This document shows positions 1-64,000 of a DNA stretch of 64,000 nt, piece by piece; within the stretch, counting starts at the first letter, position 1, and each line of letters opens with the position of its first letter. A program made the translations under genes and the position numbers. The notes under the pieces were generated by a model. That model did no database searches. It saw only the letters and a program-made list of their open reading frames with translations, and had not been told where the DNA came from. The DNA is taken from positions 15,541 through 79,540 of the forward strand of contig CAZSTB010000002.1 in the NCBI GenBank assembly GCA_964609855.1, read 5' to 3'. The stretch comes from an uncultured Bdellovibrionales bacterium (GTDB lineage Bacteria; Patescibacteriota; Minisyncoccia; Moranbacterales; GWC2-37-73).

Positions 1-236
1 GCGAGGTCAGTTGCCATTGAAGAAGTTGAAATAGCAGCTCCGCATCCCAATGTTTCAAACTTAACATCTTTAATTATCTCCTTGCCCTGTTTGTTTTTTT
101 TAACCTTGATATACATACGCATGATATCTCCACATTTTGGATTTCCGACAGTTCCCATTCCGTCTGGATTCTTCATGCTTCCTTGATTATGCGGCTTAGT
201 AAAGTGATCTAAGACTTTTTTTGAATATTTTTGCAT
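1..236 (-). CDS. iscU: Fe-S cluster assembly scaffold IscU/NifU-like (N-terminal part; gene runs off the 5' edge of the window)
   Basis: Hand translation of the reverse complement from the ATG at 236..234 gives MQKYSKKVLDHFTKPHNQGSMKNPDGMGTVGNPKCGDIMRMYIKVKK...ETLGCGAAISTSS, the conserved IscU/NifU N-terminus including the cluster-ligand Cys. It lies directly downstream of the cysteine desulfurase on the same strand. It is absent from the ORF track because it is truncated. Confidence 0.7.
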   Translation of the reverse strand, partial: MQKYSKKVLDHFTKPHNQGSMKNPDGMGTVGNPKCGDIMRMYIKVKKNKQGKEIIKDVKFETLGCGAAISTSSMATDL

Positions 237-329
237 AATTATAATTTATATAAACATGTTAGCATTCAAGCATTTAAACATTGAATGTATTTATGTTCGT
301 ATGTTAACATGATAAAATGTTAAAATGAT

Positions 330-1553
330 TTATTGGAAATCAGCTAGCACATTGCCTGAAATTTTTCTAAGACGCTTAACAACTTCTTTAAGTTTTTCAA
401 TTAAGATGTCCAACTCTTTTTTTGTTGTATATTTTCCCAGTGTAACTCTGAGGCTGCCGTGGGCTTGCTCATGCTTGAGTCCGAGCGAAAGTAATACATG
501 AGAAGGGTCTAATGCGCCAGAGGAGCAGGCAGAGCCTGTGGAGGCAGCGATTCCATCTAAATCTAGTGAAAGTATCAAACCTTCACCCTCAACATCGTCA
601 AAGCGGAAATTAGCGTTATTGGGAGAACGTTTTTCTTGGCTGCCGTTCAAGTATGATTTTGGAATTTCTTTAAGAACCCGCTTAATGAGATAATCCCGCA
701 ATTCCTCAATTTCTTTAATTTTTTTAGCGGTCGCAGGAGTCTTTATCAAGTTAATTGCCTCCCCTAAACCGACAATTGCTGGCACGCTATGTGTTCCTGC
801 TCGCAGTCTGTATTCTTGATCTCCGCCATCCTGAACCCTTTTTATAGGAGTGTTTTTCCTGACATACAAAAGGCCGATACCCTTAGGGCCATAAATCTTA
901 TGTGCCGACATGGAGAGTAAATCCACGCCTAAGTAATCAACATCGCAATTAAAATAATTTATCGCTTGGGTAGCATCGCTGTGAAAGATGATTTTCGGTT
1001 GTTTGTTTTGCAGACGTCCTTCATTGATGACTTTAAGCTCTTTTCCAATCTCTGCAACCGGCTGTAGCGTTCCAATCTCATTATTGACATACATAACACT
1101 TACCAAGATAGTGTTAGGTTTAATCGCGGCTTTAATGTCCTTTATTGAAATCAAACCGTTTTTATCTGGAGCAATAAATGTCACTTCGGCAAGACCATCT
1201 TTTTCAGCAAATTTGCATGCATCAAGAACACAGTGATGTTCAAATTTTGTTGTAATAATGTGTGGTTTTTCGCCTTCTTTTCTGGAAATTGAATAGAAAG
1301 ACCTAAGCGAGCCTTTTACAACGAGATTATTACTTTCTGTAGCGCCAGATGTAAAGATGATTTCAGATGGCGATGATCTGAAGAAAAGTGCCGCTTTAGC
1401 TCTAGCAGTATCAACAGCTTCCAGCGCATCTTGACCGAATCCATGAACACTCATAGCATTACCGAAATTCTCATTGAAAAACGGTAGCATTATTTCTAAA
1501 ACTTTTTTATCAACAGGTGTCGTTGCCGCGTAATCGAGGTAAATTTTTTTCAT
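330..1553 (-). CDS. iscS: cysteine desulfurase (IscS/NifS family, PLP-dependent)
   Basis: The 407-aa protein starts MKKIYLDYAATTPVD, has the class-V aminotransferase layout, the PLP-lysine region SMSAHKIYGPKG, and a C-terminal active-site Cys loop ASTGSACSSG. Confidence 0.9.
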   Translation of the reverse strand: MKKIYLDYAATTPVDKKVLEIMLPFFNENFGNAMSVHGFGQDALEAVDTARAKAALFFRSSPSEIIFTSGATESNNLVVKGSLRSFYSISRKEGEKPHIITTKFEHHCVLDACKFAEKDGLAEVTFIAPDKNGLISIKDIKAAIKPNTILVSVMYVNNEIGTLQPVAEIGKELKVINEGRLQNKQPKIIFHSDATQAINYFNCDVDYLGVDLLSMSAHKIYGPKGIGLLYVRKNTPIKRVQDGGDQEYRLRAGTHSVPAIVGLGEAINLIKTPATAKKIKEIEELRDYLIKRVLKEIPKSYLNGSQEKRSPNNANFRFDDVEGEGLILSLDLDGIAASTGSACSSGALDPSHVLLSLGLKHEQAHGSLRVTLGKYTTKKELDILIEKLKEVVKRLRKISGNVLADFQ

Positions 1554-1566
1554 CCTTATAATATTT

Positions 1567-1657
1567 TTGTCATTCTCGCGAAAGCGGGAATCCAGTTGTA
1601 ATTTAAATCGCTAGAAATAAATACGGGCTGGATCCCGGATCAAGTCCGGGATGACAA
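1567..1657. repeat. MITE/REP-like structured element A, bounded by TTGTCAT...ATGACAA and containing the hairpin ATCCCGGA-TCAAG-TCCGGGAT
   Basis: The 9-nt terminal inverted repeat and an 8-bp perfect stem are seen directly in the sequence. It sits between the Rrf2 regulator and iscS. Confidence 0.5.
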
Positions 1658-1668
1658 TGAAGAAGTTA

Positions 1669-2058
1669 TTATTTTACTAAATCGTTTAATTTAATTTTAT
1701 TTAAAGTCTTTTTTATCTGAAGTCCTAGTGTAATCCAAACAATACTAGAAGGACACTTGTGTTGACTTGCGCAAAACTTTCCAGCGCATCTCATTGGAGC
1801 AATCTCTCCATCAAGAATTTCAATTATTTCATCCACGGAAATTTTCTTCGGCTCTCGCACTAGAACATACCCGCCCATTTTACCCTTTGTACTTTCCACA
1901 ACATTTCCGTCTCTCAATTTTCCCATCAGACGTTCGAGATATTTTTGCGAAATCGCTTCCTCATTTGCAATCTCACCGATTGATTTCTGATTTGGATAAC
2001 ACTGAGCCAAGTTGGTCATTGCTTTGAGGCCATATTCGGCTTTTGTTGAAAATCGCAT
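1669..2058 (-). CDS. Rrf2-family transcriptional regulator (IscR-like)
   Basis: MRFSTKAEYGLKAM...GEIA is the Rrf2 N-terminal wHTH signature, and the gene sits at the head of an iscS-iscU operon. The ORF track extends to 2079, but the MRFSTK start at 2058 matches family N-termini. Of the three Cys typical of IscR, only CAGKFCASQHKC is present. Confidence 0.8.
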   Translation of the reverse strand: MRFSTKAEYGLKAMTNLAQCYPNQKSIGEIANEEAISQKYLERLMGKLRDGNVVESTKGKMGGYVLVREPKKISVDEIIEILDGEIAPMRCAGKFCASQHKCPSSIVWITLGLQIKKTLNKIKLNDLVK

Positions 2059-2072
2059 ATATATTTTGATGG

Positions 2073-2155
2073 TTGTCATCCTGAACTTGTTTCAGGATCT
2101 CGTTCAGGCTTGTTTGCCCCCTTCTGAATTCCAGATCTCTTGTACAGCATGACAA
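2073..2155. repeat. MITE/REP-like structured element B (TTGTCATCC...GCATGACAA) with hairpin ATCCTGAA-CTTGT-TTCAGGAT and nested GATCT/TTCAG inverted repeats
   Basis: Seen directly. It is the same family as element A but with compensatory stem changes, and it abuts the start codon region of the Rrf2 gene. Confidence 0.5.
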
Positions 2156-2295
2156 TGCTTATTAATCCCTACTTATTTAGTATGCTTTAAATATATCCGA
2201 TACTTAAATTGCTGTCAACTGTTGCTTGTTTTCTATTAAAATGGTAGTATTTTATGAAGTTGTTTGTTACCACCAACCAAAAGGAGAGTGATCTA

Positions 2296-2679
2296 ATGAA
2301 AGGCGATAATGAGGCATTTGAAACCCTAATGCAAGAAATGTTGAACAGAAAGTTCGTTATTTCGCGTGTTGATTCTTTTGTAGATGTATTCACTGCTTAC
2401 AATAAGAACTACTGGGAAAGAAATACACTTATCATAGTGCAAGTAAGCAGAGAGGGAAACATCCTAGTGCTCTTAAGCGGTACCTCCATCAGGAATCTCA
2501 GTCAAAAGCAAATAGATGCAGTGATGTGTGAATATATGGAACATTTCGACCTAAATGATGATGGCCAACTGCTCCATGTCATGCACCTTGATGCCAATGA
2601 TGCCCCTGATGCACGCGAGATTGATCGCGTAGCCAACATAACCACAAGAGCATACAGCCTTGCGGCAACAAACGGTTAA
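2296..2679 (+). CDS. hypothetical protein (no recognisable domain)
   Basis: The ORF has an AAGGAG Shine-Dalgarno about 8 nt upstream of the ATG at 2296; the track's upstream M at 2254 lacks an RBS. A hairpin terminator follows at about 2705-2740. Confidence 0.5.
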   Translation: MKGDNEAFETLMQEMLNRKFVISRVDSFVDVFTAYNKNYWERNTLIIVQVSREGNILVLLSGTSIRNLSQKQIDAVMCEYMEHFDLNDDGQLLHVMHLDANDAPDAREIDRVANITTRAYSLAATNG

Positions 2680-2740
2680 CACATAATACGGTGTTTTCAA
2701 AATCAAAAGGTCGGTAGCAATTTGCTCCTGGCCTTTTATC

Positions 2741-2768
2741 TTGCCCTCCATCCCCTATTTGTTATAAT
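2741..2768 (+). promoter_or_regulatory. sigma70-like promoter (TTGCCC-16-TGtTATAAT, extended -10) for the nuclease gene
   Basis: Read directly from the sequence; it lies about 60 nt upstream of the ATG at 2829. Confidence 0.4.
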
Positions 2769-2828
2769 GAATAATAAGTAAAAATAACCTAAAAGCTAGA
2801 GGCTAACTACTGAAAGCAAATTTAATCT

Positions 2829-3959
2829 ATGCGAATTTCATATTCAGCGCTCGAATCATTTAAAAATTGCTCCCTGAAATACAAATTTCAAAATATTGAT
2901 AAGATTAAAGAACCGAAATCCAAGGAAGCAGTTTTTGGAACACTTATTCATGCAACCTTAAAATTCATTCACGCGCCGCAACTTATTCCGCCAAAATTAG
3001 AGGAAGCTTTAGATTATTTCTCCAAAAACTGGAACAGTGATGTTTTTGAGGATGAGTTGGAAGACAGAAATGCTTTTGCACAGGGTGTGGCCATTATCCA
3101 GGATTATTATAAAAAAAATAACCCGTCAGATTTCACAATCGTGGATCTTGAGAGTCGTTTTCAGATAGAAATTGAGGACAAGGAAAGGCATTCTTCGCAT
3201 ATAATCTCGGGTATTGTCGATCGCATAGATAAAACTGAGGACGGATATGAGATTATCGATTATAAGACTACTAAGAAAATGCCTTCACAGGAAAAAGTGG
3301 ACGAGGATCTTCAGCTTTCCGTTTATCTGAATGCATTTTTAGCTCGCTATCCCAAAGAAGCTGACAAATTGGATAAAGTTACGGTAAGTCTATATTATCT
3401 CAAGCATGGCGTAAAATTGAGCTCTACAAGAACCTTAGCACAATTACAAAATGCCAAACAGCTTTTCTTGGACGTAATTGCGGAAATAGAAAAGGGAGAA
3501 TTTGTTCCAAATGTTACACCACTGTGTGATTGGTGCGGTTTTCAAAAATTTTGTCCGATGTGGAAGCATAAATTTAAAGATGAACGAAAAATTGATACCG
3601 AGGAGGTAAACGCCGCAATCAGCGACTACATCAACTTAAAGTCTGCCATCACATCCACGAAACTGCAGCTCATGCAGCTTCAGGAAAAAATTGCGAAATA
3701 TATGGAACAAGAGGGTGTAGAACGGGTCTTTTCTGAAGAAGGTATAATTGCGCAAACTTTGCGTAAAACCTATAAGTACGATGAGAAACAATTGAGAGAA
3801 ATTCTTGAGCCCATAGATAAATGGGAATCTGTCTTGAAAGTTGATGGCATAGCGCTTAAAGGAATTATGGGTGTGCTTTCGCCAGGTGTCAGACAAGATG
3901 TTGAAAGAGCAAGAGTTTTAGATAAACAGTCTAAGAGCTTGACTGTAAAGAAAAAATGA
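2829..3959 (+). CDS. PD-(D/E)XK nuclease, Cas4/RecB-like, with a C-terminal Cys cluster and a ~130-aa C-terminal extension
   Basis: It has the motif IVDRIDKTEDGYEIIDYKTTKK (D...EIIDYK core), followed by CDWCGFQKFCPMW (a three/four-Cys Fe-S-type cluster as in Cas4/AddB). An extra helical tail continues to residue 376. Confidence 0.75.
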   Translation: MRISYSALESFKNCSLKYKFQNIDKIKEPKSKEAVFGTLIHATLKFIHAPQLIPPKLEEALDYFSKNWNSDVFEDELEDRNAFAQGVAIIQDYYKKNNPSDFTIVDLESRFQIEIEDKERHSSHIISGIVDRIDKTEDGYEIIDYKTTKKMPSQEKVDEDLQLSVYLNAFLARYPKEADKLDKVTVSLYYLKHGVKLSSTRTLAQLQNAKQLFLDVIAEIEKGEFVPNVTPLCDWCGFQKFCPMWKHKFKDERKIDTEEVNAAISDYINLKSAITSTKLQLMQLQEKIAKYMEQEGVERVFSEEGIIAQTLRKTYKYDEKQLREILEPIDKWESVLKVDGIALKGIMGVLSPGVRQDVERARVLDKQSKSLTVKKK

Positions 3960-4011
3960 TTCAGATCAATTGATTCCTTAACAATGCAATATTATCTCAA
4001 GGGGGTGTACA

Positions 4012-4419
4012 ATGTCTAAGCGCATCAAAAAAAGAAAATGTAGGAGTATGACGTTTAGAAGGATAAGAACTGGCAAGAAAAGAACAGTAAAGCAACAGGA
4101 AATTATTCAAGAAAAAGACTACAGGTTTATTTATCGTAAAAAATATTACTTTAACTACCTTTTATTTCCATTGCTCATTGTTCTTATTTTTGTAGTTTCT
4201 GCCAACAAGACTTCATCTGGCTTTTTAACTTCCATGAAGCTTCTGGCACTTTCCGCAATGGGCTTTTCGATTTATATGAATTATCTGAATCGTGTAAGGA
4301 AAGATAAGGTTAACAATCTGATAAATTTCGAATTAGCGGCAACGATTACGACTTTTATAAGCTATTTCGGATTAGCCTGTAGCGCCATATTGATTGCCTG
4401 TATTATCATTTTTGCGTAA
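4012..4419 (+). CDS. small membrane protein with a highly basic N-terminus (KRIKKRKCRSMTFRRIRTGKKR) and 2-3 TM helices
   Basis: The ORF lies just downstream of the nuclease, and hydrophobic segments are evident. No family is recognised. Confidence 0.45.
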   Translation: MSKRIKKRKCRSMTFRRIRTGKKRTVKQQEIIQEKDYRFIYRKKYYFNYLLFPLLIVLIFVVSANKTSSGFLTSMKLLALSAMGFSIYMNYLNRVRKDKVNNLINFELAATITTFISYFGLACSAILIACIIIFA

Positions 4420-4541
4420 CAATTTTTTGAAGATTACTAAAATTAAGAGGTCTGATGATAAAGGTTTAATTTCCATTATTTGACCAAGCTAAATTAGATA
4501 AGAAAACTAAGAGGCACTCGCCACTAGTGAGCAACAAAAAA

Positions 4542-4566
4542 AGCTGATCAACTGATCAGCTTTTTA
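4542..4566. terminator. bidirectional rho-independent terminator (AGCTGATCA-AC-TGATCAGCT palindrome flanked by A-run and T-run)
   Basis: Perfect palindrome with poly-A on one side and poly-T on the other, lying between convergent genes. Confidence 0.6.
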
Positions 4567-5274
4567 AAATTTCACATATTTCTCCCAACATTCATACAGA
4601 GCCTTGGTGGCTCGCAGATCGCCCACGTTGTAGCGCGCAATATCTAAAAATCTTTGCTCTTTAAAAAGCATTCCTACATCATCTCCGGTAATCCCTTCAT
4701 TCTTTGGACTCTTAATACCAAATGCTCGCGACCAAAGATGCAGATTCCCTTTTCTTCTCACGCTCCCATAAAAAGTTAATTGATCAAGTAAATCAACATG
4801 TCTAGCATTTCGTGGCTGACTGGTGAGATAGCGATTTGCCATCAAATTCTTCGTAGGACGAATACCGCAAATCGCACTTCGCACCGTTAAAAATGGAACA
4901 TCAAATCCCCGTCCATTAAAGCTAATGAACTCGTCATATTTTTCAACCAGATTCCAGAATTGAACAAGCATTTCTTTTTCACCCAAAACTCGATACTTTA
5001 TATTGCCCTCATCGAAATTGGTAATATTGCCGTCAGGTGCCTGGAAATAAACGATGCCCTTATCTCTCTCAATATCGTAAACACCAATTGCCACAATTTG
5101 TCCTGTAAGCGGAGAAAAACCTAGACCGTTTTTTACTTCTGTTAGGCTCTTTTCATAGTCTTCTTCACCTTCAGATTCTTTTTTTATCCAACGGGTAAGA
5201 ACATCTTGAGTCGTCTGATCAAGCGTGTCAAAATCTTCCCCAATTGTTTCGATATCAAAAACTATCTTTCCCAT
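4564..5274 (-). CDS. DnaQ-fold 3'-5' exonuclease related to the PolB exonuclease domain (COG3298-like)
   Basis: The N-terminal FDIETIG acidic Exo-I motif, the Exo-II-like FNGRGFDVPFL region, and a size of about 236 aa all fit this family. Confidence 0.7.
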   Translation of the reverse strand: MGKIVFDIETIGEDFDTLDQTTQDVLTRWIKKESEGEEDYEKSLTEVKNGLGFSPLTGQIVAIGVYDIERDKGIVYFQAPDGNITNFDEGNIKYRVLGEKEMLVQFWNLVEKYDEFISFNGRGFDVPFLTVRSAICGIRPTKNLMANRYLTSQPRNARHVDLLDQLTFYGSVRRKGNLHLWSRAFGIKSPKNEGITGDDVGMLFKEQRFLDIARYNVGDLRATKALYECWEKYVKF

Positions 5275-5385
5275 AAATTGAATTTTCTTAATTATAGCAT
5301 ATGATAGCTATTGTTTTCATTTTTGTGGTAAAATGTGGATGACTTTTTTGTTCTTACACAAGTGAATCATACAAGGAGATGAATC

Positions 5386-5967
5386 ATGGTAAACCTAATG
5401 GAAGATATTAGAATGTGGTACTCATTTTTGAGCAATTCCCCGGTTTCAATCGTAGCAAAAAAATATTTTTTCGATGGCAAGAGCTACGTAGGCGGTGAGA
5501 TAGTTCGCGCCAGTCACGCAAAAGCTGAACATCATGATAGAAAAATTGAAGAAATTCTTGGTCTTACAGATTTTGATTTATTGCCGCTAGAACAAGCTAA
5601 TAAGATTCTTGCGGATGATATTCAAGTCATGCTAACTAAGAAGCCTATTAAATATAGGGTTGAAAGCGTTACGCATAAAAACGGTAAAACCGTTTGGAAA
5701 TCGGTATCAAAGTGGCCAATGATGCACGGAGATTTTCCCTACGGTGTGCTTGGTATTTCCATCGATATCACCGAGCAGGTAGAAACAGAAGAACGTTTAA
5801 AACTGCTCAATGTTCAGGTTGAAAAATTACTTTTCACGATCAAAGCACCTCTTGAAAAGTTAGATTTAATCCTAAGGAAATTACGGTGTCAAAAATTTGA
5901 ATTTGCAAAAAGGATTTCTGAAGCCGTTAATCTTATCAGGGCAATTGAAAAAAAGAATCAGGTTTAA
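5386..5967 (+). CDS. PAS-domain-like protein
   Basis: The central region (…GKTVWKSVSKWPM…GVLGISIDITEQ) resembles a PAS/PAC fold. There is no output domain. Confidence 0.4.
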   Translation: MVNLMEDIRMWYSFLSNSPVSIVAKKYFFDGKSYVGGEIVRASHAKAEHHDRKIEEILGLTDFDLLPLEQANKILADDIQVMLTKKPIKYRVESVTHKNGKTVWKSVSKWPMMHGDFPYGVLGISIDITEQVETEERLKLLNVQVEKLLFTIKAPLEKLDLILRKLRCQKFEFAKRISEAVNLIRAIEKKNQV

Positions 5968-5984
5968 CTGCTTTCTTATCATGG

Positions 5985-6016
5985 AAAACAGCCTTTCAAA
6001 TGAAAGGCTGTTTTAA
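5985..6016. terminator. bidirectional hairpin terminator (AACAGCCTTTC-AAA-TGAAAGGCTGTT + TTTT)
   Basis: Seen directly; it lies between convergent genes. Confidence 0.55.
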
Positions 6017-6101
6017 AAAGTTTATTTTTTGAATTGGCAACAATGTAAAAGTTTTGTACCGCTAAAAGGGTCCGATGCTCGCCCAGGCTCTTAATACCTT
6101 T

Positions 6102-6794
6102 TTATTTAATCGTCGTACCAATGAATTTCTCTTCGTCTAGATACTTTTTGAAATTATTTAAATTTTTACCATTCAAGATTACCACTTCCATTCCCTCTTG
6201 GCCTGCCATCTTTGAAGCTACTGGATCAAAGGGAAGATTTGAACTTGGGTTCCATTCATCACCGACTATTTTTTGAAATTCTGGCCAGGAGATATTTTCA
6301 ATCTTCTTAGCATCTTCATTAAATCTCGGGTCTTTATCACAGACATAGTCAATATTGGAAAGATTTGCAATTTTAGTTGCGCCAAATTGCTTAGCTAACA
6401 AAACCGCAATGTAATCAGTAGAATTTCCTGGTCTATATCCAGCTGCAATCAAGATGGACTCCTTTGCCTTCAGAAAACTTTCCAAGTCGTAAGGATTTTT
6501 ATTGATTGTTGGATGAGCGTGCTTCTTGAAGATAGTTCGTAAGAAATGTGCATTTAGTCTGGTCGCATGGATTCCTATCCAATCCTTGTCTTCACTATCG
6601 ATGTTGCCAATCTGCACACCAGCTTCAACATACTTTCTAGCAAGTCTTCCGCCACCAGTAATGATAATGAACCTATAACCGTTTTCGATTTCTTGCTCAA
6701 TTAGTTGTTTGAAATCCTTAACAAATTGCCAATCAATCTCTTCCGGCACAATAAGCGACCCACCAAGTGAAATGATAACTGTTTTTTTATTCAT
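6102..6794 (-). CDS. pyrH: UMP kinase, archaeal type (amino-acid kinase family)
   Basis: ISLGGSLIVPE, FIIITGGGRLARKYVE, GIHATRLNA and AGYRPGNSTDYIAVLLAKQFGA match archaeal PyrH motifs (GGSVLVPE / VVGGGKLARKYIE / GIQITRANA / GGTHPGHTTDAVAALLAE) rather than the bacterial form. Confidence 0.8.
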   Translation of the reverse strand: MNKKTVIISLGGSLIVPEEIDWQFVKDFKQLIEQEIENGYRFIIITGGGRLARKYVEAGVQIGNIDSEDKDWIGIHATRLNAHFLRTIFKKHAHPTINKNPYDLESFLKAKESILIAAGYRPGNSTDYIAVLLAKQFGATKIANLSNIDYVCDKDPRFNEDAKKIENISWPEFQKIVGDEWNPSSNLPFDPVASKMAGQEGMEVVILNGKNLNNFKKYLDEEKFIGTTIK

Positions 6795-6860
6795 TGCAGT
6801 TTAGGAAAAAATATTACTTTTTCAATTTTAGCATCATCGAAACGATGAATCAATTGAGCG

Positions 6861-7562
6861 CTAAATTCTATCTGGATAATTAGAGAATATTCCGTCAACT
6901 CCTATTTTTTTCATTTTTTCTATATCTTTCAGGTTGTTTACTGTATAAACAAACACCTTAAAGCCACTCTTTCTCATCAAATGAATTTTTTTTATTGAAA
7001 CTGCGCTAAGTTCCATATTGATAACATAAGCATTCAATTTGCCAGCAATATCCAAAATATTTTCAAGCCTGTATTTTAAAAATCCTTTAATTCTTCTTTT
7101 GGCTAAAATTCCGATTCTTATTTCGCTATTTATTTGCCGAAACTTTTCAAGCTCATTCCAATTAAAAGAAGAAACGATGAAATCCTCCACTGACCAATTC
7201 TTCTCCGTAATGTATTGCTTGATTATATCAGCAACAGGTTTCACACAATCGCAGCATTTAAGTTCAATATTTACTTTTACGCGCCTATTGATTAAATTCA
7301 AAACCTCAGATAAGGTCGGAATTTTTTCGCCCCCACTTACGCTGCATAACTTCAATTCTTTTAGCGAAAAGTCTTTCACTAAACCTCGGCCGTCAGTTGT
7401 TCGGTCCACTGAAAAATCATGAATCACTACGACCTCCCCGTCTCTACTCAATTGCACGTCGAACTCAACCATATCAACCTTTAAATCAATGGCCCTGGAA
7501 AATGATGCAAGTGTATTTTCTGGCGCATAGCCGCAAGCTCCGCGATGTCCAATCTTAAGCAT
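6861..7562 (-). CDS. glycerophosphodiester phosphodiesterase (GDPD family)
   Basis: The HRGACGYAPENT…MVEFDVQLSRDGEVVVIHD signature is present. The likely start is MLKIGHRG at 7562, which avoids overlap with the upstream gene. Confidence 0.75.
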   Translation of the reverse strand: MLKIGHRGACGYAPENTLASFSRAIDLKVDMVEFDVQLSRDGEVVVIHDFSVDRTTDGRGLVKDFSLKELKLCSVSGGEKIPTLSEVLNLINRRVKVNIELKCCDCVKPVADIIKQYITEKNWSVEDFIVSSFNWNELEKFRQINSEIRIGILAKRRIKGFLKYRLENILDIAGKLNAYVINMELSAVSIKKIHLMRKSGFKVFVYTVNNLKDIEKMKKIGVDGIFSNYPDRI

Positions 7563-7878
7563 TTCTATATTTATTGATGTGTTCATCTGCCTGCGCTTTT
7601 GTTTCATGCAATTTAGTAATTGTTTGATTTATTTCATCCTTGATTCCGAGAAACATTCCCAAGCCTTTCTGAAGTTCATCCAGACCTTTTTGATATTTTT
7701 CTATCACGTCCGTACTCGCATTTTCGCCGACTTGTTTTTCTAGAAGTTCCTGCCCGATTTGCATGTGGTTTTCTATTTCTTCAATTTCTCCATTAATTTT
7801 TTTTAAATCTTGCGCCAGTCTTTCATTTATTTCTTCAAAAGTTTTAGGTTGCTCGCTATTGTCCATAATTTTTTTCAT
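7555..7878 (-). CDS. small coiled-coil protein
   Basis: Heptad-rich sequence with no recognisable domain. Confidence 0.35.
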   Translation of the reverse strand: MKKIMDNSEQPKTFEEINERLAQDLKKINGEIEEIENHMQIGQELLEKQVGENASTDVIEKYQKGLDELQKGLGMFLGIKDEINQTITKLHETKAQADEHINKYRNA

Positions 7879-8477
7879 TTCTTTAATGCTAAAGTGAACC
7901 ATTCTTTCCCACGCGAAGTAAATTTGTTCTCATAAACTGTTTTAAATTTCTTGCCAGCTACATTTTTGATATCCTCTGGTAAATAATAATAGAAGACTCG
8001 TTTTCCGTATTCATCATCTTTTATCACCTCCCTGTATGCACCATATTTCAGAGAGATATAAATAACCCCACCCTTATTTAATTTCTCGTAGATTTGTTGA
8101 AAGATATTCTTAAGAGCTTCTTTATTGAAATGCGAAAGTGATACAAAAGAATAAACTATATCAATTTGCTGCAAGGAAAAAAATTCGAAATCTTCCGCGT
8201 CAATAATAATAAAGCTGCCATGAGGTGCAGTTTGGCGTGCAAGTTTAATCATGGAATATGAGCTGTCGATACCTATATACTGATTTGTTCTCTCTAAAAT
8301 TTCTCTTGCATCCCTACCGTTACCGCAACCGATTTCCAAGACGAAAGGATTGAATTTCCCAACAAAATAAAAAGCTCTATCTATGTCTTCAATGCGAGGA
8401 CCAACACAATTAAATTCCACAGCCATTAAGTCTGCACTTTTGTCGTAGGTTTCTTGTGTGATCAGCTTTTTGTCCAC
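7875..8477 (-). CDS. class I SAM-dependent methyltransferase
   Basis: Motif I VLEIGCGNGRD is present. Confidence 0.75.
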   Translation of the reverse strand: MDKKLITQETYDKSADLMAVEFNCVGPRIEDIDRAFYFVGKFNPFVLEIGCGNGRDAREILERTNQYIGIDSSYSMIKLARQTAPHGSFIIIDAEDFEFFSLQQIDIVYSFVSLSHFNKEALKNIFQQIYEKLNKGGVIYISLKYGAYREVIKDDEYGKRVFYYYLPEDIKNVAGKKFKTVYENKFTSRGKEWFTLALKK

Positions 8478-8559
8478 ATCGTTGAAATTAAAATTTCATC
8501 TGAAACATTGCTTGATCTGAAACAAATTTATTTTAAAGCTTTTTTGAAAAATATACAAA

Positions 8560-9036
8560 TTAAACTGCATCTCCATTTTCCAAATATGCAACCGTGTTAT
8601 TCTCTAAAGCAAAAAAGCAATGTGGAATCCTTTTTATTTTTCTTGGGCCGAATAATTTCGAGGCTTCTTCCATAGTCACAAATTTGAAATCAAGCAATTC
8701 AGTCTCCTGTAGCCTTATATTGCCAATTTGTTCACTATTCAACATCCCACCAAAAAACACAAACTTCAAATTATCACCTTCAGTAGTTTTACTGTAATCG
8801 AGGCACAGCATTTTCTGGATTTCAATATCTAAACCTATTTCCTCTTTTATCTCACGAATCGCGCCATCCTTTGGGGATTCGCCAGATTCAACAGTTCCGC
8901 CTGGCAAAAGCCATTCGTCTTTATAGTTTGGTTTCACAACCAACATTTTGTTTTCTTCATTCAAAAACAGCACATCTGCCCCCATCGGCTTTTTCGCTAA
9001 ACTATTGTAATAATCCTTTTTTGATAATAATTCCAT
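8560..9036 (-). CDS. NUDIX hydrolase
   Basis: Nudix box GGTVESGESPKDGAIREIKEEIGL is present. Confidence 0.8.
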   Translation of the reverse strand: MELLSKKDYYNSLAKKPMGADVLFLNEENKMLVVKPNYKDEWLLPGGTVESGESPKDGAIREIKEEIGLDIEIQKMLCLDYSKTTEGDNLKFVFFGGMLNSEQIGNIRLQETELLDFKFVTMEEASKLFGPRKIKRIPHCFFALENNTVAYLENGDAV

Positions 9037-9059
9037 AGATTTTATATATTTTATATATT

Positions 9060-9671
9060 TTATATATTTAATTCATCTTCTCTGATGCCAGAATTTTTTT
9101 TCAACCAAAGCTTCAAGGCATCAATTGTTTTATTCCACTGCTCAAAATAATCAGTAACTGTAATTTTTTTATCATTAATATAGCCGTAATATTCCGTGAA
9201 CTTCGTATCATTTGACCCCACATTAAACATTTCATCAACCGCTAAATGATTATTTGCAAGCAAGTCTTTTAATTCTGCACCTTTTTTTCCACTTAAGTTA
9301 CAAAACTGAAGAGGAATGAAACTTTCCTTAACGCTAAGTGGCAAATAAATATTATCTAAGACTTTCCAAATTTTTTCCATTTTTTCTAGATATTGTTTTC
9401 CAAATAATAGGTATTTAGTTGCTATTTCGACATGATTAGAATTTCTAATCAATGTAGCATATTCACCTCTTTCGAATGAGATAAATGAGCATTGCTTTTC
9501 ATCACTTAGCGTAAAACGTAAGCTTTTAATATCGATCAATAGCCCAGCAACTACTTCTAATTGCTTCTCCTTTATTGTTTTTTTTATTCCGTATCGATCA
9601 AAAAGTAATAATGCAATGGATAAGGTTAATAGTGTCGAGATGGCAGAAATTGCATTAAGAAATTCTTGCAT
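9060..9671 (-). CDS. hypothetical membrane-anchored protein
   Basis: N-terminal TM segment with no recognisable family. Confidence 0.4.
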   Translation of the reverse strand: MQEFLNAISAISTLLTLSIALLLFDRYGIKKTIKEKQLEVVAGLLIDIKSLRFTLSDEKQCSFISFERGEYATLIRNSNHVEIATKYLLFGKQYLEKMEKIWKVLDNIYLPLSVKESFIPLQFCNLSGKKGAELKDLLANNHLAVDEMFNVGSNDTKFTEYYGYINDKKITVTDYFEQWNKTIDALKLWLKKNSGIREDELNI

Positions 9672-9943
9672 AAATTATTTTTTATTAATTTTAATTGAAT
9701 TACTATAATAATTACCTTCACACAATTGCAAACTTGAATTTTCTGCATTCCTTTTTGCACCAGGAGCGCGTTTCAAAATTGCAGCGAGAGAGCGTTAAAA
9801 ATTTTCTCAGCAAAAACTCCTTGATGACTTTTTTGCGCGAGGAAATTTAGCGAGCAAGCGCAGTAATTTTGCCAGCGCGAACTTCGTGCGAGAGTTTTCT
9901 TTCCTCCAGGTTTCTTTTGCGGAAAAAGAAATGTGGAATAAAG

Positions 9944-10372
9944 CTACTTGCATTTGCTTTCCGTCCTCCCTTGCCCTATCGCCTCTTCGGCGGTTTTGAA
10001 ACAGACCAAATTTTCAGGTTTCACTCTTTTGGCATAAGAACAGGTTGGTAAATAGAATTTATCCGACGTTCGCGAGCCGACATAGGCGCATTGGGAGGAA
10101 TTAGGATTTAGGTTGTTGTTCTTAGTTTGGGATGCTTGGTTTGCTGCCGTCTTGCTTTCTGGCGCGCCAGGGGTTTCACCTTGGCCTATTGACCCCTGCT
10201 GAGGTGTTTCTAGTGCTTTCTCGATTATAAGGGGCTTTTGCTGCCACTTTTGACCTTGTAGAACGCCAAATTCGTAGGAAATAACTGAAACTAGGCAAAA
10301 ACCGATAATAAGCACTATTTTGTACTCATATTTCAGGAAAAAACCTTTGATTTTGCGGAAGAATTTATGCAT
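9944..10372 (-). CDS. bitopic membrane protein with a C-terminal Ada-like metal-binding (Zn/Cys) domain
   Basis: After an N-terminal TM helix and a low-complexity linker, the tail CAYVGSRTSDKFYLPTCSYAKRVKPENLVCFKTAEEAIGQGRTESKC resembles the Ada N-terminal metal-binding domain pattern (…F..P.C…EN…F…EA…G.R.CK.C). Confidence 0.5.
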   Translation of the reverse strand: MHKFFRKIKGFFLKYEYKIVLIIGFCLVSVISYEFGVLQGQKWQQKPLIIEKALETPQQGSIGQGETPGAPESKTAANQASQTKNNNLNPNSSQCAYVGSRTSDKFYLPTCSYAKRVKPENLVCFKTAEEAIGQGRTESKCK

Positions 10373-10466
10373 AAACCTAGTATATCAAATTCTACAGTTT
10401 TGTCAGTATTTTTTTAAGACTGGATTTCACCCGCTAGAGGATAGGTTTCCGTTAGATTCGTATTAG

Positions 10467-10492
10467 ATCCTGAAACGAGTTCAGGATGACAA
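10467..10492. repeat. solo copy C of the hairpin repeat (ATCCTGAA-ACGAG-TTCAGGAT-GACAA)
   Basis: The stem is identical to element B with a different loop. It lies in the divergent region between the Ada-like gene and rpmA. Confidence 0.45.
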
Positions 10493-10801
10493 AAATGGAC
10501 TAAGTCGATAAAAGCACGAGTTGACATATTTTCCATTTCTGTTAGAATATTCCTTGTAACCGATGGTTTCCAATAATTCAATTGGATGCACTGCGCAAGT
10601 GTATTTTTGCTTAGCCAAGCGAAAACAATTATTATCAAGAAACTTATTTCCCCCGCAGCACTTTCGAAATCTTTCAGTATTTATGGATACTGAATTTTTT
10701 GCAGAAATTGAATGCGGACAAATATTTTAAAATTAATTTTGTCTCAGTAGTCACTGACCAGTTCATTTTGAATTTCGGTTGTTGAATATTGATTATTGAC
10801 T

Positions 10802-11263
10802 ATGGCACATCGTAAAGCCGGTGGGTCTACCCAACTTGGACGAGATTCGATCTCGAAACGACTTGGTGTTAAGATCTTTGGAAATCAGAAAGTAAAAATT
10901 GGAAACATCATCATCCGACAACGTGGAACAAAATATCACCCAGGAGCAAATGTTAAACGTTGCAACGACGATACTTTGATGGCCTTGGTAGATGGAACTG
11001 TTGTTTTCACTTCTAAGAAAGTCAGGAACTTCACAGGACAATTGGTGACTCGTCGATACGTTGGCGTGACCAAATCTGATACACCTGTTGAAATCAAACC
11101 TAAGAAAACCGGAGCTAAGAAAGCTGGAGCAAAACTTAGAGTTAACCTTAAGACTAACGAAGCTGGCAAGAAAAAAGGAGCTTGGAAAGTTGCAAGAAAA
11201 CCTAATATGCGAAAGACTACTCGAAAGCATTTGGTTGCAAGAGAAGCAAAGAAAGCGAAATAG
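10802..11263 (+). CDS. rpmA: ribosomal protein L27 with a ~65-aa Lys/Ala-rich C-terminal extension
   Basis: [31 protein letters not shown]…[15 protein letters not shown] is the L27 core. The track's M at 10796 is a TTG codon; the ATG at 10802 gives the canonical MAH start. The tail is [19 protein letters not shown]…AREAKKAK. Confidence 0.85.
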
Positions 11264-11311
11264 CTTTTTAGGCATTAGCTTCTTAGCTCATTAGGAATAC
11301 GGTATAAAAAA

Positions 11312-11338
11312 GAAACCTCGCAAGGGGTTTCTTTTTTT
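11312..11338 (+). terminator. rho-independent terminator after rpmA (GAAACCTC-GCAA-GGGGTTTC + T7)
   Basis: Seen directly. Confidence 0.6.
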
Positions 11339-11403
11339 GACTATCTAAAAGCATTGGTTTAATATAGTAGTAGTACATTATTTTTGAAAAAATGGAGGCT
11401 TTC

Positions 11404-11832
11404 ATGGAAAAGATGCTTGTGTTGGCTAGTCTGGTTGCATATGTAGTATCGTTAATGTTTTTCCAATTCATGTACTTCATTACCTGGCTTGAAAAGGAAA
11501 TAAAACATGCTGATAAAACACATCCCTGTGAGTCCTGGAAAGTCCCGGCAACAGCGCTTTCGCTAATACTTAACTTGTTCAGTGGAGCATTTCTGATATT
11601 TTTCGCTTCAATGATTCCCCGGCGAATCATTGGCCTGAATCATTCATGGAGGATTATTGCAATTGTCCTGCTGTGGTTCATTTTGGCTGCCATTATTTCG
11701 TGGGTTGCTATAATTATAATGGATAAGGGCAAAATAAAAGCAAGGGAAAGGTGTCAACTCTATCGTGCCATAATTGCCGAAAACGGCTGCAAGAGCGTTA
11801 CGCTGGCCGAATGGCTAAACATAATCTTTTGA
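11404..11832 (+). CDS. small polytopic membrane protein
   Basis: A GGAGG Shine-Dalgarno lies 6 nt before the ATG at 11404, there are 4 hydrophobic segments, and a strong terminator follows. Confidence 0.5.
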   Translation: MEKMLVLASLVAYVVSLMFFQFMYFITWLEKEIKHADKTHPCESWKVPATALSLILNLFSGAFLIFFASMIPRRIIGLNHSWRIIAIVLLWFILAAIISWVAIIIMDKGKIKARERCQLYRAIIAENGCKSVTLAEWLNIIF

Positions 11833-11846
11833 CTTACGTATCAAAT

Positions 11847-11880
11847 AAAACCCCGCCCTGATGAGGACGGGGTTTTTCAT
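11847..11880 (+). terminator. rho-independent terminator (AAAACCCCGCC…GGACGGGGTTTTT)
   Basis: Seen directly. Confidence 0.65.
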
Positions 11881-12013
11881 GCGAGTGAGGATATTTTTAT
11901 CAGAGTGCTTATTTTAACACAATTGCAAAGCAGGTCATTACCAATTGACTTTGAGGGTAAATTTGTCTAATCTGAGGTTAGCTCTTTAAATCAATTTCCA
12001 TAGGAGGATAGTC

Positions 12014-12427
12014 ATGAGAGATCTGTCCGTCACGGTGATAATTTTCGTATTCATGACCTATTTTTGCAATGTAATTGCATATCATAATTCGCGTTACAAA
12101 CTGAATTGGGAATATGATAAGACTAAAGCCGACTTAAAACATCTTTTTCTACTTAATACGATTGCCATTGCGGGCGCATTTGGAGTCTCCTCTGCATTTC
12201 TTACGGTCCAGTTATTCCAAGTTTTTTTCCGAACAACAAATTTTTTTCTACTCTTCCCCTTTTTTATCTCACTTTCTTGTTTGATAATGTTCTTTCTTGC
12301 GCAAGCAGTAAGGCAAGGCTCAGCAAGTGGTCTAGTTCTTGGCGAAAAAAGATTCGAAATGCGACTAATTGAGTTTTTTCGAATTAATCATCATCTTATA
12401 CTAAAAAAGGGAGGGGGTCATGGATGA
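12014..12427 (+). CDS. small membrane protein
   Basis: A TAGGAGG Shine-Dalgarno precedes the gene, which is hydrophobic throughout. Confidence 0.45.
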   Translation: MRDLSVTVIIFVFMTYFCNVIAYHNSRYKLNWEYDKTKADLKHLFLLNTIAIAGAFGVSSAFLTVQLFQVFFRTTNFFLLFPFFISLSCLIMFFLAQAVRQGSASGLVLGEKRFEMRLIEFFRINHHLILKKGGGHG

Positions 12428-12749
12428 GCTGTTCACTGGTTTGATCTATTTTGTTTTCTTCATTGCTGCATGTTTCGGATGTTACGATTCTGCCTATAAT
12501 TATTACCGGAAAGTCAGAAAAAATGAGAAATGCGGTTGGTATTCATTCTCATTCAACGCCGGATTAGTGGTTTTTCAATTGCTAGGCCTGCTATTATCGG
12601 TAAAATTATCGAAGCTTCTGCTGCCAATACTTGGCACAAGGCATGACTTATTATGGACTATGGTAATGATCGCAATGTTCTTCGTGGCAAGCTCTTTGCT
12701 CTTGATTTTCTTTATCCGCAAAGGAAAAAGGAAGGCATTTGAGAATTAG
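12420..12749 (+). CDS. small membrane protein
   Basis: An AGGGAGGGGG Shine-Dalgarno precedes the gene, which overlaps the previous gene by 8 nt (translational coupling). Confidence 0.45.
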   Translation: MDELFTGLIYFVFFIAACFGCYDSAYNYYRKVRKNEKCGWYSFSFNAGLVVFQLLGLLLSVKLSKLLLPILGTRHDLLWTMVMIAMFFVASSLLLIFFIRKGKRKAFEN

Positions 12750-12853
12750 CCAGATTTTTTCAGTAATCAAAAACAACGCCCCATTCCAACGAATGAGGCG
12801 TTTTTGTTTTATGCAATTAAATAGCTGTGCTATTTTAAAGCTTTTTCGTTAAT

Positions 12854-14497
12854 TTACTTTTTCTCGCTTCTTTCTTTTGAAGCTTTTACGAATTCATAAA
12901 ACAAGGGATGAGATTTGAGCGGAGATGATTTGAATTCAGGATGGAACTGCGCTCCAAGGAAGAATGGATGCTCTGATTTAGGAAGTTCTGCGATTTCCAT
13001 CAGAATTCCATTTGGAGATTTTCCTGAAAACACTAAACCTGCTTTTGAAATACGCTCTACATATTTCGGATTCACTTCGTAGCGATGCCTGTGACGCTCT
13101 GAAATCTTGCTTTTTCCATATGCTTTTCCGGCAATAGTTCCCTTTTCCAAAACTGCATCATATGCGCCAAGTCTCATGCTTCCGCCATAATTTTTTTGTT
13201 CCAAATGCTTTTTCTGCTCCGGCATAATGTCTACGATCGGATGTTTAGTATCCGCATTGATTTCGGTTGTATGAGCCTCCTGAAGACCCAAGACGTTGCG
13301 AGCATATTCAATGACTTGAAGCTGCATACCATAGCAGATTCCAAAATAAGGAATTTTATTTTCTCGACAGAATTGGATGGCTTTAATCTTCCCCTCGATT
13401 CCGCGTCCACCAAATCCTCCGGGTACCAAAATTCCATCATATTCGCCAAGCGTTTCTATTTTTTCAGGCTCTTTCTCGAAGACCTCACTGTTGATCCAAT
13501 CCATTTCAACTTTCGTGCCTATCTTGTAGCTTGCATGCTTGATAGCTTCGATGACGCTTATGTATGCATCTGATAAAACAAAGTCACCTGTCCCGAAATA
13601 TTTTCCCACGATACCTATTTTCACTTCGCCCTTGAGATTTTTTACTCGATGAATAAGATCTTCCCATTCTTTGAGGTCAGATTTTTTCGGCTTCAGTCTG
13701 AGTTTCTTGAGAATGATTTTACTTAGATTATCGCGTTCAAAGTTTGTAATAACTTCATAAACACTTTTGGCATCGGGTGCGCTGATCACACATTCCTCGG
13801 CAACTGAACAGAAGTTTGAAATTTTCTCCTTGCGCTTGGCATCCATCGGCATTTCTGATCGAGCCACAATGATGTCAGGTTGCACCCCGGCAGCATTAAC
13901 CGTTCTCACAGCATGCTGAGTCGGCTTTGTTTTCATTTCTCCAACCATGTTAGGGCATGGAACATAACTCACCATCACTGAAAGCACGTCGTCAGGATTT
14001 TTTATTTTCATCATGCGAATTGCTTCCATGAAAAGAATGTTTTCGTATTCTCCAACAGTTCCGCCAATTTCAATAATACTGATTTCCGATTTCGCCTTAT
14101 TTGAGGCATGCACTATACGGTCTATCACTTCCAGGGGAATATGCGGAACAACCTGAACGCATTTTCCAGCGTATTCTAAGTTTCGTTCGCGATGAATCAC
14201 GGATTCATAAACACGTCCGGTTGTCATGTAGTTGTCGCGTGAAAGCGTAATATCCATGAAACGTTCATAGTTTCCCATATCTTGATCTGTTTCATCTCCA
14301 TCATCCAGCACGAAAACCTCCCCATGTTCAGTTGGATTCATTGTTCCAGCATCAACGTTTACATATGGATCTATCTTAAGCGCCGTCACGTTATATCCTC
14401 GAGCTTTTAGAATAGCTCCGATTGAAGATGTTGTGATTCCTTTTCCAACACCGCTCATCACTCCGCCCATCACAAAAATGTATTTCCTATTTTCCAT
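12854..14497 (-). CDS. pyrG: CTP synthase
   Basis: The N-terminus MENRKYIFVMGGVMSGVGKGITTSS…DPYVNVDAGTMNP is diagnostic, and a GATase domain with GICYGMQ is present. Confidence 0.95.
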   Translation of the reverse strand: MENRKYIFVMGGVMSGVGKGITTSSIGAILKARGYNVTALKIDPYVNVDAGTMNPTEHGEVFVLDDGDETDQDMGNYERFMDITLSRDNYMTTGRVYESVIHRERNLEYAGKCVQVVPHIPLEVIDRIVHASNKAKSEISIIEIGGTVGEYENILFMEAIRMMKIKNPDDVLSVMVSYVPCPNMVGEMKTKPTQHAVRTVNAAGVQPDIIVARSEMPMDAKRKEKISNFCSVAEECVISAPDAKSVYEVITNFERDNLSKIILKKLRLKPKKSDLKEWEDLIHRVKNLKGEVKIGIVGKYFGTGDFVLSDAYISVIEAIKHASYKIGTKVEMDWINSEVFEKEPEKIETLGEYDGILVPGGFGGRGIEGKIKAIQFCRENKIPYFGICYGMQLQVIEYARNVLGLQEAHTTEINADTKHPIVDIMPEQKKHLEQKNYGGSMRLGAYDAVLEKGTIAGKAYGKSKISERHRHRYEVNPKYVERISKAGLVFSGKSPNGILMEIAELPKSEHPFFLGAQFHPEFKSSPLKSHPLFYEFVKASKERSEKK

Positions 14498-14685
14498 ATA
14501 CGTTCATTCAATCCTTTAATCATAAAGCAGCTAAACACTAAGGTTTTTACTCTAATGATCGCATGATTGTATGTTAAATGCTTATATATTTAAATGTGTT
14601 TTTATAACAAAAAGTCGCTAAATGCGACCCCTTATTTGCTATTTCAAAAGATACCAATAATATTATTTTCAGTATACACTCTTTT

Positions 14686-15123
14686 TTATGCTTGTTCAAT
14701 AACCACCGTAATTGAAGCGCTAATTCCAAATTCAAAATTTATTTTAACTTTTCTTTCACCTAATTCTCTGATGTGGTCCGGCGCAAGGGCTTTTTCTGGA
14801 ATAGCGAGACCAAGCTTTCTGATTTCCAAGGAAATATCCTTCGGAGTAATTGAGCCGAATAGTTTCTTATCTTTTGCCCTAGCTTTAATAACAATGCGTT
14901 TTCCATCCACTGCAGTCGCTAATTTTTGAATTTCTTGCTTTTCAAGTGCTATTTGCATCTTCTTTTTGTCCTGATCTTGTTTCACCTTAGCCATCTCGGC
15001 GGGTGTTGCGAGCGTTGCTAATTTGCGCGCCAAAAGAAAATTACGCGCATATCCGTCTGGAACATCCTTTATTTGTCCTCGTTTGGCGACATTTTTCACG
15101 TCTTGCAAAAATATTACTTGCAT
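14686..15123 (-). CDS. rplI: ribosomal protein L9
   Basis: [30 protein letters not shown] is the L9 N-domain. Confidence 0.85.
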
Positions 15124-15213
15124 ATCCTTATTGTGTTTATGTTAAATTATTTTTGGCCCAATCTGCCACTTCATCCAATATTAGACCCATTATAACTCGT
15201 CTTTTGAAGAAAA

Positions 15214-15906
15214 TCAAATAACGCACTTAATCTGTTTTTTTTGACGCAAAAACATATACAAAAATAATGCTTGCGAGGCTAAAGTTTTCATCATTTCCAC
15301 ATCTTCAATGTTGTGGCTTGGAGATTTTTTCTTAATTATAATACATGAAAAAATACCATCAATTGCTTTTGGAGAATTAGTCACGATATATTCATCATTT
15401 TGAAAGAAATTTCTTCCACCCATAAACTCCTTGATGGAGAAATTCATAGGAACATCAGGCAGGCTTTTGATTTCTTTTACTATTTCAAGATTCGGAAGAC
15501 CAATGAAGCGCAGGGTGAACTCGTCGCTTTTCCCAAAAAGCTCGATTGCTCCCATTATGGTATCGTAGATTTCATTTTGCTCTTTCAATGAAAGTTGTGA
15601 ACTTTCCGGATAACCAAGCGCAATATTTTCCAAAATATCCAGCTTGCGGTTAATCTCGCCAATATAGGAATAAGAATGCGTTAAATCTTTCGTCATCTGG
15701 TTTACTTGTCTTTGGATTTTTCCTCTTTCTTTGATATTTCTCTTTAATCGTTTTTCTTGAATCAAAAACAGGATGAACCCCAAAGAACCGAGGATCAAAA
15801 TTACAAATTCCTGCACCTGCACCAAGCTAAATGTCGCTGTTCCGCTGCGAACAAATGATGGTATAAAAACTATAAACGTAAAGATGATAAGATAAATCCA
15901 GTACAC
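15214..15906 (-). CDS. hypothetical membrane protein (2 N-terminal TM helices plus a cytoplasmic domain)
   Basis: ORF with hydrophobic N-terminal segments and no recognisable family. Confidence 0.4.
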   Translation of the reverse strand: MYWIYLIIFTFIVFIPSFVRSGTATFSLVQVQEFVILILGSLGFILFLIQEKRLKRNIKERGKIQRQVNQMTKDLTHSYSYIGEINRKLDILENIALGYPESSQLSLKEQNEIYDTIMGAIELFGKSDEFTLRFIGLPNLEIVKEIKSLPDVPMNFSIKEFMGGRNFFQNDEYIVTNSPKAIDGIFSCIIIKKKSPSHNIEDVEMMKTLASQALFLYMFLRQKKQIKCVI

Positions 15907-16070
15907 GTATATTTTAGCTTAGGTAAATTATAAATGTCGCTTAAATCGTATTTTTAATCAATCTAAAATGTCTTGCGCGTTCCGTTTATTGGTTGGTTAT
16001 TGTTGCATATAAAACCAACAATGTCAATCTTATTCAATTAAAAACCCGCTCAGTAAGCGGGCATCTAAAT

Positions 16071-16943
16071 TTAGATATTTTTGCAGTCTTTCAGATATTC
16101 GCGAAGCTTTTCTCCAATCTCTGGATGCTTAAGTCCCATGTGAATTGTCGCCTTAACAAAATTGAATTTGTCACCAGTATCAAGCCATTCGCCATCCAAA
16201 ACTCTTCCGTGCATCGGTTTTTTATTGTTGAGCATAATTTCAAATGCATCCGCAAGACGAATTTCTCCGGATTTTCCTTCCGACATCGTTTCCAGAACCT
16301 CAAACACTTCCGGTGTAATGATGTATTTACCTACTGCGACCAAGTTTGATGGAGCATCTTCCTGTTTTGGTTTTTCTACCATGCCCTTGATCTCATAAGT
16401 ATTCTCATCCAATTTTTCGCCGTCTATCACCCCGAAAGCGCTGACCTGATTCATCGGAACCTCGCTAAGCCCGATAACTGGGTCACCATATTTTTCAAAA
16501 GTATCCATGAGTTGTTTTGAGGCGGGAATTTTACTGTCATAAAGACAATCTCCAAAAATTACCAAAGCCGGTTCCCCATTCAATAGATGTGCGGCTTGCA
16601 AAAGTGCATGCCCATCACCAAGTGGTTTCGGTTGTCGCACATAAGAAAATTTAGCCAAGCCGGAAATTTTTTGAACTGTTTCAAGCAGATCATGCTTATG
16701 CTTTTCCACTAAGGTATCTTCAAGTTCATATGAAATATCGAAATGGTCTTCGATAGCTCTTTTTCCGCGACCAGTCACGAATATGATTTCTTCAATTCCG
16801 GAAGCCACAGCTTCTTCTACCAAGTATTGAATCACTGGCTTATCAACAATCGGAAGCATTTCTTTAGGTTGCGCTTTAGTAGCTGGTAAAAATCTTGTTC
16901 CAAAACCTGCTACTGGTAATATTGCTTTTCTAATTTTTTGCAT
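16071..16943 (-). CDS. galU: UTP-glucose-1-phosphate uridylyltransferase
   Basis: KAILPVAGFGTRFLPATKAQPKEMLPIVDKPVIQY is diagnostic. Confidence 0.9.
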   Translation of the reverse strand: MQKIRKAILPVAGFGTRFLPATKAQPKEMLPIVDKPVIQYLVEEAVASGIEEIIFVTGRGKRAIEDHFDISYELEDTLVEKHKHDLLETVQKISGLAKFSYVRQPKPLGDGHALLQAAHLLNGEPALVIFGDCLYDSKIPASKQLMDTFEKYGDPVIGLSEVPMNQVSAFGVIDGEKLDENTYEIKGMVEKPKQEDAPSNLVAVGKYIITPEVFEVLETMSEGKSGEIRLADAFEIMLNNKKPMHGRVLDGEWLDTGDKFNFVKATIHMGLKHPEIGEKLREYLKDCKNI

Positions 16944-16961
16944 AAAAAATATTTATTTATA

Positions 16962-17606
16962 TTATAATTCTCCTTGCCACTCCTTTGAAAACCTATTAAT
17001 AAATTCTTCCATGTACCGATGCCTTTCAGCGGCCATTTCCTTCGCTGATTGCGTATTCATATCATCCTTGAGTTTTAATAATTTCTCATGGAAATGATGG
17101 ATTGTTGAATTATCAGTAACGGCATCGTCATAAAATCCATTTACATCCACGTTTTGAATCCATAGAGGAATACCATTAGAACCTCCGAAATTAAAAGTTC
17201 TAGCTATGCCAATTGCTCCCATAGCATCGATATTGTCAGCATCCTGCACTATTTGGATTTCAATCGCTTGCTTTTGCTTGCCTTCCCTTGTGAAACTACG
17301 GTCTTCATGCAACTCAATGCAGCGCAATACAAGTTCAATTTTAGTTGCTGGGAATTTTACCCCCTCAAGAATTTTCCTGGCTGCTGTAAGTGTTTCTTTG
17401 GGATAACAGTATTCACCATTTTCTTTCTTCATTACTCTATGTAAATCGTGTAGTAGAACTGCAGCTTCGATAATCTCCATATCACCACCTTCTCTCAATT
17501 GCAACTTATTTGCAATATTTCTTGTTCTATCCGCATGGTCAAAACCATGATTTGCCTTGTCTTCAGAAAATATTTGTCTAACTTTTTTTTCCAATTCAGC
17601 ATTCAT
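16962..17606 (-). CDS. HD-domain phosphohydrolase
   Basis: The HD motif AAVLLHDLHR is present, together with the upstream His. Confidence 0.7.
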   Translation of the reverse strand: MNAELEKKVRQIFSEDKANHGFDHADRTRNIANKLQLREGGDMEIIEAAVLLHDLHRVMKKENGEYCYPKETLTAARKILEGVKFPATKIELVLRCIELHEDRSFTREGKQKQAIEIQIVQDADNIDAMGAIGIARTFNFGGSNGIPLWIQNVDVNGFYDDAVTDNSTIHHFHEKLLKLKDDMNTQSAKEMAAERHRYMEEFINRFSKEWQGEL

Positions 17607-17607
17607 A

Positions 17608-18405
17608 TTATTGCAATCTTTTTTTACTTCTAATTTTCAGTTCCTCATTGAACTCAATGATTGCCTGATCCAAAATTGGATGAAAATCACGGCTGATGCC
17701 TTTTTCTTTCACAATAATACTTGCCTCCAAAAGCGAGTCTGGCGTTCCAGCATCAAGCCATTCACCTTCGAATAAAGTTACTTCCAATTCTTTCTTTTCC
17801 AAATAGGCTCTGTTCACATCAGTAATTTCAATTTCTCCGCGGTCAGAAGGCTTCATGTTTTTCGCAATTTCCACACACTTATTGTCATAAAGATAGAGCC
17901 CTGTCACTGCGTAGTCACTTATCCATTCGGTAGGTTTTTCAATGATCTCAATCGCAATATTATTTTCATCAAATTTTACTACCCCGAATCTTTCGGGATC
18001 AGAAACTTTTTTGGCAAAAACATGCCCGCCACTTCGGAATTCTTTTATTTGCTTGGCAAAATCATCTTCAAAAATATTATCTCCCAAAATCAAAGCGACG
18101 TTATCATCGCCGATATGGTTCTCACCGAGCGTTAAAGCTTCTGCTAAACCCCTAGGGACAGATTGCACCTCAAATGTGACATGGATGCCATGCTTTTTAA
18201 GTAAAGAACCCAAGAGATTCAAGAATTGACCGGAATGTTCAGGAGCAACAATCATCAAAATATCTTTTACACCTGCCTTAATCAAAGTATTCAAAGGATA
18301 AAAAATCATCTGACGATCATAAACAGGCAGAAGTTGCTTAGAGGTTGTCGCCGTCATTGGAAACAATCTAGTTGCAGTACCTCCAGCTAATACAATTCCT
18401 TTCAT
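17608..18405 (-). CDS. rmlA: glucose-1-phosphate thymidylyltransferase
   Basis: MKGIVLAGGTATRLFPMT…SKQLLPVYDRQMIFYPL is present. Starting at MKGIVLAGG (18405) gives the family N-terminus. Confidence 0.85.
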   Translation of the reverse strand: MKGIVLAGGTATRLFPMTATTSKQLLPVYDRQMIFYPLNTLIKAGVKDILMIVAPEHSGQFLNLLGSLLKKHGIHVTFEVQSVPRGLAEALTLGENHIGDDNVALILGDNIFEDDFAKQIKEFRSGGHVFAKKVSDPERFGVVKFDENNIAIEIIEKPTEWISDYAVTGLYLYDNKCVEIAKNMKPSDRGEIEITDVNRAYLEKKELEVTLFEGEWLDAGTPDSLLEASIIVKEKGISRDFHPILDQAIIEFNEELKIRSKKRLQ

Positions 18406-18449
18406 TTTACGTTTACGAGGTTTACACGTTTGGTCAGTCATAATATTTT

Positions 18450-18722
18450 TTATTGCAAATTTATGCGGGTTAACAAATCATCTATCGATACAAATCTTAA
18501 AGCAGTATTGATTATGATAAAAACAAGTGTACCAATTAATATATCAACTGTATAGTGAGTCACTGGAAAAGCTTCTTCAACAGCAGAAACGAAAACACCG
18601 GCCGTTAGCAATGCGAAAAATATTCTTAATTTTCCAGGCTTCCAATCGAGTATTTTTCGAGTTCTTACCAGTATCTGAAATAAAACTTTTTTCATAAACA
18701 TAATCGTCGCAAAGCGACTCAA
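18450..18722 (-). CDS. small membrane protein (possible)
   Basis: The ORF fills the glyA-rmlA gap and has 2 hydrophobic segments. Confidence 0.3.
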   Translation of the reverse strand: MSRFATIMFMKKVLFQILVRTRKILDWKPGKLRIFFALLTAGVFVSAVEEAFPVTHYTVDILIGTLVFIIINTALRFVSIDDLLTRINLQ

Positions 18723-18822
18723 TAATTTAAAATTTTAAATTTGAAATTTCAAATTCCTTGCTGAATCTCATGCTTTATCTTTTATCACTCACTTATTGTG
18801 ATAAATATTGAGATTTGATTAA

Positions 18823-20076
18823 TTACACTATCGGGTATATCGGATATTTCTTGCAGAATTTCACAACCTCTTTTCTGATTTCAGCAAGCATTTTTTCATC
18901 AGCGTGCGCCAGAATGATTTCGTCAATCCAACCTGCAATCATTTTCACTTCAGCCTCTTTCATTCCCCTGCTTGTAATTGCTTGGACTCCAACTCTGATT
19001 CCGCTTGGATCCATTGGAGAGCGAGGGTCATCAGGAATCATATTCTTATTAACTGTAATTCCAGCTTCGTCTAGGGCATGCTCCGCTTCTTTTCCAGTCA
19101 CTCCTTTGCTTCCCATCACATCAATCAGCACCATGTGGTAGTCAGTTCCGCCGAACATTATTTTATAACCCCTCTTGTTCAATTCTTTTTCCAGCACTTT
19201 GGCATTTTTCACAACTTGTTTCGCGTAAGTTTTGAAAGCCGGTTTCAGCGCTTCTGCAAAAGCCACGGCCTTGGCTGCGATATTGTTCATGTGCGGTCCT
19301 CCTTGGAAACCAGGAAAGGCAGATTTATCAATCGCCTTGGCAAACTCAGTCTTACACATGATCATGCCTCCGCGCGGACCGCGCAAAGTTTTGTGCGTTG
19401 TGGTTGTGACGATATCAAAAAATGGAACCGGATTTTCAATTGCCTTTCCAGCAATGAGTCCTGCGATATGCGCAATGTCAAACATGGAGATAGCTCCCAC
19501 CTTTTTTGCGATGTCAGTAAATTTCTTGTAATCAATTTTCCTGGTATAAGCAGAAAATCCAGCAAGAAGAAGCTTGGGTTTGTGCTTCAATGCTAATTTC
19601 TCAAGTTCAACGTAATCAATCTCTCCATTAACTGCCGATTTGTATCCGATGAAATTATAGATCTGCGCAGAGAGTGTGAGAGGATGACCATGCGTCAAAT
19701 GTCCGCCATGAGAAAGATCCATTCCTAGGACCGTGTCTCCTGGTTTCAAAACTGCATTGTATGCAATCATGTTGGCTGGCGCTCCAGAATGAGGTTGGAC
19801 ATTCACATGATCGGCTCCGAATATTTTTTTAGCTCTCTCAATCGCCAAATTTTCAAGAGGATCAGTGAACATCTGCCCGCCGTAGTATCTTTTTCCGGGA
19901 TAGCCTTCGCTATATTTGTTAGTAAAAACACTGCCAAGCGCTTCAAGCACAGCCTTGGAAACATAGTTTTCACTGGCAATAAGCTCCATCCCCTCTTGCT
20001 GACGCTTTTCCTCTCCTGAAATAAGATCGTAAACTTTAGAGTCTTGTTTTCTTAGATTTTTCATGAAAATATTCAT
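18823..20076 (-). CDS. glyA: serine hydroxymethyltransferase
   Basis: LIASENYVSKAVLEALGS…NKYSEGYPGKRYYGG is diagnostic. Confidence 0.95.
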   Translation of the reverse strand: MNIFMKNLRKQDSKVYDLISGEEKRQQEGMELIASENYVSKAVLEALGSVFTNKYSEGYPGKRYYGGQMFTDPLENLAIERAKKIFGADHVNVQPHSGAPANMIAYNAVLKPGDTVLGMDLSHGGHLTHGHPLTLSAQIYNFIGYKSAVNGEIDYVELEKLALKHKPKLLLAGFSAYTRKIDYKKFTDIAKKVGAISMFDIAHIAGLIAGKAIENPVPFFDIVTTTTHKTLRGPRGGMIMCKTEFAKAIDKSAFPGFQGGPHMNNIAAKAVAFAEALKPAFKTYAKQVVKNAKVLEKELNKRGYKIMFGGTDYHMVLIDVMGSKGVTGKEAEHALDEAGITVNKNMIPDDPRSPMDPSGIRVGVQAITSRGMKEAEVKMIAGWIDEIILAHADEKMLAEIRKEVVKFCKKYPIYPIV

Positions 20077-20089
20077 TATATGAAATTAA

Positions 20090-20398
20090 CTAAAATGTCC
20101 AACCGTTCATTGTTGCCATAATAAATAAAAAAGCCACAATTGAAATCACAACATCAAAAGCATCTAGAATGGTCTTATTGTATAATTCTTTTAAAAAAAT
20201 TAATATATACAAAATCGCAGCTAAAATTCCAGGTATCCATAGCAACGCAGCAAGAAGTTTGATATCTGGACAACGACTACTACCTATTAAAAAATCTGAA
20301 TAGCAACTGAATTTTTTCGAAATTAAAAGAAGAGAAATTTCAAGAATTATAAATACACCAAGAAACTTCAAATGTGAATTTGTTTTATAATTTATCAT
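20090..20398 (-). CDS. small membrane protein (possible)
   Basis: ORF in the gap between glyA and rmlD with 3 hydrophobic segments. Confidence 0.3.
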   Translation of the reverse strand: MINYKTNSHLKFLGVFIILEISLLLISKKFSCYSDFLIGSSRCPDIKLLAALLWIPGILAAILYILIFLKELYNKTILDAFDVVISIVAFLFIMATMNGWTF

Positions 20399-20404
20399 TT
20401 TTGT

Positions 20405-21331
20405 TTATTTTTTCAAATATTCCCGGAGTGCCAGCTTATAACTTCGCAGCGGATTTAATTTTGTGTTGATCAAGCTTGAAACGTAAGGTCGGGCTGCTGG
20501 ACGCGGAAATTCATCGCCAGAAACAGGAATCACTTTCGTCTTAAGCTTGGCCATCTTATACAATTCTACAACTGCTTCATACCAGGTGCAAGCATCAGCA
20601 TTTGAAACATGGAAAATTCCAAAAGGTTTTCCTGCCTCAACAATTTCCTTGGTTTTTTTAGCTAAATCAGGCGCATAAGTGAAACAGCTAGTTTCTTCAT
20701 CAACAGCTTTTACTTCGGCATTTTTCTTGCCAACCTCAAGCATTACATCAAAAAAACTCTTCTTGGCGGTTTTAGATTTTGCAGGTTTACCAAAAAGCTT
20801 AGAAAGACGAATTATGTAATATTTTTCTCCATTTTTCTGAACAGCCTCCTCGCCCATTAATTTTGTTTTTCCATAGTTTTGCACGGGTTCAGGAACAGCA
20901 TTTTCATCAAATCCGATCTGTGGCACAAACCCTTCATGCAGTGAGCATGACGAACATGATCCGGCACATCCTGTTGGCTCTGGGATTTCGGGCATTCCTG
21001 AAAAAACATAGTCGGTTGAATAATGAACAAATGTAGCATCAAGCTTTTTTGCTATTTTTGCCAAATATCCAGGAGCTTTTCCATTCAGCAATTTCGCTTT
21101 AGCAAATTCAGCTTTGTCCTTTTCGCAAAGATCCACCGCATTATATCCTGTAGAATTTATGATAATTTCGGGATTCAATTTTGTTATTTTCTCTTTCAAT
21201 TGAGCTTCATCTGTGACATCGATATTTTTTCGATCCCAAGCGGTAACCCTGTAATCCTTGTCATTTTTAAATATCTCAACTAATTCTTGTCCAAGCATGC
21301 CATGGGAACCTATAATCAATATTTTTTTCAT
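20405..21331 (-). CDS. rmlD: dTDP-4-dehydrorhamnose reductase with an internal Cys-rich insertion
   Basis: MKKILIIGSHGMLGQEL…NSTGYNAVD…YSTDYVF…YGKTKLMGE is the RmlD core. About 25 aa (PEIPEPTGCAGSCSSCSLHEGFVPQIGFDENAV) are inserted before the YGKTK motif. Confidence 0.8.
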   Translation of the reverse strand: MKKILIIGSHGMLGQELVEIFKNDKDYRVTAWDRKNIDVTDEAQLKEKITKLNPEIIINSTGYNAVDLCEKDKAEFAKAKLLNGKAPGYLAKIAKKLDATFVHYSTDYVFSGMPEIPEPTGCAGSCSSCSLHEGFVPQIGFDENAVPEPVQNYGKTKLMGEEAVQKNGEKYYIIRLSKLFGKPAKSKTAKKSFFDVMLEVGKKNAEVKAVDEETSCFTYAPDLAKKTKEIVEAGKPFGIFHVSNADACTWYEAVVELYKMAKLKTKVIPVSGDEFPRPAARPYVSSLINTKLNPLRSYKLALREYLKK

Positions 21332-21533
21332 ATATAAAGTCCAATTAATTTTTAATTCTTAATTTTAAATTTTGAATCAATTTCTAATTTCTTAATGATT
21401 AAATATTTCAAACATTCAGGCATTATAATTTCATTCGAAATTTTAAATTCAAACTTATAATTTTCCTTTTAAGTCTGATAATTATCGCAGATATTGGCAA
21501 TTTTGTCCAATTGGCCACAGCATTTAGGGAAAA

Positions 21534-22238
21534 TTATATCTCCAGCATTTTTTCCAAATATGCCTTAACTTCTAATTGCCGCGCAAATGAATTTTCTAAT
21601 TCAAGACTAATATATTCTGGCAAATATTTTTTATATTGCCTCATATAGTCAAGCTCCTCCATGCTTTCAAGCAAATGACTGTCATATTGAAGACCATGTG
21701 GGCAAATCTTATCAATAAAGGCTTTTTCCTTTATTGGTGAAACATGACAACATCCGACTGGAAATTTTTTGAGTCGGAAAATTATGGTTTCATCATAGTC
21801 TTTACTTTGAAGCCTAGAATTATTTTCCCAATGACTGAAATCAAGACAAAAACCCGCATATTCCCCCAGTTCTTTTTCAGTTGGAATCATAATTAAGTTC
21901 TCCACATAAGTCTTCTGGGCATATTCAAGGAATTCTTCTGAAAAATCAAAGCGTGTTCCCATTGGATGGATATTAAAAACAACTGACCTGAACTTTTTTT
22001 CAAAATAATCAATTTCATCCATGGTCATATCGTTTCTCAAATGCACATGTGGAATTTCCAAACCTTCAATTTCTTCAAGCAATCTGTAAAGTTCTTTGCG
22101 ATCTTCAATTCCTAAGAACGTCGGGAAAAGTGCAATCCTTTTGATTCCGAATTTTTTCATTTCTTCCACTTTTCCCCGCCAATTGGAAGCCGGGGTGGTA
22201 GTAAGACCCAATAAGATTTCATGTTTTTTATTATCCAT
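21534..22238 (-). CDS. hypothetical protein
   Basis: ORF with no recognisable family. Confidence 0.45.
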   Translation of the reverse strand: MDNKKHEILLGLTTTPASNWRGKVEEMKKFGIKRIALFPTFLGIEDRKELYRLLEEIEGLEIPHVHLRNDMTMDEIDYFEKKFRSVVFNIHPMGTRFDFSEEFLEYAQKTYVENLIMIPTEKELGEYAGFCLDFSHWENNSRLQSKDYDETIIFRLKKFPVGCCHVSPIKEKAFIDKICPHGLQYDSHLLESMEELDYMRQYKKYLPEYISLELENSFARQLEVKAYLEKMLEI

Positions 22239-22240
22239 AT

Positions 22241-22675
22241 CTATTTAAACAAAGAAAATTTTCCAGTTATTTCTTTTAATTCTTCTGTGGTGCCAAATAA
22301 AACAATGCCATAAAAATCCAATTCTTCTGCGGCTAAGTTTGCTGTCGCATTTATTTGCTCTTGCGATGTGCCAAGAGTCATGGTGCTAGTAAAATCAGTG
22401 AATGGAATTTTTCTTAAAATTGCCTGTTCTCTAACCGTTTTTATTTTGTTTGAATTATCAGCACGAAGAACAATGAAAGGAAAATGAGAAATATCAGGAT
22501 GAATGCCATTGCCCTTATCTCTATATTCAAGTAGACACATATCATTCTTGCTTAATTGCCCACCAGCAAGACCCACACTCATGTGCCCAAGAGCATTCAT
22601 CAGTTGTCCAATTGCTATTTTCTTGTTCAAAATAGCAACGAATCTTTTACTGTTTTCATCTGGTAAAATATGCAT
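22241..22675 (-). CDS. DUF2000-like protein
   Basis: KRFVAILNKKIAIGQLMNALGHMSVGLAGG resembles the DUF2000 N-terminal signature. Confidence 0.45.
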   Translation of the reverse strand: MHILPDENSKRFVAILNKKIAIGQLMNALGHMSVGLAGGQLSKNDMCLLEYRDKGNGIHPDISHFPFIVLRADNSNKIKTVREQAILRKIPFTDFTSTMTLGTSQEQINATANLAAEELDFYGIVLFGTTEELKEITGKFSLFK

Positions 22676-22856
22676 CGTTATTACTATTTATTATTTAAAT
22701 CATGGATCCCCTCCGCGCAGGTATAGCAAGTCAGGGATGATAATTTTTTATTTTGAAAATTTAATCATTGGAAATTGAGATTTGAAAATTCTATGTTTAA
22801 TATATATTTTTCATTTTTTGCAAATACTATCATGCTCGATAGTGTGATAGTGTTTA

Positions 22857-23870
22857 CTATTTTTTATACTGTTTTTGGTAGTATTCTTGATACTCCCCGC
22901 TCTTCACTGCTTTCCACCAAGCCTCATTTTCAACAAACCATTGGACGGTTCTTTTGATGCCTTCTTCGAACGTTATCTGAGGCTCCCAGCCTAGCTCATT
23001 CTTGATTTTATCAAAATTGATAGCATAGCGTTTATCATGACCCTTTCGGTCTTCAACATATTCAATCCAACTCTCATCGCGACAAAGAAGCCCTAGAATT
23101 GTTTTTACAATTTCAATACCCGGCTTTTCACCATTTCCTCCCACACAATATGTTTCTCCAATTTTCCCCTTATGAATAATTGTGTCAATTGCCCGACAGT
23201 GATCTTCAACATGAAGCCAATCCCTAATGGCAGACCCGTCTCCATAAACCGGAATCTTCTTTCCTTCCATTAAATTCGTGATAGCTAGCGGAATCAGTTT
23301 TTCCGGAAAATGATATGGTCCATAGTTGTTTGAACAATTTGAAATGGTCACAGGTAGTCCATGAGTGTGGAAGTAGGCCCTCACCAAGTGATCTGAACCG
23401 GCCTTAGAGGCGCTATATGGCGATCTGGGATCATACGGCGTAGTCTCATTGAAAGGCTCGTCTTGAGGCGCTAGAGAACCAAAAACCTCATCTGTAGAGA
23501 CGTGGTGGAAGCGTTTATTTCCTGCCTTCTTGGCCGCTTCGAGCAAGGTGTGCGTTCCCATCACATTTGTGCGCACAAAGGCCGCTGAGTCCAAAATAGA
23601 GCGGTCTACGTGCGATTCAGCGGCAAAATGAACGACCACGTCAGATTCTGCCACCAATCCATCCACCAACTGGGCATCGCAAATATCCCCTTTCACAAAT
23701 TTGTGTCGAGGATTGCTTTCCAATTCCTTCAAATTCTCAAGATTTCCCGCATAAGTCAGCGCATCCAAATTGATGACCTCATAATTAGGATAAGTTTTCA
23801 AAATGTGATGAACAAAATTGCTGCCGATAAATCCAGCTCCACCGGTTATTAATAGCTTCATAATTTTCAA
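22857..23870 (-). CDS. rmlB: dTDP-glucose 4,6-dehydratase
   Basis: MKLLITGGAGFIGSNFVHH…YxxxK are the SDR motifs, and the length fits. Confidence 0.9.
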   Translation of the reverse strand: MKIMKLLITGGAGFIGSNFVHHILKTYPNYEVINLDALTYAGNLENLKELESNPRHKFVKGDICDAQLVDGLVAESDVVVHFAAESHVDRSILDSAAFVRTNVMGTHTLLEAAKKAGNKRFHHVSTDEVFGSLAPQDEPFNETTPYDPRSPYSASKAGSDHLVRAYFHTHGLPVTISNCSNNYGPYHFPEKLIPLAITNLMEGKKIPVYGDGSAIRDWLHVEDHCRAIDTIIHKGKIGETYCVGGNGEKPGIEIVKTILGLLCRDESWIEYVEDRKGHDKRYAINFDKIKNELGWEPQITFEEGIKRTVQWFVENEAWWKAVKSGEYQEYYQKQYKK

Positions 23871-23915
23871 TTTTCAATGTTCAATTTTCAATGAATTTTC
23901 AATGTTCAATTAATA
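23868..23915. repeat. short imperfect tandem repeat of TTTTCAATG(TTCAA), followed (23930-23975) by inverted ATTGA/ATTGAAAA copies
   Basis: Seen directly in the rmlC-rmlB intergenic region. Confidence 0.5.
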
Positions 23916-23981
23916 AATGTTTGAAAATTTAAAATTGCTCATTGATTGTAAATTGTGAATTGATAATTGAAAATTTTTAAT

Positions 23982-24530
23982 TTAAAATGGTGACTTAAAA
24001 TCTCTAAATAATTGCGCTTTCGCATCTTTTTCTGAAAGAATCGGGTTTTCAACTGGCCAATTTATGTTAAGCGTCTGGTCGTTCCAGCTGATAGCATCTT
24101 CAGTCTCCGGCGCATAATAATTGTCGCATTTGTATTGAAATTCCGTGTTATCTTCAAGAGTTACAAATCCATGAGCGAATCCTCTTGGCACAAATAACAT
24201 CTGAAAATTTTCACTAGATAATGTAAAGCCTTCCCATTTTCCATATGTAGGAGAATCTTTACGAATATCAACAATTACATCAAATACCGAACCCTTTGTC
24301 ACACGCACGAGTTTTGCCTGCGTGAATGGAGCTTTTTGAAAATGCAATCCCCGTAGCACACCTTTCTTGGTAGACATGGAATGATTATCCTGCACCCACT
24401 CCTGACAAATTATACCACCATCTGCTAATTTCTTTTTAGAATAAGTCTCCGTAAAGAAGCCTCTTTCATCTCGAAAAACTTTAGGGGTCAGCAAATATGC
24501 ACCCAATAGTCCTGTTTCTTTTATTTCCAT
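23982..24530 (-). CDS. rmlC: dTDP-4-dehydrorhamnose 3,5-epimerase
   Basis: RGFFTETYSKKK…RGLHFQ…FVPRGFAHGF cupin motifs are present. Confidence 0.9.
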   Translation of the reverse strand: MEIKETGLLGAYLLTPKVFRDERGFFTETYSKKKLADGGIICQEWVQDNHSMSTKKGVLRGLHFQKAPFTQAKLVRVTKGSVFDVIVDIRKDSPTYGKWEGFTLSSENFQMLFVPRGFAHGFVTLEDNTEFQYKCDNYYAPETEDAISWNDQTLNINWPVENPILSEKDAKAQLFRDFKSPF

Positions 24531-24576
24531 AATGAAGTTCTATTAAAATTCTAAGCTATTTCATGATAACTCATTT

Positions 24577-24616
24577 TAAAAAAAAGAAAAAGGGATAGAC
24601 ATCAGCGTCTATCCCT
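24577..24616 (-). terminator. rho-independent terminator (GGGATAGACG-loop-TCTATCCC + T-run on minus strand)
   Basis: Seen directly. Confidence 0.6.
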
Positions 24617-24642
24617 TGAGCTGCGCCGAGTTTCAGCGCTAG

Positions 24643-24819
24643 CTATTCATCATTGTTCCAACCCTCGCTATGATATCGCTGCCGCACAAAGAGTGACATC
24701 ATATCATCTTGTGGCTGGTGCCTTTGTGAAATGTCCGCTGGTGATTCGGACTTGATTACATCGAGAATCAAAATGATGAGCACTAGCAGATAATAGATAA
24801 GATCGCTTTTCTCAATCAT
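24643..24819 (-). CDS. unannotated small membrane protein (58 aa; MIEKSDLIYYLLVLIILILDVIKSESPADISQRHQ…)
   Basis: Found by hand. A GGAGG Shine-Dalgarno lies 7 nt before the ATG, there is one TM helix, and a perfect hairpin+T-run terminator follows at 24577-24616. It is below the 60-aa cutoff of the ORF track. Confidence 0.45.
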   Translation of the reverse strand: MIEKSDLIYYLLVLIILILDVIKSESPADISQRHQPQDDMMSLFVRQRYHSEGWNNDE

Positions 24820-24930
24820 GGAAACCTCCTGGAATCATTTCAAAAGACAACAAAATTGTTAGCTGCGCCCGCTACGCAAAAAACATTTATATTATAGAAG
24901 AATTTCAAGCAACCGCCAAGTCTCCACCGA

Positions 24931-26310
24931 TTACTTGTTTAAGAAATCGCTCATAACCAAATCCTGATTCAAAAGCGTTGAAAAATCGTTTCGGCTACCA
25001 TCAGCATTTATTACATGCACAGCAATCGGCACATCATTTAAACCTGCTTGTTTTTGGATCTTAAAGTCGTATTCGGAATTTTTAATATTTCTAGGTAAAG
25101 TGTAATTTATTTCAACAGTCTTACTGGAATTTATTGGAACTTTCACGATTGAACTGAAAGACTTTTTACCAAATTCGTTTGCAAACTTTGCGCCGTCAAA
25201 ATTCTTGGAATCCTTAAGCCAACTTCCCTCTGGCACGTAGACGCGAAGATAGGTCAGATAATCTCTGGTCATCCAATCTTTTTGGCGCGCCGTGTGATTG
25301 TAGGTTATTTTTAAATTAGCAGTCGGAATTTCTTTGGAATAATCAGCATTGTATTCAATTGAACGGTTAACGTAATAGTCGCTTTTAAAAGCTCCGAGAT
25401 TTGCATCCACAGTCATTAGGTAATCATTACTCCACTGGCTATCAACTTGTCCTGCCCACCCGGATTTTTGAACAATATTTTGCAAATATTCATCATTGAA
25501 ATATAGTTGAATATCTTTTTTATTCAAATCTTGTAAAGTTATTTCTGCTAATTTTATTTTTTCAGACGAGGAAAGCGCAAAAATTCTTTCCTGAATTACT
25601 CTCGCCAAATCAGCCATAATGGATTTTCTTTCCCCTCTGTCTATACCCTGATCTTCGAAAGCTTTTTCAACTTGATATTCCAAGGCAATAACCGCATTTT
25701 CACTGTCGTAAGTTCCGGGATATCCTTCAACTGTGACCGGTCCGGTAATTTCCAGCATTGAAGAAAGCACGTTTGTAGTTACCCCGATTACACCGTCAAA
25801 GCGCTCTTGACCATCGCCCATGTAATAAAATTCTTCAGCTTTTTTTGCATTTACCGCGAAATCAGGAGAAAAGTTTGAATCTCTTAATTTCCAGGATTTT
25901 ATTCCCAAGGTTTCTTTCATGGGGTATGGTGGAGTAACTGTGTCAGGAATTCTGGCATCAAAATTTGAAAGATCATGCGTCTGCGAAAGTGTGATTTTTC
26001 CGTCTTTCATTTTCACGATACCAAAAGCCCCGATAAATCCGCCGCCGGGACGAATTTCCATATTGTTTTGAAAAAGCACTAAAAAGGTTCTTTCAACTCC
26101 ATCTTCTTTCATGAAATAATCAGCCAATGTAGCGACTGCTCCGAATTCTTTTTTCTGCTGCTCATTAAATGGCAAAAAATTTACCGCATTACTTACAGCA
26201 TTTCCAATTCCGACTTTTTTCGTCTCCAAAAATAAATACCAACCGGTCAAAAGAATTGCGGAAACAGTCCAAAATGTAATCCAGAATTTTATAGAATATT
26301 TTTTAGCCAT
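24931..26310 (-). CDS. DUF4012-domain membrane-anchored protein
   Basis: N-terminal TM helix, then the hallmark EIRPGGGFIGAFG motif. Confidence 0.7.
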   Translation of the reverse strand: MAKKYSIKFWITFWTVSAILLTGWYLFLETKKVGIGNAVSNAVNFLPFNEQQKKEFGAVATLADYFMKEDGVERTFLVLFQNNMEIRPGGGFIGAFGIVKMKDGKITLSQTHDLSNFDARIPDTVTPPYPMKETLGIKSWKLRDSNFSPDFAVNAKKAEEFYYMGDGQERFDGVIGVTTNVLSSMLEITGPVTVEGYPGTYDSENAVIALEYQVEKAFEDQGIDRGERKSIMADLARVIQERIFALSSSEKIKLAEITLQDLNKKDIQLYFNDEYLQNIVQKSGWAGQVDSQWSNDYLMTVDANLGAFKSDYYVNRSIEYNADYSKEIPTANLKITYNHTARQKDWMTRDYLTYLRVYVPEGSWLKDSKNFDGAKFANEFGKKSFSSIVKVPINSSKTVEINYTLPRNIKNSEYDFKIQKQAGLNDVPIAVHVINADGSRNDFSTLLNQDLVMSDFLNK

Positions 26311-26346
26311 ATTTTTGCTTGTCGTCTTTTAAAAAGTTGTTGCGCG

Positions 26347-27387
26347 CTAGTCACCTTTGAGTAATTGATTAAGTCTTCTCTTAAGTTCTTCCGGCGTGGG
26401 TTCCCTATTTTCATCTTCTTCTGTAATCTGCTCTGTCTCCAGCTCTTCTTTCTTGGATTTTTCTTCCGGTGCAGCTTGAAATGCATAAGCATCTTCATCT
26501 TGAATCGGTAGATTTGCGGGAGCCTCGGCGGTGACCCTGTGAGCCTTGGGCATTTCAGGAAAATTAGGATAGGTATATTCTGGCATCTCAAATAATTCCT
26601 CCTTGGGTTTTACTTTTTCATTTTCCTCTCGTTCAAGATGCTGCGATGGTTTTTCTATTTCACTTTCAGAATACAACGCAGCTTTTTCTTCCTGGGAATA
26701 CAAATCCTCCAGACCTTTAATTTTTTTTTCTTTCCTGACTGAAAACAAATTGCCTAAATCAATTTTTGGTTTCTTGGCAAAACTGGAAAAAAGCAACTGA
26801 ATCGATTTATCCAAAAGAAATGCCAAACCAAAACCAAGTATTGCGCTTATAATGAAAAACCAAAACCATCCGGCCATAACAGCTGAAGAATTTGGCCCCT
26901 CAATGATGCGCAAGTCTAAATCATGCTTGATGTCATAGTAATTCGCCATAACCCCAAAAAGTGTTTGGGAGGTTTTTTGCGAAAGAAGTTCAGAATCAAT
27001 TCTATTTTCGGCTTTAACTGAAAGCTCCATAACAGTTCCACCCTCAGTGTCCCTTGTTTCAATACTCAGGAATTTATTCCAGTTGGCTTTTCGCTCGTCT
27101 GGTGATGCTGTCTGCGTAACATCCTTAATTGAGGGATTTTCTGCAAGCAGCCTATCATAAAAATTCAATGTTCCTGCTACATATTCCATATTGGAAATTA
27201 TCGCCTCTTTTTGCGAAACTGCTAATTGGGATTTTGGAATAACAAGAATAGACACCGTTGAATTATAAAGTTTGGTGTTTTCCAAAAATAATAAGAAGAA
27301 AGTTATCGTCAAAACAAAACCAGCTGCTATGATTCGCAGCGGTAAATGCTTAGAAGAGTATTTTTTTTTAAGATCCAAAAAATTCAT
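26347..27387 (-). CDS. bitopic membrane protein with PCP/Wzz-like topology (TM-periplasmic-TM) and an acidic low-complexity C-terminal tail
   Basis: Two TM helices (near the N-terminus and MAGWFWFFIISAILGFGLAFLL) flank a ~150-aa domain. The tail is E/K/P-rich. Confidence 0.4.
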   Translation of the reverse strand: MNFLDLKKKYSSKHLPLRIIAAGFVLTITFFLLFLENTKLYNSTVSILVIPKSQLAVSQKEAIISNMEYVAGTLNFYDRLLAENPSIKDVTQTASPDERKANWNKFLSIETRDTEGGTVMELSVKAENRIDSELLSQKTSQTLFGVMANYYDIKHDLDLRIIEGPNSSAVMAGWFWFFIISAILGFGLAFLLDKSIQLLFSSFAKKPKIDLGNLFSVRKEKKIKGLEDLYSQEEKAALYSESEIEKPSQHLEREENEKVKPKEELFEMPEYTYPNFPEMPKAHRVTAEAPANLPIQDEDAYAFQAAPEEKSKKEELETEQITEEDENREPTPEELKRRLNQLLKGD

Positions 27388-27392
27388 ATTTA

Positions 27393-28523
27393 TTATTTTG
27401 ATTTGATAATTTCAGCGTAGACATTGATAGTTTTTTGAACGATGGAGTCCCAGCTGTACATGTTATAAATTTTTTCTTTTGCCATTTTACCGAATTTGCC
27501 GACCACATCGCTCCTACTTAAAAGATACGCGAGTTTGTCTCGTAAATCAACAACGGATTTGGATTTGAATGAAAATCCATCATCTTCCACAACCTCCATG
27601 TTTTCTTTAATATCGCTAACTAGCGGAGTAAGACCGTAACCCATCGCCTCCAGGAGTGCAATAGACATTCCCTCACTCTCAGAAGGCTGCACGAACAAAT
27701 ATGCATGAGAAAATAATTGCTCAAGCGTTTCACCAGTCTGCATACCGGTGAAAATTATGTTTTCACGGCCCTCACTGATCGTGTGCAGATAGCGAACGTA
27801 ATCTTGCGTATGAAATCCATCGCCAACGATCACTAACTTGAAATTATTAGGAACTTGTGAAGTATCCTCAAGTTGCTTGAATGCCTCAATCAAATAATGA
27901 ACTCCTTTGTGCTTGATAAGACGTCCGACAGAAAGAATATACTTCTTATCCTTGAGGTTCCATTTCGATATCGCATCGATTTGCTGCGAATAACTGATAT
28001 CAGCGCCATTAGGAATAACAGTAACTTGAGAATTATATTTCTCTTTGGCGAGAATTTTTAATGATTCACTCACGGCAATAGTCTCATCCGGCACAGTGCA
28101 AGTAATGAATTCTCCCAAGCGCAATCCAAGCCTAGCAAATGCGCCCCATTTCTGATGGTAATAATCCTGACAATGAAAAGTCGCGATTATCGGAGTCTTC
28201 CAAGTGAACATTTTAGGAATCCAGCTGAGAAGTGAAGGACCGATGCCATGAAAATGAATGATATCGTATCCGCAGAAAAGTGAATGTATTGCTGCAAGAA
28301 AAGTATGTGAAATTGCATCCAGATGTTTCGTTCCGATACTTGGAAGATGAATCAGCTGCACACCCTTGTAAGTTTTAAGTTCCTTTTCCGTATAATTGTT
28401 GCGAACATAGACAAAAACCGAATGACCGCTATTAGCCATGCGAACCGCCACTTCCTCGACATGCTTTTCGATGCCGCCGGCAAGTGCTGGTATTCCTTTT
28501 TGTCCTATGAAAGCAATCTTCAT
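27393..28523 (-). CDS. glycosyltransferase family 4
   Basis: MKIAFIGQKGIPALAGGIEKHV… is the GT4 N-domain, and a C-terminal EX7E-like region is present. Confidence 0.85.
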   Translation of the reverse strand: MKIAFIGQKGIPALAGGIEKHVEEVAVRMANSGHSVFVYVRNNYTEKELKTYKGVQLIHLPSIGTKHLDAISHTFLAAIHSLFCGYDIIHFHGIGPSLLSWIPKMFTWKTPIIATFHCQDYYHQKWGAFARLGLRLGEFITCTVPDETIAVSESLKILAKEKYNSQVTVIPNGADISYSQQIDAISKWNLKDKKYILSVGRLIKHKGVHYLIEAFKQLEDTSQVPNNFKLVIVGDGFHTQDYVRYLHTISEGRENIIFTGMQTGETLEQLFSHAYLFVQPSESEGMSIALLEAMGYGLTPLVSDIKENMEVVEDDGFSFKSKSVVDLRDKLAYLLSRSDVVGKFGKMAKEKIYNMYSWDSIVQKTINVYAEIIKSK

Positions 28524-28560
28524 ATGCCTAGAAACTCAAATTATATCTTAATCGGCTGGT

Positions 28561-29553
28561 TTATTTAACGGCTCTAGCTGGAGAAATTGCAGCAAGTTTG
28601 TTTGATTCGATTACTGTGTCGTCCTGTACGGTGAAACCTCCCCAGACATTTAAAGCGCCTGCTCTTTGAACACGGGAAATTCCGAAATTTTCATTTCCAA
28701 TGATTTCTGATTTATTGATGTCGATGCGTCCAGTTTTTCCGTAAGCATTTACCTCCAATCCTTCTCTGCCGTTCTTTTTCATGGAGTTGTTTTTGGTCCA
28801 AATTTCGCTTCCATCCAAAGTCAATTTTACACCGCTTCCTCGGTTATCTTTGAAAGAATTATCTTCGAGCCAAGCTTTTGTTCCGGCTGCCAAATCTATT
28901 CCGTCATTGTCATTATCAGTGATTTCATTGTCAATCATGACAAGCCTACGTTTTTGTGAATAAATTCCGCTTTTTCCATTTTCAGTGATGGTTGAATCAG
29001 TAATACTAACTTTTTCCTTATCAGAGATCTTTCCCTCACCTATTTTTATACCGTCTTTTTCGTTATCTCTTACAATTACTTCAATAATGGAAACCTTAGC
29101 ATTATCCTTTACCCAGATACCATTTTTTCCATCTTTGATGGTAACCTTGTTGATTTCAGTTTTGTCCTTCATGCTAACGACAACTTTATTTTTATTTCTA
29201 GCTTTAATAACAACTTCTTTATCACTAGTTCCGTAAACATTTACTCCGCGTGGAATTTCAATGTTATCGACATATTCACCTTTAGCGATATGCACATCAG
29301 TTCTGCTGTTTGCATGAGCAAGCGCTTCAGAAATAGTATGATATGGATTAGAAGCTGAACCGGTTTCCTTACCTTTTGCGTTTCTGTCTACATAAATGTC
29401 ATTGCGCGAACCAGCAAAAGACAAAGATGGAAGCACAAAAATTGCCAACATTAAGGCGGAGCCTAAAATCTCCATTTTTTGCTTGTTTAAAAGGTTTTTC
29501 ATGTTCTTCATTGCTTTAAAATTAGTTATTAGGAGAACTGTATATAATAGCAA
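28561..29553 (-). CDS. secreted right-handed parallel beta-helix repeat protein
   Basis: A signal peptide is followed by repeated xNGxxGIxVxDN/NxxxG(I/L) PbH1-like ~22-aa units. Confidence 0.65.
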   Translation of the reverse strand: MLLYTVLLITNFKAMKNMKNLLNKQKMEILGSALMLAIFVLPSLSFAGSRNDIYVDRNAKGKETGSASNPYHTISEALAHANSRTDVHIAKGEYVDNIEIPRGVNVYGTSDKEVVIKARNKNKVVVSMKDKTEINKVTIKDGKNGIWVKDNAKVSIIEVIVRDNEKDGIKIGEGKISDKEKVSITDSTITENGKSGIYSQKRRLVMIDNEITDNDNDGIDLAAGTKAWLEDNSFKDNRGSGVKLTLDGSEIWTKNNSMKKNGREGLEVNAYGKTGRIDINKSEIIGNENFGISRVQRAGALNVWGGFTVQDDTVIESNKLAAISPARAVK

Positions 29554-29558
29554 ACTTA

Positions 29559-30806
29559 TCAGGGTTTGTCAATAGCTATGGAATCAGTCTTGATTTCCTC
29601 ATTTTTAACTATTGTTTCTGAAAAAATTGCCGCCAAACTATGCGCATATCTTTCTGGTGCATATTTATCAAGGCGAGCCTTAATCTCTTGTTCGATAAAC
29701 ACTTTTTCGCCGCTTGCAATCTGTTTCACATAAGCTGAAAACTCTTTTTTGGATTTAGCGATAAACCCGCTTATCCCATGCTCAATTATTTCCCCGTATG
29801 CTCCGCTATCAAATGAAACGAAAGGCTTTCCAGCGCTGATAGCTTCCAATGCGACGAGTCCGAAAGTTTCCGGAAGCATTGAGCCGGATACAACACACAT
29901 ACTGCTTCGCATATATTGCGCTAATTCATCCGCGCCGACAAATCCCAGATAAACGATATTCGGATGCATTGTCATTGCAAAGCCAGGCTCCATTTCACCA
30001 GCCAAATAAAGCTTCATACCATCAATCTTAGTAAATATTTCAATTAAAATATCTACGCCTTTTTCTTTTGAAATCTTACCCGCATAAAGTGCGAATTTAT
30101 CAGCGACTGAAAAAGAAACTTTTCTGGAAAGATTACCACGACTCCTCGGCATAAAATGTGGAAGCATCAGAATTTTTTCTGAGGAAATCCCCCAGTCAAC
30201 TAAAACTCTTTTCGTAAATTCGCTAGGCGCAATATAGCAATCAATATTTTTTTCGTAAGTTCCAAGCCAACTATGCCAATACATTTCCGCCATTGCTAAG
30301 AAGCTTTTGGCATAAGAATTTTTAACGCATTTATCCAGAAAACACTGATAATATCTTCTGTTGGCACAGCGCCGATAAGGACTTCCGTTTAAGCGCAAAG
30401 AATGATTAGGATTGATAAGCTTGAAATCATGAACAGTCATAACCACAGGAATGCCGCGTTTTTTTATTTCAAACAGAATTGTCGGATCTAGCTGATGATA
30501 GATATTATGGATATGGACGATATCCGGCGCAAATTCATCAAGTATCGCTTTTATTTTTTTGTGAGCTTCGAAAGAATAAAACATACGCAATACTCCTTTC
30601 ATTTTCTCCAAGAATGTAAAACTTTCAGAATATCCCACTCGAGAAAGAAAGAACTTGCTCCATTCGGAATACTCATTGTCAGCTTGCATCATAGAAAACT
30701 CCGCAACCATGTGTCCATTCTGTTTTAAAAGCGCGCTCACATCCAAAAAGTGCTTATCCGCACCTCTTTTGGCATTATAAAATTTGTTGATTTCTAAAAT
30801 TCGCAT
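29559..30806 (-). CDS. glycosyltransferase family 4
   Basis: The GT4 fold is evident, including the C-terminal E…GFGLVALEA region. Confidence 0.8.
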   Translation of the reverse strand: MRILEINKFYNAKRGADKHFLDVSALLKQNGHMVAEFSMMQADNEYSEWSKFFLSRVGYSESFTFLEKMKGVLRMFYSFEAHKKIKAILDEFAPDIVHIHNIYHQLDPTILFEIKKRGIPVVMTVHDFKLINPNHSLRLNGSPYRRCANRRYYQCFLDKCVKNSYAKSFLAMAEMYWHSWLGTYEKNIDCYIAPSEFTKRVLVDWGISSEKILMLPHFMPRSRGNLSRKVSFSVADKFALYAGKISKEKGVDILIEIFTKIDGMKLYLAGEMEPGFAMTMHPNIVYLGFVGADELAQYMRSSMCVVSGSMLPETFGLVALEAISAGKPFVSFDSGAYGEIIEHGISGFIAKSKKEFSAYVKQIASGEKVFIEQEIKARLDKYAPERYAHSLAAIFSETIVKNEEIKTDSIAIDKP

Positions 30807-30846
30807 ACAGACAATTTTTCAATATTAATTCACAATTTTTTAATCT

Positions 30847-32283
30847 TTAATTAGCCTGGTTTTCTTGCAAGCGCCTCAGTAATCCGAGATTTATCCAGAA
30901 AAATATGCTTAACAGATTCGCTTCCAAATAAGGTTGGAACATAAAGGCAATTATCTGCATAAGCAAGATTCCCATTGCCGCGCTGGATGCAATCTGCCAA
31001 GTGTCATCGCTAAATTTCTTTTTCAGCAGCGGATAGCCCAGGAAAATAATTGCTGCCGCTAGTGATCCAAGACCCATAATTCCCATTTGAACCAATATCA
31101 CCAGAAAAGAATTATGGATATTTCTAATTTCCACAAAGTCATGATATTTTCCTATTTCAACAGAAACTAATTTTCCATAGCCAATTCCAATTAGCGGACT
31201 GCTTACATATTGCTTGATAGATTGCTGCCAAACTGCGCTGCGCCAGATTATGCTCTCATCGCCGCCAGTATTCGTAATTGAGGTAACACGAGAACTGAAC
31301 ATCCCCACGCTGTTCATTAAAGATTCGTAAGCCTCGGAGCGTGGGAATAAGGTCGCACCATAAAAAATAACGACAAGCAAACAAGTTACGATCAAGATAT
31401 AATTAGTTGCATATTTTTTTATTCTTTCGCGCTCAGCCTTGGCAAAAATTACGATTAAAAATATCACCGCGAAAAACAAGCTTATCCACAGATGCCTCAT
31501 CATAGAACCCGCAACGCCCAAGAACCATATCGGAGTCAAAATTAGCAGCCACTTGGAAAATCTATTCCAGCGATAAGCGATGTATACCAAGGATAAGAGC
31601 AGCATCATCGCAAGATAAAATCCGTGTGTAAAAGCCAGCGTTCTGACACCCTCGGTTGAAAGCGGAGTGAAATCAGACCAGAGTCCTTTACCTGTAACGA
31701 TTCCATAAAAAACAAACCAGAGAATTGAAATGGCGCCGGCATATAATGTTGCTGCCAACTCTTTCAGGTGTTTTTGATTGTTAATCAAAATAAAGGTCGC
31801 AAAATATAATAGCGCATAATATGCATAGTTCTTACTACTACTGAAAGTTAAAGATGAGTTGCTATGAAAAACTATCGTGCTCAAAAAGAAATAACTCACA
31901 GACATGGCAATAAAAACAAATATCGCCAAATCGATTTTTTTAAATTTGAAACTCAGCTTGCGCGCCGCAATTTGAAAAGCAATTCCGGCAAGCAATGCAA
32001 AAATGAGCACATCAATCGGATACAGCTTATATTCACTTCGTCCCATCACAATCGGCGCTAAGGTAAAGAATCTTTCAAAAATGAAGGTCAAAAAAATAAT
32101 CGCATACAGTCCAGCTCTGGGATGCAGAAAAGCTGCAGCTGAGCCTACACTCATAGCAACCAAATAAAGCGGCAAATTGAAACCGAAAAAGTAATTTGCC
32201 ATCAAAAACATCCCGACAAAAGCCACAATAAATATTGCGGCGATTAGATCTAGTGAAAGTTTTTTAGATTTTTCGTCTTGCAT
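30847..32283 (-). CDS. O-antigen ligase/polymerase-like (Wzy/WaaL family) polytopic membrane protein
   Basis: About 12 TM helices with a large late loop (…GGDESIIWRSAVWQQSIKQ…), typical of the Wzy_C family. Confidence 0.65.
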   Translation of the reverse strand: MQDEKSKKLSLDLIAAIFIVAFVGMFLMANYFFGFNLPLYLVAMSVGSAAAFLHPRAGLYAIIFLTFIFERFFTLAPIVMGRSEYKLYPIDVLIFALLAGIAFQIAARKLSFKFKKIDLAIFVFIAMSVSYFFLSTIVFHSNSSLTFSSSKNYAYYALLYFATFILINNQKHLKELAATLYAGAISILWFVFYGIVTGKGLWSDFTPLSTEGVRTLAFTHGFYLAMMLLLSLVYIAYRWNRFSKWLLILTPIWFLGVAGSMMRHLWISLFFAVIFLIVIFAKAERERIKKYATNYILIVTCLLVVIFYGATLFPRSEAYESLMNSVGMFSSRVTSITNTGGDESIIWRSAVWQQSIKQYVSSPLIGIGYGKLVSVEIGKYHDFVEIRNIHNSFLVILVQMGIMGLGSLAAAIIFLGYPLLKKKFSDDTWQIASSAAMGILLMQIIAFMFQPYLEANLLSIFFWINLGLLRRLQENQAN

Positions 32284-32463
32284 AAAGATATTTTCGAGTT
32301 TTTTAAATAGTTTTCGCTTTTTAAATCTCCTGCTTTTAAATTTCCGATATATCTCAATTTAATGGCTGATTTTGCTTTAAATTGGGAATTTATTTGAAAT
32401 TTAACGTCTCCAAAAATCGACTTTACTATGACCATCTATTATAGCACATCTAAATGAAATTGT

Positions 32464-32507
32464 AAAGGCCCCACGTTCTCGATGAGAGGTGGGGCCTTTG
32501 GTTTTTT
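32464..32507. terminator. hairpin terminator (AAAGGCCCCAC…GTGGGGCCTTT + T6)
   Basis: Seen directly, immediately 3' of the GC-rich gene block on the minus strand. The T-run is on the plus side, so it may act bidirectionally. Confidence 0.5.
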
Positions 32508-32535
32508 AGCGAACATTGGGAGTCGCTACTTCTCC

Positions 32536-33606
32536 TTAATCCTTATGGCAGTTGGTGCAGACGTTCAGCTTGGCCGACGGGATGTTGAGATGGGCTTTGA
32601 TATCCTTGATATCCTTGTGCATCTCTTCAACCTGCGGCATCAGTTGACCGTTTTTACGCTTGGACTCTCCGAGTTTGTCATGGAGCGAGCGACCTTTTTT
32701 GCTTTCGCCCACGTTCTTGTCGATCCGCTTGACGTGTTTAAGCGTCTTACGGGTCTTTTGTTGTACAGACTTCTCGTCCGGCTCGTCTGACTTATCCGGC
32801 TTGCCGAGCGAGTCGAGCGTGATTCTTGCTTTTTGCTGCAAGGTGCGCTCCTCGACAGGCTCTTCAGGAGTCCACATGCCGACGGACCTTACCAGGTACT
32901 GGACGCCATTCCTGATCTCGACGATGCAGGGCTGGGTGCAGATGCCGCCTTTCCCATCGGGGCAAGGACCTCTGCGTTTGACGGTCTTTCTCGGGTACGT
33001 CGGCGGGGTGACTTTTCTGGGAGCTTCTCTGACGACCGGAGCCTCTCTCACAACAGGAACGTTTCCTACACAAGGGAAGATAACGGGTCTGCCGTCGATG
33101 CCGAGCTCATTTGCTGACGGCACATACGGCGCTCCGGGGCCAACGTACAGCAAGTACGTGCCGCCGGATTTTGCAATGCCGGGGTCAGTAATGCTTCTGG
33201 CGCATGCCAGGTTCTGACCGACCTGGATATTCCTGTCCGGAAGTCCCAGCCAAAGCGTATCAAACCAGTTTGCATCCTTGGCGAAGTTGACTCCACTCTG
33301 ACCGCCCCTGATCACTTCCATAGGGACATCCCAGTACTTCGTCAAACCTTCGGTTCTTGCAAACCTGGTCGGCAAGTTGGGGTCGCAACCCTCGCGCAGC
33401 TTGTCTGCGCAAAAATTGACGGCTTCATCTTGCCACATGTCTTCGGCGCACTGGTAGCGAACCGAATAGCGGACGAACTCCTGGTTGTTCACCAGGACGG
33501 GTTCAGCATTCACCACGGCTCCTTTTGCGAGCCAGAGCGGTTTTGCCTGAGCCGACGTTGACGCTAACATAAGCGCCGCGATTGCCAATAAGATCATCTT
33601 TTTCAT
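32536..33606 (-). CDS. GC-rich secreted Cys-containing protein of unknown function (ends …NVCTNCHKD)
   Basis: Signal peptide MKKMILLAIAALMLASTSAQA. Third codon positions are G/C-biased (about two-thirds G/C in a ~60-codon stretch tallied by hand). Confidence 0.6.
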   Translation of the reverse strand: MKKMILLAIAALMLASTSAQAKPLWLAKGAVVNAEPVLVNNQEFVRYSVRYQCAEDMWQDEAVNFCADKLREGCDPNLPTRFARTEGLTKYWDVPMEVIRGGQSGVNFAKDANWFDTLWLGLPDRNIQVGQNLACARSITDPGIAKSGGTYLLYVGPGAPYVPSANELGIDGRPVIFPCVGNVPVVREAPVVREAPRKVTPPTYPRKTVKRRGPCPDGKGGICTQPCIVEIRNGVQYLVRSVGMWTPEEPVEERTLQQKARITLDSLGKPDKSDEPDEKSVQQKTRKTLKHVKRIDKNVGESKKGRSLHDKLGESKRKNGQLMPQVEEMHKDIKDIKAHLNIPSAKLNVCTNCHKD

Positions 33607-33620
33607 CTGTGGTCTCCTTT

Positions 33621-34778
33621 TCAGTGTTCCATCTGGTCGATGGTTTGACTGGAAATTTGGATGCCGGCAGGTTTGGCACTTTGCTTACCCACCGGAGTTT
33701 CTTTTTTCTGAATCGTTTTGGCGCGCTTTTCAGCGTACCAAGTGGTGATGTCAGGAGTGGCCTCATAGGCAGCAATGATGCCGCCAAAAGGCCCAAGACC
33801 AGTGAACAGATTGGCCGTAAGACCAAGGCTGAACCTGTTCTTGTATTTCACCCTTATCGATGGCGCAAAACCGGTGAAGATGTCTCCGTCTAAGAAACCG
33901 ATACTCGCACCTGCTCCGGAAATAACCTTGTAATCCTTGTTAAGCTTATGTTCCCAGAATATTCCCGGGCCCACGAAGCTGTCATGGTCAAAGATACTTC
34001 CGTCCACCTGCAGCGTCAACCTGTTCTTATGGTTCAGGATATGATCGAACTGCACGTGCGGCGTGAGCATGACGCCATCTTTGCGGTTCATGTCGAACCT
34101 CCAGAGAATTCCCATGTCTGCCTCAAACGAGTTGCGCAGACCAAGACCTCTGTAGTATCCGACATGCGGACCAAGAGCATAGTAGCCCCAATCCGCCCCG
34201 CTGGGAGCGGCGCCGTAATCACCTCGGAGGCTTGCGCCGATACCGAAGTTTTCTGCCTTCTCATATCTTGTGAACCACTGGAGCCATTTCAGGTTTCCCC
34301 AAACGCCCCAGGTGTCGTGTTCGAAGTTCTTCCAGGCTCCGGTCCAGAACGAGACCTCAGGAAAACTTCCCCAAGTCCTTTGCTCTGGATTTTCGAATTC
34401 CGGAAGCGCTTCAGAAGCAGCTGGCGCGGGTTGAACTTCCGCTGGAGGTTCCTCTTTTAACAGAGGAGCTTCGAGCGGTGCAGCAGAAACAGTAGGCGCC
34501 TGCTCCTTAACTTCAGGAACAATCGTCGGCTCCGTCACTTGCTGCTCAACCACGGCAGGCGCTTGTTCCTTAACTTCAGGAATAATCACCGGCTCAGCTA
34601 CTGGCGTCTCAACCACTGCGGGTTGTTGAGGGATACTTTTGCCTCGCGCATATTCTGCGAGAGCAGCGTCCCTTCTTTTTGCTCTGACAGACTGCAGATC
34701 CTTACACGGATCTTCAGCTGCCGCCACGACACTGACCGAAGCCAGCATCAACAATATCGCCATGAGTTTTTTCATCAT
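33621..34778 (-). CDS. GC-rich secreted protein: signal peptide, Pro/Glu-rich tandem repeats (PEVKEQAP x2), then a W/G/Y-rich beta-rich domain
   Basis: MMKKLMAILLMLASVSVVAAA is the signal peptide. The domain has alternating aromatic/glycine patterning. The stop overlaps the downstream gene's start (ATGA). Confidence 0.6.
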   Translation of the reverse strand: MMKKLMAILLMLASVSVVAAAEDPCKDLQSVRAKRRDAALAEYARGKSIPQQPAVVETPVAEPVIIPEVKEQAPAVVEQQVTEPTIVPEVKEQAPTVSAAPLEAPLLKEEPPAEVQPAPAASEALPEFENPEQRTWGSFPEVSFWTGAWKNFEHDTWGVWGNLKWLQWFTRYEKAENFGIGASLRGDYGAAPSGADWGYYALGPHVGYYRGLGLRNSFEADMGILWRFDMNRKDGVMLTPHVQFDHILNHKNRLTLQVDGSIFDHDSFVGPGIFWEHKLNKDYKVISGAGASIGFLDGDIFTGFAPSIRVKYKNRFSLGLTANLFTGLGPFGGIIAAYEATPDITTWYAEKRAKTIQKKETPVGKQSAKPAGIQISSQTIDQMEH

Positions 34779-35770
34779 TTTCTCCTTTTCGCAACTGCTT
34801 GCGCAGCGGGCGTTGGTTTTGTTTCGGTCTTTGCTGGTTCCACCGCGGGTGCGGGTTTTTCGATTTCTCTCTTGGTTTGCAGGGCAGCAATTTCAGCATC
34901 TTTCTTTGCCAGCTCCTCGTTCAATTCGCCGATAAGCGTCTGACGAAGTTGACTGACAATTTCAAACATTGCCGAAGCTTCTGCTCCTGTAATTTCCGAA
35001 TAGAAATCCCAACCTTTTGGCGGAGACTTCACTGTCTCCCAAAGCGTGATGGAAGCCTTTGCAACCATTTCCACCGGGTTAAGTGAGATCACCATCCTGT
35101 TTCGCAGCACAAAGCGTTGGAAACCAGTGTAGCCAGGGTTGATTCTGGCGATTCTCTTCATGTCATCCTCTCCAAGCGGAGAATAGACTTCGCCGTAATC
35201 AGTCTTGTAACGGTTCCAGGACTTAACCTGGGAATAAAACCCCTTTACAAGATGCCGAGTGCCAACAGCAACTCCATATTTTTCAACCAGCTCTGCACGA
35301 TATTTCTTTTCATCATTGAATCGAATGCGATCGATCGGCACTAATTTTCCGCTTGACCAAGTGCAGTCTGTACGCGACGAAAGCGGAATGAACTTTGCGG
35401 ACTTGAAGTCCGAAAATTTTCCATCAATTATCACGAAAGACATGAACTCGCCGCTACGGTAGTTGCCAGCCAACACAAACTGTGCGAAAGCCTCCTCCCC
35501 TTTGGAATTCACACTCCATCCGGGAAAAGAAATTCTGCCAGCGCGCATCTCTCCGCCAATCTGAGAATCAGATATGGGTGCGTCAATGATTGTTACCTCG
35601 CCGCTTTCGATAGCCGGCGTAACCCGAATTCCAACTGCGAGTTCGGGGTAGGTTGTGAGCTGCAAGGGCTTCCCGAAATGGAGCGGCGCTTCTCTGATAC
35701 CCTCAGAGTGGGCGCAACCGAAAATCGGAAGAGCAAAACAAATTGCCAGAACTGCGAACATTTTTCTCAT
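34775..35770 (-). CDS. GC-rich lipoprotein with a C-terminal coiled-coil/Ala-Pro-Lys tail
   Basis: The signal peptide with IFGC lipobox-like cysteine is MRKMFAVLAICFALPIFGCA. The tail is …LNEELAKKDAEIAALQTKREIEKPAPAVEPAK…. Confidence 0.55.
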   Translation of the reverse strand: MRKMFAVLAICFALPIFGCAHSEGIREAPLHFGKPLQLTTYPELAVGIRVTPAIESGEVTIIDAPISDSQIGGEMRAGRISFPGWSVNSKGEEAFAQFVLAGNYRSGEFMSFVIIDGKFSDFKSAKFIPLSSRTDCTWSSGKLVPIDRIRFNDEKKYRAELVEKYGVAVGTRHLVKGFYSQVKSWNRYKTDYGEVYSPLGEDDMKRIARINPGYTGFQRFVLRNRMVISLNPVEMVAKASITLWETVKSPPKGWDFYSEITGAEASAMFEIVSQLRQTLIGELNEELAKKDAEIAALQTKREIEKPAPAVEPAKTETKPTPAAQAVAKRRK

Positions 35771-35902
35771 GGCTAATCTCCTGTATTTTTCAATCCTTTT
35801 AAGTTGTAAAGGTCCAACTCAGCTCAAAACGATTTCGAGCTTACCAGGAGACTCTGATATTACAATCCAGAGTCCCATAATCTACTCAAAATACAATGCT
35901 AG

Positions 35903-36655
35903 TTATTCGTAAATTTTAAAATCGCCCATATTTTCATTACTTTGAAAGTTACCCGCGGTTTCCATTCTTGAGAGTGGTGAGGAATTGATTGGAGACTCAA
36001 CATGCTCAGCCTTGGTTAAGTGAGCGAAAATTGATTTCCTTCGACGACTTTCACCATAAACCAAATACAGCACACTAAGCATGCTACCCAATATGAATCC
36101 TCCGATTGTTGTTGCTAAAATATTTGCAATAGATGGATTCTTTTCTACAACGGGTCCGGATAATACTTTCACATCGATATTCTGACCATCGCCGCGAAAG
36201 AGACTGTTTTTTGTCGTTAGCACTTCCACAACCGACTGCGAAATTGAAATCGCTTTTCGCTGATCATTTTCAAAAATTTCTATTCCAATGATTCCTAAAT
36301 CAGGATTGCGGGAAACTTCGACGATTTTGCTCCATTGTTTGAGTTTTTCTTTTTTATCAAATGGTAGAAATTCCACATTAACTTTTCCAGTCTTTATAAC
36401 CTCATCAATGAAAAGTTCACTGTATACAGCTTCATTCAATATTTTTCCGATATACTCTGCCGATTTGGAAAGCGTATAAAAATCTTGTGCCCCACCTTGA
36501 TTTTGCACAATCAGATAATCAGTACTCACCTTGTAATTTTTCTCCTTTGCTAAAAGCGCAAAGAATGAAAAAGCTGCAATCAGCAAACCGAATAATAAAA
36601 TTATTCCTGCTTTTTTGCTTATTAAGGCCAATATTCGCTTATATTCCATATGCAT
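35903..36655 (-). CDS. polysaccharide co-polymerase (Wzz/chain-length-determinant-like) protein
   Basis: N-terminal TM, ~180-aa periplasmic domain, and a C-terminal TM (TTIGGFILGSMLSVLYLVYG). Composition is AT-rich, like the host genome. Confidence 0.55.
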   Translation of the reverse strand: MHMEYKRILALISKKAGIILLFGLLIAAFSFFALLAKEKNYKVSTDYLIVQNQGGAQDFYTLSKSAEYIGKILNEAVYSELFIDEVIKTGKVNVEFLPFDKKEKLKQWSKIVEVSRNPDLGIIGIEIFENDQRKAISISQSVVEVLTTKNSLFRGDGQNIDVKVLSGPVVEKNPSIANILATTIGGFILGSMLSVLYLVYGESRRRKSIFAHLTKAEHVESPINSSPLSRMETAGNFQSNENMGDFKIYE

Positions 36656-36732
36656 TGATTCATTAAATGATAACTTACTATCTTAGCAGAAAAATCAAAT
36701 TTTGTCAATAGCAGGGCAACTTTAAAATTAAA

Positions 36733-36766
36733 TATAAAAAAAGGCGGGGAGAAATTTCTCCCCGCT
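36733..36766 (-). terminator. rho-independent terminator (GGCGGGGAGA-AATT-TCTCCCCGC + T-run on minus)
   Basis: Seen directly, 3' of the lipoprotein gene. Confidence 0.6.
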
Positions 36767-36777
36767 CATCGCCACTA

Positions 36778-37725
36778 TTAGTAGCGGATAAGTCCGTCGA
36801 CGCTGACGTTTTGCTGTACGCCGTTTACGAAAAACTCACACACGGTTGGATCCGTGTTGAATGAAACGAAAGTTCCGTCCGGCCTCACCAGATAAGGCAT
36901 GCCGGCTCCCGAAGCTTGCGTAGCATTCGCTAGAACCGTTGTCGGCAGAACTAGCGCTGTTACGACGCCAGCTGCAGGATACCAGGAACCGTTATCATTC
37001 CAGGCAATCCTGTACCCAGCGATAACGTTGCCCTGAGCATCCAACACGGTTTCACCCAGGATGCCACTGACGAGATTCAGAAGCTTTCCTGCTGCAATTG
37101 CTGGTGTGATGTCGATTTGTCGCGTGAGCGTGTTGATACTCACTCGGGTTTTCACGATTACAACAGGTGCTGCAGGGTCTATGATAATTGGCGCAGTTCC
37201 CACTGGCTGGACGGCTGCATATAGCAAACCGTCAGCTTTTCTTTCTGCTACCATGCCAGCACCTGCTTTGATTACGAGCCAGTTGGGGTCCGTAATCTGC
37301 GCGAGTTCCGTGCCATCGTCCAACACATAGCTGAAGTTGCCGCCGGACGCGCCAATGGGCTGACCCGCGATTTCCACTGCGAGCGTACTCGGGTCAAATT
37401 GCAGGGCGATTCCCTTGGTGCAGTCATCCCTGTGAAATCCCACCGCGCGGTCGTTCCAGTAGATTTTGTTGACCCTCCCTTTTTCTACAAACACCTCTGC
37501 CACGCCGTTTGAGGCATGAACGAGATACTCGCGAACAATCGCCGGCTTGAAGACGGTTTTATCCGCGTCCACAAGAAGTAATGCCTTTGCTGCGTCCGTT
37601 TCTCCGATGCTCGGTGTGGTTACTGAACTGACTGAACTGGACTTTTCGTCGCCGCCTCCGCCGCCGCATCCCATCAGTGAGACTGCCAAAAATGTCGCTA
37701 CTGCGCCTAAAATTAGCTTTTTCAT
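36778..37725 (-). CDS. GC-rich lipoprotein (lipobox LMGC followed by a Gly-rich linker)
   Basis: MKKLILGAVATFLAVSLMGCGGGGG is the signal peptide and lipobox. Third codon positions are G/C-biased. Confidence 0.6.
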   Translation of the reverse strand: MKKLILGAVATFLAVSLMGCGGGGGDEKSSSVSSVTTPSIGETDAAKALLLVDADKTVFKPAIVREYLVHASNGVAEVFVEKGRVNKIYWNDRAVGFHRDDCTKGIALQFDPSTLAVEIAGQPIGASGGNFSYVLDDGTELAQITDPNWLVIKAGAGMVAERKADGLLYAAVQPVGTAPIIIDPAAPVVIVKTRVSINTLTRQIDITPAIAAGKLLNLVSGILGETVLDAQGNVIAGYRIAWNDNGSWYPAAGVVTALVLPTTVLANATQASGAGMPYLVRPDGTFVSFNTDPTVCEFFVNGVQQNVSVDGLIRY

Positions 37726-37919
37726 ACTACCTCCCTTTTCTTTTTGATTGTTGTATAGCTAAAAACTAGGCCTCCTAAATCAAATTAAATTGTTCAAGTA
37801 CAACCATATAGTATACTCCTAATTTAGATATTTGTCAAGCATGAATAATTATAGCGAATATAAAAAACTTCACTTGAAAGTGAAGTTTTTTAACGCGCGC
37901 TTAGATTTCAAGAATCAGC

Positions 37920-39089
37920 TTATAATTTGACAGCAGTTTTTAACTCTTTCCCTTCACGGTCAATCAACAGTTCGATTTCATCACCCTTTTTAAATTGATT
38001 TATAACATTTGAAAGTGGGTTGTCTAAGTTTATATTTTGCCCGTTAACAGATATAATGATGTCATTTATCTTAAGACCTGCAATCTCAGCCGGAGAATCA
38101 GCAATGATGGCTAAATTTTGTTTTCCAGATGGTGACCATATTAGCGCACCCCTGTCGCGACTGATCTTATTGGCGATTGAATACTCTTTTGTAATGGAAA
38201 CATAATATGCACCAAGCATCGGGCGACTCTCAAAACCTCCACGCAAAACTCTGTCTAATGATTTCTCAATAGCAGCTGCTGGAATCTGAAAATATTTTTC
38301 CTTACCATCAATAGTCAGCATTCCAATTATACCGATAAGTTCCCCACTATACCCAATCACAGGACCTCCGATATATTCCTTTTGCTTTTGGAAATCATCT
38401 TCGAAAACACCCTCTAGTTTCTCAGAAGAAGCTACTGTTTTCCCGGCGAGATTAAAAGTCTTGTCAAGATTACTTAGCAGTCCTGATTCATAGCGGTTTT
38501 GGTATTCTCCAAATGAATTTCCAATTGCCACGATTTTTTTTCCCGGTCTCACGCTTGCGGAATCGGCCAGTGAGATAGCTGTCAAATTAGGTGCATCCAT
38601 CTTAAGATAGGCCAAATTAGAAAATTCATCGATTGCCACCAATTTAGCTTCGTAATAGTTTCCATTGAAAAGAAAAACGCTGTAGTTTGCATCTTCCTCT
38701 ATAATCGAATTACGATAAGTCACAATCATTCCATCGCTGGTAATTATAACGCCGGTACCACTTTGATTTACGGCTTTCAAATTTTTTGCTTGCATATCTT
38801 TTTGCGAGCTGACAGAAACGATATTCACCACAGCATTGGATGGTTGAGATGCAATTTCATTCACCGAGTCATCTTCCTTAATAATCACCTGCTCAGTTTT
38901 ATTGATAACCGTTACATTTTCAGCGGTTCTCTCAAGGAAGCTTATTTTGGATAAAACCTTATTGGTTCTTATGAGGGGCAAAATTTGTTGATCAAAATAG
39001 ACGCCTCCAATACCGCCAACAATAAAGATCAGAAACAGTGCAGCAATAATTTTCAGGGCCTTTTTCATTTTCATCATTTTTTCACTCAT
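37920..39089 (-). CDS. HtrA/DegP-family pseudo-protease (trypsin-like fold + PDZ, catalytic triad lost), membrane-anchored
   Basis: At the three positions where the adjacent true HtrA has TNKHVV / RDVAVIKV / GNSGGPL, this protein has TYRNSI / NLAYLKM / IGGPVIG. The PDZ region is retained. Confidence 0.7.
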   Translation of the reverse strand: MSEKMMKMKKALKIIAALFLIFIVGGIGGVYFDQQILPLIRTNKVLSKISFLERTAENVTVINKTEQVIIKEDDSVNEIASQPSNAVVNIVSVSSQKDMQAKNLKAVNQSGTGVIITSDGMIVTYRNSIIEEDANYSVFLFNGNYYEAKLVAIDEFSNLAYLKMDAPNLTAISLADSASVRPGKKIVAIGNSFGEYQNRYESGLLSNLDKTFNLAGKTVASSEKLEGVFEDDFQKQKEYIGGPVIGYSGELIGIIGMLTIDGKEKYFQIPAAAIEKSLDRVLRGGFESRPMLGAYYVSITKEYSIANKISRDRGALIWSPSGKQNLAIIADSPAEIAGLKINDIIISVNGQNINLDNPLSNVINQFKKGDEIELLIDREGKELKTAVKL

Positions 39090-39121
39090 TTAATTCGTAT
39101 TATAAAAAAAATTATTTACAT

Positions 39122-39976
39122 CTATACTACCGGGAGCCATCTGGCACTTGAAAGCACTACCCCAACCAATATTCCCAGAAAAAGCATGTTCCCAACAACG
39201 CGTTTTTTCGATAGTTCATCCAGGAAATGACTAGCTGCAAGATCCCAGAATACATAATAGAAAATAAGGGTAATCACGCCTGTTGTCAAGTAACCAAAAG
39301 GCCAAAAATTCAAAATCCAAACAATTTCTGCCATCACAAAACCCAGCACCAAGCTGTAATTTAAAACTAACTTCTTATCATCATTTATGAGTAAAAAATA
39401 TTGAAAACTAATTAAAACTGTAATCAGCATCAGCAAAAGCATCAAAATCCAAAGCGAAATACTAAAATTCAAATAGATTCCAAAAGCTACAGAATAAAAA
39501 AGAAAAATTGTGGCGACGCTTGCAGCGGCAATGATTCCTCTGGCTGTTTTGTCCTTTTTGCAGTTTCGAAGTCGATAAATTGCGATATGCATAAAATAAT
39601 ATGCGATCGCTCCCAGAGAAATCAAAAAATGTTCCTGTTTTTCAGATTGTACAAAGTAAAGAATCCCAAACATTGAAGCGACAAATGCAACAGGAATCAC
39701 CGTCATGTTCACGGAGCGACTTAACTTGTAAGCAACTTGAAAAAAATAATAGCCGCCAGAAAAAAGAAACAGTGTTAGCAATGACATTCTGCCGAACGAA
39801 GCTGACATGGAAATTATCTGCTCGCCGATGGAATCATAAGAAATAAATTCGAAAACAATAAGAAAAATCAAACTATAGAGAAATACGGAAACATGAAAAA
39901 ACATGAATATTAATCGTAAATAAATTAGGAAAAAACTCCTTACACGCATTTTCTCATTTTGCGGTAACTCTGTCAA
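39122..39976 (-). CDS. polytopic membrane protein (about 8 TM helices), unknown family
   Basis: Hydrophobic throughout. Its stop lies 33 nt upstream of the pseudo-HtrA start, so the two are probably co-transcribed. Confidence 0.45.
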   Translation of the reverse strand: MTELPQNEKMRVRSFFLIYLRLIFMFFHVSVFLYSLIFLIVFEFISYDSIGEQIISMSASFGRMSLLTLFLFSGGYYFFQVAYKLSRSVNMTVIPVAFVASMFGILYFVQSEKQEHFLISLGAIAYYFMHIAIYRLRNCKKDKTARGIIAAASVATIFLFYSVAFGIYLNFSISLWILMLLLMLITVLISFQYFLLINDDKKLVLNYSLVLGFVMAEIVWILNFWPFGYLTTGVITLIFYYVFWDLAASHFLDELSKKRVVGNMLFLGILVGVVLSSARWLPVV

Positions 39977-40073
39977 AGCAGTGAAAACTGAGATACGATC
40001 AATTTATAATCAGGATTTAAGCTGTCTTGTAAATTTAAAAAAGACTTGGATAAAAATCCAAGTCTTTTAAACG

Positions 40074-42689
40074 CTATTTAGTCAAGACGATTTTCTCATT
40101 TTCCAGATTCACTTTAACGCTGTCACCTTCAATAATTTTTTTCTCAATTATTTCAAGTGCCAACTCATCCAGAATTTCATTCTGAATGATTCTTTTCAGC
40201 GGCCTAGCACCATATGTTGGATCGTATCCCTTGGTCGTAAGATATGTTTTCGCTTCATTGGATACTTTTAACTTTATATTTTTTTCATCCAACCTCTTTT
40301 GCACCAATTTAAGCTGCAATTCAACTATCTGTTGCAGGATTTTCTTATCTAAAGGATGAAATATAATCAAGTCATCGATACGATTTAGGAATTCTGGCTT
40401 GAATTGCTCTCTCAGACTTGCCTGCACCTTGGCCCGCATCTCAGCTTCACTTGGAAGGTCTTCTCTGCGCTCACTTTGAAAACCGAATGATTGCATTTTG
40501 TAAATAATCTCACTACCAACGTTAGAAGTCATGACGATTACGGTATTTTTGAAATTTACCGTGCGTCCTTTGGAATCTGTCAATCTTCCGTCATCCAAAA
40601 TTTGCAGAAGAATATTGAAAACTTGCGGATGAGCTTTTTCAATTTCATCAAACAAAACCACGCTGTATGGCCTTCGCCTGACAATTTCCGTAAGTTGGCC
40701 ACCTTCTTCATAACCGACGTACCCAGGAGGAGAACCGACAATCTTGGCAGTAGAATGCGCTTCCATATATTCGCTCATATCTAATCTCACCAAAGACTTT
40801 GGGTCATTAAATAAAAATTCCGCCAAAGTTCGTGCCAATTCAGTTTTTCCGACCCCGGTTGGTCCTAGGAAAATAAACGAACCGATAGGTCTATTTTCTT
40901 CAGAAATCCCGGCACGCGAGCGTCTGACAGCATTAGAAACTGCTCTGATTGCCTCCTCCTGTCCGATAACTCTTTTCCCAAGTTCTTTCTCCATGTATGC
41001 AAGCTTTTCCAGTTCACCCTCAAGCATTTTGGAAACAGGAATTCCAGTCCAACGAGAAACTACTCGCGCGATATCTTCTTCTGTAACTTCCTCTTTCAAG
41101 ATAGAATTTTCTTTTTGGATTTTACTCAATTTCTTCTCATCTTCCTTAATTTTTTTCTCCAACAATGGAATTTTTCCATAACGAATCTCTGCGACCTTAT
41201 CCAATTCACCTTTGCGCTCAGCGACCTCAGCAAGCGAACGCAATTGATCGATTTCTTTTTTATGCACGCGACTTGAAGTGATCAAATCCTTTTCAGTTCG
41301 CCATTGCAAAGTTAAGCTGTTGGATTTTTCTTTCAGCTCAGCTAACTGCTTATTGATTTGCAATATTTTTCTCCTGGACTCTTTCGCCTTATCTCGTTGA
41401 ATCGCTTTTTTCTCGATTTCCAGCTGCCTGATTTTACGCTCCATTTGATCGATTTCAATCGGCATGGAATCGATCTGCATTCGCAGTGCTGAAGCCGCTT
41501 CATCAATTAAATCTACTGCCTTATCTGGCAAGAATCTATCACTGATATAACGTGATGATAATTTTACGGCTGCTTGCAAAGACGTATCAGTAATCTTTAC
41601 TCCATGATGCAACTCATATTTTTCCTTGATTCCACGTAGAATCGCTAACGAATCATCAACGGAGGGTTCACTAACCAGTACTGGTTGAAATCTTCTTTCA
41701 AGAGCGGCGTCTTTTTCAATATATTTCTGATACTCCTTAGTTGTTGTAGCGCCGATAGTTTTCAATTTTCCACGTGCAAGTGCGGGTTTGAGCATATTTG
41801 ACGCATCTAATGAGCCCTCTGTCGCCCCAGCGCCAACTAGCGTATGCAGCTCATCAATGAATACAATATATTTTCCTGCGGCATGTTCAGTCTCCTTAAG
41901 GATCGCTTTCAGTCGGTCCTCAAATTCACCGCGAAATTTAGCTCCCGCTAAAAGCGCAGCCAAATCCAGCGAAATCAGTTCTTTATCTTTCAAAGTTTCA
42001 GGAACATCACCAGAGGCAATTCGCTGAGCTAATCCCTCAACAATCGCAGTTTTCCCCGTTCCAGCTTCTCCAATAAGCACCGGGTTATTTTTTGTCCTTC
42101 GCGACAACACTTGCATGACGCGACGGATTTCTTCATCTCTTCCAATTACTGGATCCAATTTATCCTGCCTCGCTAAATTTGTAAGATTTATCGTATAGCG
42201 GTCGATCACTTGGAATTTTCCTTCCGGCTCTGGTGAATCAACCCTTTGTGATCCTCTGAGCTGTGAAAGAATCTGCAAAACTACTTCATATGTGACACCA
42301 CTTGCTTCCAACATCTTTTTAGCTGCTGAATTCGATGAAAGTGCCGCCAATAAAAGATGCTCCGTGGACACGAATTCATCATTGATACCATTCATCTCTT
42401 TTTCAGCTTTTTCCAATATTTCAACTAAAGACGGTGTAACTATAATTTGACCTATCACAGGAGCAATTCCCTTGGGATATTTTTGAATTTCTGCCAATGT
42501 GTCCTTTTTTAATTTATCAATATCCAGACCAATCTTAGCCAGTATTGTAGGCACAATGGAACCTTCTTGAGAAACCAATGAATTTAATAAATGGAAAACA
42601 TCAACTTGTTGCTGTCCGAGGGAAAGAGCCAGTTCCTGAGACTTCCGCAGAGCCTCTTGCGACTTTGTTGTAAATTTATTAATATCCAT
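40074..42689 (-). CDS. clpB: ClpB disaggregase (AAA+ chaperone)
   Basis: It has a Clp N-domain, two AAA modules ([16 protein letters not shown]) and a coiled-coil M-domain. The likely start is MDINKF. Confidence 0.95.
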
Positions 42690-42761
42690 AATTGAAATTA
42701 TTCCAAAATACAACATTCAACGCACTATTGGACGAGGTTTGCACGTTGCATTTTGATTAGC

Positions 42762-44084
42762 TTATTGTTTTAACTCTTGTAATTTAACTTTCACATCTTT
42801 TGTTTGTCCTTTGTGCCAGATTTTTAAAGCAATTTCATCGCCGACTTCATATTTTACTATCATATCACCTAACTGATTATCTTTTGTAATCTTTTCTCCA
42901 TTAATTTCTAAAATAATGTCATTTTCGTTAATGCCGGCAATATCTGCAGGTGAGCCTGGAATTACTGCGAAATCAGTCAATTTATTTCCTCGCATAACCA
43001 AAACACCGTAATCGAAGGGCAATTGAGCTTCTCTTTGAACAATTGAATCAACCGCAATATATCTTACTCCAAGGTAAGGAACTGTCACCCTGACTCCTTT
43101 CTCAACCTGGTCAATTATGCGCTTAACTTGATTTACTGGCAATGCGAAACCCACATTTTGAGCTCCTTGCGCAGTAGCAACGTTTATCCCTATTACATTA
43201 CCTTCAATGTCTAAAAGTGGTCCGCCTGAATTTCCTGGATTTATCGCAGCATCAGTTTGGATGATATCAGTCAATCTCTCAGTCTCCCCAACGCGCGAAC
43301 CTGCATTCACATTTCGCTTCAAGCCTGAAACAATCCCCCTGCTCACTGAATTTGAAAATTCTCCCAACGAATTACCGATTGCAATGGTAGTTTGGCCGAT
43401 TTTTAAAGAGTCGGAGTTTCCCAATGGTAAAACTGGAAAATCATTGCCCTCAACCTTAATCACCGCAACATCTCTTACGGGATCTTGAGTTAAAACTTTG
43501 GCAACATATTCCTTGCCATCATTCGTGATTACTTTGTATTCCGCCTGCTTATCGCTCACCACATGCTTATTGGTTAAAATTAGACCATCAGATGTGATGA
43601 AAAATCCGCTTCCTGCCCCAATCTGCTGCTTCTGCTCCCCGTTATCATCATTATTTTCATCTCCGTTTTCAAATCCAAAAAATGGATTAAAAAAGAAAGG
43701 GTTCATAGAACTGGCAACATCTTTTGAAACAATGATGCTGACTACAGCTATCGAAGATTTTTCAACAACATCAATAACAGCTGAATCTTCAATTATAACC
43801 TGCTGCCTACTGACAACCGGATTTAAAGATTCCGATTTAAACATAGGCAAATACTCCCCGATTTTTTGTTCAAATTTTGGAGAAAGTACACTCACAATGC
43901 CAGCGGAAAAAAATCCAAACAGCGCACCAAAAAAGGATGACGCTACAATTGCAACAACCATCAATGCCAAAAGAAATTTTATACTCAGAGCTTTCTCGTT
44001 TTTTTTAATTTCCTTTGGCTTTTCAAAGATTTCTTTTCCTGTTTCCATATTCATGGTTAGAAAATTTATATGAGCCAGGGCCAA
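42762..44084 (-). CDS. htrA: HtrA/DegP serine protease with PDZ domain
   Basis: The catalytic His (TNKHVV), Asp (RDVAVIKV) and Ser (GNSGGPLL) are all present, with an N-terminal TM anchor. Confidence 0.85.
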   Translation of the reverse strand: MALAHINFLTMNMETGKEIFEKPKEIKKNEKALSIKFLLALMVVAIVASSFFGALFGFFSAGIVSVLSPKFEQKIGEYLPMFKSESLNPVVSRQQVIIEDSAVIDVVEKSSIAVVSIIVSKDVASSMNPFFFNPFFGFENGDENNDDNGEQKQQIGAGSGFFITSDGLILTNKHVVSDKQAEYKVITNDGKEYVAKVLTQDPVRDVAVIKVEGNDFPVLPLGNSDSLKIGQTTIAIGNSLGEFSNSVSRGIVSGLKRNVNAGSRVGETERLTDIIQTDAAINPGNSGGPLLDIEGNVIGINVATAQGAQNVGFALPVNQVKRIIDQVEKGVRVTVPYLGVRYIAVDSIVQREAQLPFDYGVLVMRGNKLTDFAVIPGSPADIAGINENDIILEINGEKITKDNQLGDMIVKYEVGDEIALKIWHKGQTKDVKVKLQELKQ

Positions 44085-44159
44085 ATAAATTTTTTCATTA
44101 ATTTTTACTTAAATTTTAAAGTAATTATAATAAAAAATCGATTCGAATTTAAAAATAAT

Positions 44160-44400
44160 AGCAGTCTTTTCCAATACCCTAGGGGAAGCCTTGAGGTACC
44201 TGCCTGCTGGCAGACAGGTTAAACCTTTTGATGTCGTCGCTCCCTGTCTGCCATACCTACGGCAGATAAACCAATAGGGCTCGGAAATTGAAAAGAGCAC
44301 TTTTCTTTTCGCTCGATAATAAAGATTTTTACTCCCTAAAACCCACCCGTTGTAATGGCTGAGATTTGGGAGACCTATTGGTTATACAAGTAGAATTATA
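44160..44400. ncRNA. candidate structured non-coding RNA or leader (GC-rich, several stable hairpins) upstream of htrA
   Basis: The hairpins are ACCTGCCTGC-TG-GCAGACAGGT, CTGTCTGCC…GGCAGATA and CCCTAGGG. GC content is well above the surrounding AT-rich intergenic DNA, and there is no plausible ORF. I found no RNase P or tmRNA core motifs. Confidence 0.2.
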
Positions 44401-44536
44401 TTATTCTTCTGAACTATAATCAAAAATAAGCTTCTACGTTAAAACAATTTATTGTCGAACGAAGTCGAGCGAAACGAAAATTCATTTTCGTTTCGCTCCC
44501 TACCGGTAGGCAGGCTTGCCCCGGGGTTGATGCCTT

Positions 44537-44725
44537 TTATTCTTCGATTGAAATCGCACTAACTGGACAGCTGTCTGCAGCCTCCTGACAGCAAGCAATT
44601 TCTCCGCATTCTTCAACAATTACATGTGATTTTCCGTCCGCTTCCATCTTGAAAGCTGAGGGACAAAGGGATTCGCATGTTCCACATCCGATACATAGAT
44701 CATGATTTACATTTGGTTTTGACAT
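44537..44725 (-). CDS. small [4Fe-4S] ferredoxin
   Basis: CIGCGTCESLCP…C…CPV is the cluster-binding pattern, and the protein is 62 aa. Confidence 0.75.
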   Translation of the reverse strand: MSKPNVNHDLCIGCGTCESLCPSAFKMEADGKSHVIVEECGEIACCQEAADSCPVSAISIEE

Positions 44726-44758
44726 ATTTTTTTATTATAAATAATTATTAATTAATTT

Positions 44759-45850
44759 TTAGAGCAATAATGATGCGTCTCCTTGAGCATTTTCGCGTTG
44801 TAGCTTCTCAAATGAGCGCATTTCCTCTTCAGTAAATTCAACCGTAGCCCCAAGCGAATTCCATTGAAATTCTTTCATAGGCAAAACAACATCTAAATCT
44901 TTCTTTTCGCGCTCCAGCCAATCAGCAAAGGTTTTCTTAGCGACGAATATTTGTCTAATTTTGACTGTTTCTTCCTCTTCAGTCTTTTTTCTCTCCTCTA
45001 CATCAACTATATGAAATCCGACAGAACTTTCGATGACGGAGTTCTTCTCCGAAACTTTCCCGGAAAATAAAGCTTCTTGTAGTTCAACTAAAACCTGATC
45101 TTTATTTACCCACCCCAACTCTCCATTTTTTTCCTTAGAGAACCCCTCCGAATGACTACGCACAACTTCGGAAAATTCTTTTCCAGCATTCAATGCAAGC
45201 TGAGCTTGCTTTATTTTATCTTCTGCCTGCTTATTTAAAAGTGCATTCTCAGAAAAAACAGATTCCGCCAAAGCCTCGCTGTACATACTTGGAAGAACTA
45301 TTTTAATTTTGAAATCTTCCATATCCCATCCATAAGATTTCATCAAATCTTCTTTCACCTGGTCGGCAGTTCCAAATTCATTTAACTTTTGTGCAACTTT
45401 CTTATCAACATCTACTTGCGAAATTTTAATTCCACGCTTCTTAGCTAAGATTTCAATCGCACGATCTTCAATCATCTTATCTAAAACTTCCCGTTGTTTT
45501 ATTTTCAGTCTTTTTTTACCAATTTCTGTTGTAAAATCTACACGTAATCCTTCTTGGGAAAAATTTTGCATTCGGTAAAATCTTTCCACTGAATTCATGT
45601 TGCTTTGGAGGTCTTTGAGATAAACTGGGTGTCTCCAGTCCACAATTGCAGCCGGAAAAGGAATTACGATGGATATTTTTGCAGCAATCTTTTGTCCGAT
45701 TTCAGTATCTGTACCATATGCCAAAACACTTCCTAAGCCTATCATGAAAAACACTAAGATTAGAAAGGCATAAACCATCGTTGAAACAGAAACCTTAATA
45801 GCCTTTTCTCCGTCTTTTATGGTGAGTATTTTCTTTTGTTTTTTTTTCAT
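44759..45850 (-). CDS. membrane-anchored parvulin-type peptidyl-prolyl isomerase (PrsA/SurA-like)
   Basis: N-terminal TM helix, then the PpiC-type region EFSEVVRSHSEG…ELGWVNKDQVLVELQEALF…GFHIV. Confidence 0.65.
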   Translation of the reverse strand: MKKKQKKILTIKDGEKAIKVSVSTMVYAFLILVFFMIGLGSVLAYGTDTEIGQKIAAKISIVIPFPAAIVDWRHPVYLKDLQSNMNSVERFYRMQNFSQEGLRVDFTTEIGKKRLKIKQREVLDKMIEDRAIEILAKKRGIKISQVDVDKKVAQKLNEFGTADQVKEDLMKSYGWDMEDFKIKIVLPSMYSEALAESVFSENALLNKQAEDKIKQAQLALNAGKEFSEVVRSHSEGFSKEKNGELGWVNKDQVLVELQEALFSGKVSEKNSVIESSVGFHIVDVEERKKTEEEETVKIRQIFVAKKTFADWLEREKKDLDVVLPMKEFQWNSLGATVEFTEEEMRSFEKLQRENAQGDASLLL

Positions 45851-45866
45851 ATCCAGAATCAGTTTT

Positions 45867-46250
45867 TTAATATTTAAAGAAAAGATTCCACCATTTCAGG
45901 TAATTTGGTGTGACAATCTCATCTGGCAACTCTTTCAAATCATCGACTATCAACTGTTCTTGTTCAGTAACATTAGGCTTTATAACAACAACTTTTTCAT
46001 CAGGTTTTTGAAGATTTAACTTCTCCTTGGCAACTTTCTCTTGAAATTCGGACGTTTGCAGATAAGCAATTTTTTGTGAAAGTGCAGTATTCTCGCCTTG
46101 AATTCGCTGAGCATTAAGCTTCAATTCTTCAACTTCTTTTTCAATTTTTCGGGAACGATAAGCCTCTTGAAAAGCATTTGTGGATATGGTAGCAGCCAAA
46201 ATTATACCAGCAATAAAGAAAACCGCGATAAAAGAAAATTTTGTTTTCAT
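45867..46250 (-). CDS. FtsB/DivIC-like septum formation initiator
   Basis: N-terminal TM followed by a coiled-coil (…EVEELKLNAQRIQGENTALSQKIAYLQ…) and a short extracytoplasmic tail. Confidence 0.5.
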   Translation of the reverse strand: MKTKFSFIAVFFIAGIILAATISTNAFQEAYRSRKIEKEVEELKLNAQRIQGENTALSQKIAYLQTSEFQEKVAKEKLNLQKPDEKVVVIKPNVTEQEQLIVDDLKELPDEIVTPNYLKWWNLFFKY

Positions 46251-46460
46251 TTGTGTTGTTTTAAACTAATTGCCGATAAAAAGCGATGAGACTGATAATC
46301 CAATCATTGAAACAATACCCAGGATTGAGATTACTACCCACATTATTTTAGCTCTTCGTTTTCTTTTTTTATGACTCATTTTTTAAATTCTATATGATTT
46401 AATTCCCATTTAACAATAATAGCATTTTATCAAAAATTGGAAAAATTCACAACTCTGAAA

Positions 46461-48251
46461 CTATCTCTTAAGTACTGCCAGATAAGCTTCGGAAGGAACT
46501 TGGACTTTCCCGATGTTCTGCATTTTTTTCTTACCTTTCTTCTGCTTATCCAACAGTTTATTTTTTCTGGTCACATCCCCACCATAAAGTTTCGCGATTA
46601 CATCTTTGCGGAATGGTCGGATTGTTTCGCGTGCAATAATCTTAGCTCCAATAGAAGCCTGCACTGGAATCACGAAGTTTTGGCGAGGAATTGCGCCTGC
46701 CAATTTTTCAACGATTCTCTTTCCCTCTCTGTGTGCCCAATCCCTGGGAACGATTCGTGATAATGCTTCCACGGCTTCGCCAGCTAAAAGTATATCCAAC
46801 TTAATCAAATCAGATTTACGATAGCCTATAACATCGTAGCTCATAGATGCATATCCGGATGATACGCTTTTAAGATCATCATGAAAATTTACAATGATGT
46901 CCATCAAAGGAACTTCGAAACTTAAGAGAATACGTTCAAGATCTATATATTCAGTATTCAGATATGCGCTGCGTAGTGTGCCCATTAATTCCATAATCGA
47001 TCCCAGATACGTGGCTGGCGTGATAATATCCAGTTTTACATATGGCTCAAAAATCTCATTGAGCTGTGAAGGATCTGGCATCTGCGTAGCGCTATAAATC
47101 TTTTTCAGTTCATCGTTTCCTTTCAGAGTAATTTCATAGACTACGCTTGGCGTTGTAATTGTTGGAGAAAAATCAAATTCCCGCTCAAGTCTCTCCCTGA
47201 TAATTTCCAAATGCAGCAATCCTAAAAATCCACAACGGAATCCTTTTCCAAGTGCCAGATTACTTTCAGGTTCAAAAACAAATGACGCGTCGTTCAACTT
47301 CAATTTCTCCAACGCATCGCGCATGGCATTGTAGGCATCGCCTTCAATTGGATAAAGTCCCGCATATACCATCGGACGAACTTCCTTATATCCTGGTAGA
47401 CTCTGCACCAAGGCTCTGTCACCCTCAACAGTAATTGTATCTCCCACGCGACAAAATTCCACGCTCTTAAGTCCGGTTGCAATATATCCAATATCGCCGG
47501 CAGTCAGCATTTCTGTTGGTGAAAATTCAGGCTTAAAATATCCGACTTCAATCACTCCTGATTCTTTTTGCGTTGCCATCATTCGAATTTCATCGTCACG
47601 CTTTACATGGCCGTCAACTATTCTCACGTAAGCAAGCACTCCTTTGTAGGTATCATATTTAGAATCGAAAATTAACGCGCGCAGGGGTTTTTCAGAATCT
47701 CCAATTGGCGCTGGAATTTTTTCCACAATTGTTTTTAAAATTTCCTCCACACCGATTCCGGTTTTACCAGAGGCTTCCAAAATCTCTTCTTCTTTGCAGC
47801 CTAAAATATGCATGATTTCTTTTTTGGTTTTTTCCACGTTAGCATTTGGAAGATCAACCTTATTCACAACGGGGATTATCTCCAAATCCTGTTCGATTGC
47901 CAAGTAAAGATTTGAGAGTGTCTGAGCCTGCACGCCTTTGGTGGCGTCCACTAGGAGCACAGCACCCTCAACTGCAGCTAACGACCTGGAAACTTCATAA
48001 CCGAAATCAACATGTCCTGGCGTATCTATAAGATTCAAAACATATTCCTGCCCATCATAACTGTAGTTCATCCTCGCTGGCTGCAATTTAATCGTAATTC
48101 CACGTTCACGCTCAAGATCCATCTGATCCAATAATTGTTCCTTCATCCTTCTCTTATCAACTGTGTTTGTCACCTCTAAAAGACGATCAGCTAAGGTGGA
48201 TTTTCCGTGATCAATATGCGCAATTATGCAAAAATTTCTAACGTTTTTCAT
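46461..48251 (-). CDS. lepA: elongation factor 4 (LepA)
   Basis: The N-terminus NFCIIAHIDHGKSTLADRLL is diagnostic. It is a full-length GTPase with the LepA C-terminal domain. Confidence 0.95.
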   Translation of the reverse strand: MKNVRNFCIIAHIDHGKSTLADRLLEVTNTVDKRRMKEQLLDQMDLERERGITIKLQPARMNYSYDGQEYVLNLIDTPGHVDFGYEVSRSLAAVEGAVLLVDATKGVQAQTLSNLYLAIEQDLEIIPVVNKVDLPNANVEKTKKEIMHILGCKEEEILEASGKTGIGVEEILKTIVEKIPAPIGDSEKPLRALIFDSKYDTYKGVLAYVRIVDGHVKRDDEIRMMATQKESGVIEVGYFKPEFSPTEMLTAGDIGYIATGLKSVEFCRVGDTITVEGDRALVQSLPGYKEVRPMVYAGLYPIEGDAYNAMRDALEKLKLNDASFVFEPESNLALGKGFRCGFLGLLHLEIIRERLEREFDFSPTITTPSVVYEITLKGNDELKKIYSATQMPDPSQLNEIFEPYVKLDIITPATYLGSIMELMGTLRSAYLNTEYIDLERILLSFEVPLMDIIVNFHDDLKSVSSGYASMSYDVIGYRKSDLIKLDILLAGEAVEALSRIVPRDWAHREGKRIVEKLAGAIPRQNFVIPVQASIGAKIIARETIRPFRKDVIAKLYGGDVTRKNKLLDKQKKGKKKMQNIGKVQVPSEAYLAVLKR

Positions 48252-48380
48252 ATTTTATAGTTACCACTTTCTTGTTAGGTATTTCAAAGCTTACAATATC
48301 TATCATAGCCTTAGATTGAGAATTAATCAAGAAAAAAGGGACTTCAGCGTTTACGCCAAAGTCCCCAGCATTTTTCAACC

Positions 48381-48833
48381 CTACTCATACAATTGTAAAG
48401 CTCTTCTTTCATTGTCAGTACTTTCATTAAAGGACGCTTCACAAGTGACCCGCCGATGCGAGATGTTCATATCGAGAATATGACCACTGTTGATGAGTCT
48501 GAATTTCACTATTGACCCACCGGGGTCTTCGCCGATCCACCCATAATTAGTGAGGAGTATCACTTTCCCCCTACTGAGTTTGTTAGCTCTCGAGCTTATT
48601 TTTTCCAGCCACTCCTCCGAAATAGTATGCCCGTCAGCTATTTCCTCAAATCTTTTTCGCACAATCAATCTGGGAAATTTCTCCAGATTCGCGCAAGTAA
48701 AGTTTGCGATATCTATCGCCAGAGATTCGTCGATTTCCTCAAACTGATCCCTGTAGACCCAGTTTGAGTCATTGAAAGCAAAAACTTCCTGGGAAAACAT
48801 GAGCAGCATGAAGAAAAAAAGCACTCTCGCCAT
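48381..48833 (-). CDS. secreted hypothetical protein
   Basis: It has a signal peptide (MARVLFFFMLLMFSQEVFA). Confidence 0.4.
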   Translation of the reverse strand: MARVLFFFMLLMFSQEVFAFNDSNWVYRDQFEEIDESLAIDIANFTCANLEKFPRLIVRKRFEEIADGHTISEEWLEKISSRANKLSRGKVILLTNYGWIGEDPGGSIVKFRLINSGHILDMNISHRRVTCEASFNESTDNERRALQLYE

Positions 48834-48934
48834 TGCATCCTCCGTTTAATTCAATTGCGTCCGAAGACGTTTTTAGGAACATTGACACTAATTATCCATT
48901 ATACTACTAAATTCAATCCTTGTCAATACCACTG

Positions 48935-50635
48935 CTAAATTCCTGTTACCTCAGCGGTATCCTCCCCAATAGTTTTCTTTGCCTTGAAAATTTTCCTTGT
49001 AACTGACTCAGTGAATTGAAAAAATTCTTTCACTTCAAGATAATAACTAGCTAAGGCGAAAGCTGCCACGCCGGTAGTGCCAGCAATTAGCATCTGAGTA
49101 AGAACTTCAATAAAGGTGTCTAGTTCTCCGCTTGTGCCGACAATTTTCTTAGCAATCTGCGCTGCCAATCCTCCAATCAATGATGCGGCAATTATTCTAA
49201 TAGTTGAATCTAAAATTAATTTACCGTCGATATTTGGCAACCTGCGCCTCAGAAAGAATAAAAGCAAAAACATATTCACGATACTTGAAAGGGAAAATGC
49301 AATTGCCAGACCAAACACAGGATTCCAACTTAAAGCTAAACTACTGCCGTCTAATAAATTTTGGAAACCTAAAACGGTACCAGGCCTTAACAGTAAAATA
49401 ACAGTCGTAATATTTATGGCTTCACTGACCACAGCGATATAAAGTGGGATCTTGGTATTTTGCAAAGCATAAAAAGCACGCGTCAAAAGAGGCAGAAGTG
49501 ACTGCGCGAACAAACTTGCAACCATCAGAGCGAGCACCTGAAAAGTTAAGATAGTGTTGTCCCAATTGAATTTTCCTGATCCTAAAAACACGCGTACTGT
49601 CTGCGCGCGTAGCACGAAAAGGAATACACTGATGGGAATCACAAAGAAAAGAATTTGTCTGAAAGTCTTAGAAAATATTCTAATAAACTGATTCTCATCC
49701 TTACGCGCAGCCAGAGCACTTAATGTAGGAAATACGGCTATGGAAAAAGAAACCCCAAAAAGACCCAGTGGACCGCTTTGAATATTATTAGCAAAATTAA
49801 ATACTGCCAGACTTCCGGTTGCCAAAGTGGATGCAAAAATCGTGATAATCGTAAAGTTGATCTGACTTACGGCAATAGTGAGTGTCCGTGGAATCATCAG
49901 CCTTAAAACCTTACGAACACTCTTATTACGCCATGCTGTAAAAAACATCGGTTTAAAATGAAAACCTGAAATTTTTACCGAAGGATATTGCACCAACATA
50001 TGCAAAAATGCGCCCAACACTATTCCCCACGCCAACCCGATTGGTCCCATCGTCTTAACGAAAAATAGTGCGCCGATTATAATTCCAGCATTATAAAAAA
50101 TCGGTGCGATGGAATAAACCAGGAATTTCTTATAAGAAACTAACGCTCCCCCAAAAATACCGCTAATTCCCAGCAGGAAAGGGCTTAAAAACATGATTCT
50201 AGTCAATGTCACTGTCAGTTCAAGTTTTTCGCCGCTATATCCAGGAGTAATAAACTTCATTAAAAACGGCGCAAACACAACCAACAGCAGCGAAGCTACG
50301 CCAGTAATTAATATCTGCAGACTCAAAATTCCGGAAGAAAGATCCCAAGCCTCGTCCTCCTTTTTTTCCGCAACTAGTTGCGTGAAAACAGGAATAAAAG
50401 CTGCACTCAATGCTCCAACAATCATGAGATTATAAATCAAATCTGGAATTCTAAATGCTGCGTAATAAGCATCCAGTGTATCACCAGCCCCAAATTGTCC
50501 CGCCAGAATGCGATCGCGTAAAAGTCCCAAAAGTCTGCTTGCAACGCCAGCCAATGAAATTATGAAAGCAGCAGCTGCTACGGATTGCGTCGGCCGTTCG
50601 TTTAAAATCTTATTATTTACGAATTTCTTTATCAC
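48935..50635 (-). CDS. murJ: lipid II flippase MurJ
   Basis: AAFIPVF, a 14-TM MOP-superfamily profile, and LLGLLRDRILAGQFGAGDTLDAYYAAFRIPDLIYN at the N-terminus. Confidence 0.85.
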   Translation of the reverse strand: MIKKFVNNKILNERPTQSVAAAAFIISLAGVASRLLGLLRDRILAGQFGAGDTLDAYYAAFRIPDLIYNLMIVGALSAAFIPVFTQLVAEKKEDEAWDLSSGILSLQILITGVASLLLVVFAPFLMKFITPGYSGEKLELTVTLTRIMFLSPFLLGISGIFGGALVSYKKFLVYSIAPIFYNAGIIIGALFFVKTMGPIGLAWGIVLGAFLHMLVQYPSVKISGFHFKPMFFTAWRNKSVRKVLRLMIPRTLTIAVSQINFTIITIFASTLATGSLAVFNFANNIQSGPLGLFGVSFSIAVFPTLSALAARKDENQFIRIFSKTFRQILFFVIPISVFLFVLRAQTVRVFLGSGKFNWDNTILTFQVLALMVASLFAQSLLPLLTRAFYALQNTKIPLYIAVVSEAINITTVILLLRPGTVLGFQNLLDGSSLALSWNPVFGLAIAFSLSSIVNMFLLLFFLRRRLPNIDGKLILDSTIRIIAASLIGGLAAQIAKKIVGTSGELDTFIEVLTQMLIAGTTGVAAFALASYYLEVKEFFQFTESVTRKIFKAKKTIGEDTAEVTGI

Positions 50636-50686
50636 AAATTTTTTAGTTTAAATATTACGCTATAATATCCTAGCAGCATAACCTGG

Positions 50687-53600
50687 TCAATTCTTTTCAA
50701 AGACCAGTCCAAGAAATTTATCCGTTTTCAGCTCAGTTTCCAACTTAGCTTGAAAATTTCCTGAATTGGCATTTTGAGGAAAACTCCATTTAACCTGGTA
50801 ATCAGAAGGGTATTCAACGACCGAAGAAAAAGCGCTGCCAAAACTTCCGGACTGTTTTTGAACTGCCAGTGAATATGAGTCGATCTGCTGCTTTTCACCG
50901 ATGGATACATTGAAAATCTTAAATGGCAATAAATATTTATATGTGATTGTCATACTTTCTCCAGGACTCACATAAGTCCAATTTGCAAAAACAGTTTTCT
51001 CATTTTCGTCATAAATATGAGTACCGGTTTCTTCGTCGATTATTTCAGTTTTTTCCAGCCGAACAACGTCGTCATCCCGCTTAAATCCAAGCGCGTCATA
51101 ATCTAAAGGTTGATTGTTTATTTCACGTGTCTGACCAGTTGCTTCAAGTAGTTTACTTCCCCTTGGAAGATATACTCGCATATAATTCGCATTCACTTTA
51201 TTAAACCACTCATATGGCGAATTTCCGCCATTATGCTTTCTAGTAATTTTAACTTCGTCAATCACACTTCCGTCTTCTTGAATTTTAGCAGCATGCTCAA
51301 TTCTTTCCTCAATCACAGCATCTGTCTTAAAACCGTTTATATTTGCATTTATCACGCTCAAATAATCTTTAGATGCAGGAATCACTTCTCCCGACCATCC
51401 TTGCTCTGAAATAAGTTGCTGCAGTTCAGCATTTTGAGAATAAAAAAGAATATGCTTCTCTTGTAGTCCAGATAAGAAAGCATCCGCCGTCCTGGAAATC
51501 GTGTCCAAGTTCTTATTATTTAAAAGTTTCTCTAAAATCAAGGGTGCTAAATCCGATAATATTTTCTTAGGCTTATTTTCCTGCTTATCATAATCAACCT
51601 CAACTTCATGTTGAGTGAGCTCCAAGAAATTCTCACTATCCAGCGTTACAGCATATTCCGACATTTCAATCGGTCCAGTTATCTTTAAAAGTTTTTCCAT
51701 CACAGTCGGAGTTATCGTAATGACGCCATCGGCGGTCGGGCCACCAGTTTTCTCATAAAAATAGATTGCTTTCTTTGCGGACATAGGAAAATCAGCAAAC
51801 CAATTGCTATCGTGCATACTCCAATTTGCGCTAATTTTCTGAATCGGAGCTGGTGGGACGATGCGGTCTTTTAATTGCCCATCAGGATTGAAAATTCCAT
51901 CTATAAAAAATTTCTTCACATGACCATTGGCGATATCCAAAAGTCCGTAACTGCCGATGAATCCACCTGTGGCGCGCATCTCGGAATTATTTTGAAATAA
52001 AAATAGATATTTCCTTGGTCCGTTTCCACCGAGCAAATCGACAAATATGTGATTATTACTGGAGAACAAACCAAGCATCATTCGGATTTCCGGCAATTGT
52101 TGCTTCAGCAGCAAAAATTTGTCACGTTTGTCTTCTGGCAAATCATCAATTGCAACCTTGTCGATATTTTCTTGCGCGTAATCAAGCTCAATCTTAGCAA
52201 CTGCAACATTTTTATCCACATCCTGAAAAACTTGCAGAAATGAAAGTTCCGCATCAGCTACGGGATTTTTTAATTGGGCGGACACTTTTGCGACATCACT
52301 CAGTGCTTTTCCGGCAGCTGCGAAATGTTTCCCAGCCTCAACAGCATTTTTTCCGGAAGAAATCTTTGAAGCAAACGGAACATAACGCGCAGCATCCAAA
52401 AGCACGCCGCCCATGTCATTAACCTGCTGAAAGCCGTCAGAAAAATTAGCATATGCCAAATCAAATTTCTGTGATGATTGTTCAAAATTTTGATTCGCAA
52501 TATCAGCAACAGCAGCATTTAGGTTCGAGAGTCCATCTTCACTTACACCCAGCACTCTTCCTTTCAAGCCGAATCCCTTACTTGCAAAAGAAATTCCACC
52601 AACACCCAATGATGCAACCATGGCAACAAATAAAAAGACTGCTAACGACCTCTGCAAATCAAAGCGAAATCCGAAACCTGCCCCTGAAAACATATCTTTC
52701 CAAGTAAAAAAATTATCTAATTTTTCCGTGCGCTTGCAGCCATTTTTTTTGCGCTTACTGAAAAGCAAACTTTTTTCAGGCTTTTTTTGAGCATCGGCAT
52801 TTATAGCTTTGGCATACTTTTCCGCCAAAATTCTTTCTTGCTCTCTTTGTTCTCGTTCTGCTAATACATAAGCCTCATTTTCTCTTCTTAGGCGTGCATT
52901 CTCAGTAGCCGCAATTCTCAACCTCTCTTGTTCCAGCAAAGCCTCTTTGCGTATCTGTTGCTCCCTCAAAGCCAGTTGTTGATTCTTCTCAGCAATTAAA
53001 GCTGCTTCCTTTTCCCTGTTTTCCATTTGGATTCTCTCACTTTCCAGTTGCTGCTGTTCGAAAATTCTTTGTTGACGCTCTATTAAGAGTTTGCGTTGCT
53101 GCTCTTTCTCTTGTCGCTGCAAAAAAGCAGACTGCTCAAATTGTTCTCGTTCCAATTGTAATCGCTCACCTTGAGCCCTGCGAACTAATTCCAACTCTTT
53201 TTCTTGTTTCTCAAGCAGCTTCCTTTCCTGCTCTCTTAACTGCTGAAGTTTGCGCCTTTCTGCAAGCAACAGCTCATCACGCTGTTTGTTTGCTCGCATG
53301 ATTTTTTGATTTTCCAATTGTTGCTGCTCAAGAACCCGCTTTTGATTTTCAATTAAAAGCTTATGCTCATCATCTCTCTGCCTGCGCTGCATCTCCCTAG
53401 CTTCACCTCTCTTACGAAAATCATTTAACAATTGAGCTTCTTGTATGTGCCGATAATTTGATTGTGCAGCGGGCTGAAAGTAATCATCATCATTTATATC
53501 AAAGATATCTTCCGGCATAATCGGCATCCTTTCATTTTCAGGCAGGTCGTAGTCAGCAGCAAAGGTACTGATCTTTCCACTATGATCAGCCTCGCAAAAA

Positions 53601-53728
53601 TTTTCCTCATAGCAGTGACTTTCTGAATTCTCCAGCCCAATAGCATTAATTTTTTTCCAATCTAAATCGCCCGCTTCATTCACGGGCCTCACATCAAACA
53701 TTTGAGGAATAATTTTATTTTTTGACAT
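50687..53728 (-). CDS. large DUF4012 protein with a cytoplasmic ~210-aa E/R/Q/K-rich single-alpha-helix-like region, one TM helix and an extracytoplasmic DUF4012 domain
   Basis: The SEMRATGGFIGSYG hallmark is present. Residues ~95-305 are highly charged heptad-less repeats (…EQQQLENQKIMRANKQRDELLLAERRKLQQLREQERKLLEKQEKE…). The TM helix is LAVFLFVAMVASLGVGGISFA. Confidence 0.7.
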   Translation of the reverse strand: MSKNKIIPQMFDVRPVNEAGDLDWKKINAIGLENSESHCYEENFCEADHSGKISTFAADYDLPENERMPIMPEDIFDINDDDYFQPAAQSNYRHIQEAQLLNDFRKRGEAREMQRRQRDDEHKLLIENQKRVLEQQQLENQKIMRANKQRDELLLAERRKLQQLREQERKLLEKQEKELELVRRAQGERLQLEREQFEQSAFLQRQEKEQQRKLLIERQQRIFEQQQLESERIQMENREKEAALIAEKNQQLALREQQIRKEALLEQERLRIAATENARLRRENEAYVLAEREQREQERILAEKYAKAINADAQKKPEKSLLFSKRKKNGCKRTEKLDNFFTWKDMFSGAGFGFRFDLQRSLAVFLFVAMVASLGVGGISFASKGFGLKGRVLGVSEDGLSNLNAAVADIANQNFEQSSQKFDLAYANFSDGFQQVNDMGGVLLDAARYVPFASKISSGKNAVEAGKHFAAAGKALSDVAKVSAQLKNPVADAELSFLQVFQDVDKNVAVAKIELDYAQENIDKVAIDDLPEDKRDKFLLLKQQLPEIRMMLGLFSSNNHIFVDLLGGNGPRKYLFLFQNNSEMRATGGFIGSYGLLDIANGHVKKFFIDGIFNPDGQLKDRIVPPAPIQKISANWSMHDSNWFADFPMSAKKAIYFYEKTGGPTADGVITITPTVMEKLLKITGPIEMSEYAVTLDSENFLELTQHEVEVDYDKQENKPKKILSDLAPLILEKLLNNKNLDTISRTADAFLSGLQEKHILFYSQNAELQQLISEQGWSGEVIPASKDYLSVINANINGFKTDAVIEERIEHAAKIQEDGSVIDEVKITRKHNGGNSPYEWFNKVNANYMRVYLPRGSKLLEATGQTREINNQPLDYDALGFKRDDDVVRLEKTEIIDEETGTHIYDENEKTVFANWTYVSPGESMTITYKYLLPFKIFNVSIGEKQQIDSYSLAVQKQSGSFGSAFSSVVEYPSDYQVKWSFPQNANSGNFQAKLETELKTDKFLGLVFEKN

Positions 53729-53784
53729 TCTTGAGAATTTACCGTTTTGGAAATTTATGAATGCAATTTTTTAATTTTTCTGAA

Positions 53785-54903
53785 CTATTCGGACAAGTAT
53801 GTATCCAGAGTCTGCTGCGCCATCTTTTCCCAACTGTATTCTTTTATTTTTTCATATCCCCGCTCAGCCAAAACAGTCGCAAGGTTCTTGTCGTTTAAAA
53901 CATTTTCAATACCATGTGACAAGCTTTCAATATTTTCCGCGTCAACCCAATGCGCAGCATCGCCTAAAATTTCTTTCATGCATGGCTTGTCCGAAGATAC
54001 TACCGGCGTGCCTTTTGCCATTGCCTCAAGCGGCGGTAATCCAAATCCCTCATATAGCGAAGGGAAAACGTATAGCGAAGCGAAGCGATAAAGAACATCG
54101 AGATCCTGATCAGTAACATAACCTAAAAAGTGCACGTTAGAAATGCCTTTTATAGATGTAAATTTTTGAAGTTTTGAATAAAAATAATCTTCCTTACCAA
54201 CTAATGCTAACTGCATATTTGGAAATTTTTCAGAAATTTTTTCAAAAGCCTCAATTAATCGCTCTAAATTTTTATGCGGATAAGCATTACCAACATAAAG
54301 TAAGTACGGTTTAATTATACCATATTTTTCTAAAACGCGCTGGGGTGAGCCGAGAGAAATTCTGCAATGTCCATCGCAAGCTTCATACGTTACCACAATT
54401 TTATTTTTCGCCTTTTCATATTCCGAAATTATATCGTTCTTGGTGAACTGAGATACGGTAATAATCTTTTGCGCTCTTGCTATCGCGCTAGCAATGGTCA
54501 GCTTATAAGCGACATATTTGAACCAATACCAAATCGGATTCAGCGTCGTACCGCGCAGTGTTGGAAAATGAACTAAAATAAGGTCGTGAATTGTCAGCAC
54601 AAATTTCTTGCGATATAAAAGCGGAACATTAAAATGAGGAAAATGCATTAAATCCAAGCCCTGTCTGGCGAGCAGTTGCGGGAAAAATATCTGTTCCGAA
54701 AAAGTGTACCAGCGATAGTCTGCCAGAACCTTAGTGAAATTTTTATTAAATGGTTGGTATTCGTCAAAATTTTCTTTACGCAAAAAAATCACATACTGAT
54801 TTTCATGGTCAATATGTTCTAAATTTTCAATAAGTTTTTGAGTATAGCGACCAAGGCCTTTCCCGATTGAACCAAAAAAACGCGCATCTATTCCAATTCT
54901 CAT
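53785..54903 (-). CDS. glycosyltransferase family 4
   Basis: MRIGIDARF… is the GT4 N-terminus, with the C-terminal E…GFGLPPLEAMA region. Confidence 0.85.
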   Translation of the reverse strand: MRIGIDARFFGSIGKGLGRYTQKLIENLEHIDHENQYVIFLRKENFDEYQPFNKNFTKVLADYRWYTFSEQIFFPQLLARQGLDLMHFPHFNVPLLYRKKFVLTIHDLILVHFPTLRGTTLNPIWYWFKYVAYKLTIASAIARAQKIITVSQFTKNDIISEYEKAKNKIVVTYEACDGHCRISLGSPQRVLEKYGIIKPYLLYVGNAYPHKNLERLIEAFEKISEKFPNMQLALVGKEDYFYSKLQKFTSIKGISNVHFLGYVTDQDLDVLYRFASLYVFPSLYEGFGLPPLEAMAKGTPVVSSDKPCMKEILGDAAHWVDAENIESLSHGIENVLNDKNLATVLAERGYEKIKEYSWEKMAQQTLDTYLSE

Positions 54904-55080
54904 ATATCTGCTAGAAAGAATAAAACCAATATTAATCACTATTAAATTTTAACATTATTTCGGTAGAAAAAAAAGTACCCAAGCGCTTAATCTGCAAGCA
55001 TTGTATAAAAAATGGCAATGAATTCTCATCGCCATAATTTACGCACTAAAAAAAGTGTACTGATTCTTCATTTTTATTGC

Positions 55081-56016
55081 TTAAGCAATTTTAGCCTCAA
55101 CTGCCAAGGTCGAAAGTCTCATTTCTCGATAGGAAAGGAAAAGGAATATCCCCAGTAAGATAGTTGTATTTAGTGGCGCAAACCAGAATGGATAATGTTG
55201 ACCCAGTGATTCCAAAACCATAATTGCCCCCAAAACGCCGACTGAATACATCGCACCATTTTTCAAATATGCTAACCTGGTAATGACACCCATTCCACGC
55301 AAAGTAAGCTCTCTCACAACAAATGCGCCGATTCCATTTCCTAGCAAAATCAGCGGGACGGAAACAGTAAAAGCAAATGCACCTATCACTCCGTCAATCG
55401 AGAAAGATGCGTCCAATACTTCCAGATACATAATCTTGCTCCACGCGCTCATATTGGAACTGGCAAGATTTTTTTCCTGCTCTTCCGCATTTTTTTTAAA
55501 ACCGTCAGTAATGAAAAAAGCAGTGCTTCCGATCATTGCTGAAAATGCTAGCACCGGATTTATTTTCAAAGTCACATAAACGATAGTTGTAAGAAAAATT
55601 GAAGAGATCGCATAAAACCATGCGCTGCGCCTGTGAATGAAATGCTCAACAAAAAATGCATACTTTTTCTCCTCCAAAAACAGCCAGGAAAGAAAAATAA
55701 AAAACAAGTACACACCACCACCTATCATTAAGATCGGTCTCGTCTGCTCCACATATGCCAATATTTGCGGATCATTTGAAAAAACGAATGTCCAAACCTG
55801 AGCGATCGAAAGCGCTGGATTCACCATCCACACAATCAAGAATGGCAAAATACCCCTTACTACAAAAACTGCAAAAAACATCCCCCAGAGGAGAAAAAAT
55901 TTGCGAAATTTCTCCGGCATCGTCTTGAGCACATGCGCGTTGACAATTGCATTATCAATACTGCTAATTATTTCAAAAACTATCAAGCCGAAAACTACGA
56001 TAATTGTGCTCAACAT
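55081..56016 (-). CDS. DUF475/TerC-family integral membrane protein
   Basis: ISSIDNAIVNA is present in the first TM, and the protein has about 8 TM helices. Confidence 0.55.
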   Translation of the reverse strand: MLSTIIVVFGLIVFEIISSIDNAIVNAHVLKTMPEKFRKFFLLWGMFFAVFVVRGILPFLIVWMVNPALSIAQVWTFVFSNDPQILAYVEQTRPILMIGGGVYLFFIFLSWLFLEEKKYAFFVEHFIHRRSAWFYAISSIFLTTIVYVTLKINPVLAFSAMIGSTAFFITDGFKKNAEEQEKNLASSNMSAWSKIMYLEVLDASFSIDGVIGAFAFTVSVPLILLGNGIGAFVVRELTLRGMGVITRLAYLKNGAMYSVGVLGAIMVLESLGQHYPFWFAPLNTTILLGIFLFLSYREMRLSTLAVEAKIA

Positions 56017-56097
56017 AATTTAAAATTTAGTGTTAATTATTCATCAAAACAACTTATCAAAAACTTTGACTGCATGGAACAATGAGATTCAAAATAG

Positions 56098-57252
56098 CTA
56101 AATTAATTTGGCAAATAATCCCAAGACTTCCCTGGCAGAGGTTCTCCAATTAAATCTTATTGACTGTTGCTGCGACGATTGCGAGAGTTTTTCATGCAAA
56201 CCCCGGTCAAGTAAAACCTCCTTGATGGCAAGAAACAATTCATCAGGCTTATCCGGATCAATCATTATGCCTCCCGCACCCACCACTTCTGGAAGCGAGG
56301 AACAATTTGAAGTGATCACAGGAAGTCCGCATCTCATGGCTTCAAGCACTGGAATTCCAAATCCCTCAAAAAATGAGGGGTAAACGAATAATGATGCTAA
56401 GGTATAAACTGCCGCCTTATCTTCATTGGTGATACAGCTGGTAAAGATTATATCATCAGTAAATTTAGCATCTTTCATTTCATGCAAAATTGAATCTATT
56501 TTCCAACCCCTGCCGCCAGCAATCACAAGTTTATATTTATCCAATTGAGGATTATTCAATTTTCTCAACTGATCGTAAGCCTTGACTATTGCAGGAATGT
56601 TTTTTCTGGGCTCCACTGTCCCGAGATAAAAAATAAAATTAAATGGTAAATGATAACGCTCTTTAGCATCAAGTAGTTTTGGATCATTTCGGTCTAATCT
56701 TTGCATTTCATGGGAAACTGCATTATAAACCCTTTGAATTTTATCTTCAGGAATTTTAAAATTATGCATTAAATCCTGCTTGGTCGAATCAGAAACGGAA
56801 ATTATCTGATCTGCACGTGCGCACAGCGCTCTCGGATTGATAAAGCTGTGCCAAATCCTGCGTTTTAAGGAAAAAGTTTGCTTACAAAGTTCAAATGAAA
56901 GATCGTGTATAGTTAGGACTAATTTGACATTTTTAGAGAGGGAAACAAAGTTAATATTAGGCATAAAGAAAATATCCACCCCTCCAATCATCTTATCAAC
57001 TTGTGGCCAACGAAAATACCAAAAACAAAAATTCAGCAATTTATTGGGCCAATGAAATTGTCTGACTTTAACGTTTTTAAAGTGCGAAAAAATTCGCTCA
57101 TCAAAATGAGTCTTGTTGTAAGAATTTATAAAAAGAATATACTGATTCTTTTGGTCTAATTCAAATATATTTTCTAAAAGATTGATCGTATATTCTTCCA
57201 CACCTGTTCTTTTTCCATCCGTAAGACAACGAATGTCAATTCCAATTCTCAT
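56098..57252 (-). CDS. glycosyltransferase family 4
   Basis: MRIGIDIRCL… is the N-terminus, with the C-terminal FEGFGIPVLEAM region. Confidence 0.85.
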   Translation of the reverse strand: MRIGIDIRCLTDGKRTGVEEYTINLLENIFELDQKNQYILFINSYNKTHFDERIFSHFKNVKVRQFHWPNKLLNFCFWYFRWPQVDKMIGGVDIFFMPNINFVSLSKNVKLVLTIHDLSFELCKQTFSLKRRIWHSFINPRALCARADQIISVSDSTKQDLMHNFKIPEDKIQRVYNAVSHEMQRLDRNDPKLLDAKERYHLPFNFIFYLGTVEPRKNIPAIVKAYDQLRKLNNPQLDKYKLVIAGGRGWKIDSILHEMKDAKFTDDIIFTSCITNEDKAAVYTLASLFVYPSFFEGFGIPVLEAMRCGLPVITSNCSSLPEVVGAGGIMIDPDKPDELFLAIKEVLLDRGLHEKLSQSSQQQSIRFNWRTSAREVLGLFAKLI

Positions 57253-57375
57253 ATTTCTGTCATTGCAAGTTATCAATTTATTGAAAATTCAGTAGTACCA
57301 AATTCGAATTAATCTAATTTCGGCGACTTACCTTCAATCTTTACATCATACCTTAGCTTACTGATTTATGCACTA

Positions 57376-57403
57376 TTGACTTTTATGCAAAAAAACGTAT
57401 AAT
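57376..57403 (+). promoter_or_regulatory. sigma70-like promoter (TTGACT-16-TATAAT)
   Basis: Seen directly, about 60 nt upstream of the small gene at 57465. Confidence 0.45.
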
Positions 57404-57464
57404 TTCATTCTATTGTTCTTTTTAAGTATCTTTAAATGTATTCACTTGAGCAAAGGAGGTTACC

Positions 57465-57680
57465 ATGAGCAGAAAAGAGATTTTAGAAAATCTAGACGCA
57501 TACCTTTACGGCAACCGGACAATAAATTTACTCAAATTCAAAGACGGAAAATGTTTTCAAGCGGACTGCATAATTTTCGCTGAAGATGGCCCGGAAGCTA
57601 AACTTGAAGCGGTAGATGATGAACATCCTGACGGGTATTTTTTCACCATCGAAGATATAGAAGTTCTAAGGGTCTATTAA
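57465..57680 (+). CDS. small acidic hypothetical protein (71 aa)
   Basis: An AAAGGAGG Shine-Dalgarno lies 6 nt before the ATG, and a promoter sits upstream. Confidence 0.45.
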   Translation: MSRKEILENLDAYLYGNRTINLLKFKDGKCFQADCIIFAEDGPEAKLEAVDDEHPDGYFFTIEDIEVLRVY

Positions 57681-57975
57681 ATGGCAATCAAGATGAGAGG
57701 CATTGATCAATGCGACACTTTCTAATACCAGCAATTCCCTCAGGGTTTAGTCATGCGAATTTAACTGAACCTTTTTTCAAATAAAAACTCATTTCAATAA
57801 AAACGTCATACTGCCCATATGCTCGCAGACTTTCAAAATATTAACGTTACATTCTCTAAAAAGTGATTCCTAATCAAAGGAAAAGTGGTCAGTGATGAAA
57901 TATGCCAATCAAAAATCTGTATGAATAGCAGCCTGTCTACGGCATCCAATCATAGTTGAATTAAATACATCTCTA

Positions 57976-58004
57976 TTGACATTAATTCAATATAGATGTA
58001 TAAT
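57976..58004 (+). promoter_or_regulatory. consensus sigma70 promoter (TTGACA-17-TATAAT)
   Basis: Perfect hexamers with 17-nt spacing, about 110 nt upstream of the lipoprotein start. Confidence 0.55.
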
Positions 58005-58112
58005 TAAGTATTGTTGTTGTTTGAAAATTTAGAAATGGCAGTCGTTTTCTGCTATATTTTTTTGCCATGCAGAACAACCACAGCCTCATTTGAGGCAAAA
58101 AAGGAGATCACC

Positions 58113-58901
58113 ATGAAAAAGCTTCTCGCAAGGCTGCTCATCTCCCTCACCCTCCTGACCACCACGCTACTCACAGGCTGCAGCACTTCCAGGCTGGCAG
58201 TTACGCCCGATGAGCTGACGAATTATCGGGGGTTCAGCCAGGAAGCGGTCCTGCGGAAACTCGGCGAACCCACCACGAAATCCAGCGACGGCAAAGGTGC
58301 TGAAATCTGGGAATACAAGTATGAAACCCAGAAGGGCGCAAGCACCATTATCAGGCTAACTTCAATGGGAGTCTTTGGAGGCGCAAATTCGCCGTACGTC
58401 GACATCCTGACATTCACTTTCCGCAACAAGAAAGTCATTACCGAGCCGACAATCCAGACCAATGTGATGAATGCCAGCATGCCGGGAGCAAATCTCGTCA
58501 CTTCCATGATCGGTAGCGGCGCAATTTCAACGGCAGACATGGAAAAAGCTAGGTCTATGGCGCCCGAATCTTTCTCGGCCGAGCTACCAGTCAAGAGCAG
58601 CAAAAAAATGTCGATGCCGGTTGAGACAGAGATCTTGACGGTAAGCGACACAAAGAAATTTACCAAATGCTCCGTGAAAGATGCCCGCGGTAAAATAGGC
58701 ATCAATGCGAAAAAATATGGCTTGGTTGTCGCCGATAAAGATGGGCGCATGATCCTCCTCAAGCCGGGAGGAGAAAAAATAACCACGTCTTTCAAGCAGG
58801 TGAAGAATGATGTGCTGGTTGAACTTTCAGCATCCGGCGGAGCCCTCGCCAGCACCGAACTTTCAAAAGATATCTGCAGCGTTCTCGAAACCTGCAACTA
58901 G
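58113..58901 (+). CDS. GC-rich lipoprotein (lipobox LLTGC)
   Basis: An AAGGAG Shine-Dalgarno precedes the ATG at 58113, and the signal peptide is MKKLLARLLISLTLLTTTLLTGC. The GC-rich codon usage resembles the 32.5-37.7 kb genes. The track's upstream M at 58011 lacks an RBS. Confidence 0.6.
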   Translation: MKKLLARLLISLTLLTTTLLTGCSTSRLAVTPDELTNYRGFSQEAVLRKLGEPTTKSSDGKGAEIWEYKYETQKGASTIIRLTSMGVFGGANSPYVDILTFTFRNKKVITEPTIQTNVMNASMPGANLVTSMIGSGAISTADMEKARSMAPESFSAELPVKSSKKMSMPVETEILTVSDTKKFTKCSVKDARGKIGINAKKYGLVVADKDGRMILLKPGGEKITTSFKQVKNDVLVELSASGGALASTELSKDICSVLETCN

Positions 58902-58914
58902 TCCCGATAACGCC

Positions 58915-58957
58915 AGCCCGCAAATCTCATGATTCAATGAGGTTTGCGGGCTTTTTT
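58915..58957 (+). terminator. rho-independent terminator (AGCCCGCAAA…TTTGCGGGCT + T6)
   Basis: Seen directly. Confidence 0.65.
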
Positions 58958-58979
58958 GTTATCAAAATAATACTTGATG

Positions 58980-60107
58980 TCACTTCTCGCAATTAATTCT
59001 ATGTTCCTCCACTTCTTTTTCAATAAATTCTTTCATTCTTGCTTTGAAATTTTCGCGATTGAATTTAGCAACACGTGAGCTAATATATTCACGATTAAAA
59101 GTTAATTTTTCAAATTTAGATACAGCGCCAATAATATCTTCGGGTGTTTGCTTATCAAAGAAGACGCCCATTTTATTTTCTTCCATATGCTCAGGAACGT
59201 CTCCTCCGCGATAAGCAATTAGTGGCCTACCGGAAGCCAGCGCTTCAATCGCGACGATGCCGAAATCTTCTTCCTGTGGAAATATTACCGCGCTGCAAGT
59301 TTCGTAATATTTTTTAAGTTCTGAATCTTCGACGCGTCCCAAAAATTCAATCGTCGGTCCGGCAATCTTTTTAAGTCTGTCCATCTCAGGTCCGCGACCA
59401 ATAATCTTCAGTGGCAACCTCATCTTATTGAAAGCTTGTATAGCAATGGCATGTCTTTTGTACGCGATCAGCCGTCCGACCATCAAAAAATACCTCTCTG
59501 GCAGTGCAGTGTTATCGTGATCATTACGAACAAAAAAACTCTCCGTATCAACCGGCGGATGAATCACGATGGAATCTTTATGATAATATTTTTTTATTCG
59601 TTTGGCGACAAAATTAGAGTTTGCAATAAATTTATCTACGCGGTCGCTACTGACCTTGTCCCAAAGCCGAATATAATTCATTGCAAAGGGAATCATCATT
59701 TTAATGAAGCGCGGAAAATAAAAATCGCGCGTGTACTTTTGACAATCATCCCAAGCGTATCGCATCGGAGTATGCATGTAGCAGATATGCAGAGTGTCTG
59801 GCTTAGTAATTATGCCTTTAGCATAGCTTGAGGAATCACTCACGACGACATCATAGGACGAGAAATCGAATTGCTCAATTGCGGGCGGCATCAATAGTGG
59901 AAATATCCTGTGCCAAGTCTTCGCAAAAGGAATTTTCTGCAGGTAAGATGTATAGATCAGCTTATCATCAAAAACGCCGTGCATAGCGCTGCTATTATGC
60001 ACAATTGTGTAGATAGGCGCATATGGATATATTTCAGTCAAGCATTCAAGCACGCGCTCAGCTCCTCCATATTGCACCAGATAATCATGAACAAAAGCAA
60101 TTTTCAT
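58980..60107 (-). CDS. glycosyltransferase family 4
   Basis: MKIAFVHDYLVQYGGAERV is the N-terminus, and the GT4 fold is present. Confidence 0.85.
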   Translation of the reverse strand: MKIAFVHDYLVQYGGAERVLECLTEIYPYAPIYTIVHNSSAMHGVFDDKLIYTSYLQKIPFAKTWHRIFPLLMPPAIEQFDFSSYDVVVSDSSSYAKGIITKPDTLHICYMHTPMRYAWDDCQKYTRDFYFPRFIKMMIPFAMNYIRLWDKVSSDRVDKFIANSNFVAKRIKKYYHKDSIVIHPPVDTESFFVRNDHDNTALPERYFLMVGRLIAYKRHAIAIQAFNKMRLPLKIIGRGPEMDRLKKIAGPTIEFLGRVEDSELKKYYETCSAVIFPQEEDFGIVAIEALASGRPLIAYRGGDVPEHMEENKMGVFFDKQTPEDIIGAVSKFEKLTFNREYISSRVAKFNRENFKARMKEFIEKEVEEHRINCEK

Positions 60108-60243
60108 AAAACCTAAATCCTAACTATTAAATCCCAATGAAATTTGAATGACAAAATCTTTTTTTGATTTTTTTCATTTATTAGTCATTGGAAATTTAGA
60201 TTTAGGATTTAATAAATTATTTATAATTGGATAAATCTGTGCA

Positions 60244-61962
60244 TTATAGACTTGCTGGACTTATTTTTGCATCAATCAACATCAACTGAATCCGCTTGTT
60301 TCCATTCCATTCATCTTTTTGAACATTGCAAAGGATATCCACATTGTCATTCAAATTGATATGTGCAAATTTTCCAAAACCGTTGAAACATACCGCTTCA
60401 AAAATTTTCGGGCTACCATCTGAAGGCGAAAGGAATAATTTAATATGTTTTTCGCCGCTGCCAAGGGTGCGCTTTTCTCTGACAATTAATTTGGACATTG
60501 CAAATACCGGCTCTTCATTACCCATCCCGAAAGGCTTAAGTTTTTCTAAGCCCTCTACCAATTCAAAATCGATATCATTGGCATCAATATTTCCATCCAC
60601 TGCAATCTCCTCCTCCAGTTCAATTCCCTCAAGTTGCGCACTAATCAATTGGTTCATTTTTTCATAAAATTTTTCAAGGTTTTCGTTGGAAACTGTTGCT
60701 CCTGCTGCTTGAGCATGCCCTCCAAATTTAACCAATAATTCTTTGCATTGTCCGATTGTTTCAATAATATTAATCTGCGGAATACTTCTAAAAGAACCTT
60801 TACTAACTTCCTGCCCTTTCTGAAAAACTGCGCTTGGCTTGTTGAATTTTTGCGAAATTTTCCCCGCTACCAAACCCACCACTCCAATTGGAAAATGCTC
60901 CCCAACAGCAAAAATAAATTTTTTATCCTTATACAAATTTTGTGCAATTATGCGCACTTCGTCCACGACTTTTTCAGTAATTTTTTGCCTCTCGGTATTA
61001 TTTGCTTCAAGCTCAAGTGCAAAATCTCGGGCACGCACAACATCCGTTTCCACCACTAAATTATAAGCTAGATTGGCATGATTAATACGACCTGCGGCAT
61101 TGATGCGTGGTGCAATATAAAAAGAAACTTTCTTGGTATCAGGGACAGCTGTTTCATCAACAACAATCGAACCTACCATGAACATCTCCCTTAATCCAAC
61201 TCGACGTGTTTTCGAAAGCACAATGAGCCCATATTTAACAAAAAGCCTATTTTCACCGACAAGCGGTACACAATCCGCAATTGTCCCAATCGCCACCAAA
61301 TCTAACATCCACTTGGTCTGCTCGATTTTATCCGGCATTAATTTTTGAAATATTGCTTGAACCACCTTATAAGCTACGCCAACTCCAGCAAGATCTTCAT
61401 AGGGATATTTACTTGCTTGATCGTGCGGATTGATTATAGCTAAAGCTGCAGGAACAACATCTGGAACATGGTGGTGATCCGTAATGATCACATCAATGCC
61501 GAGTTCATTCGCTTTAGCCACTTCAGCGATGTTCGTTATGCCGCAGTCCACGGTAATTATCAAAGAAGCATTTTTTTCTTTTATCTTATCCACTGCAGCT
61601 AAGTTCATACCGTAACCCTCTAGACGTTTATCAGGAATGTATACGAAAGATTCTATGTCTAATCTGTCGAGAGTTTCCTTTATGATTGCGGAAGATGTGA
61701 TACCATCAGCGTCATAATCTCCAAAAATCGCTACTATTTCTTTTTCATCTTGGGCCTGCTTGATGCGGCTGACGACTTTTTCCATGTCGGCAAAAAGAAA
61801 TGGATCATGCGAATCCATTTCATAGCTTGGTGTAATAAAACTTGAAATATCTTTCTCTAACGTTACGCCTCGACTATTGAGCAATTTCACCAGTAAAGGG
61901 TGAAGCTGCAGAGAGCATGTAGTTGATATATCATCAAACTGTTTAAACGACCATTTTGCCAT
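60244..61962 (-). CDS. recJ: single-stranded-DNA-specific exonuclease RecJ
   Basis: The DHH family motifs (GDYDADGITS, ITDHHH) and the DHHA1 C-terminal region are present. Confidence 0.9.
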   Translation of the reverse strand: MAKWSFKQFDDISTTCSLQLHPLLVKLLNSRGVTLEKDISSFITPSYEMDSHDPFLFADMEKVVSRIKQAQDEKEIVAIFGDYDADGITSSAIIKETLDRLDIESFVYIPDKRLEGYGMNLAAVDKIKEKNASLIITVDCGITNIAEVAKANELGIDVIITDHHHVPDVVPAALAIINPHDQASKYPYEDLAGVGVAYKVVQAIFQKLMPDKIEQTKWMLDLVAIGTIADCVPLVGENRLFVKYGLIVLSKTRRVGLREMFMVGSIVVDETAVPDTKKVSFYIAPRINAAGRINHANLAYNLVVETDVVRARDFALELEANNTERQKITEKVVDEVRIIAQNLYKDKKFIFAVGEHFPIGVVGLVAGKISQKFNKPSAVFQKGQEVSKGSFRSIPQINIIETIGQCKELLVKFGGHAQAAGATVSNENLEKFYEKMNQLISAQLEGIELEEEIAVDGNIDANDIDFELVEGLEKLKPFGMGNEEPVFAMSKLIVREKRTLGSGEKHIKLFLSPSDGSPKIFEAVCFNGFGKFAHINLNDNVDILCNVQKDEWNGNKRIQLMLIDAKISPASL

Positions 61963-62047
61963 ACTAGTAATTCGGTAAGATTAGTTATGCTTAAATAACG
62001 CACAAAAAACTATCTCTTTCTTTCTACGGAAGAAAAGCGATCTTTTT

Positions 62048-62626
62048 CTACTTCCCACAGTTTGGACAAACAAATTTTGTTTCAAAAATACGCTCTTTGG
62101 CATTTTTTGTTTTCAAATTGAGCACCAACCTCTCATTACAGTCCAAGCAAAGAAAACCTGGCTGAAAATTAAGCTCCTTAGCTATTCTATTAGCATCTAA
62201 TTCAAAAGTATCAAATCTTAGACGATATTCAGCGCCAGCTTCATCAAACAAAGCTTTTATCCGCTTAACAACCTCAACGGGCCTCGTTGCATCCCGAATA
62301 ATAAAATCCTTGGCGCCAAGCTCCATCGCCCGCTCCATGTCTGTACCACGTCCCATGTGAGAGGAAATTACAACTGGAATATTTGCTGTCATCACGGTTT
62401 TTTTTAAAGCCTCCATCATATCAAAACCATCCATTCTTGGCATAATAATACCGGTAAAAATTACATCCGGAAGGTTGGTGCTTGCTTTATCCAGACCAGC
62501 CAAGCCGTCATTAGCTTCCAGAACCTCAAAGTTTGCGCTTTGAAAAATCTCAGCATACATCTCCCGCAAAACAGCGTCATCATCAACCAAAAGGATTTTC
62601 AATTTTTTTTCTTCCATAATATTCAT
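62048..62626 (-). CDS. response-regulator receiver domain fused to a C-terminal four-Cys zinc-ribbon-like domain
   Basis: The REC domain has LLVDDD, a phospho-acceptor Asp region and DVIFTGIIMPRMDG. The C-terminal ~60 aa contain CLDC…(25)…CPNC. Confidence 0.7.
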   Translation of the reverse strand: MNIMEEKKLKILLVDDDAVLREMYAEIFQSANFEVLEANDGLAGLDKASTNLPDVIFTGIIMPRMDGFDMMEALKKTVMTANIPVVISSHMGRGTDMERAMELGAKDFIIRDATRPVEVVKRIKALFDEAGAEYRLRFDTFELDANRIAKELNFQPGFLCLDCNERLVLNLKTKNAKERIFETKFVCPNCGK

Positions 62627-62706
62627 TACATCATTTGCACGCGAATAACTCCGCGAATACCCTGATGCTCAAATGTTTATACACTTAGATGTTAAGGGTT
62701 TAGCTG

Positions 62707-64000
62707 CTAAATGATTATCTTTATATCAACTGCACTGGCCAATCTACCATCATTATAAATAAAAAGCGGATTAATATCAAATTCTGAAATCTCTAAATTC
62801 TCGCTTGAAAATTCCATCAAGCCCTCAATGATATTTGAAAATTCTTCCAGATCATATGGAGCTTGGCCGCGAGCGCCGGAAAATAAGAATCCAATCTTAC
62901 TTGAAAGCACGTGGGATTTTATTTCTTCGCGAGTCATTGGAGCAATCAGAAAATTAACCATGCGAAAAACTTCAGCATAAATACCACCTAAACCGTAAAC
63001 GATTACCGGTCCGAAGATGTCATCTTTTTTAATTCCCAAAATTAATTCTATTTGTTTTTTCTGCATCGGCTGGATGAGAATTTTTTCTCCAGGAAAATTT
63101 TCTGAAAGTTTGTCGATCGCACTGTCTAATTCTTTCTGGTCAGTGATATTCAAAATAACTCCTTGTCTGTCAGATTTGTGAAGCACCTTATCACTATCGA
63201 TCTTAGCTACCAGCGGAAAAGTCTCAATGAGAGGTTTCTCTCCAACAGAAATTGTCCAATACTGTCCAGCTTCAATGCCATATTGCCGCATAACCTTTGC
63301 CGCCTCATCAAAAAACATAGCTCCGCGCTTTTCTTTTTTAATTTTCGCAATTACTGCACTGACATTTTTTTTGCGCACGGAATTAACTGCTGTTTTTGGT
63401 GAAGATCCAGCTTGTTTTTTAAAAACGCTCCATCTATAATATTTATCCAAACACGCGATCGCACTTTCGGGACTCGAAAAATTAGCAATGCCATCTGCCT
63501 TAAGTTCATCAACTGCCTTTTTCACTCTTTGACCTCCGATAAAAATTGCCAAATTTGTGCTGTTACTTTTAATCTTGTTGCCTATGATTGTTTTTGCGAT
63601 TTTTTCCACCGGCGTTTGCTGCTGAGGTGTTAGAACGGAAATAATACTGCCGAAAGATGAGCCAATGATTTTAAATGCGCTTTGATAGCGGTCATCTCCC
63701 GCATCTCCCAATAAATCGAAAGGGTTTTCCACTGATGCTTCTCCTGGTAGTTCAGTCTTCAAAGCTTCCTTGTCTTTTTTTGACAACTCGCCCAGAATTA
63801 TTTCCTTGCCTTTGAAAGCATCCGTAGTTAAAACTCCCGCACCGCCGGCATTGGTGATCACTGCCACTTTATTATTTTTTGGAGCTGGCGTAAAAGATAT
63901 CAGCGAAATTAAATCGAAAAATTCATCAAGATTATCCGCGCGAATTATTCCTGCTTTTTCAAATGCCACATCCACAATCTCGTCGCTTCCAGCAAGAGCG
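62707..64000 (-). CDS. acetate-CoA ligase (ADP-forming)/acyl-CoA synthetase (NDP-forming) family protein, 5' end beyond the window
   Basis: The CoA-ligase/ATP-grasp arrangement (…VAVITNAGGAGVLTTD…, ATP-grasp C-terminal half) is present. The track's M at 63975 is internal, since the family N-terminal CoA-binding domain is missing. Confidence 0.65.
   Translation of the reverse strand, partial: ALAGSDEIVDVAFEKAGIIRADNLDEFFDLISLISFTPAPKNNKVAVITNAGGAGVLTTDAFKGKEIILGELSKKDKEALKTELPGEASVENPFDLLGDAGDDRYQSAFKIIGSSFGSIISVLTPQQQTPVEKIAKTIIGNKIKSNSTNLAIFIGGQRVKKAVDELKADGIANFSSPESAIACLDKYYRWSVFKKQAGSSPKTAVNSVRKKNVSAVIAKIKKEKRGAMFFDEAAKVMRQYGIEAGQYWTISVGEKPLIETFPLVAKIDSDKVLHKSDRQGVILNITDQKELDSAIDKLSENFPGEKILIQPMQKKQIELILGIKKDDIFGPVIVYGLGGIYAEVFRMVNFLIAPMTREEIKSHVLSSKIGFLFSGARGQAPYDLEEFSNIIEGLMEFSSENLEISEFDINPLFIYNDGRLASAVDIKIII

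Follow-up and report, generated by a model that had tools for sequence, protein, structure and literature searches.

The 64,000-nt window analyzed here carries two adjacent minus-strand genes, one for a polytopic membrane protein of the DUF5656 family (Pfam PF18900; 39122..39904) and one for a 389-aa HtrA-like protein (37920..39089) that combines an N-terminal TM anchor, a triad-less protease-like domain, and one PDZ domain and is referred to below as pseudo-HtrA. The pair lies in the neighborhood lepA-divIC-PPIase-htrA-clpB, which includes a membrane-anchored PpiC/SurA-type PPIase (PrsA-like; 44759..45850), an active, TM-anchored HtrA paralogue with intact H/D/S and one PDZ domain (42762..44084), and the ClpB disaggregase (40074..42716). 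All of these genes, and all features given below, are on the minus strand, and htrA and clpB are therefore upstream of the pair in transcription, the reverse of the order given in an earlier note on this DNA.

The start of the membrane protein gene, previously placed at 39976, is ATG 39904, which is fixed by the invariant N terminus MFFH and yields a protein of 260 aa. It is separated from pseudo-htrA by a hairpin-free spacer of 32 nt (not 33, as stated before). A sigma-70-like promoter candidate obtained by consensus scan only (TTGACA-17-GAAAAT with TG; 39948..39976) lies ahead of the pair, and intrinsic terminator hairpins flank it on both sides, one after clpB (40039..40068; 13-bp stem plus U run; −16.6 kcal/mol, z = −6.9) and the other after pseudo-htrA (37862..37891; −14.7 kcal/mol, z = −4.3, followed by a U run). 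Inferred from the spacer, the promoter-like site, and the two terminators, the co-transcription proposed earlier is plausible. A search for CIRCE elements that allowed up to three mismatches found none, CtsR-box matches were at chance level with none in promoters, and no Rfam family reached its gathering score anywhere in the window. PADLOC defense-protein models matched neither DUF5656 nor pseudo-HtrA.

Pseudo-HtrA matches Pfam Trypsin_2 across the full model (1 to 144 of 144; E = 3e-14), with its trypsin-like (S1C) domain at 38235..38765, and aligns with the neighboring active HtrA over 281 aa at 32% identity (E = 9e-47). In this pairwise alignment, TYRN, SN, and YIGG stand opposite TNKH, RD, and GNSGG, which replaces the catalytic His with N127 (codon 38709-38711), the Asp with N158 (38616-38618), and the Ser with I240 (38370-38372). 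The triad loss claimed from the window alone is borne out and extends to the relatives of this protein. The catalytic His and Ser are missing in 120 of 120 closest homologues, in 64 of 64 homologues adjoining DUF5656, and in 114 of 116 distant relatives; H/D/S are intact in all 39 active HtrA paralogues from the same genomes as the DUF5656-adjacent pseudo-HtrAs. The nucleophile position holds I, V, or L in all 121 close sequences (the 120 homologues and the window protein) and in 59 of the 64 neighbors of DUF5656. Triad loss is fixed across the family, and without the catalytic His and Ser these proteins cannot act as serine proteases.

The family still carries a GGP oxyanion-hole-like motif, and the triad Asp is kept in about 27 to 40% of its members. 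These features could be read as signs of a hydrolase that works through non-canonical residues, or of a decaying relic, but either is barely credible given the replacement of the nucleophile and the lack of any invariant His in the closer family alignment. A triad restored elsewhere in the chain, the outcome set earlier against the idea of a dead protease, is not visible, because the deep family alignment has no invariant His, Ser, Lys, or Cys. Conservation across more than 60 clusters at 50% identity refutes decay. Purifying conservation is likewise seen in 58 invariant columns at 58 to 73% identity and in motifs that can still be recognized at about 25 to 28% identity. The evidence supports a genuine pseudo-HtrA that is under selection, with an apparently intact PDZ domain.

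Retention of the trypsin fold and of the PDZ domain, also claimed before, agrees with the structural comparisons. A PDB profile search matched residues 103 to 387 to DegP-like chains (E = 4e-35), and the AF2 model matched DegQ, DegP, Deg1, and DegS in Foldseek with E values of about 1e-22 (DegQ, E = 4e-22). The PDZ domain (37923..38225; PDZ_2, E = 6.5e-11; pLDDT 80 to 92) keeps the carboxylate-binding loop R289-P-M-L-G293-A-Y-Y, in which G293, Y295, and Y296 are invariant. High conservation also marks the L3-like sensor loop, and the AVVxI N-terminal strand region, which takes part in HtrA trimers, is conserved in pseudo-HtrA and the active paralogue alike. The substrate-binding loops are less conserved than in the active paralogues (0.65 versus 0.89 for L1 and 0.56 versus 0.79 for L2), a pattern that fits a family that has lost the canonical substrate cleft better than one with a conserved holdase groove.

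The N terminus contains an N-in signal-anchor TM helix identified by hydropathy (residues 14 to 32; 38994..39050), with an invariant GGxGG motif (G25, G26, G28, and G29), and residues 1 to 13 hold five K/R. This basic N terminus and the single TM helix predict that the ectodomain is located outside the cytoplasmic membrane. The anchor is followed by a conserved, family-specific juxtamembrane segment (residues about 50 to 70, ENVTVINKTEQV; 38880..38942), and the mean column conservation of residues 33 to 70 is 0.64 in pseudo-HtrA against 0.36 in the active paralogues of the same genomes. In the monomer model, pLDDT is below 50 for the juxtamembrane segment and for residues 193 to 233 of the second barrel. 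The high conservation of residues 52 to 74 and 193 to 233 despite this low monomer pLDDT is a pattern typical of partner-dependent regions.

The membrane protein, previously described as having 8 TM helices and belonging to no known family, matches DUF5656 above the gathering score (30.6 bits versus 23.3) and has about nine TM helices and one short amphipathic helix. Its 47 relatives all match DUF5656 as well (best E = 1.2e-12), and the alignment is confined to the C-terminal half of the Pfam model (positions 112 to 240 of 242). An N-in/C-out topology is predicted, with the C terminus placed outside by the distribution of K+R (12 in even loops versus 3 in odd loops plus the tail). The AF2 model is confident (pLDDT 90.4) and matched no solved structure. 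No TauE match was obtained even at E ≤ 1, no transporter signature was detected, and the protein bears no similarity to flippases, polymerases, or glycosyltransferases. A transporter-like internal repeat is without sequence evidence, since the probabilities from hhalign of alignment segments were at most 1.1%. No paper mentioning DUF5656 was found in the literature searched.

All elements of DUF5656 that are still kept at the deepest divergence are on the outer face or at the C terminus. The outer-face loop FWPFGYLT between TM7 and TM8 (39284..39307) is invariant in 76 unique sequences, and the C-terminal tail A-R-W-L-P-V-V-COOH (39125..39145) is conserved and predicted to be extracytoplasmic. 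Among 86 tail sequences, W(−5) is present in 85 and P(−3) in 81, and the last residue is V, I, or L in 82; the last three residues have pLDDT below 50. Hydrophobic C termini are bound by HtrA PDZ domains, as in the recognition of the OMP YxF motif by DegS, and we infer that the RWLPVV tail is a candidate PDZ ligand. The conserved tail could alternatively be a mere interfacial Trp anchor for TM9. On the cytoplasmic side, R111, D118, and T120 of the loop YRLRxxxKDxTARG are invariant, and D118 and T120 also hold in a broader set of sequences.

These same features allow for a protease-free sensor or gate at the cell surface, in which the PDZ domain would clamp the RWLPVV-COOH tail until exposed hydrophobic C termini of misfolded exported proteins compete for the PDZ domain and displace the tail. 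The state of DUF5656, acting as a channel, a transporter, or a signal relay to its cytoplasmic loop, would thereby be switched in response to envelope stress. Such a device might descend from an ancestral pair of DUF5656 and active HtrA in which the tail was a built-in allosteric ligand. The conserved, predicted extracytoplasmic tail, the intact PDZ ligand loop, the highly conserved L3-like loop, and the invariant cytoplasmic residues are consistent with this proposal, but all of its steps are speculative and no sigma/anti-sigma pair, kinase, or cytoplasmic output domain was linked to the pair in the loci examined. We consider it improbable, both as a stress switch and in the form that includes this ancestry.

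Conservation of the gene pair in relatives, as the earlier note anticipated, was found across metagenomes. Pseudo-HtrA directly follows DUF5656 in 76 of 79 metagenomic loci, and the other three offer merely 301 to 361 nt of downstream DNA. The same order is found in five more distant loci (L088 to L092), including one with a 28%-identical member, and the spacers are mostly 0 to 60 nt or the genes overlap. Mirror-tree analysis of pseudo-HtrA against DUF5656, controlling for ClpB and PPIase distances, gave a partial r of −0.1, with nothing beyond phylogeny. In one distant locus (L095), known from a single 4.2-kb contig, a DUF5656 homologue (E = 9e-25, 20% identical) is encoded with an active HtrA at 0-nt spacing and keeps the tail as RWLPVA and P.GYLT in the loop. 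As distant L095 pairs DUF5656 with an active HtrA, the partnership predates the loss of the triad.

The surroundings of the pair are more variable. PrsA-like PPIase, HtrA, and ClpB are upstream in most loci, and neither clpB nor htrA is near the pair in 8 of the 42 loci with enough upstream DNA. An active htrA is located within 5.6 kb upstream in 30 of these 42 loci, with none nearby in 12. Since the upstream htrA and clpB come and go, it is the pair that forms the unit. The "proteostasis island" of the earlier note does not hold as such, the link being facultative. Both genes were also considered as members of the unit and rejected, as each is variably absent and a terminator intervenes in the window. 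The best explanation of these observations is that DUF5656 and pseudo-HtrA are an ancient, self-contained module of Moranbacteria (Patescibacteria/CPR), which are uncultivated small-genome bacteria.

Other neighbors raise the possibility that the pair is an accessory of envelope assembly and serves the cell-wall, polysaccharide, or division machinery instead of protein quality control. The gene divIC/ftsB is upstream of the pair in most loci, mreB is directly upstream on a 1.3-Mb Moranbacteria contig (L088), and a Wzz-like/Wzy_C/GT4/beta-helix cluster is found downstream both in the window and in about 15 of 50 loci. The absence of this cluster from about 70% of loci argues against such a role, as does the dissimilarity of DUF5656 to flippases, polymerases, and glycosyltransferases, and we regard it as quite improbable.

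In the best reading, which we hold tentatively and at somewhat short of even probability, DUF5656 and pseudo-HtrA would work together non-catalytically, as a membrane complex that binds client proteins or acts as an adaptor. This complex would be stable and located at the outer face of the membrane, and in it the conserved outer-face elements of DUF5656, its PxGYLT loop and its C-terminal tail RWLPV-COOH, would contact the HtrA-like ectodomain and the juxtamembrane segment. Exported polypeptides in an unfolded state would be bound or held by the complex without proteolysis, or the complex would be an adaptor for protein quality control outside the cytoplasm, beside a PrsA-like PPIase and an active HtrA whose genes are often close by. 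Moranbacteria always keep a dead HtrA beside one particular membrane protein, so the pair is probably a non-cutting protein-handling device on the cell surface. DegP catalytic-serine mutants retain chaperone function, and "chaperone-holder" is the most reasonable functional guess for the pair. Even the Gram-positive-type HtrAs have yet to be shown to act as chaperones (PMC12826053).

A rather unlikely alternative to this non-catalytic holder or adaptor is an activator, or "prozyme," resembling MamO, in which the dead HtrA and DUF5656 would non-catalytically switch on or localize the active HtrA paralogue, either by way of mixed trimers or because DUF5656 has a solute or ion activity. There is precedent in MamO itself, which joins a degenerate HtrA-type domain to an 8-TM TauE-like domain and promotes proteolysis by the active HtrA MamE without needing a triad of its own (PMC4794232). 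The proximity of an active paralogue in 30 of 42 loci and the AVVxI trimer strand region shared by both paralogues are also in its favor. It is weakened by the persistence of the pair in the 12 loci with no active htrA nearby and by mirror-tree analysis, which revealed no excess co-evolution of pseudo-HtrA and active HtrA (partial r = 0.16). DUF5656 moreover shows no TauE or transporter signature, internal repeat, or solved structural relative, and its HtrA partner in L095 is itself active.

Public annotations name pseudo-HtrA proteins "S1C family serine protease," "serine protease Do," or "2-alkenal reductase." Because they cannot be serine proteases, the proteolytic capacity inferred for these genomes is overstated. 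DUF5656 gains its first functional context, that of a protein dedicated to HtrA-type partners, which are active in one lineage and dead in Moranbacteria. Organisms with minimal genomes are unlikely to keep a pseudoenzyme that they could dispense with, and the pair offers a natural experiment on what an HtrA scaffold does after catalysis is removed, one that parallels MamO/MamE yet keeps the PDZ domain. Peptides and recombinant ectodomain would suffice to test the proposed docking of the tail in the PDZ domain, with no need to culture the organism.

Pseudo-HtrA shares a homologous protease-like domain and a PDZ domain with the single-PDZ, TM-anchored HtrAs (MEROPS S1C; HtrA/DegP/DegQ/DegS). It differs from them in the clade-wide loss of His and Ser, the specific juxtamembrane motif, the obligatory DUF5656 neighbor, and scores far under the curated cutoffs (TIGR02037, 136.9 bits versus 416.2; NF047968, 127.9 bits versus 470). 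The active paralogue is likewise under the curated NCBIfam cutoff (287 bits). DegS is also a membrane-anchored, single-PDZ HtrA-type protein whose PDZ domain reads hydrophobic C termini, but it is an active protease that signals by cleaving RseA. The comparison with DegS/RseP-type signaling drawn earlier is therefore weak. In contrast to the DegS-RseA-RseP cascade, pseudo-HtrA has no triad, and no sigma/anti-sigma gene or site-2 protease adjoins the pair in the window, L003 to L007, or L089 to L092; an M50 protease is encoded three genes downstream in L088 only. Like the Gram-positive HtrAs, which have an N-terminal membrane anchor and an extracytoplasmic body, pseudo-HtrA has an N-terminal anchor and a predicted extracytoplasmic body (PMC12826053).

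Close parallels are found with MamO and the degenerate MamE2 copies, which share with the pair a duplicated HtrA-type domain that has lost catalysis and is associated with a polytopic membrane module. MamO also coexists with an active HtrA paralogue, its function is non-catalytic, and its membrane domain is required for promoting MamE proteolysis (PMC4794232). MamO is, however, one polypeptide with a TauE-like domain, whereas pseudo-HtrA and DUF5656 are encoded by two genes and DUF5656 is unrelated to TauE. MamO has no PDZ domain and binds metal via two His, in contrast to pseudo-HtrA, which retains the PDZ domain and has no conserved His. The NCBIfam MamO model gives pseudo-HtrA 51 bits against a cutoff of 800, and the genomic settings differ, a magnetosome island for MamO and lepA-divIC-PPIase-htrA-clpB for the pair. 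The literature searched contained nothing relevant on HtrA in Patescibacteria or on a pseudoenzyme HtrA with a PDZ domain. The DUF5656/pseudo-HtrA pair is a new variant among the known HtrA pseudoproteases such as MamO.

The 389-amino-acid pseudo-HtrA encoded at 37920-39089 (-) matched Pfam Trypsin_2 end to end and PDZ_2, and aligned with the neighboring active HtrA over 281 amino acids (32% identity; E=9e-47). In this alignment, N127, N158, and I240 occupy the triad positions (His, Asp, and Ser in the active HtrA), which bears out the description of a dead HtrA paralogue in the earlier note. Among the 120 closest homologues (58 to 100% identity), His is never found in the His column, and the Ser column holds I, V, or L only. 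The metagenome proteins encoded directly 3' of a DUF5656 gene (64 full-length, 40 to 73% identity) have no His and no Ser at these positions, and H, D, and S are kept in 39/39 active HtrAs of the same loci. The triad is absent from 114 of 116 more distant relatives, the two exceptions being outgroup-like active HtrAs, and in an exhaustive profile search of 50%-identity clusters the top 31 representatives were all dead, as were at least 60 clusters among the best 150. Triad loss characterizes the clade as a whole and is no sequencing accident. Because no His is invariant in the family alignment (A2) and no His, Ser, Lys, or Cys in the deeper, wider one (A3), neither a triad at other positions nor a Ser-Lys dyad has support. 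We regard residual catalysis, or a decaying relic, as highly implausible.

The fold is retained, as had been proposed for both the trypsin fold and the PDZ domain. A PDB profile search matched DegP-like chains over residues 103 to 387 (E=4e-35), and the AF2 model (pLDDT 70) matched DegQ, DegP, Deg1, and DegS (E about 1e-22), with low confidence for residues 193 to 233, part of the second barrel. The public names of the dead family (“S1C family serine protease,” “serine protease Do,” and “2-alkenal reductase”) are not backed by the sequences. A separate HtrA-like clade (P0271, P0288, P0312, P0324, P0342, P0347, P0357, and P0389) has a conserved cytoplasmic N-terminus (...IKIKSI...) and mixed triads (HDS, SES, QDS, EDS, NQA, and SDL); this mixture points to HtrA triads having eroded independently more than once.

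The upstream membrane protein, previously of unknown family, matched Pfam DUF5656 (30.6 bits versus a cut-off of 23.3), as did 47/47 relatives. Since all relatives begin with MFFH and the public model has 260 amino acids, the gene starts at 39904 and not at an upstream TTG, which replaces the start formerly placed at 39976. Likewise, the eight transmembrane segments first described become nine long helices and a short one (residues 24 to 37) in the AF2 model (pLDDT 90.4; pTM 0.86). Even loops hold 12 Lys and Arg versus 3 in odd loops plus the tail, and an N-in/C-out topology is therefore predicted. The C-terminal tail, flexible in the model and predicted to lie outside the membrane, carries W(-5) in 85/86 sequences, P(-3) in 81/86, and a final V, I, or L in 82/86. 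No solved structure resembled the DUF5656 model (Foldseek best E=1.4), no PDB sequence was related, no internal repeat was detectable, and the literature searched held no mention of the family. The JGI label of member P0226, “multisubunit Na+/H+ antiporter MnhG subunit,” is not backed by its sequence.

Scanning metagenome contigs with a degenerate pattern from the DUF5656 alignment gave 80 loci (39 to 65% identity). Of the 79 loci with 300 nt or more of DNA downstream, 76 have the pseudo-HtrA gene directly 3' of DUF5656 on the same strand, and the remaining three offer only 301 to 361 nt; spacers are usually 0 to 60 nt or overlapping. The synteny named earlier as a check also holds in more distant relatives, as mreB-DUF5656-pseudoHtrA on a 1.3-Mb Moranbacteria contig (L088), PPIase-fdx-DUF5656-pseudoHtrA (L089 and L090), clpB-DUF5656-pseudoHtrA (L091), and a pair with a member of just 28% identity to the window protein (L092). 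Where 5.5 kb of upstream sequence was available (42 loci), clpB was present in 31, htrA in 30, both in 27, and neither in 8; the link to the “proteostasis island” is facultative. The conserved unit is the DUF5656/pseudo-HtrA pair, and the upstream genes vary. At L088:4747-11353, the pair is flanked by mreB and a Sortilin/BNR-repeat protein, with RRF two genes and an M50 (RseP-type) site-2 protease three genes downstream; no other locus seen had an intramembrane protease close by. Homologues are named in their sources as Candidatus Moranbacteria, Moraniibacteriota, Parcubacteria, or Patescibacteria group, and the one related genome locus is labeled Candidatus Paceibacteria.

All relevant genes of the window (GC 0.39) are on the minus strand, transcribed in the order lepA (46461-48251), a DivIC-like gene (45867-46250), a membrane-anchored PpiC/SurA-type PPIase (44759-45850), a 62-amino-acid ferredoxin (44537-44725), active HtrA (42762-44084), ClpB (40074-42716), DUF5656, and pseudo-HtrA. 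The longest clpB ORF encodes 880 amino acids versus 871 for the orthologue in most related loci, and the true start is probably an internal ATG (MDINKF...) near 42689. About 450 nt of noncoding DNA (44085-44536), without an Rfam match, separate ferredoxin and htrA; they contain a perfect 15-bp palindrome (GAGCGAAACGAAAAT/ATTTTCGTTTCGCTC) at 44467-44498, right past the ferredoxin stop and probably a terminator, and an 11-bp inverted repeat at 44208-44253. GC rises to 0.43-0.49 at 32000-37700, versus about 0.36-0.40 elsewhere. Four of the five ORFs there have no Pfam or NCBIfam family match, two of these four bearing lipoprotein-like signal peptides; ORF 35903-36655 hits the CpsC/Wzz-type chain-length determinant TIGR01006 under cut-off (E=3e-10), with no Pfam match. 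Next, at 27393-32283, come genes for Wzy_C, GT4, beta-helix, and GT4 proteins, and parts of this Wzz/Wzy_C/GT4 cluster recur 3' of the pair in about 15/50 related loci. The divIC, mreB, and Wzz/Wzy/GT4 neighbors suggest a role of the pair in envelope assembly, which we nevertheless consider very unlikely.

Strong terminators are predicted after clpB (-16.6 kcal/mol; z=-6.9) and, at -14.7 kcal/mol (z=-4.3), after pseudo-htrA; the 32-nt spacer within the pair has no hairpin, and a promoter-like site precedes the pair at 39976-39948 (-). A bicistronic transcript is therefore likely in the window, so the proposed cotranscription stands as a sequence-based prediction. In relatives with only 6 to 13 nt between clpB and DUF5656, transcription is likely to read through from clpB. 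No heat-shock operator or Rfam element was found.

On a contig from a different lineage (L095; GC 0.49), the stop codon of a 269-amino-acid DUF5656 homologue (E=9e-25 versus the family profile; about 20% overall identity to the window protein) abuts the ATG of an HtrA with an intact triad (TNRHVV, DFAIV, and GNSGGPL) and an N-terminal TM anchor. The partnership would therefore predate the loss of catalysis, judging from this one short contig. Both DUF5656 proteins keep ExxW in TM7, FYVF in TM8, the outer loop PxGYLT, and the tail S-x-RWLPV-[AV]-COOH; the candidate contact sites conserved in this one comparison lie at the outer face.

HtrA PDZ domains bind hydrophobic C-termini, and the carboxylate-binding loop is kept in the pseudo-HtrA PDZ, with G293, Y295, and Y296 invariant. 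In active HtrAs, it is L3 that passes PDZ ligand binding on to the active site. Conservation in pseudo-HtrA is lower than in the active paralogues of the same 30 genomes around L1 (0.65 versus 0.89) and L2 (0.56 versus 0.79), higher in juxtamembrane segment 33-70 (0.64 versus 0.36), and about equal in the L3-like loop (0.76 versus 0.78). In the monomer model, pLDDT is <50 for residues 52-74 and 193-233, two stretches that overlap with the juxtamembrane segment and with the L3-like loop; conservation with such low confidence fits partner-dependent folding. A mirror-tree test gave no specific coevolution signal. Chaperone action persists in DegP without the catalytic serine. We tentatively favor a noncatalytic membrane complex in which DUF5656 would dock the dead HtrA ectodomain, through putative tail-PDZ and outer-loop contacts, and whose task would be either to bind exported polypeptides or to serve extracytoplasmic quality control as an adaptor. 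That the pair switches on the active HtrA, for which MamO is the precedent (PMC4794232), appears unlikely, and a protease-free stress switch seems improbable.

No defense-system model matched the pair, and the literature searched contained no description of the patescibacterial pseudo-HtrA family or of DUF5656. Pseudo-HtrA belongs to the HtrA family by sequence homology, lacks its defining catalytic feature, and falls below its curated score cut-offs; “HtrA pseudoprotease” is the best name. The nearest described analogue in possible mode of action is MamO, which, unlike pseudo-HtrA, is fused to a TauE-like domain, has no PDZ, uses a di-His metal site, and resides in the magnetosome island.
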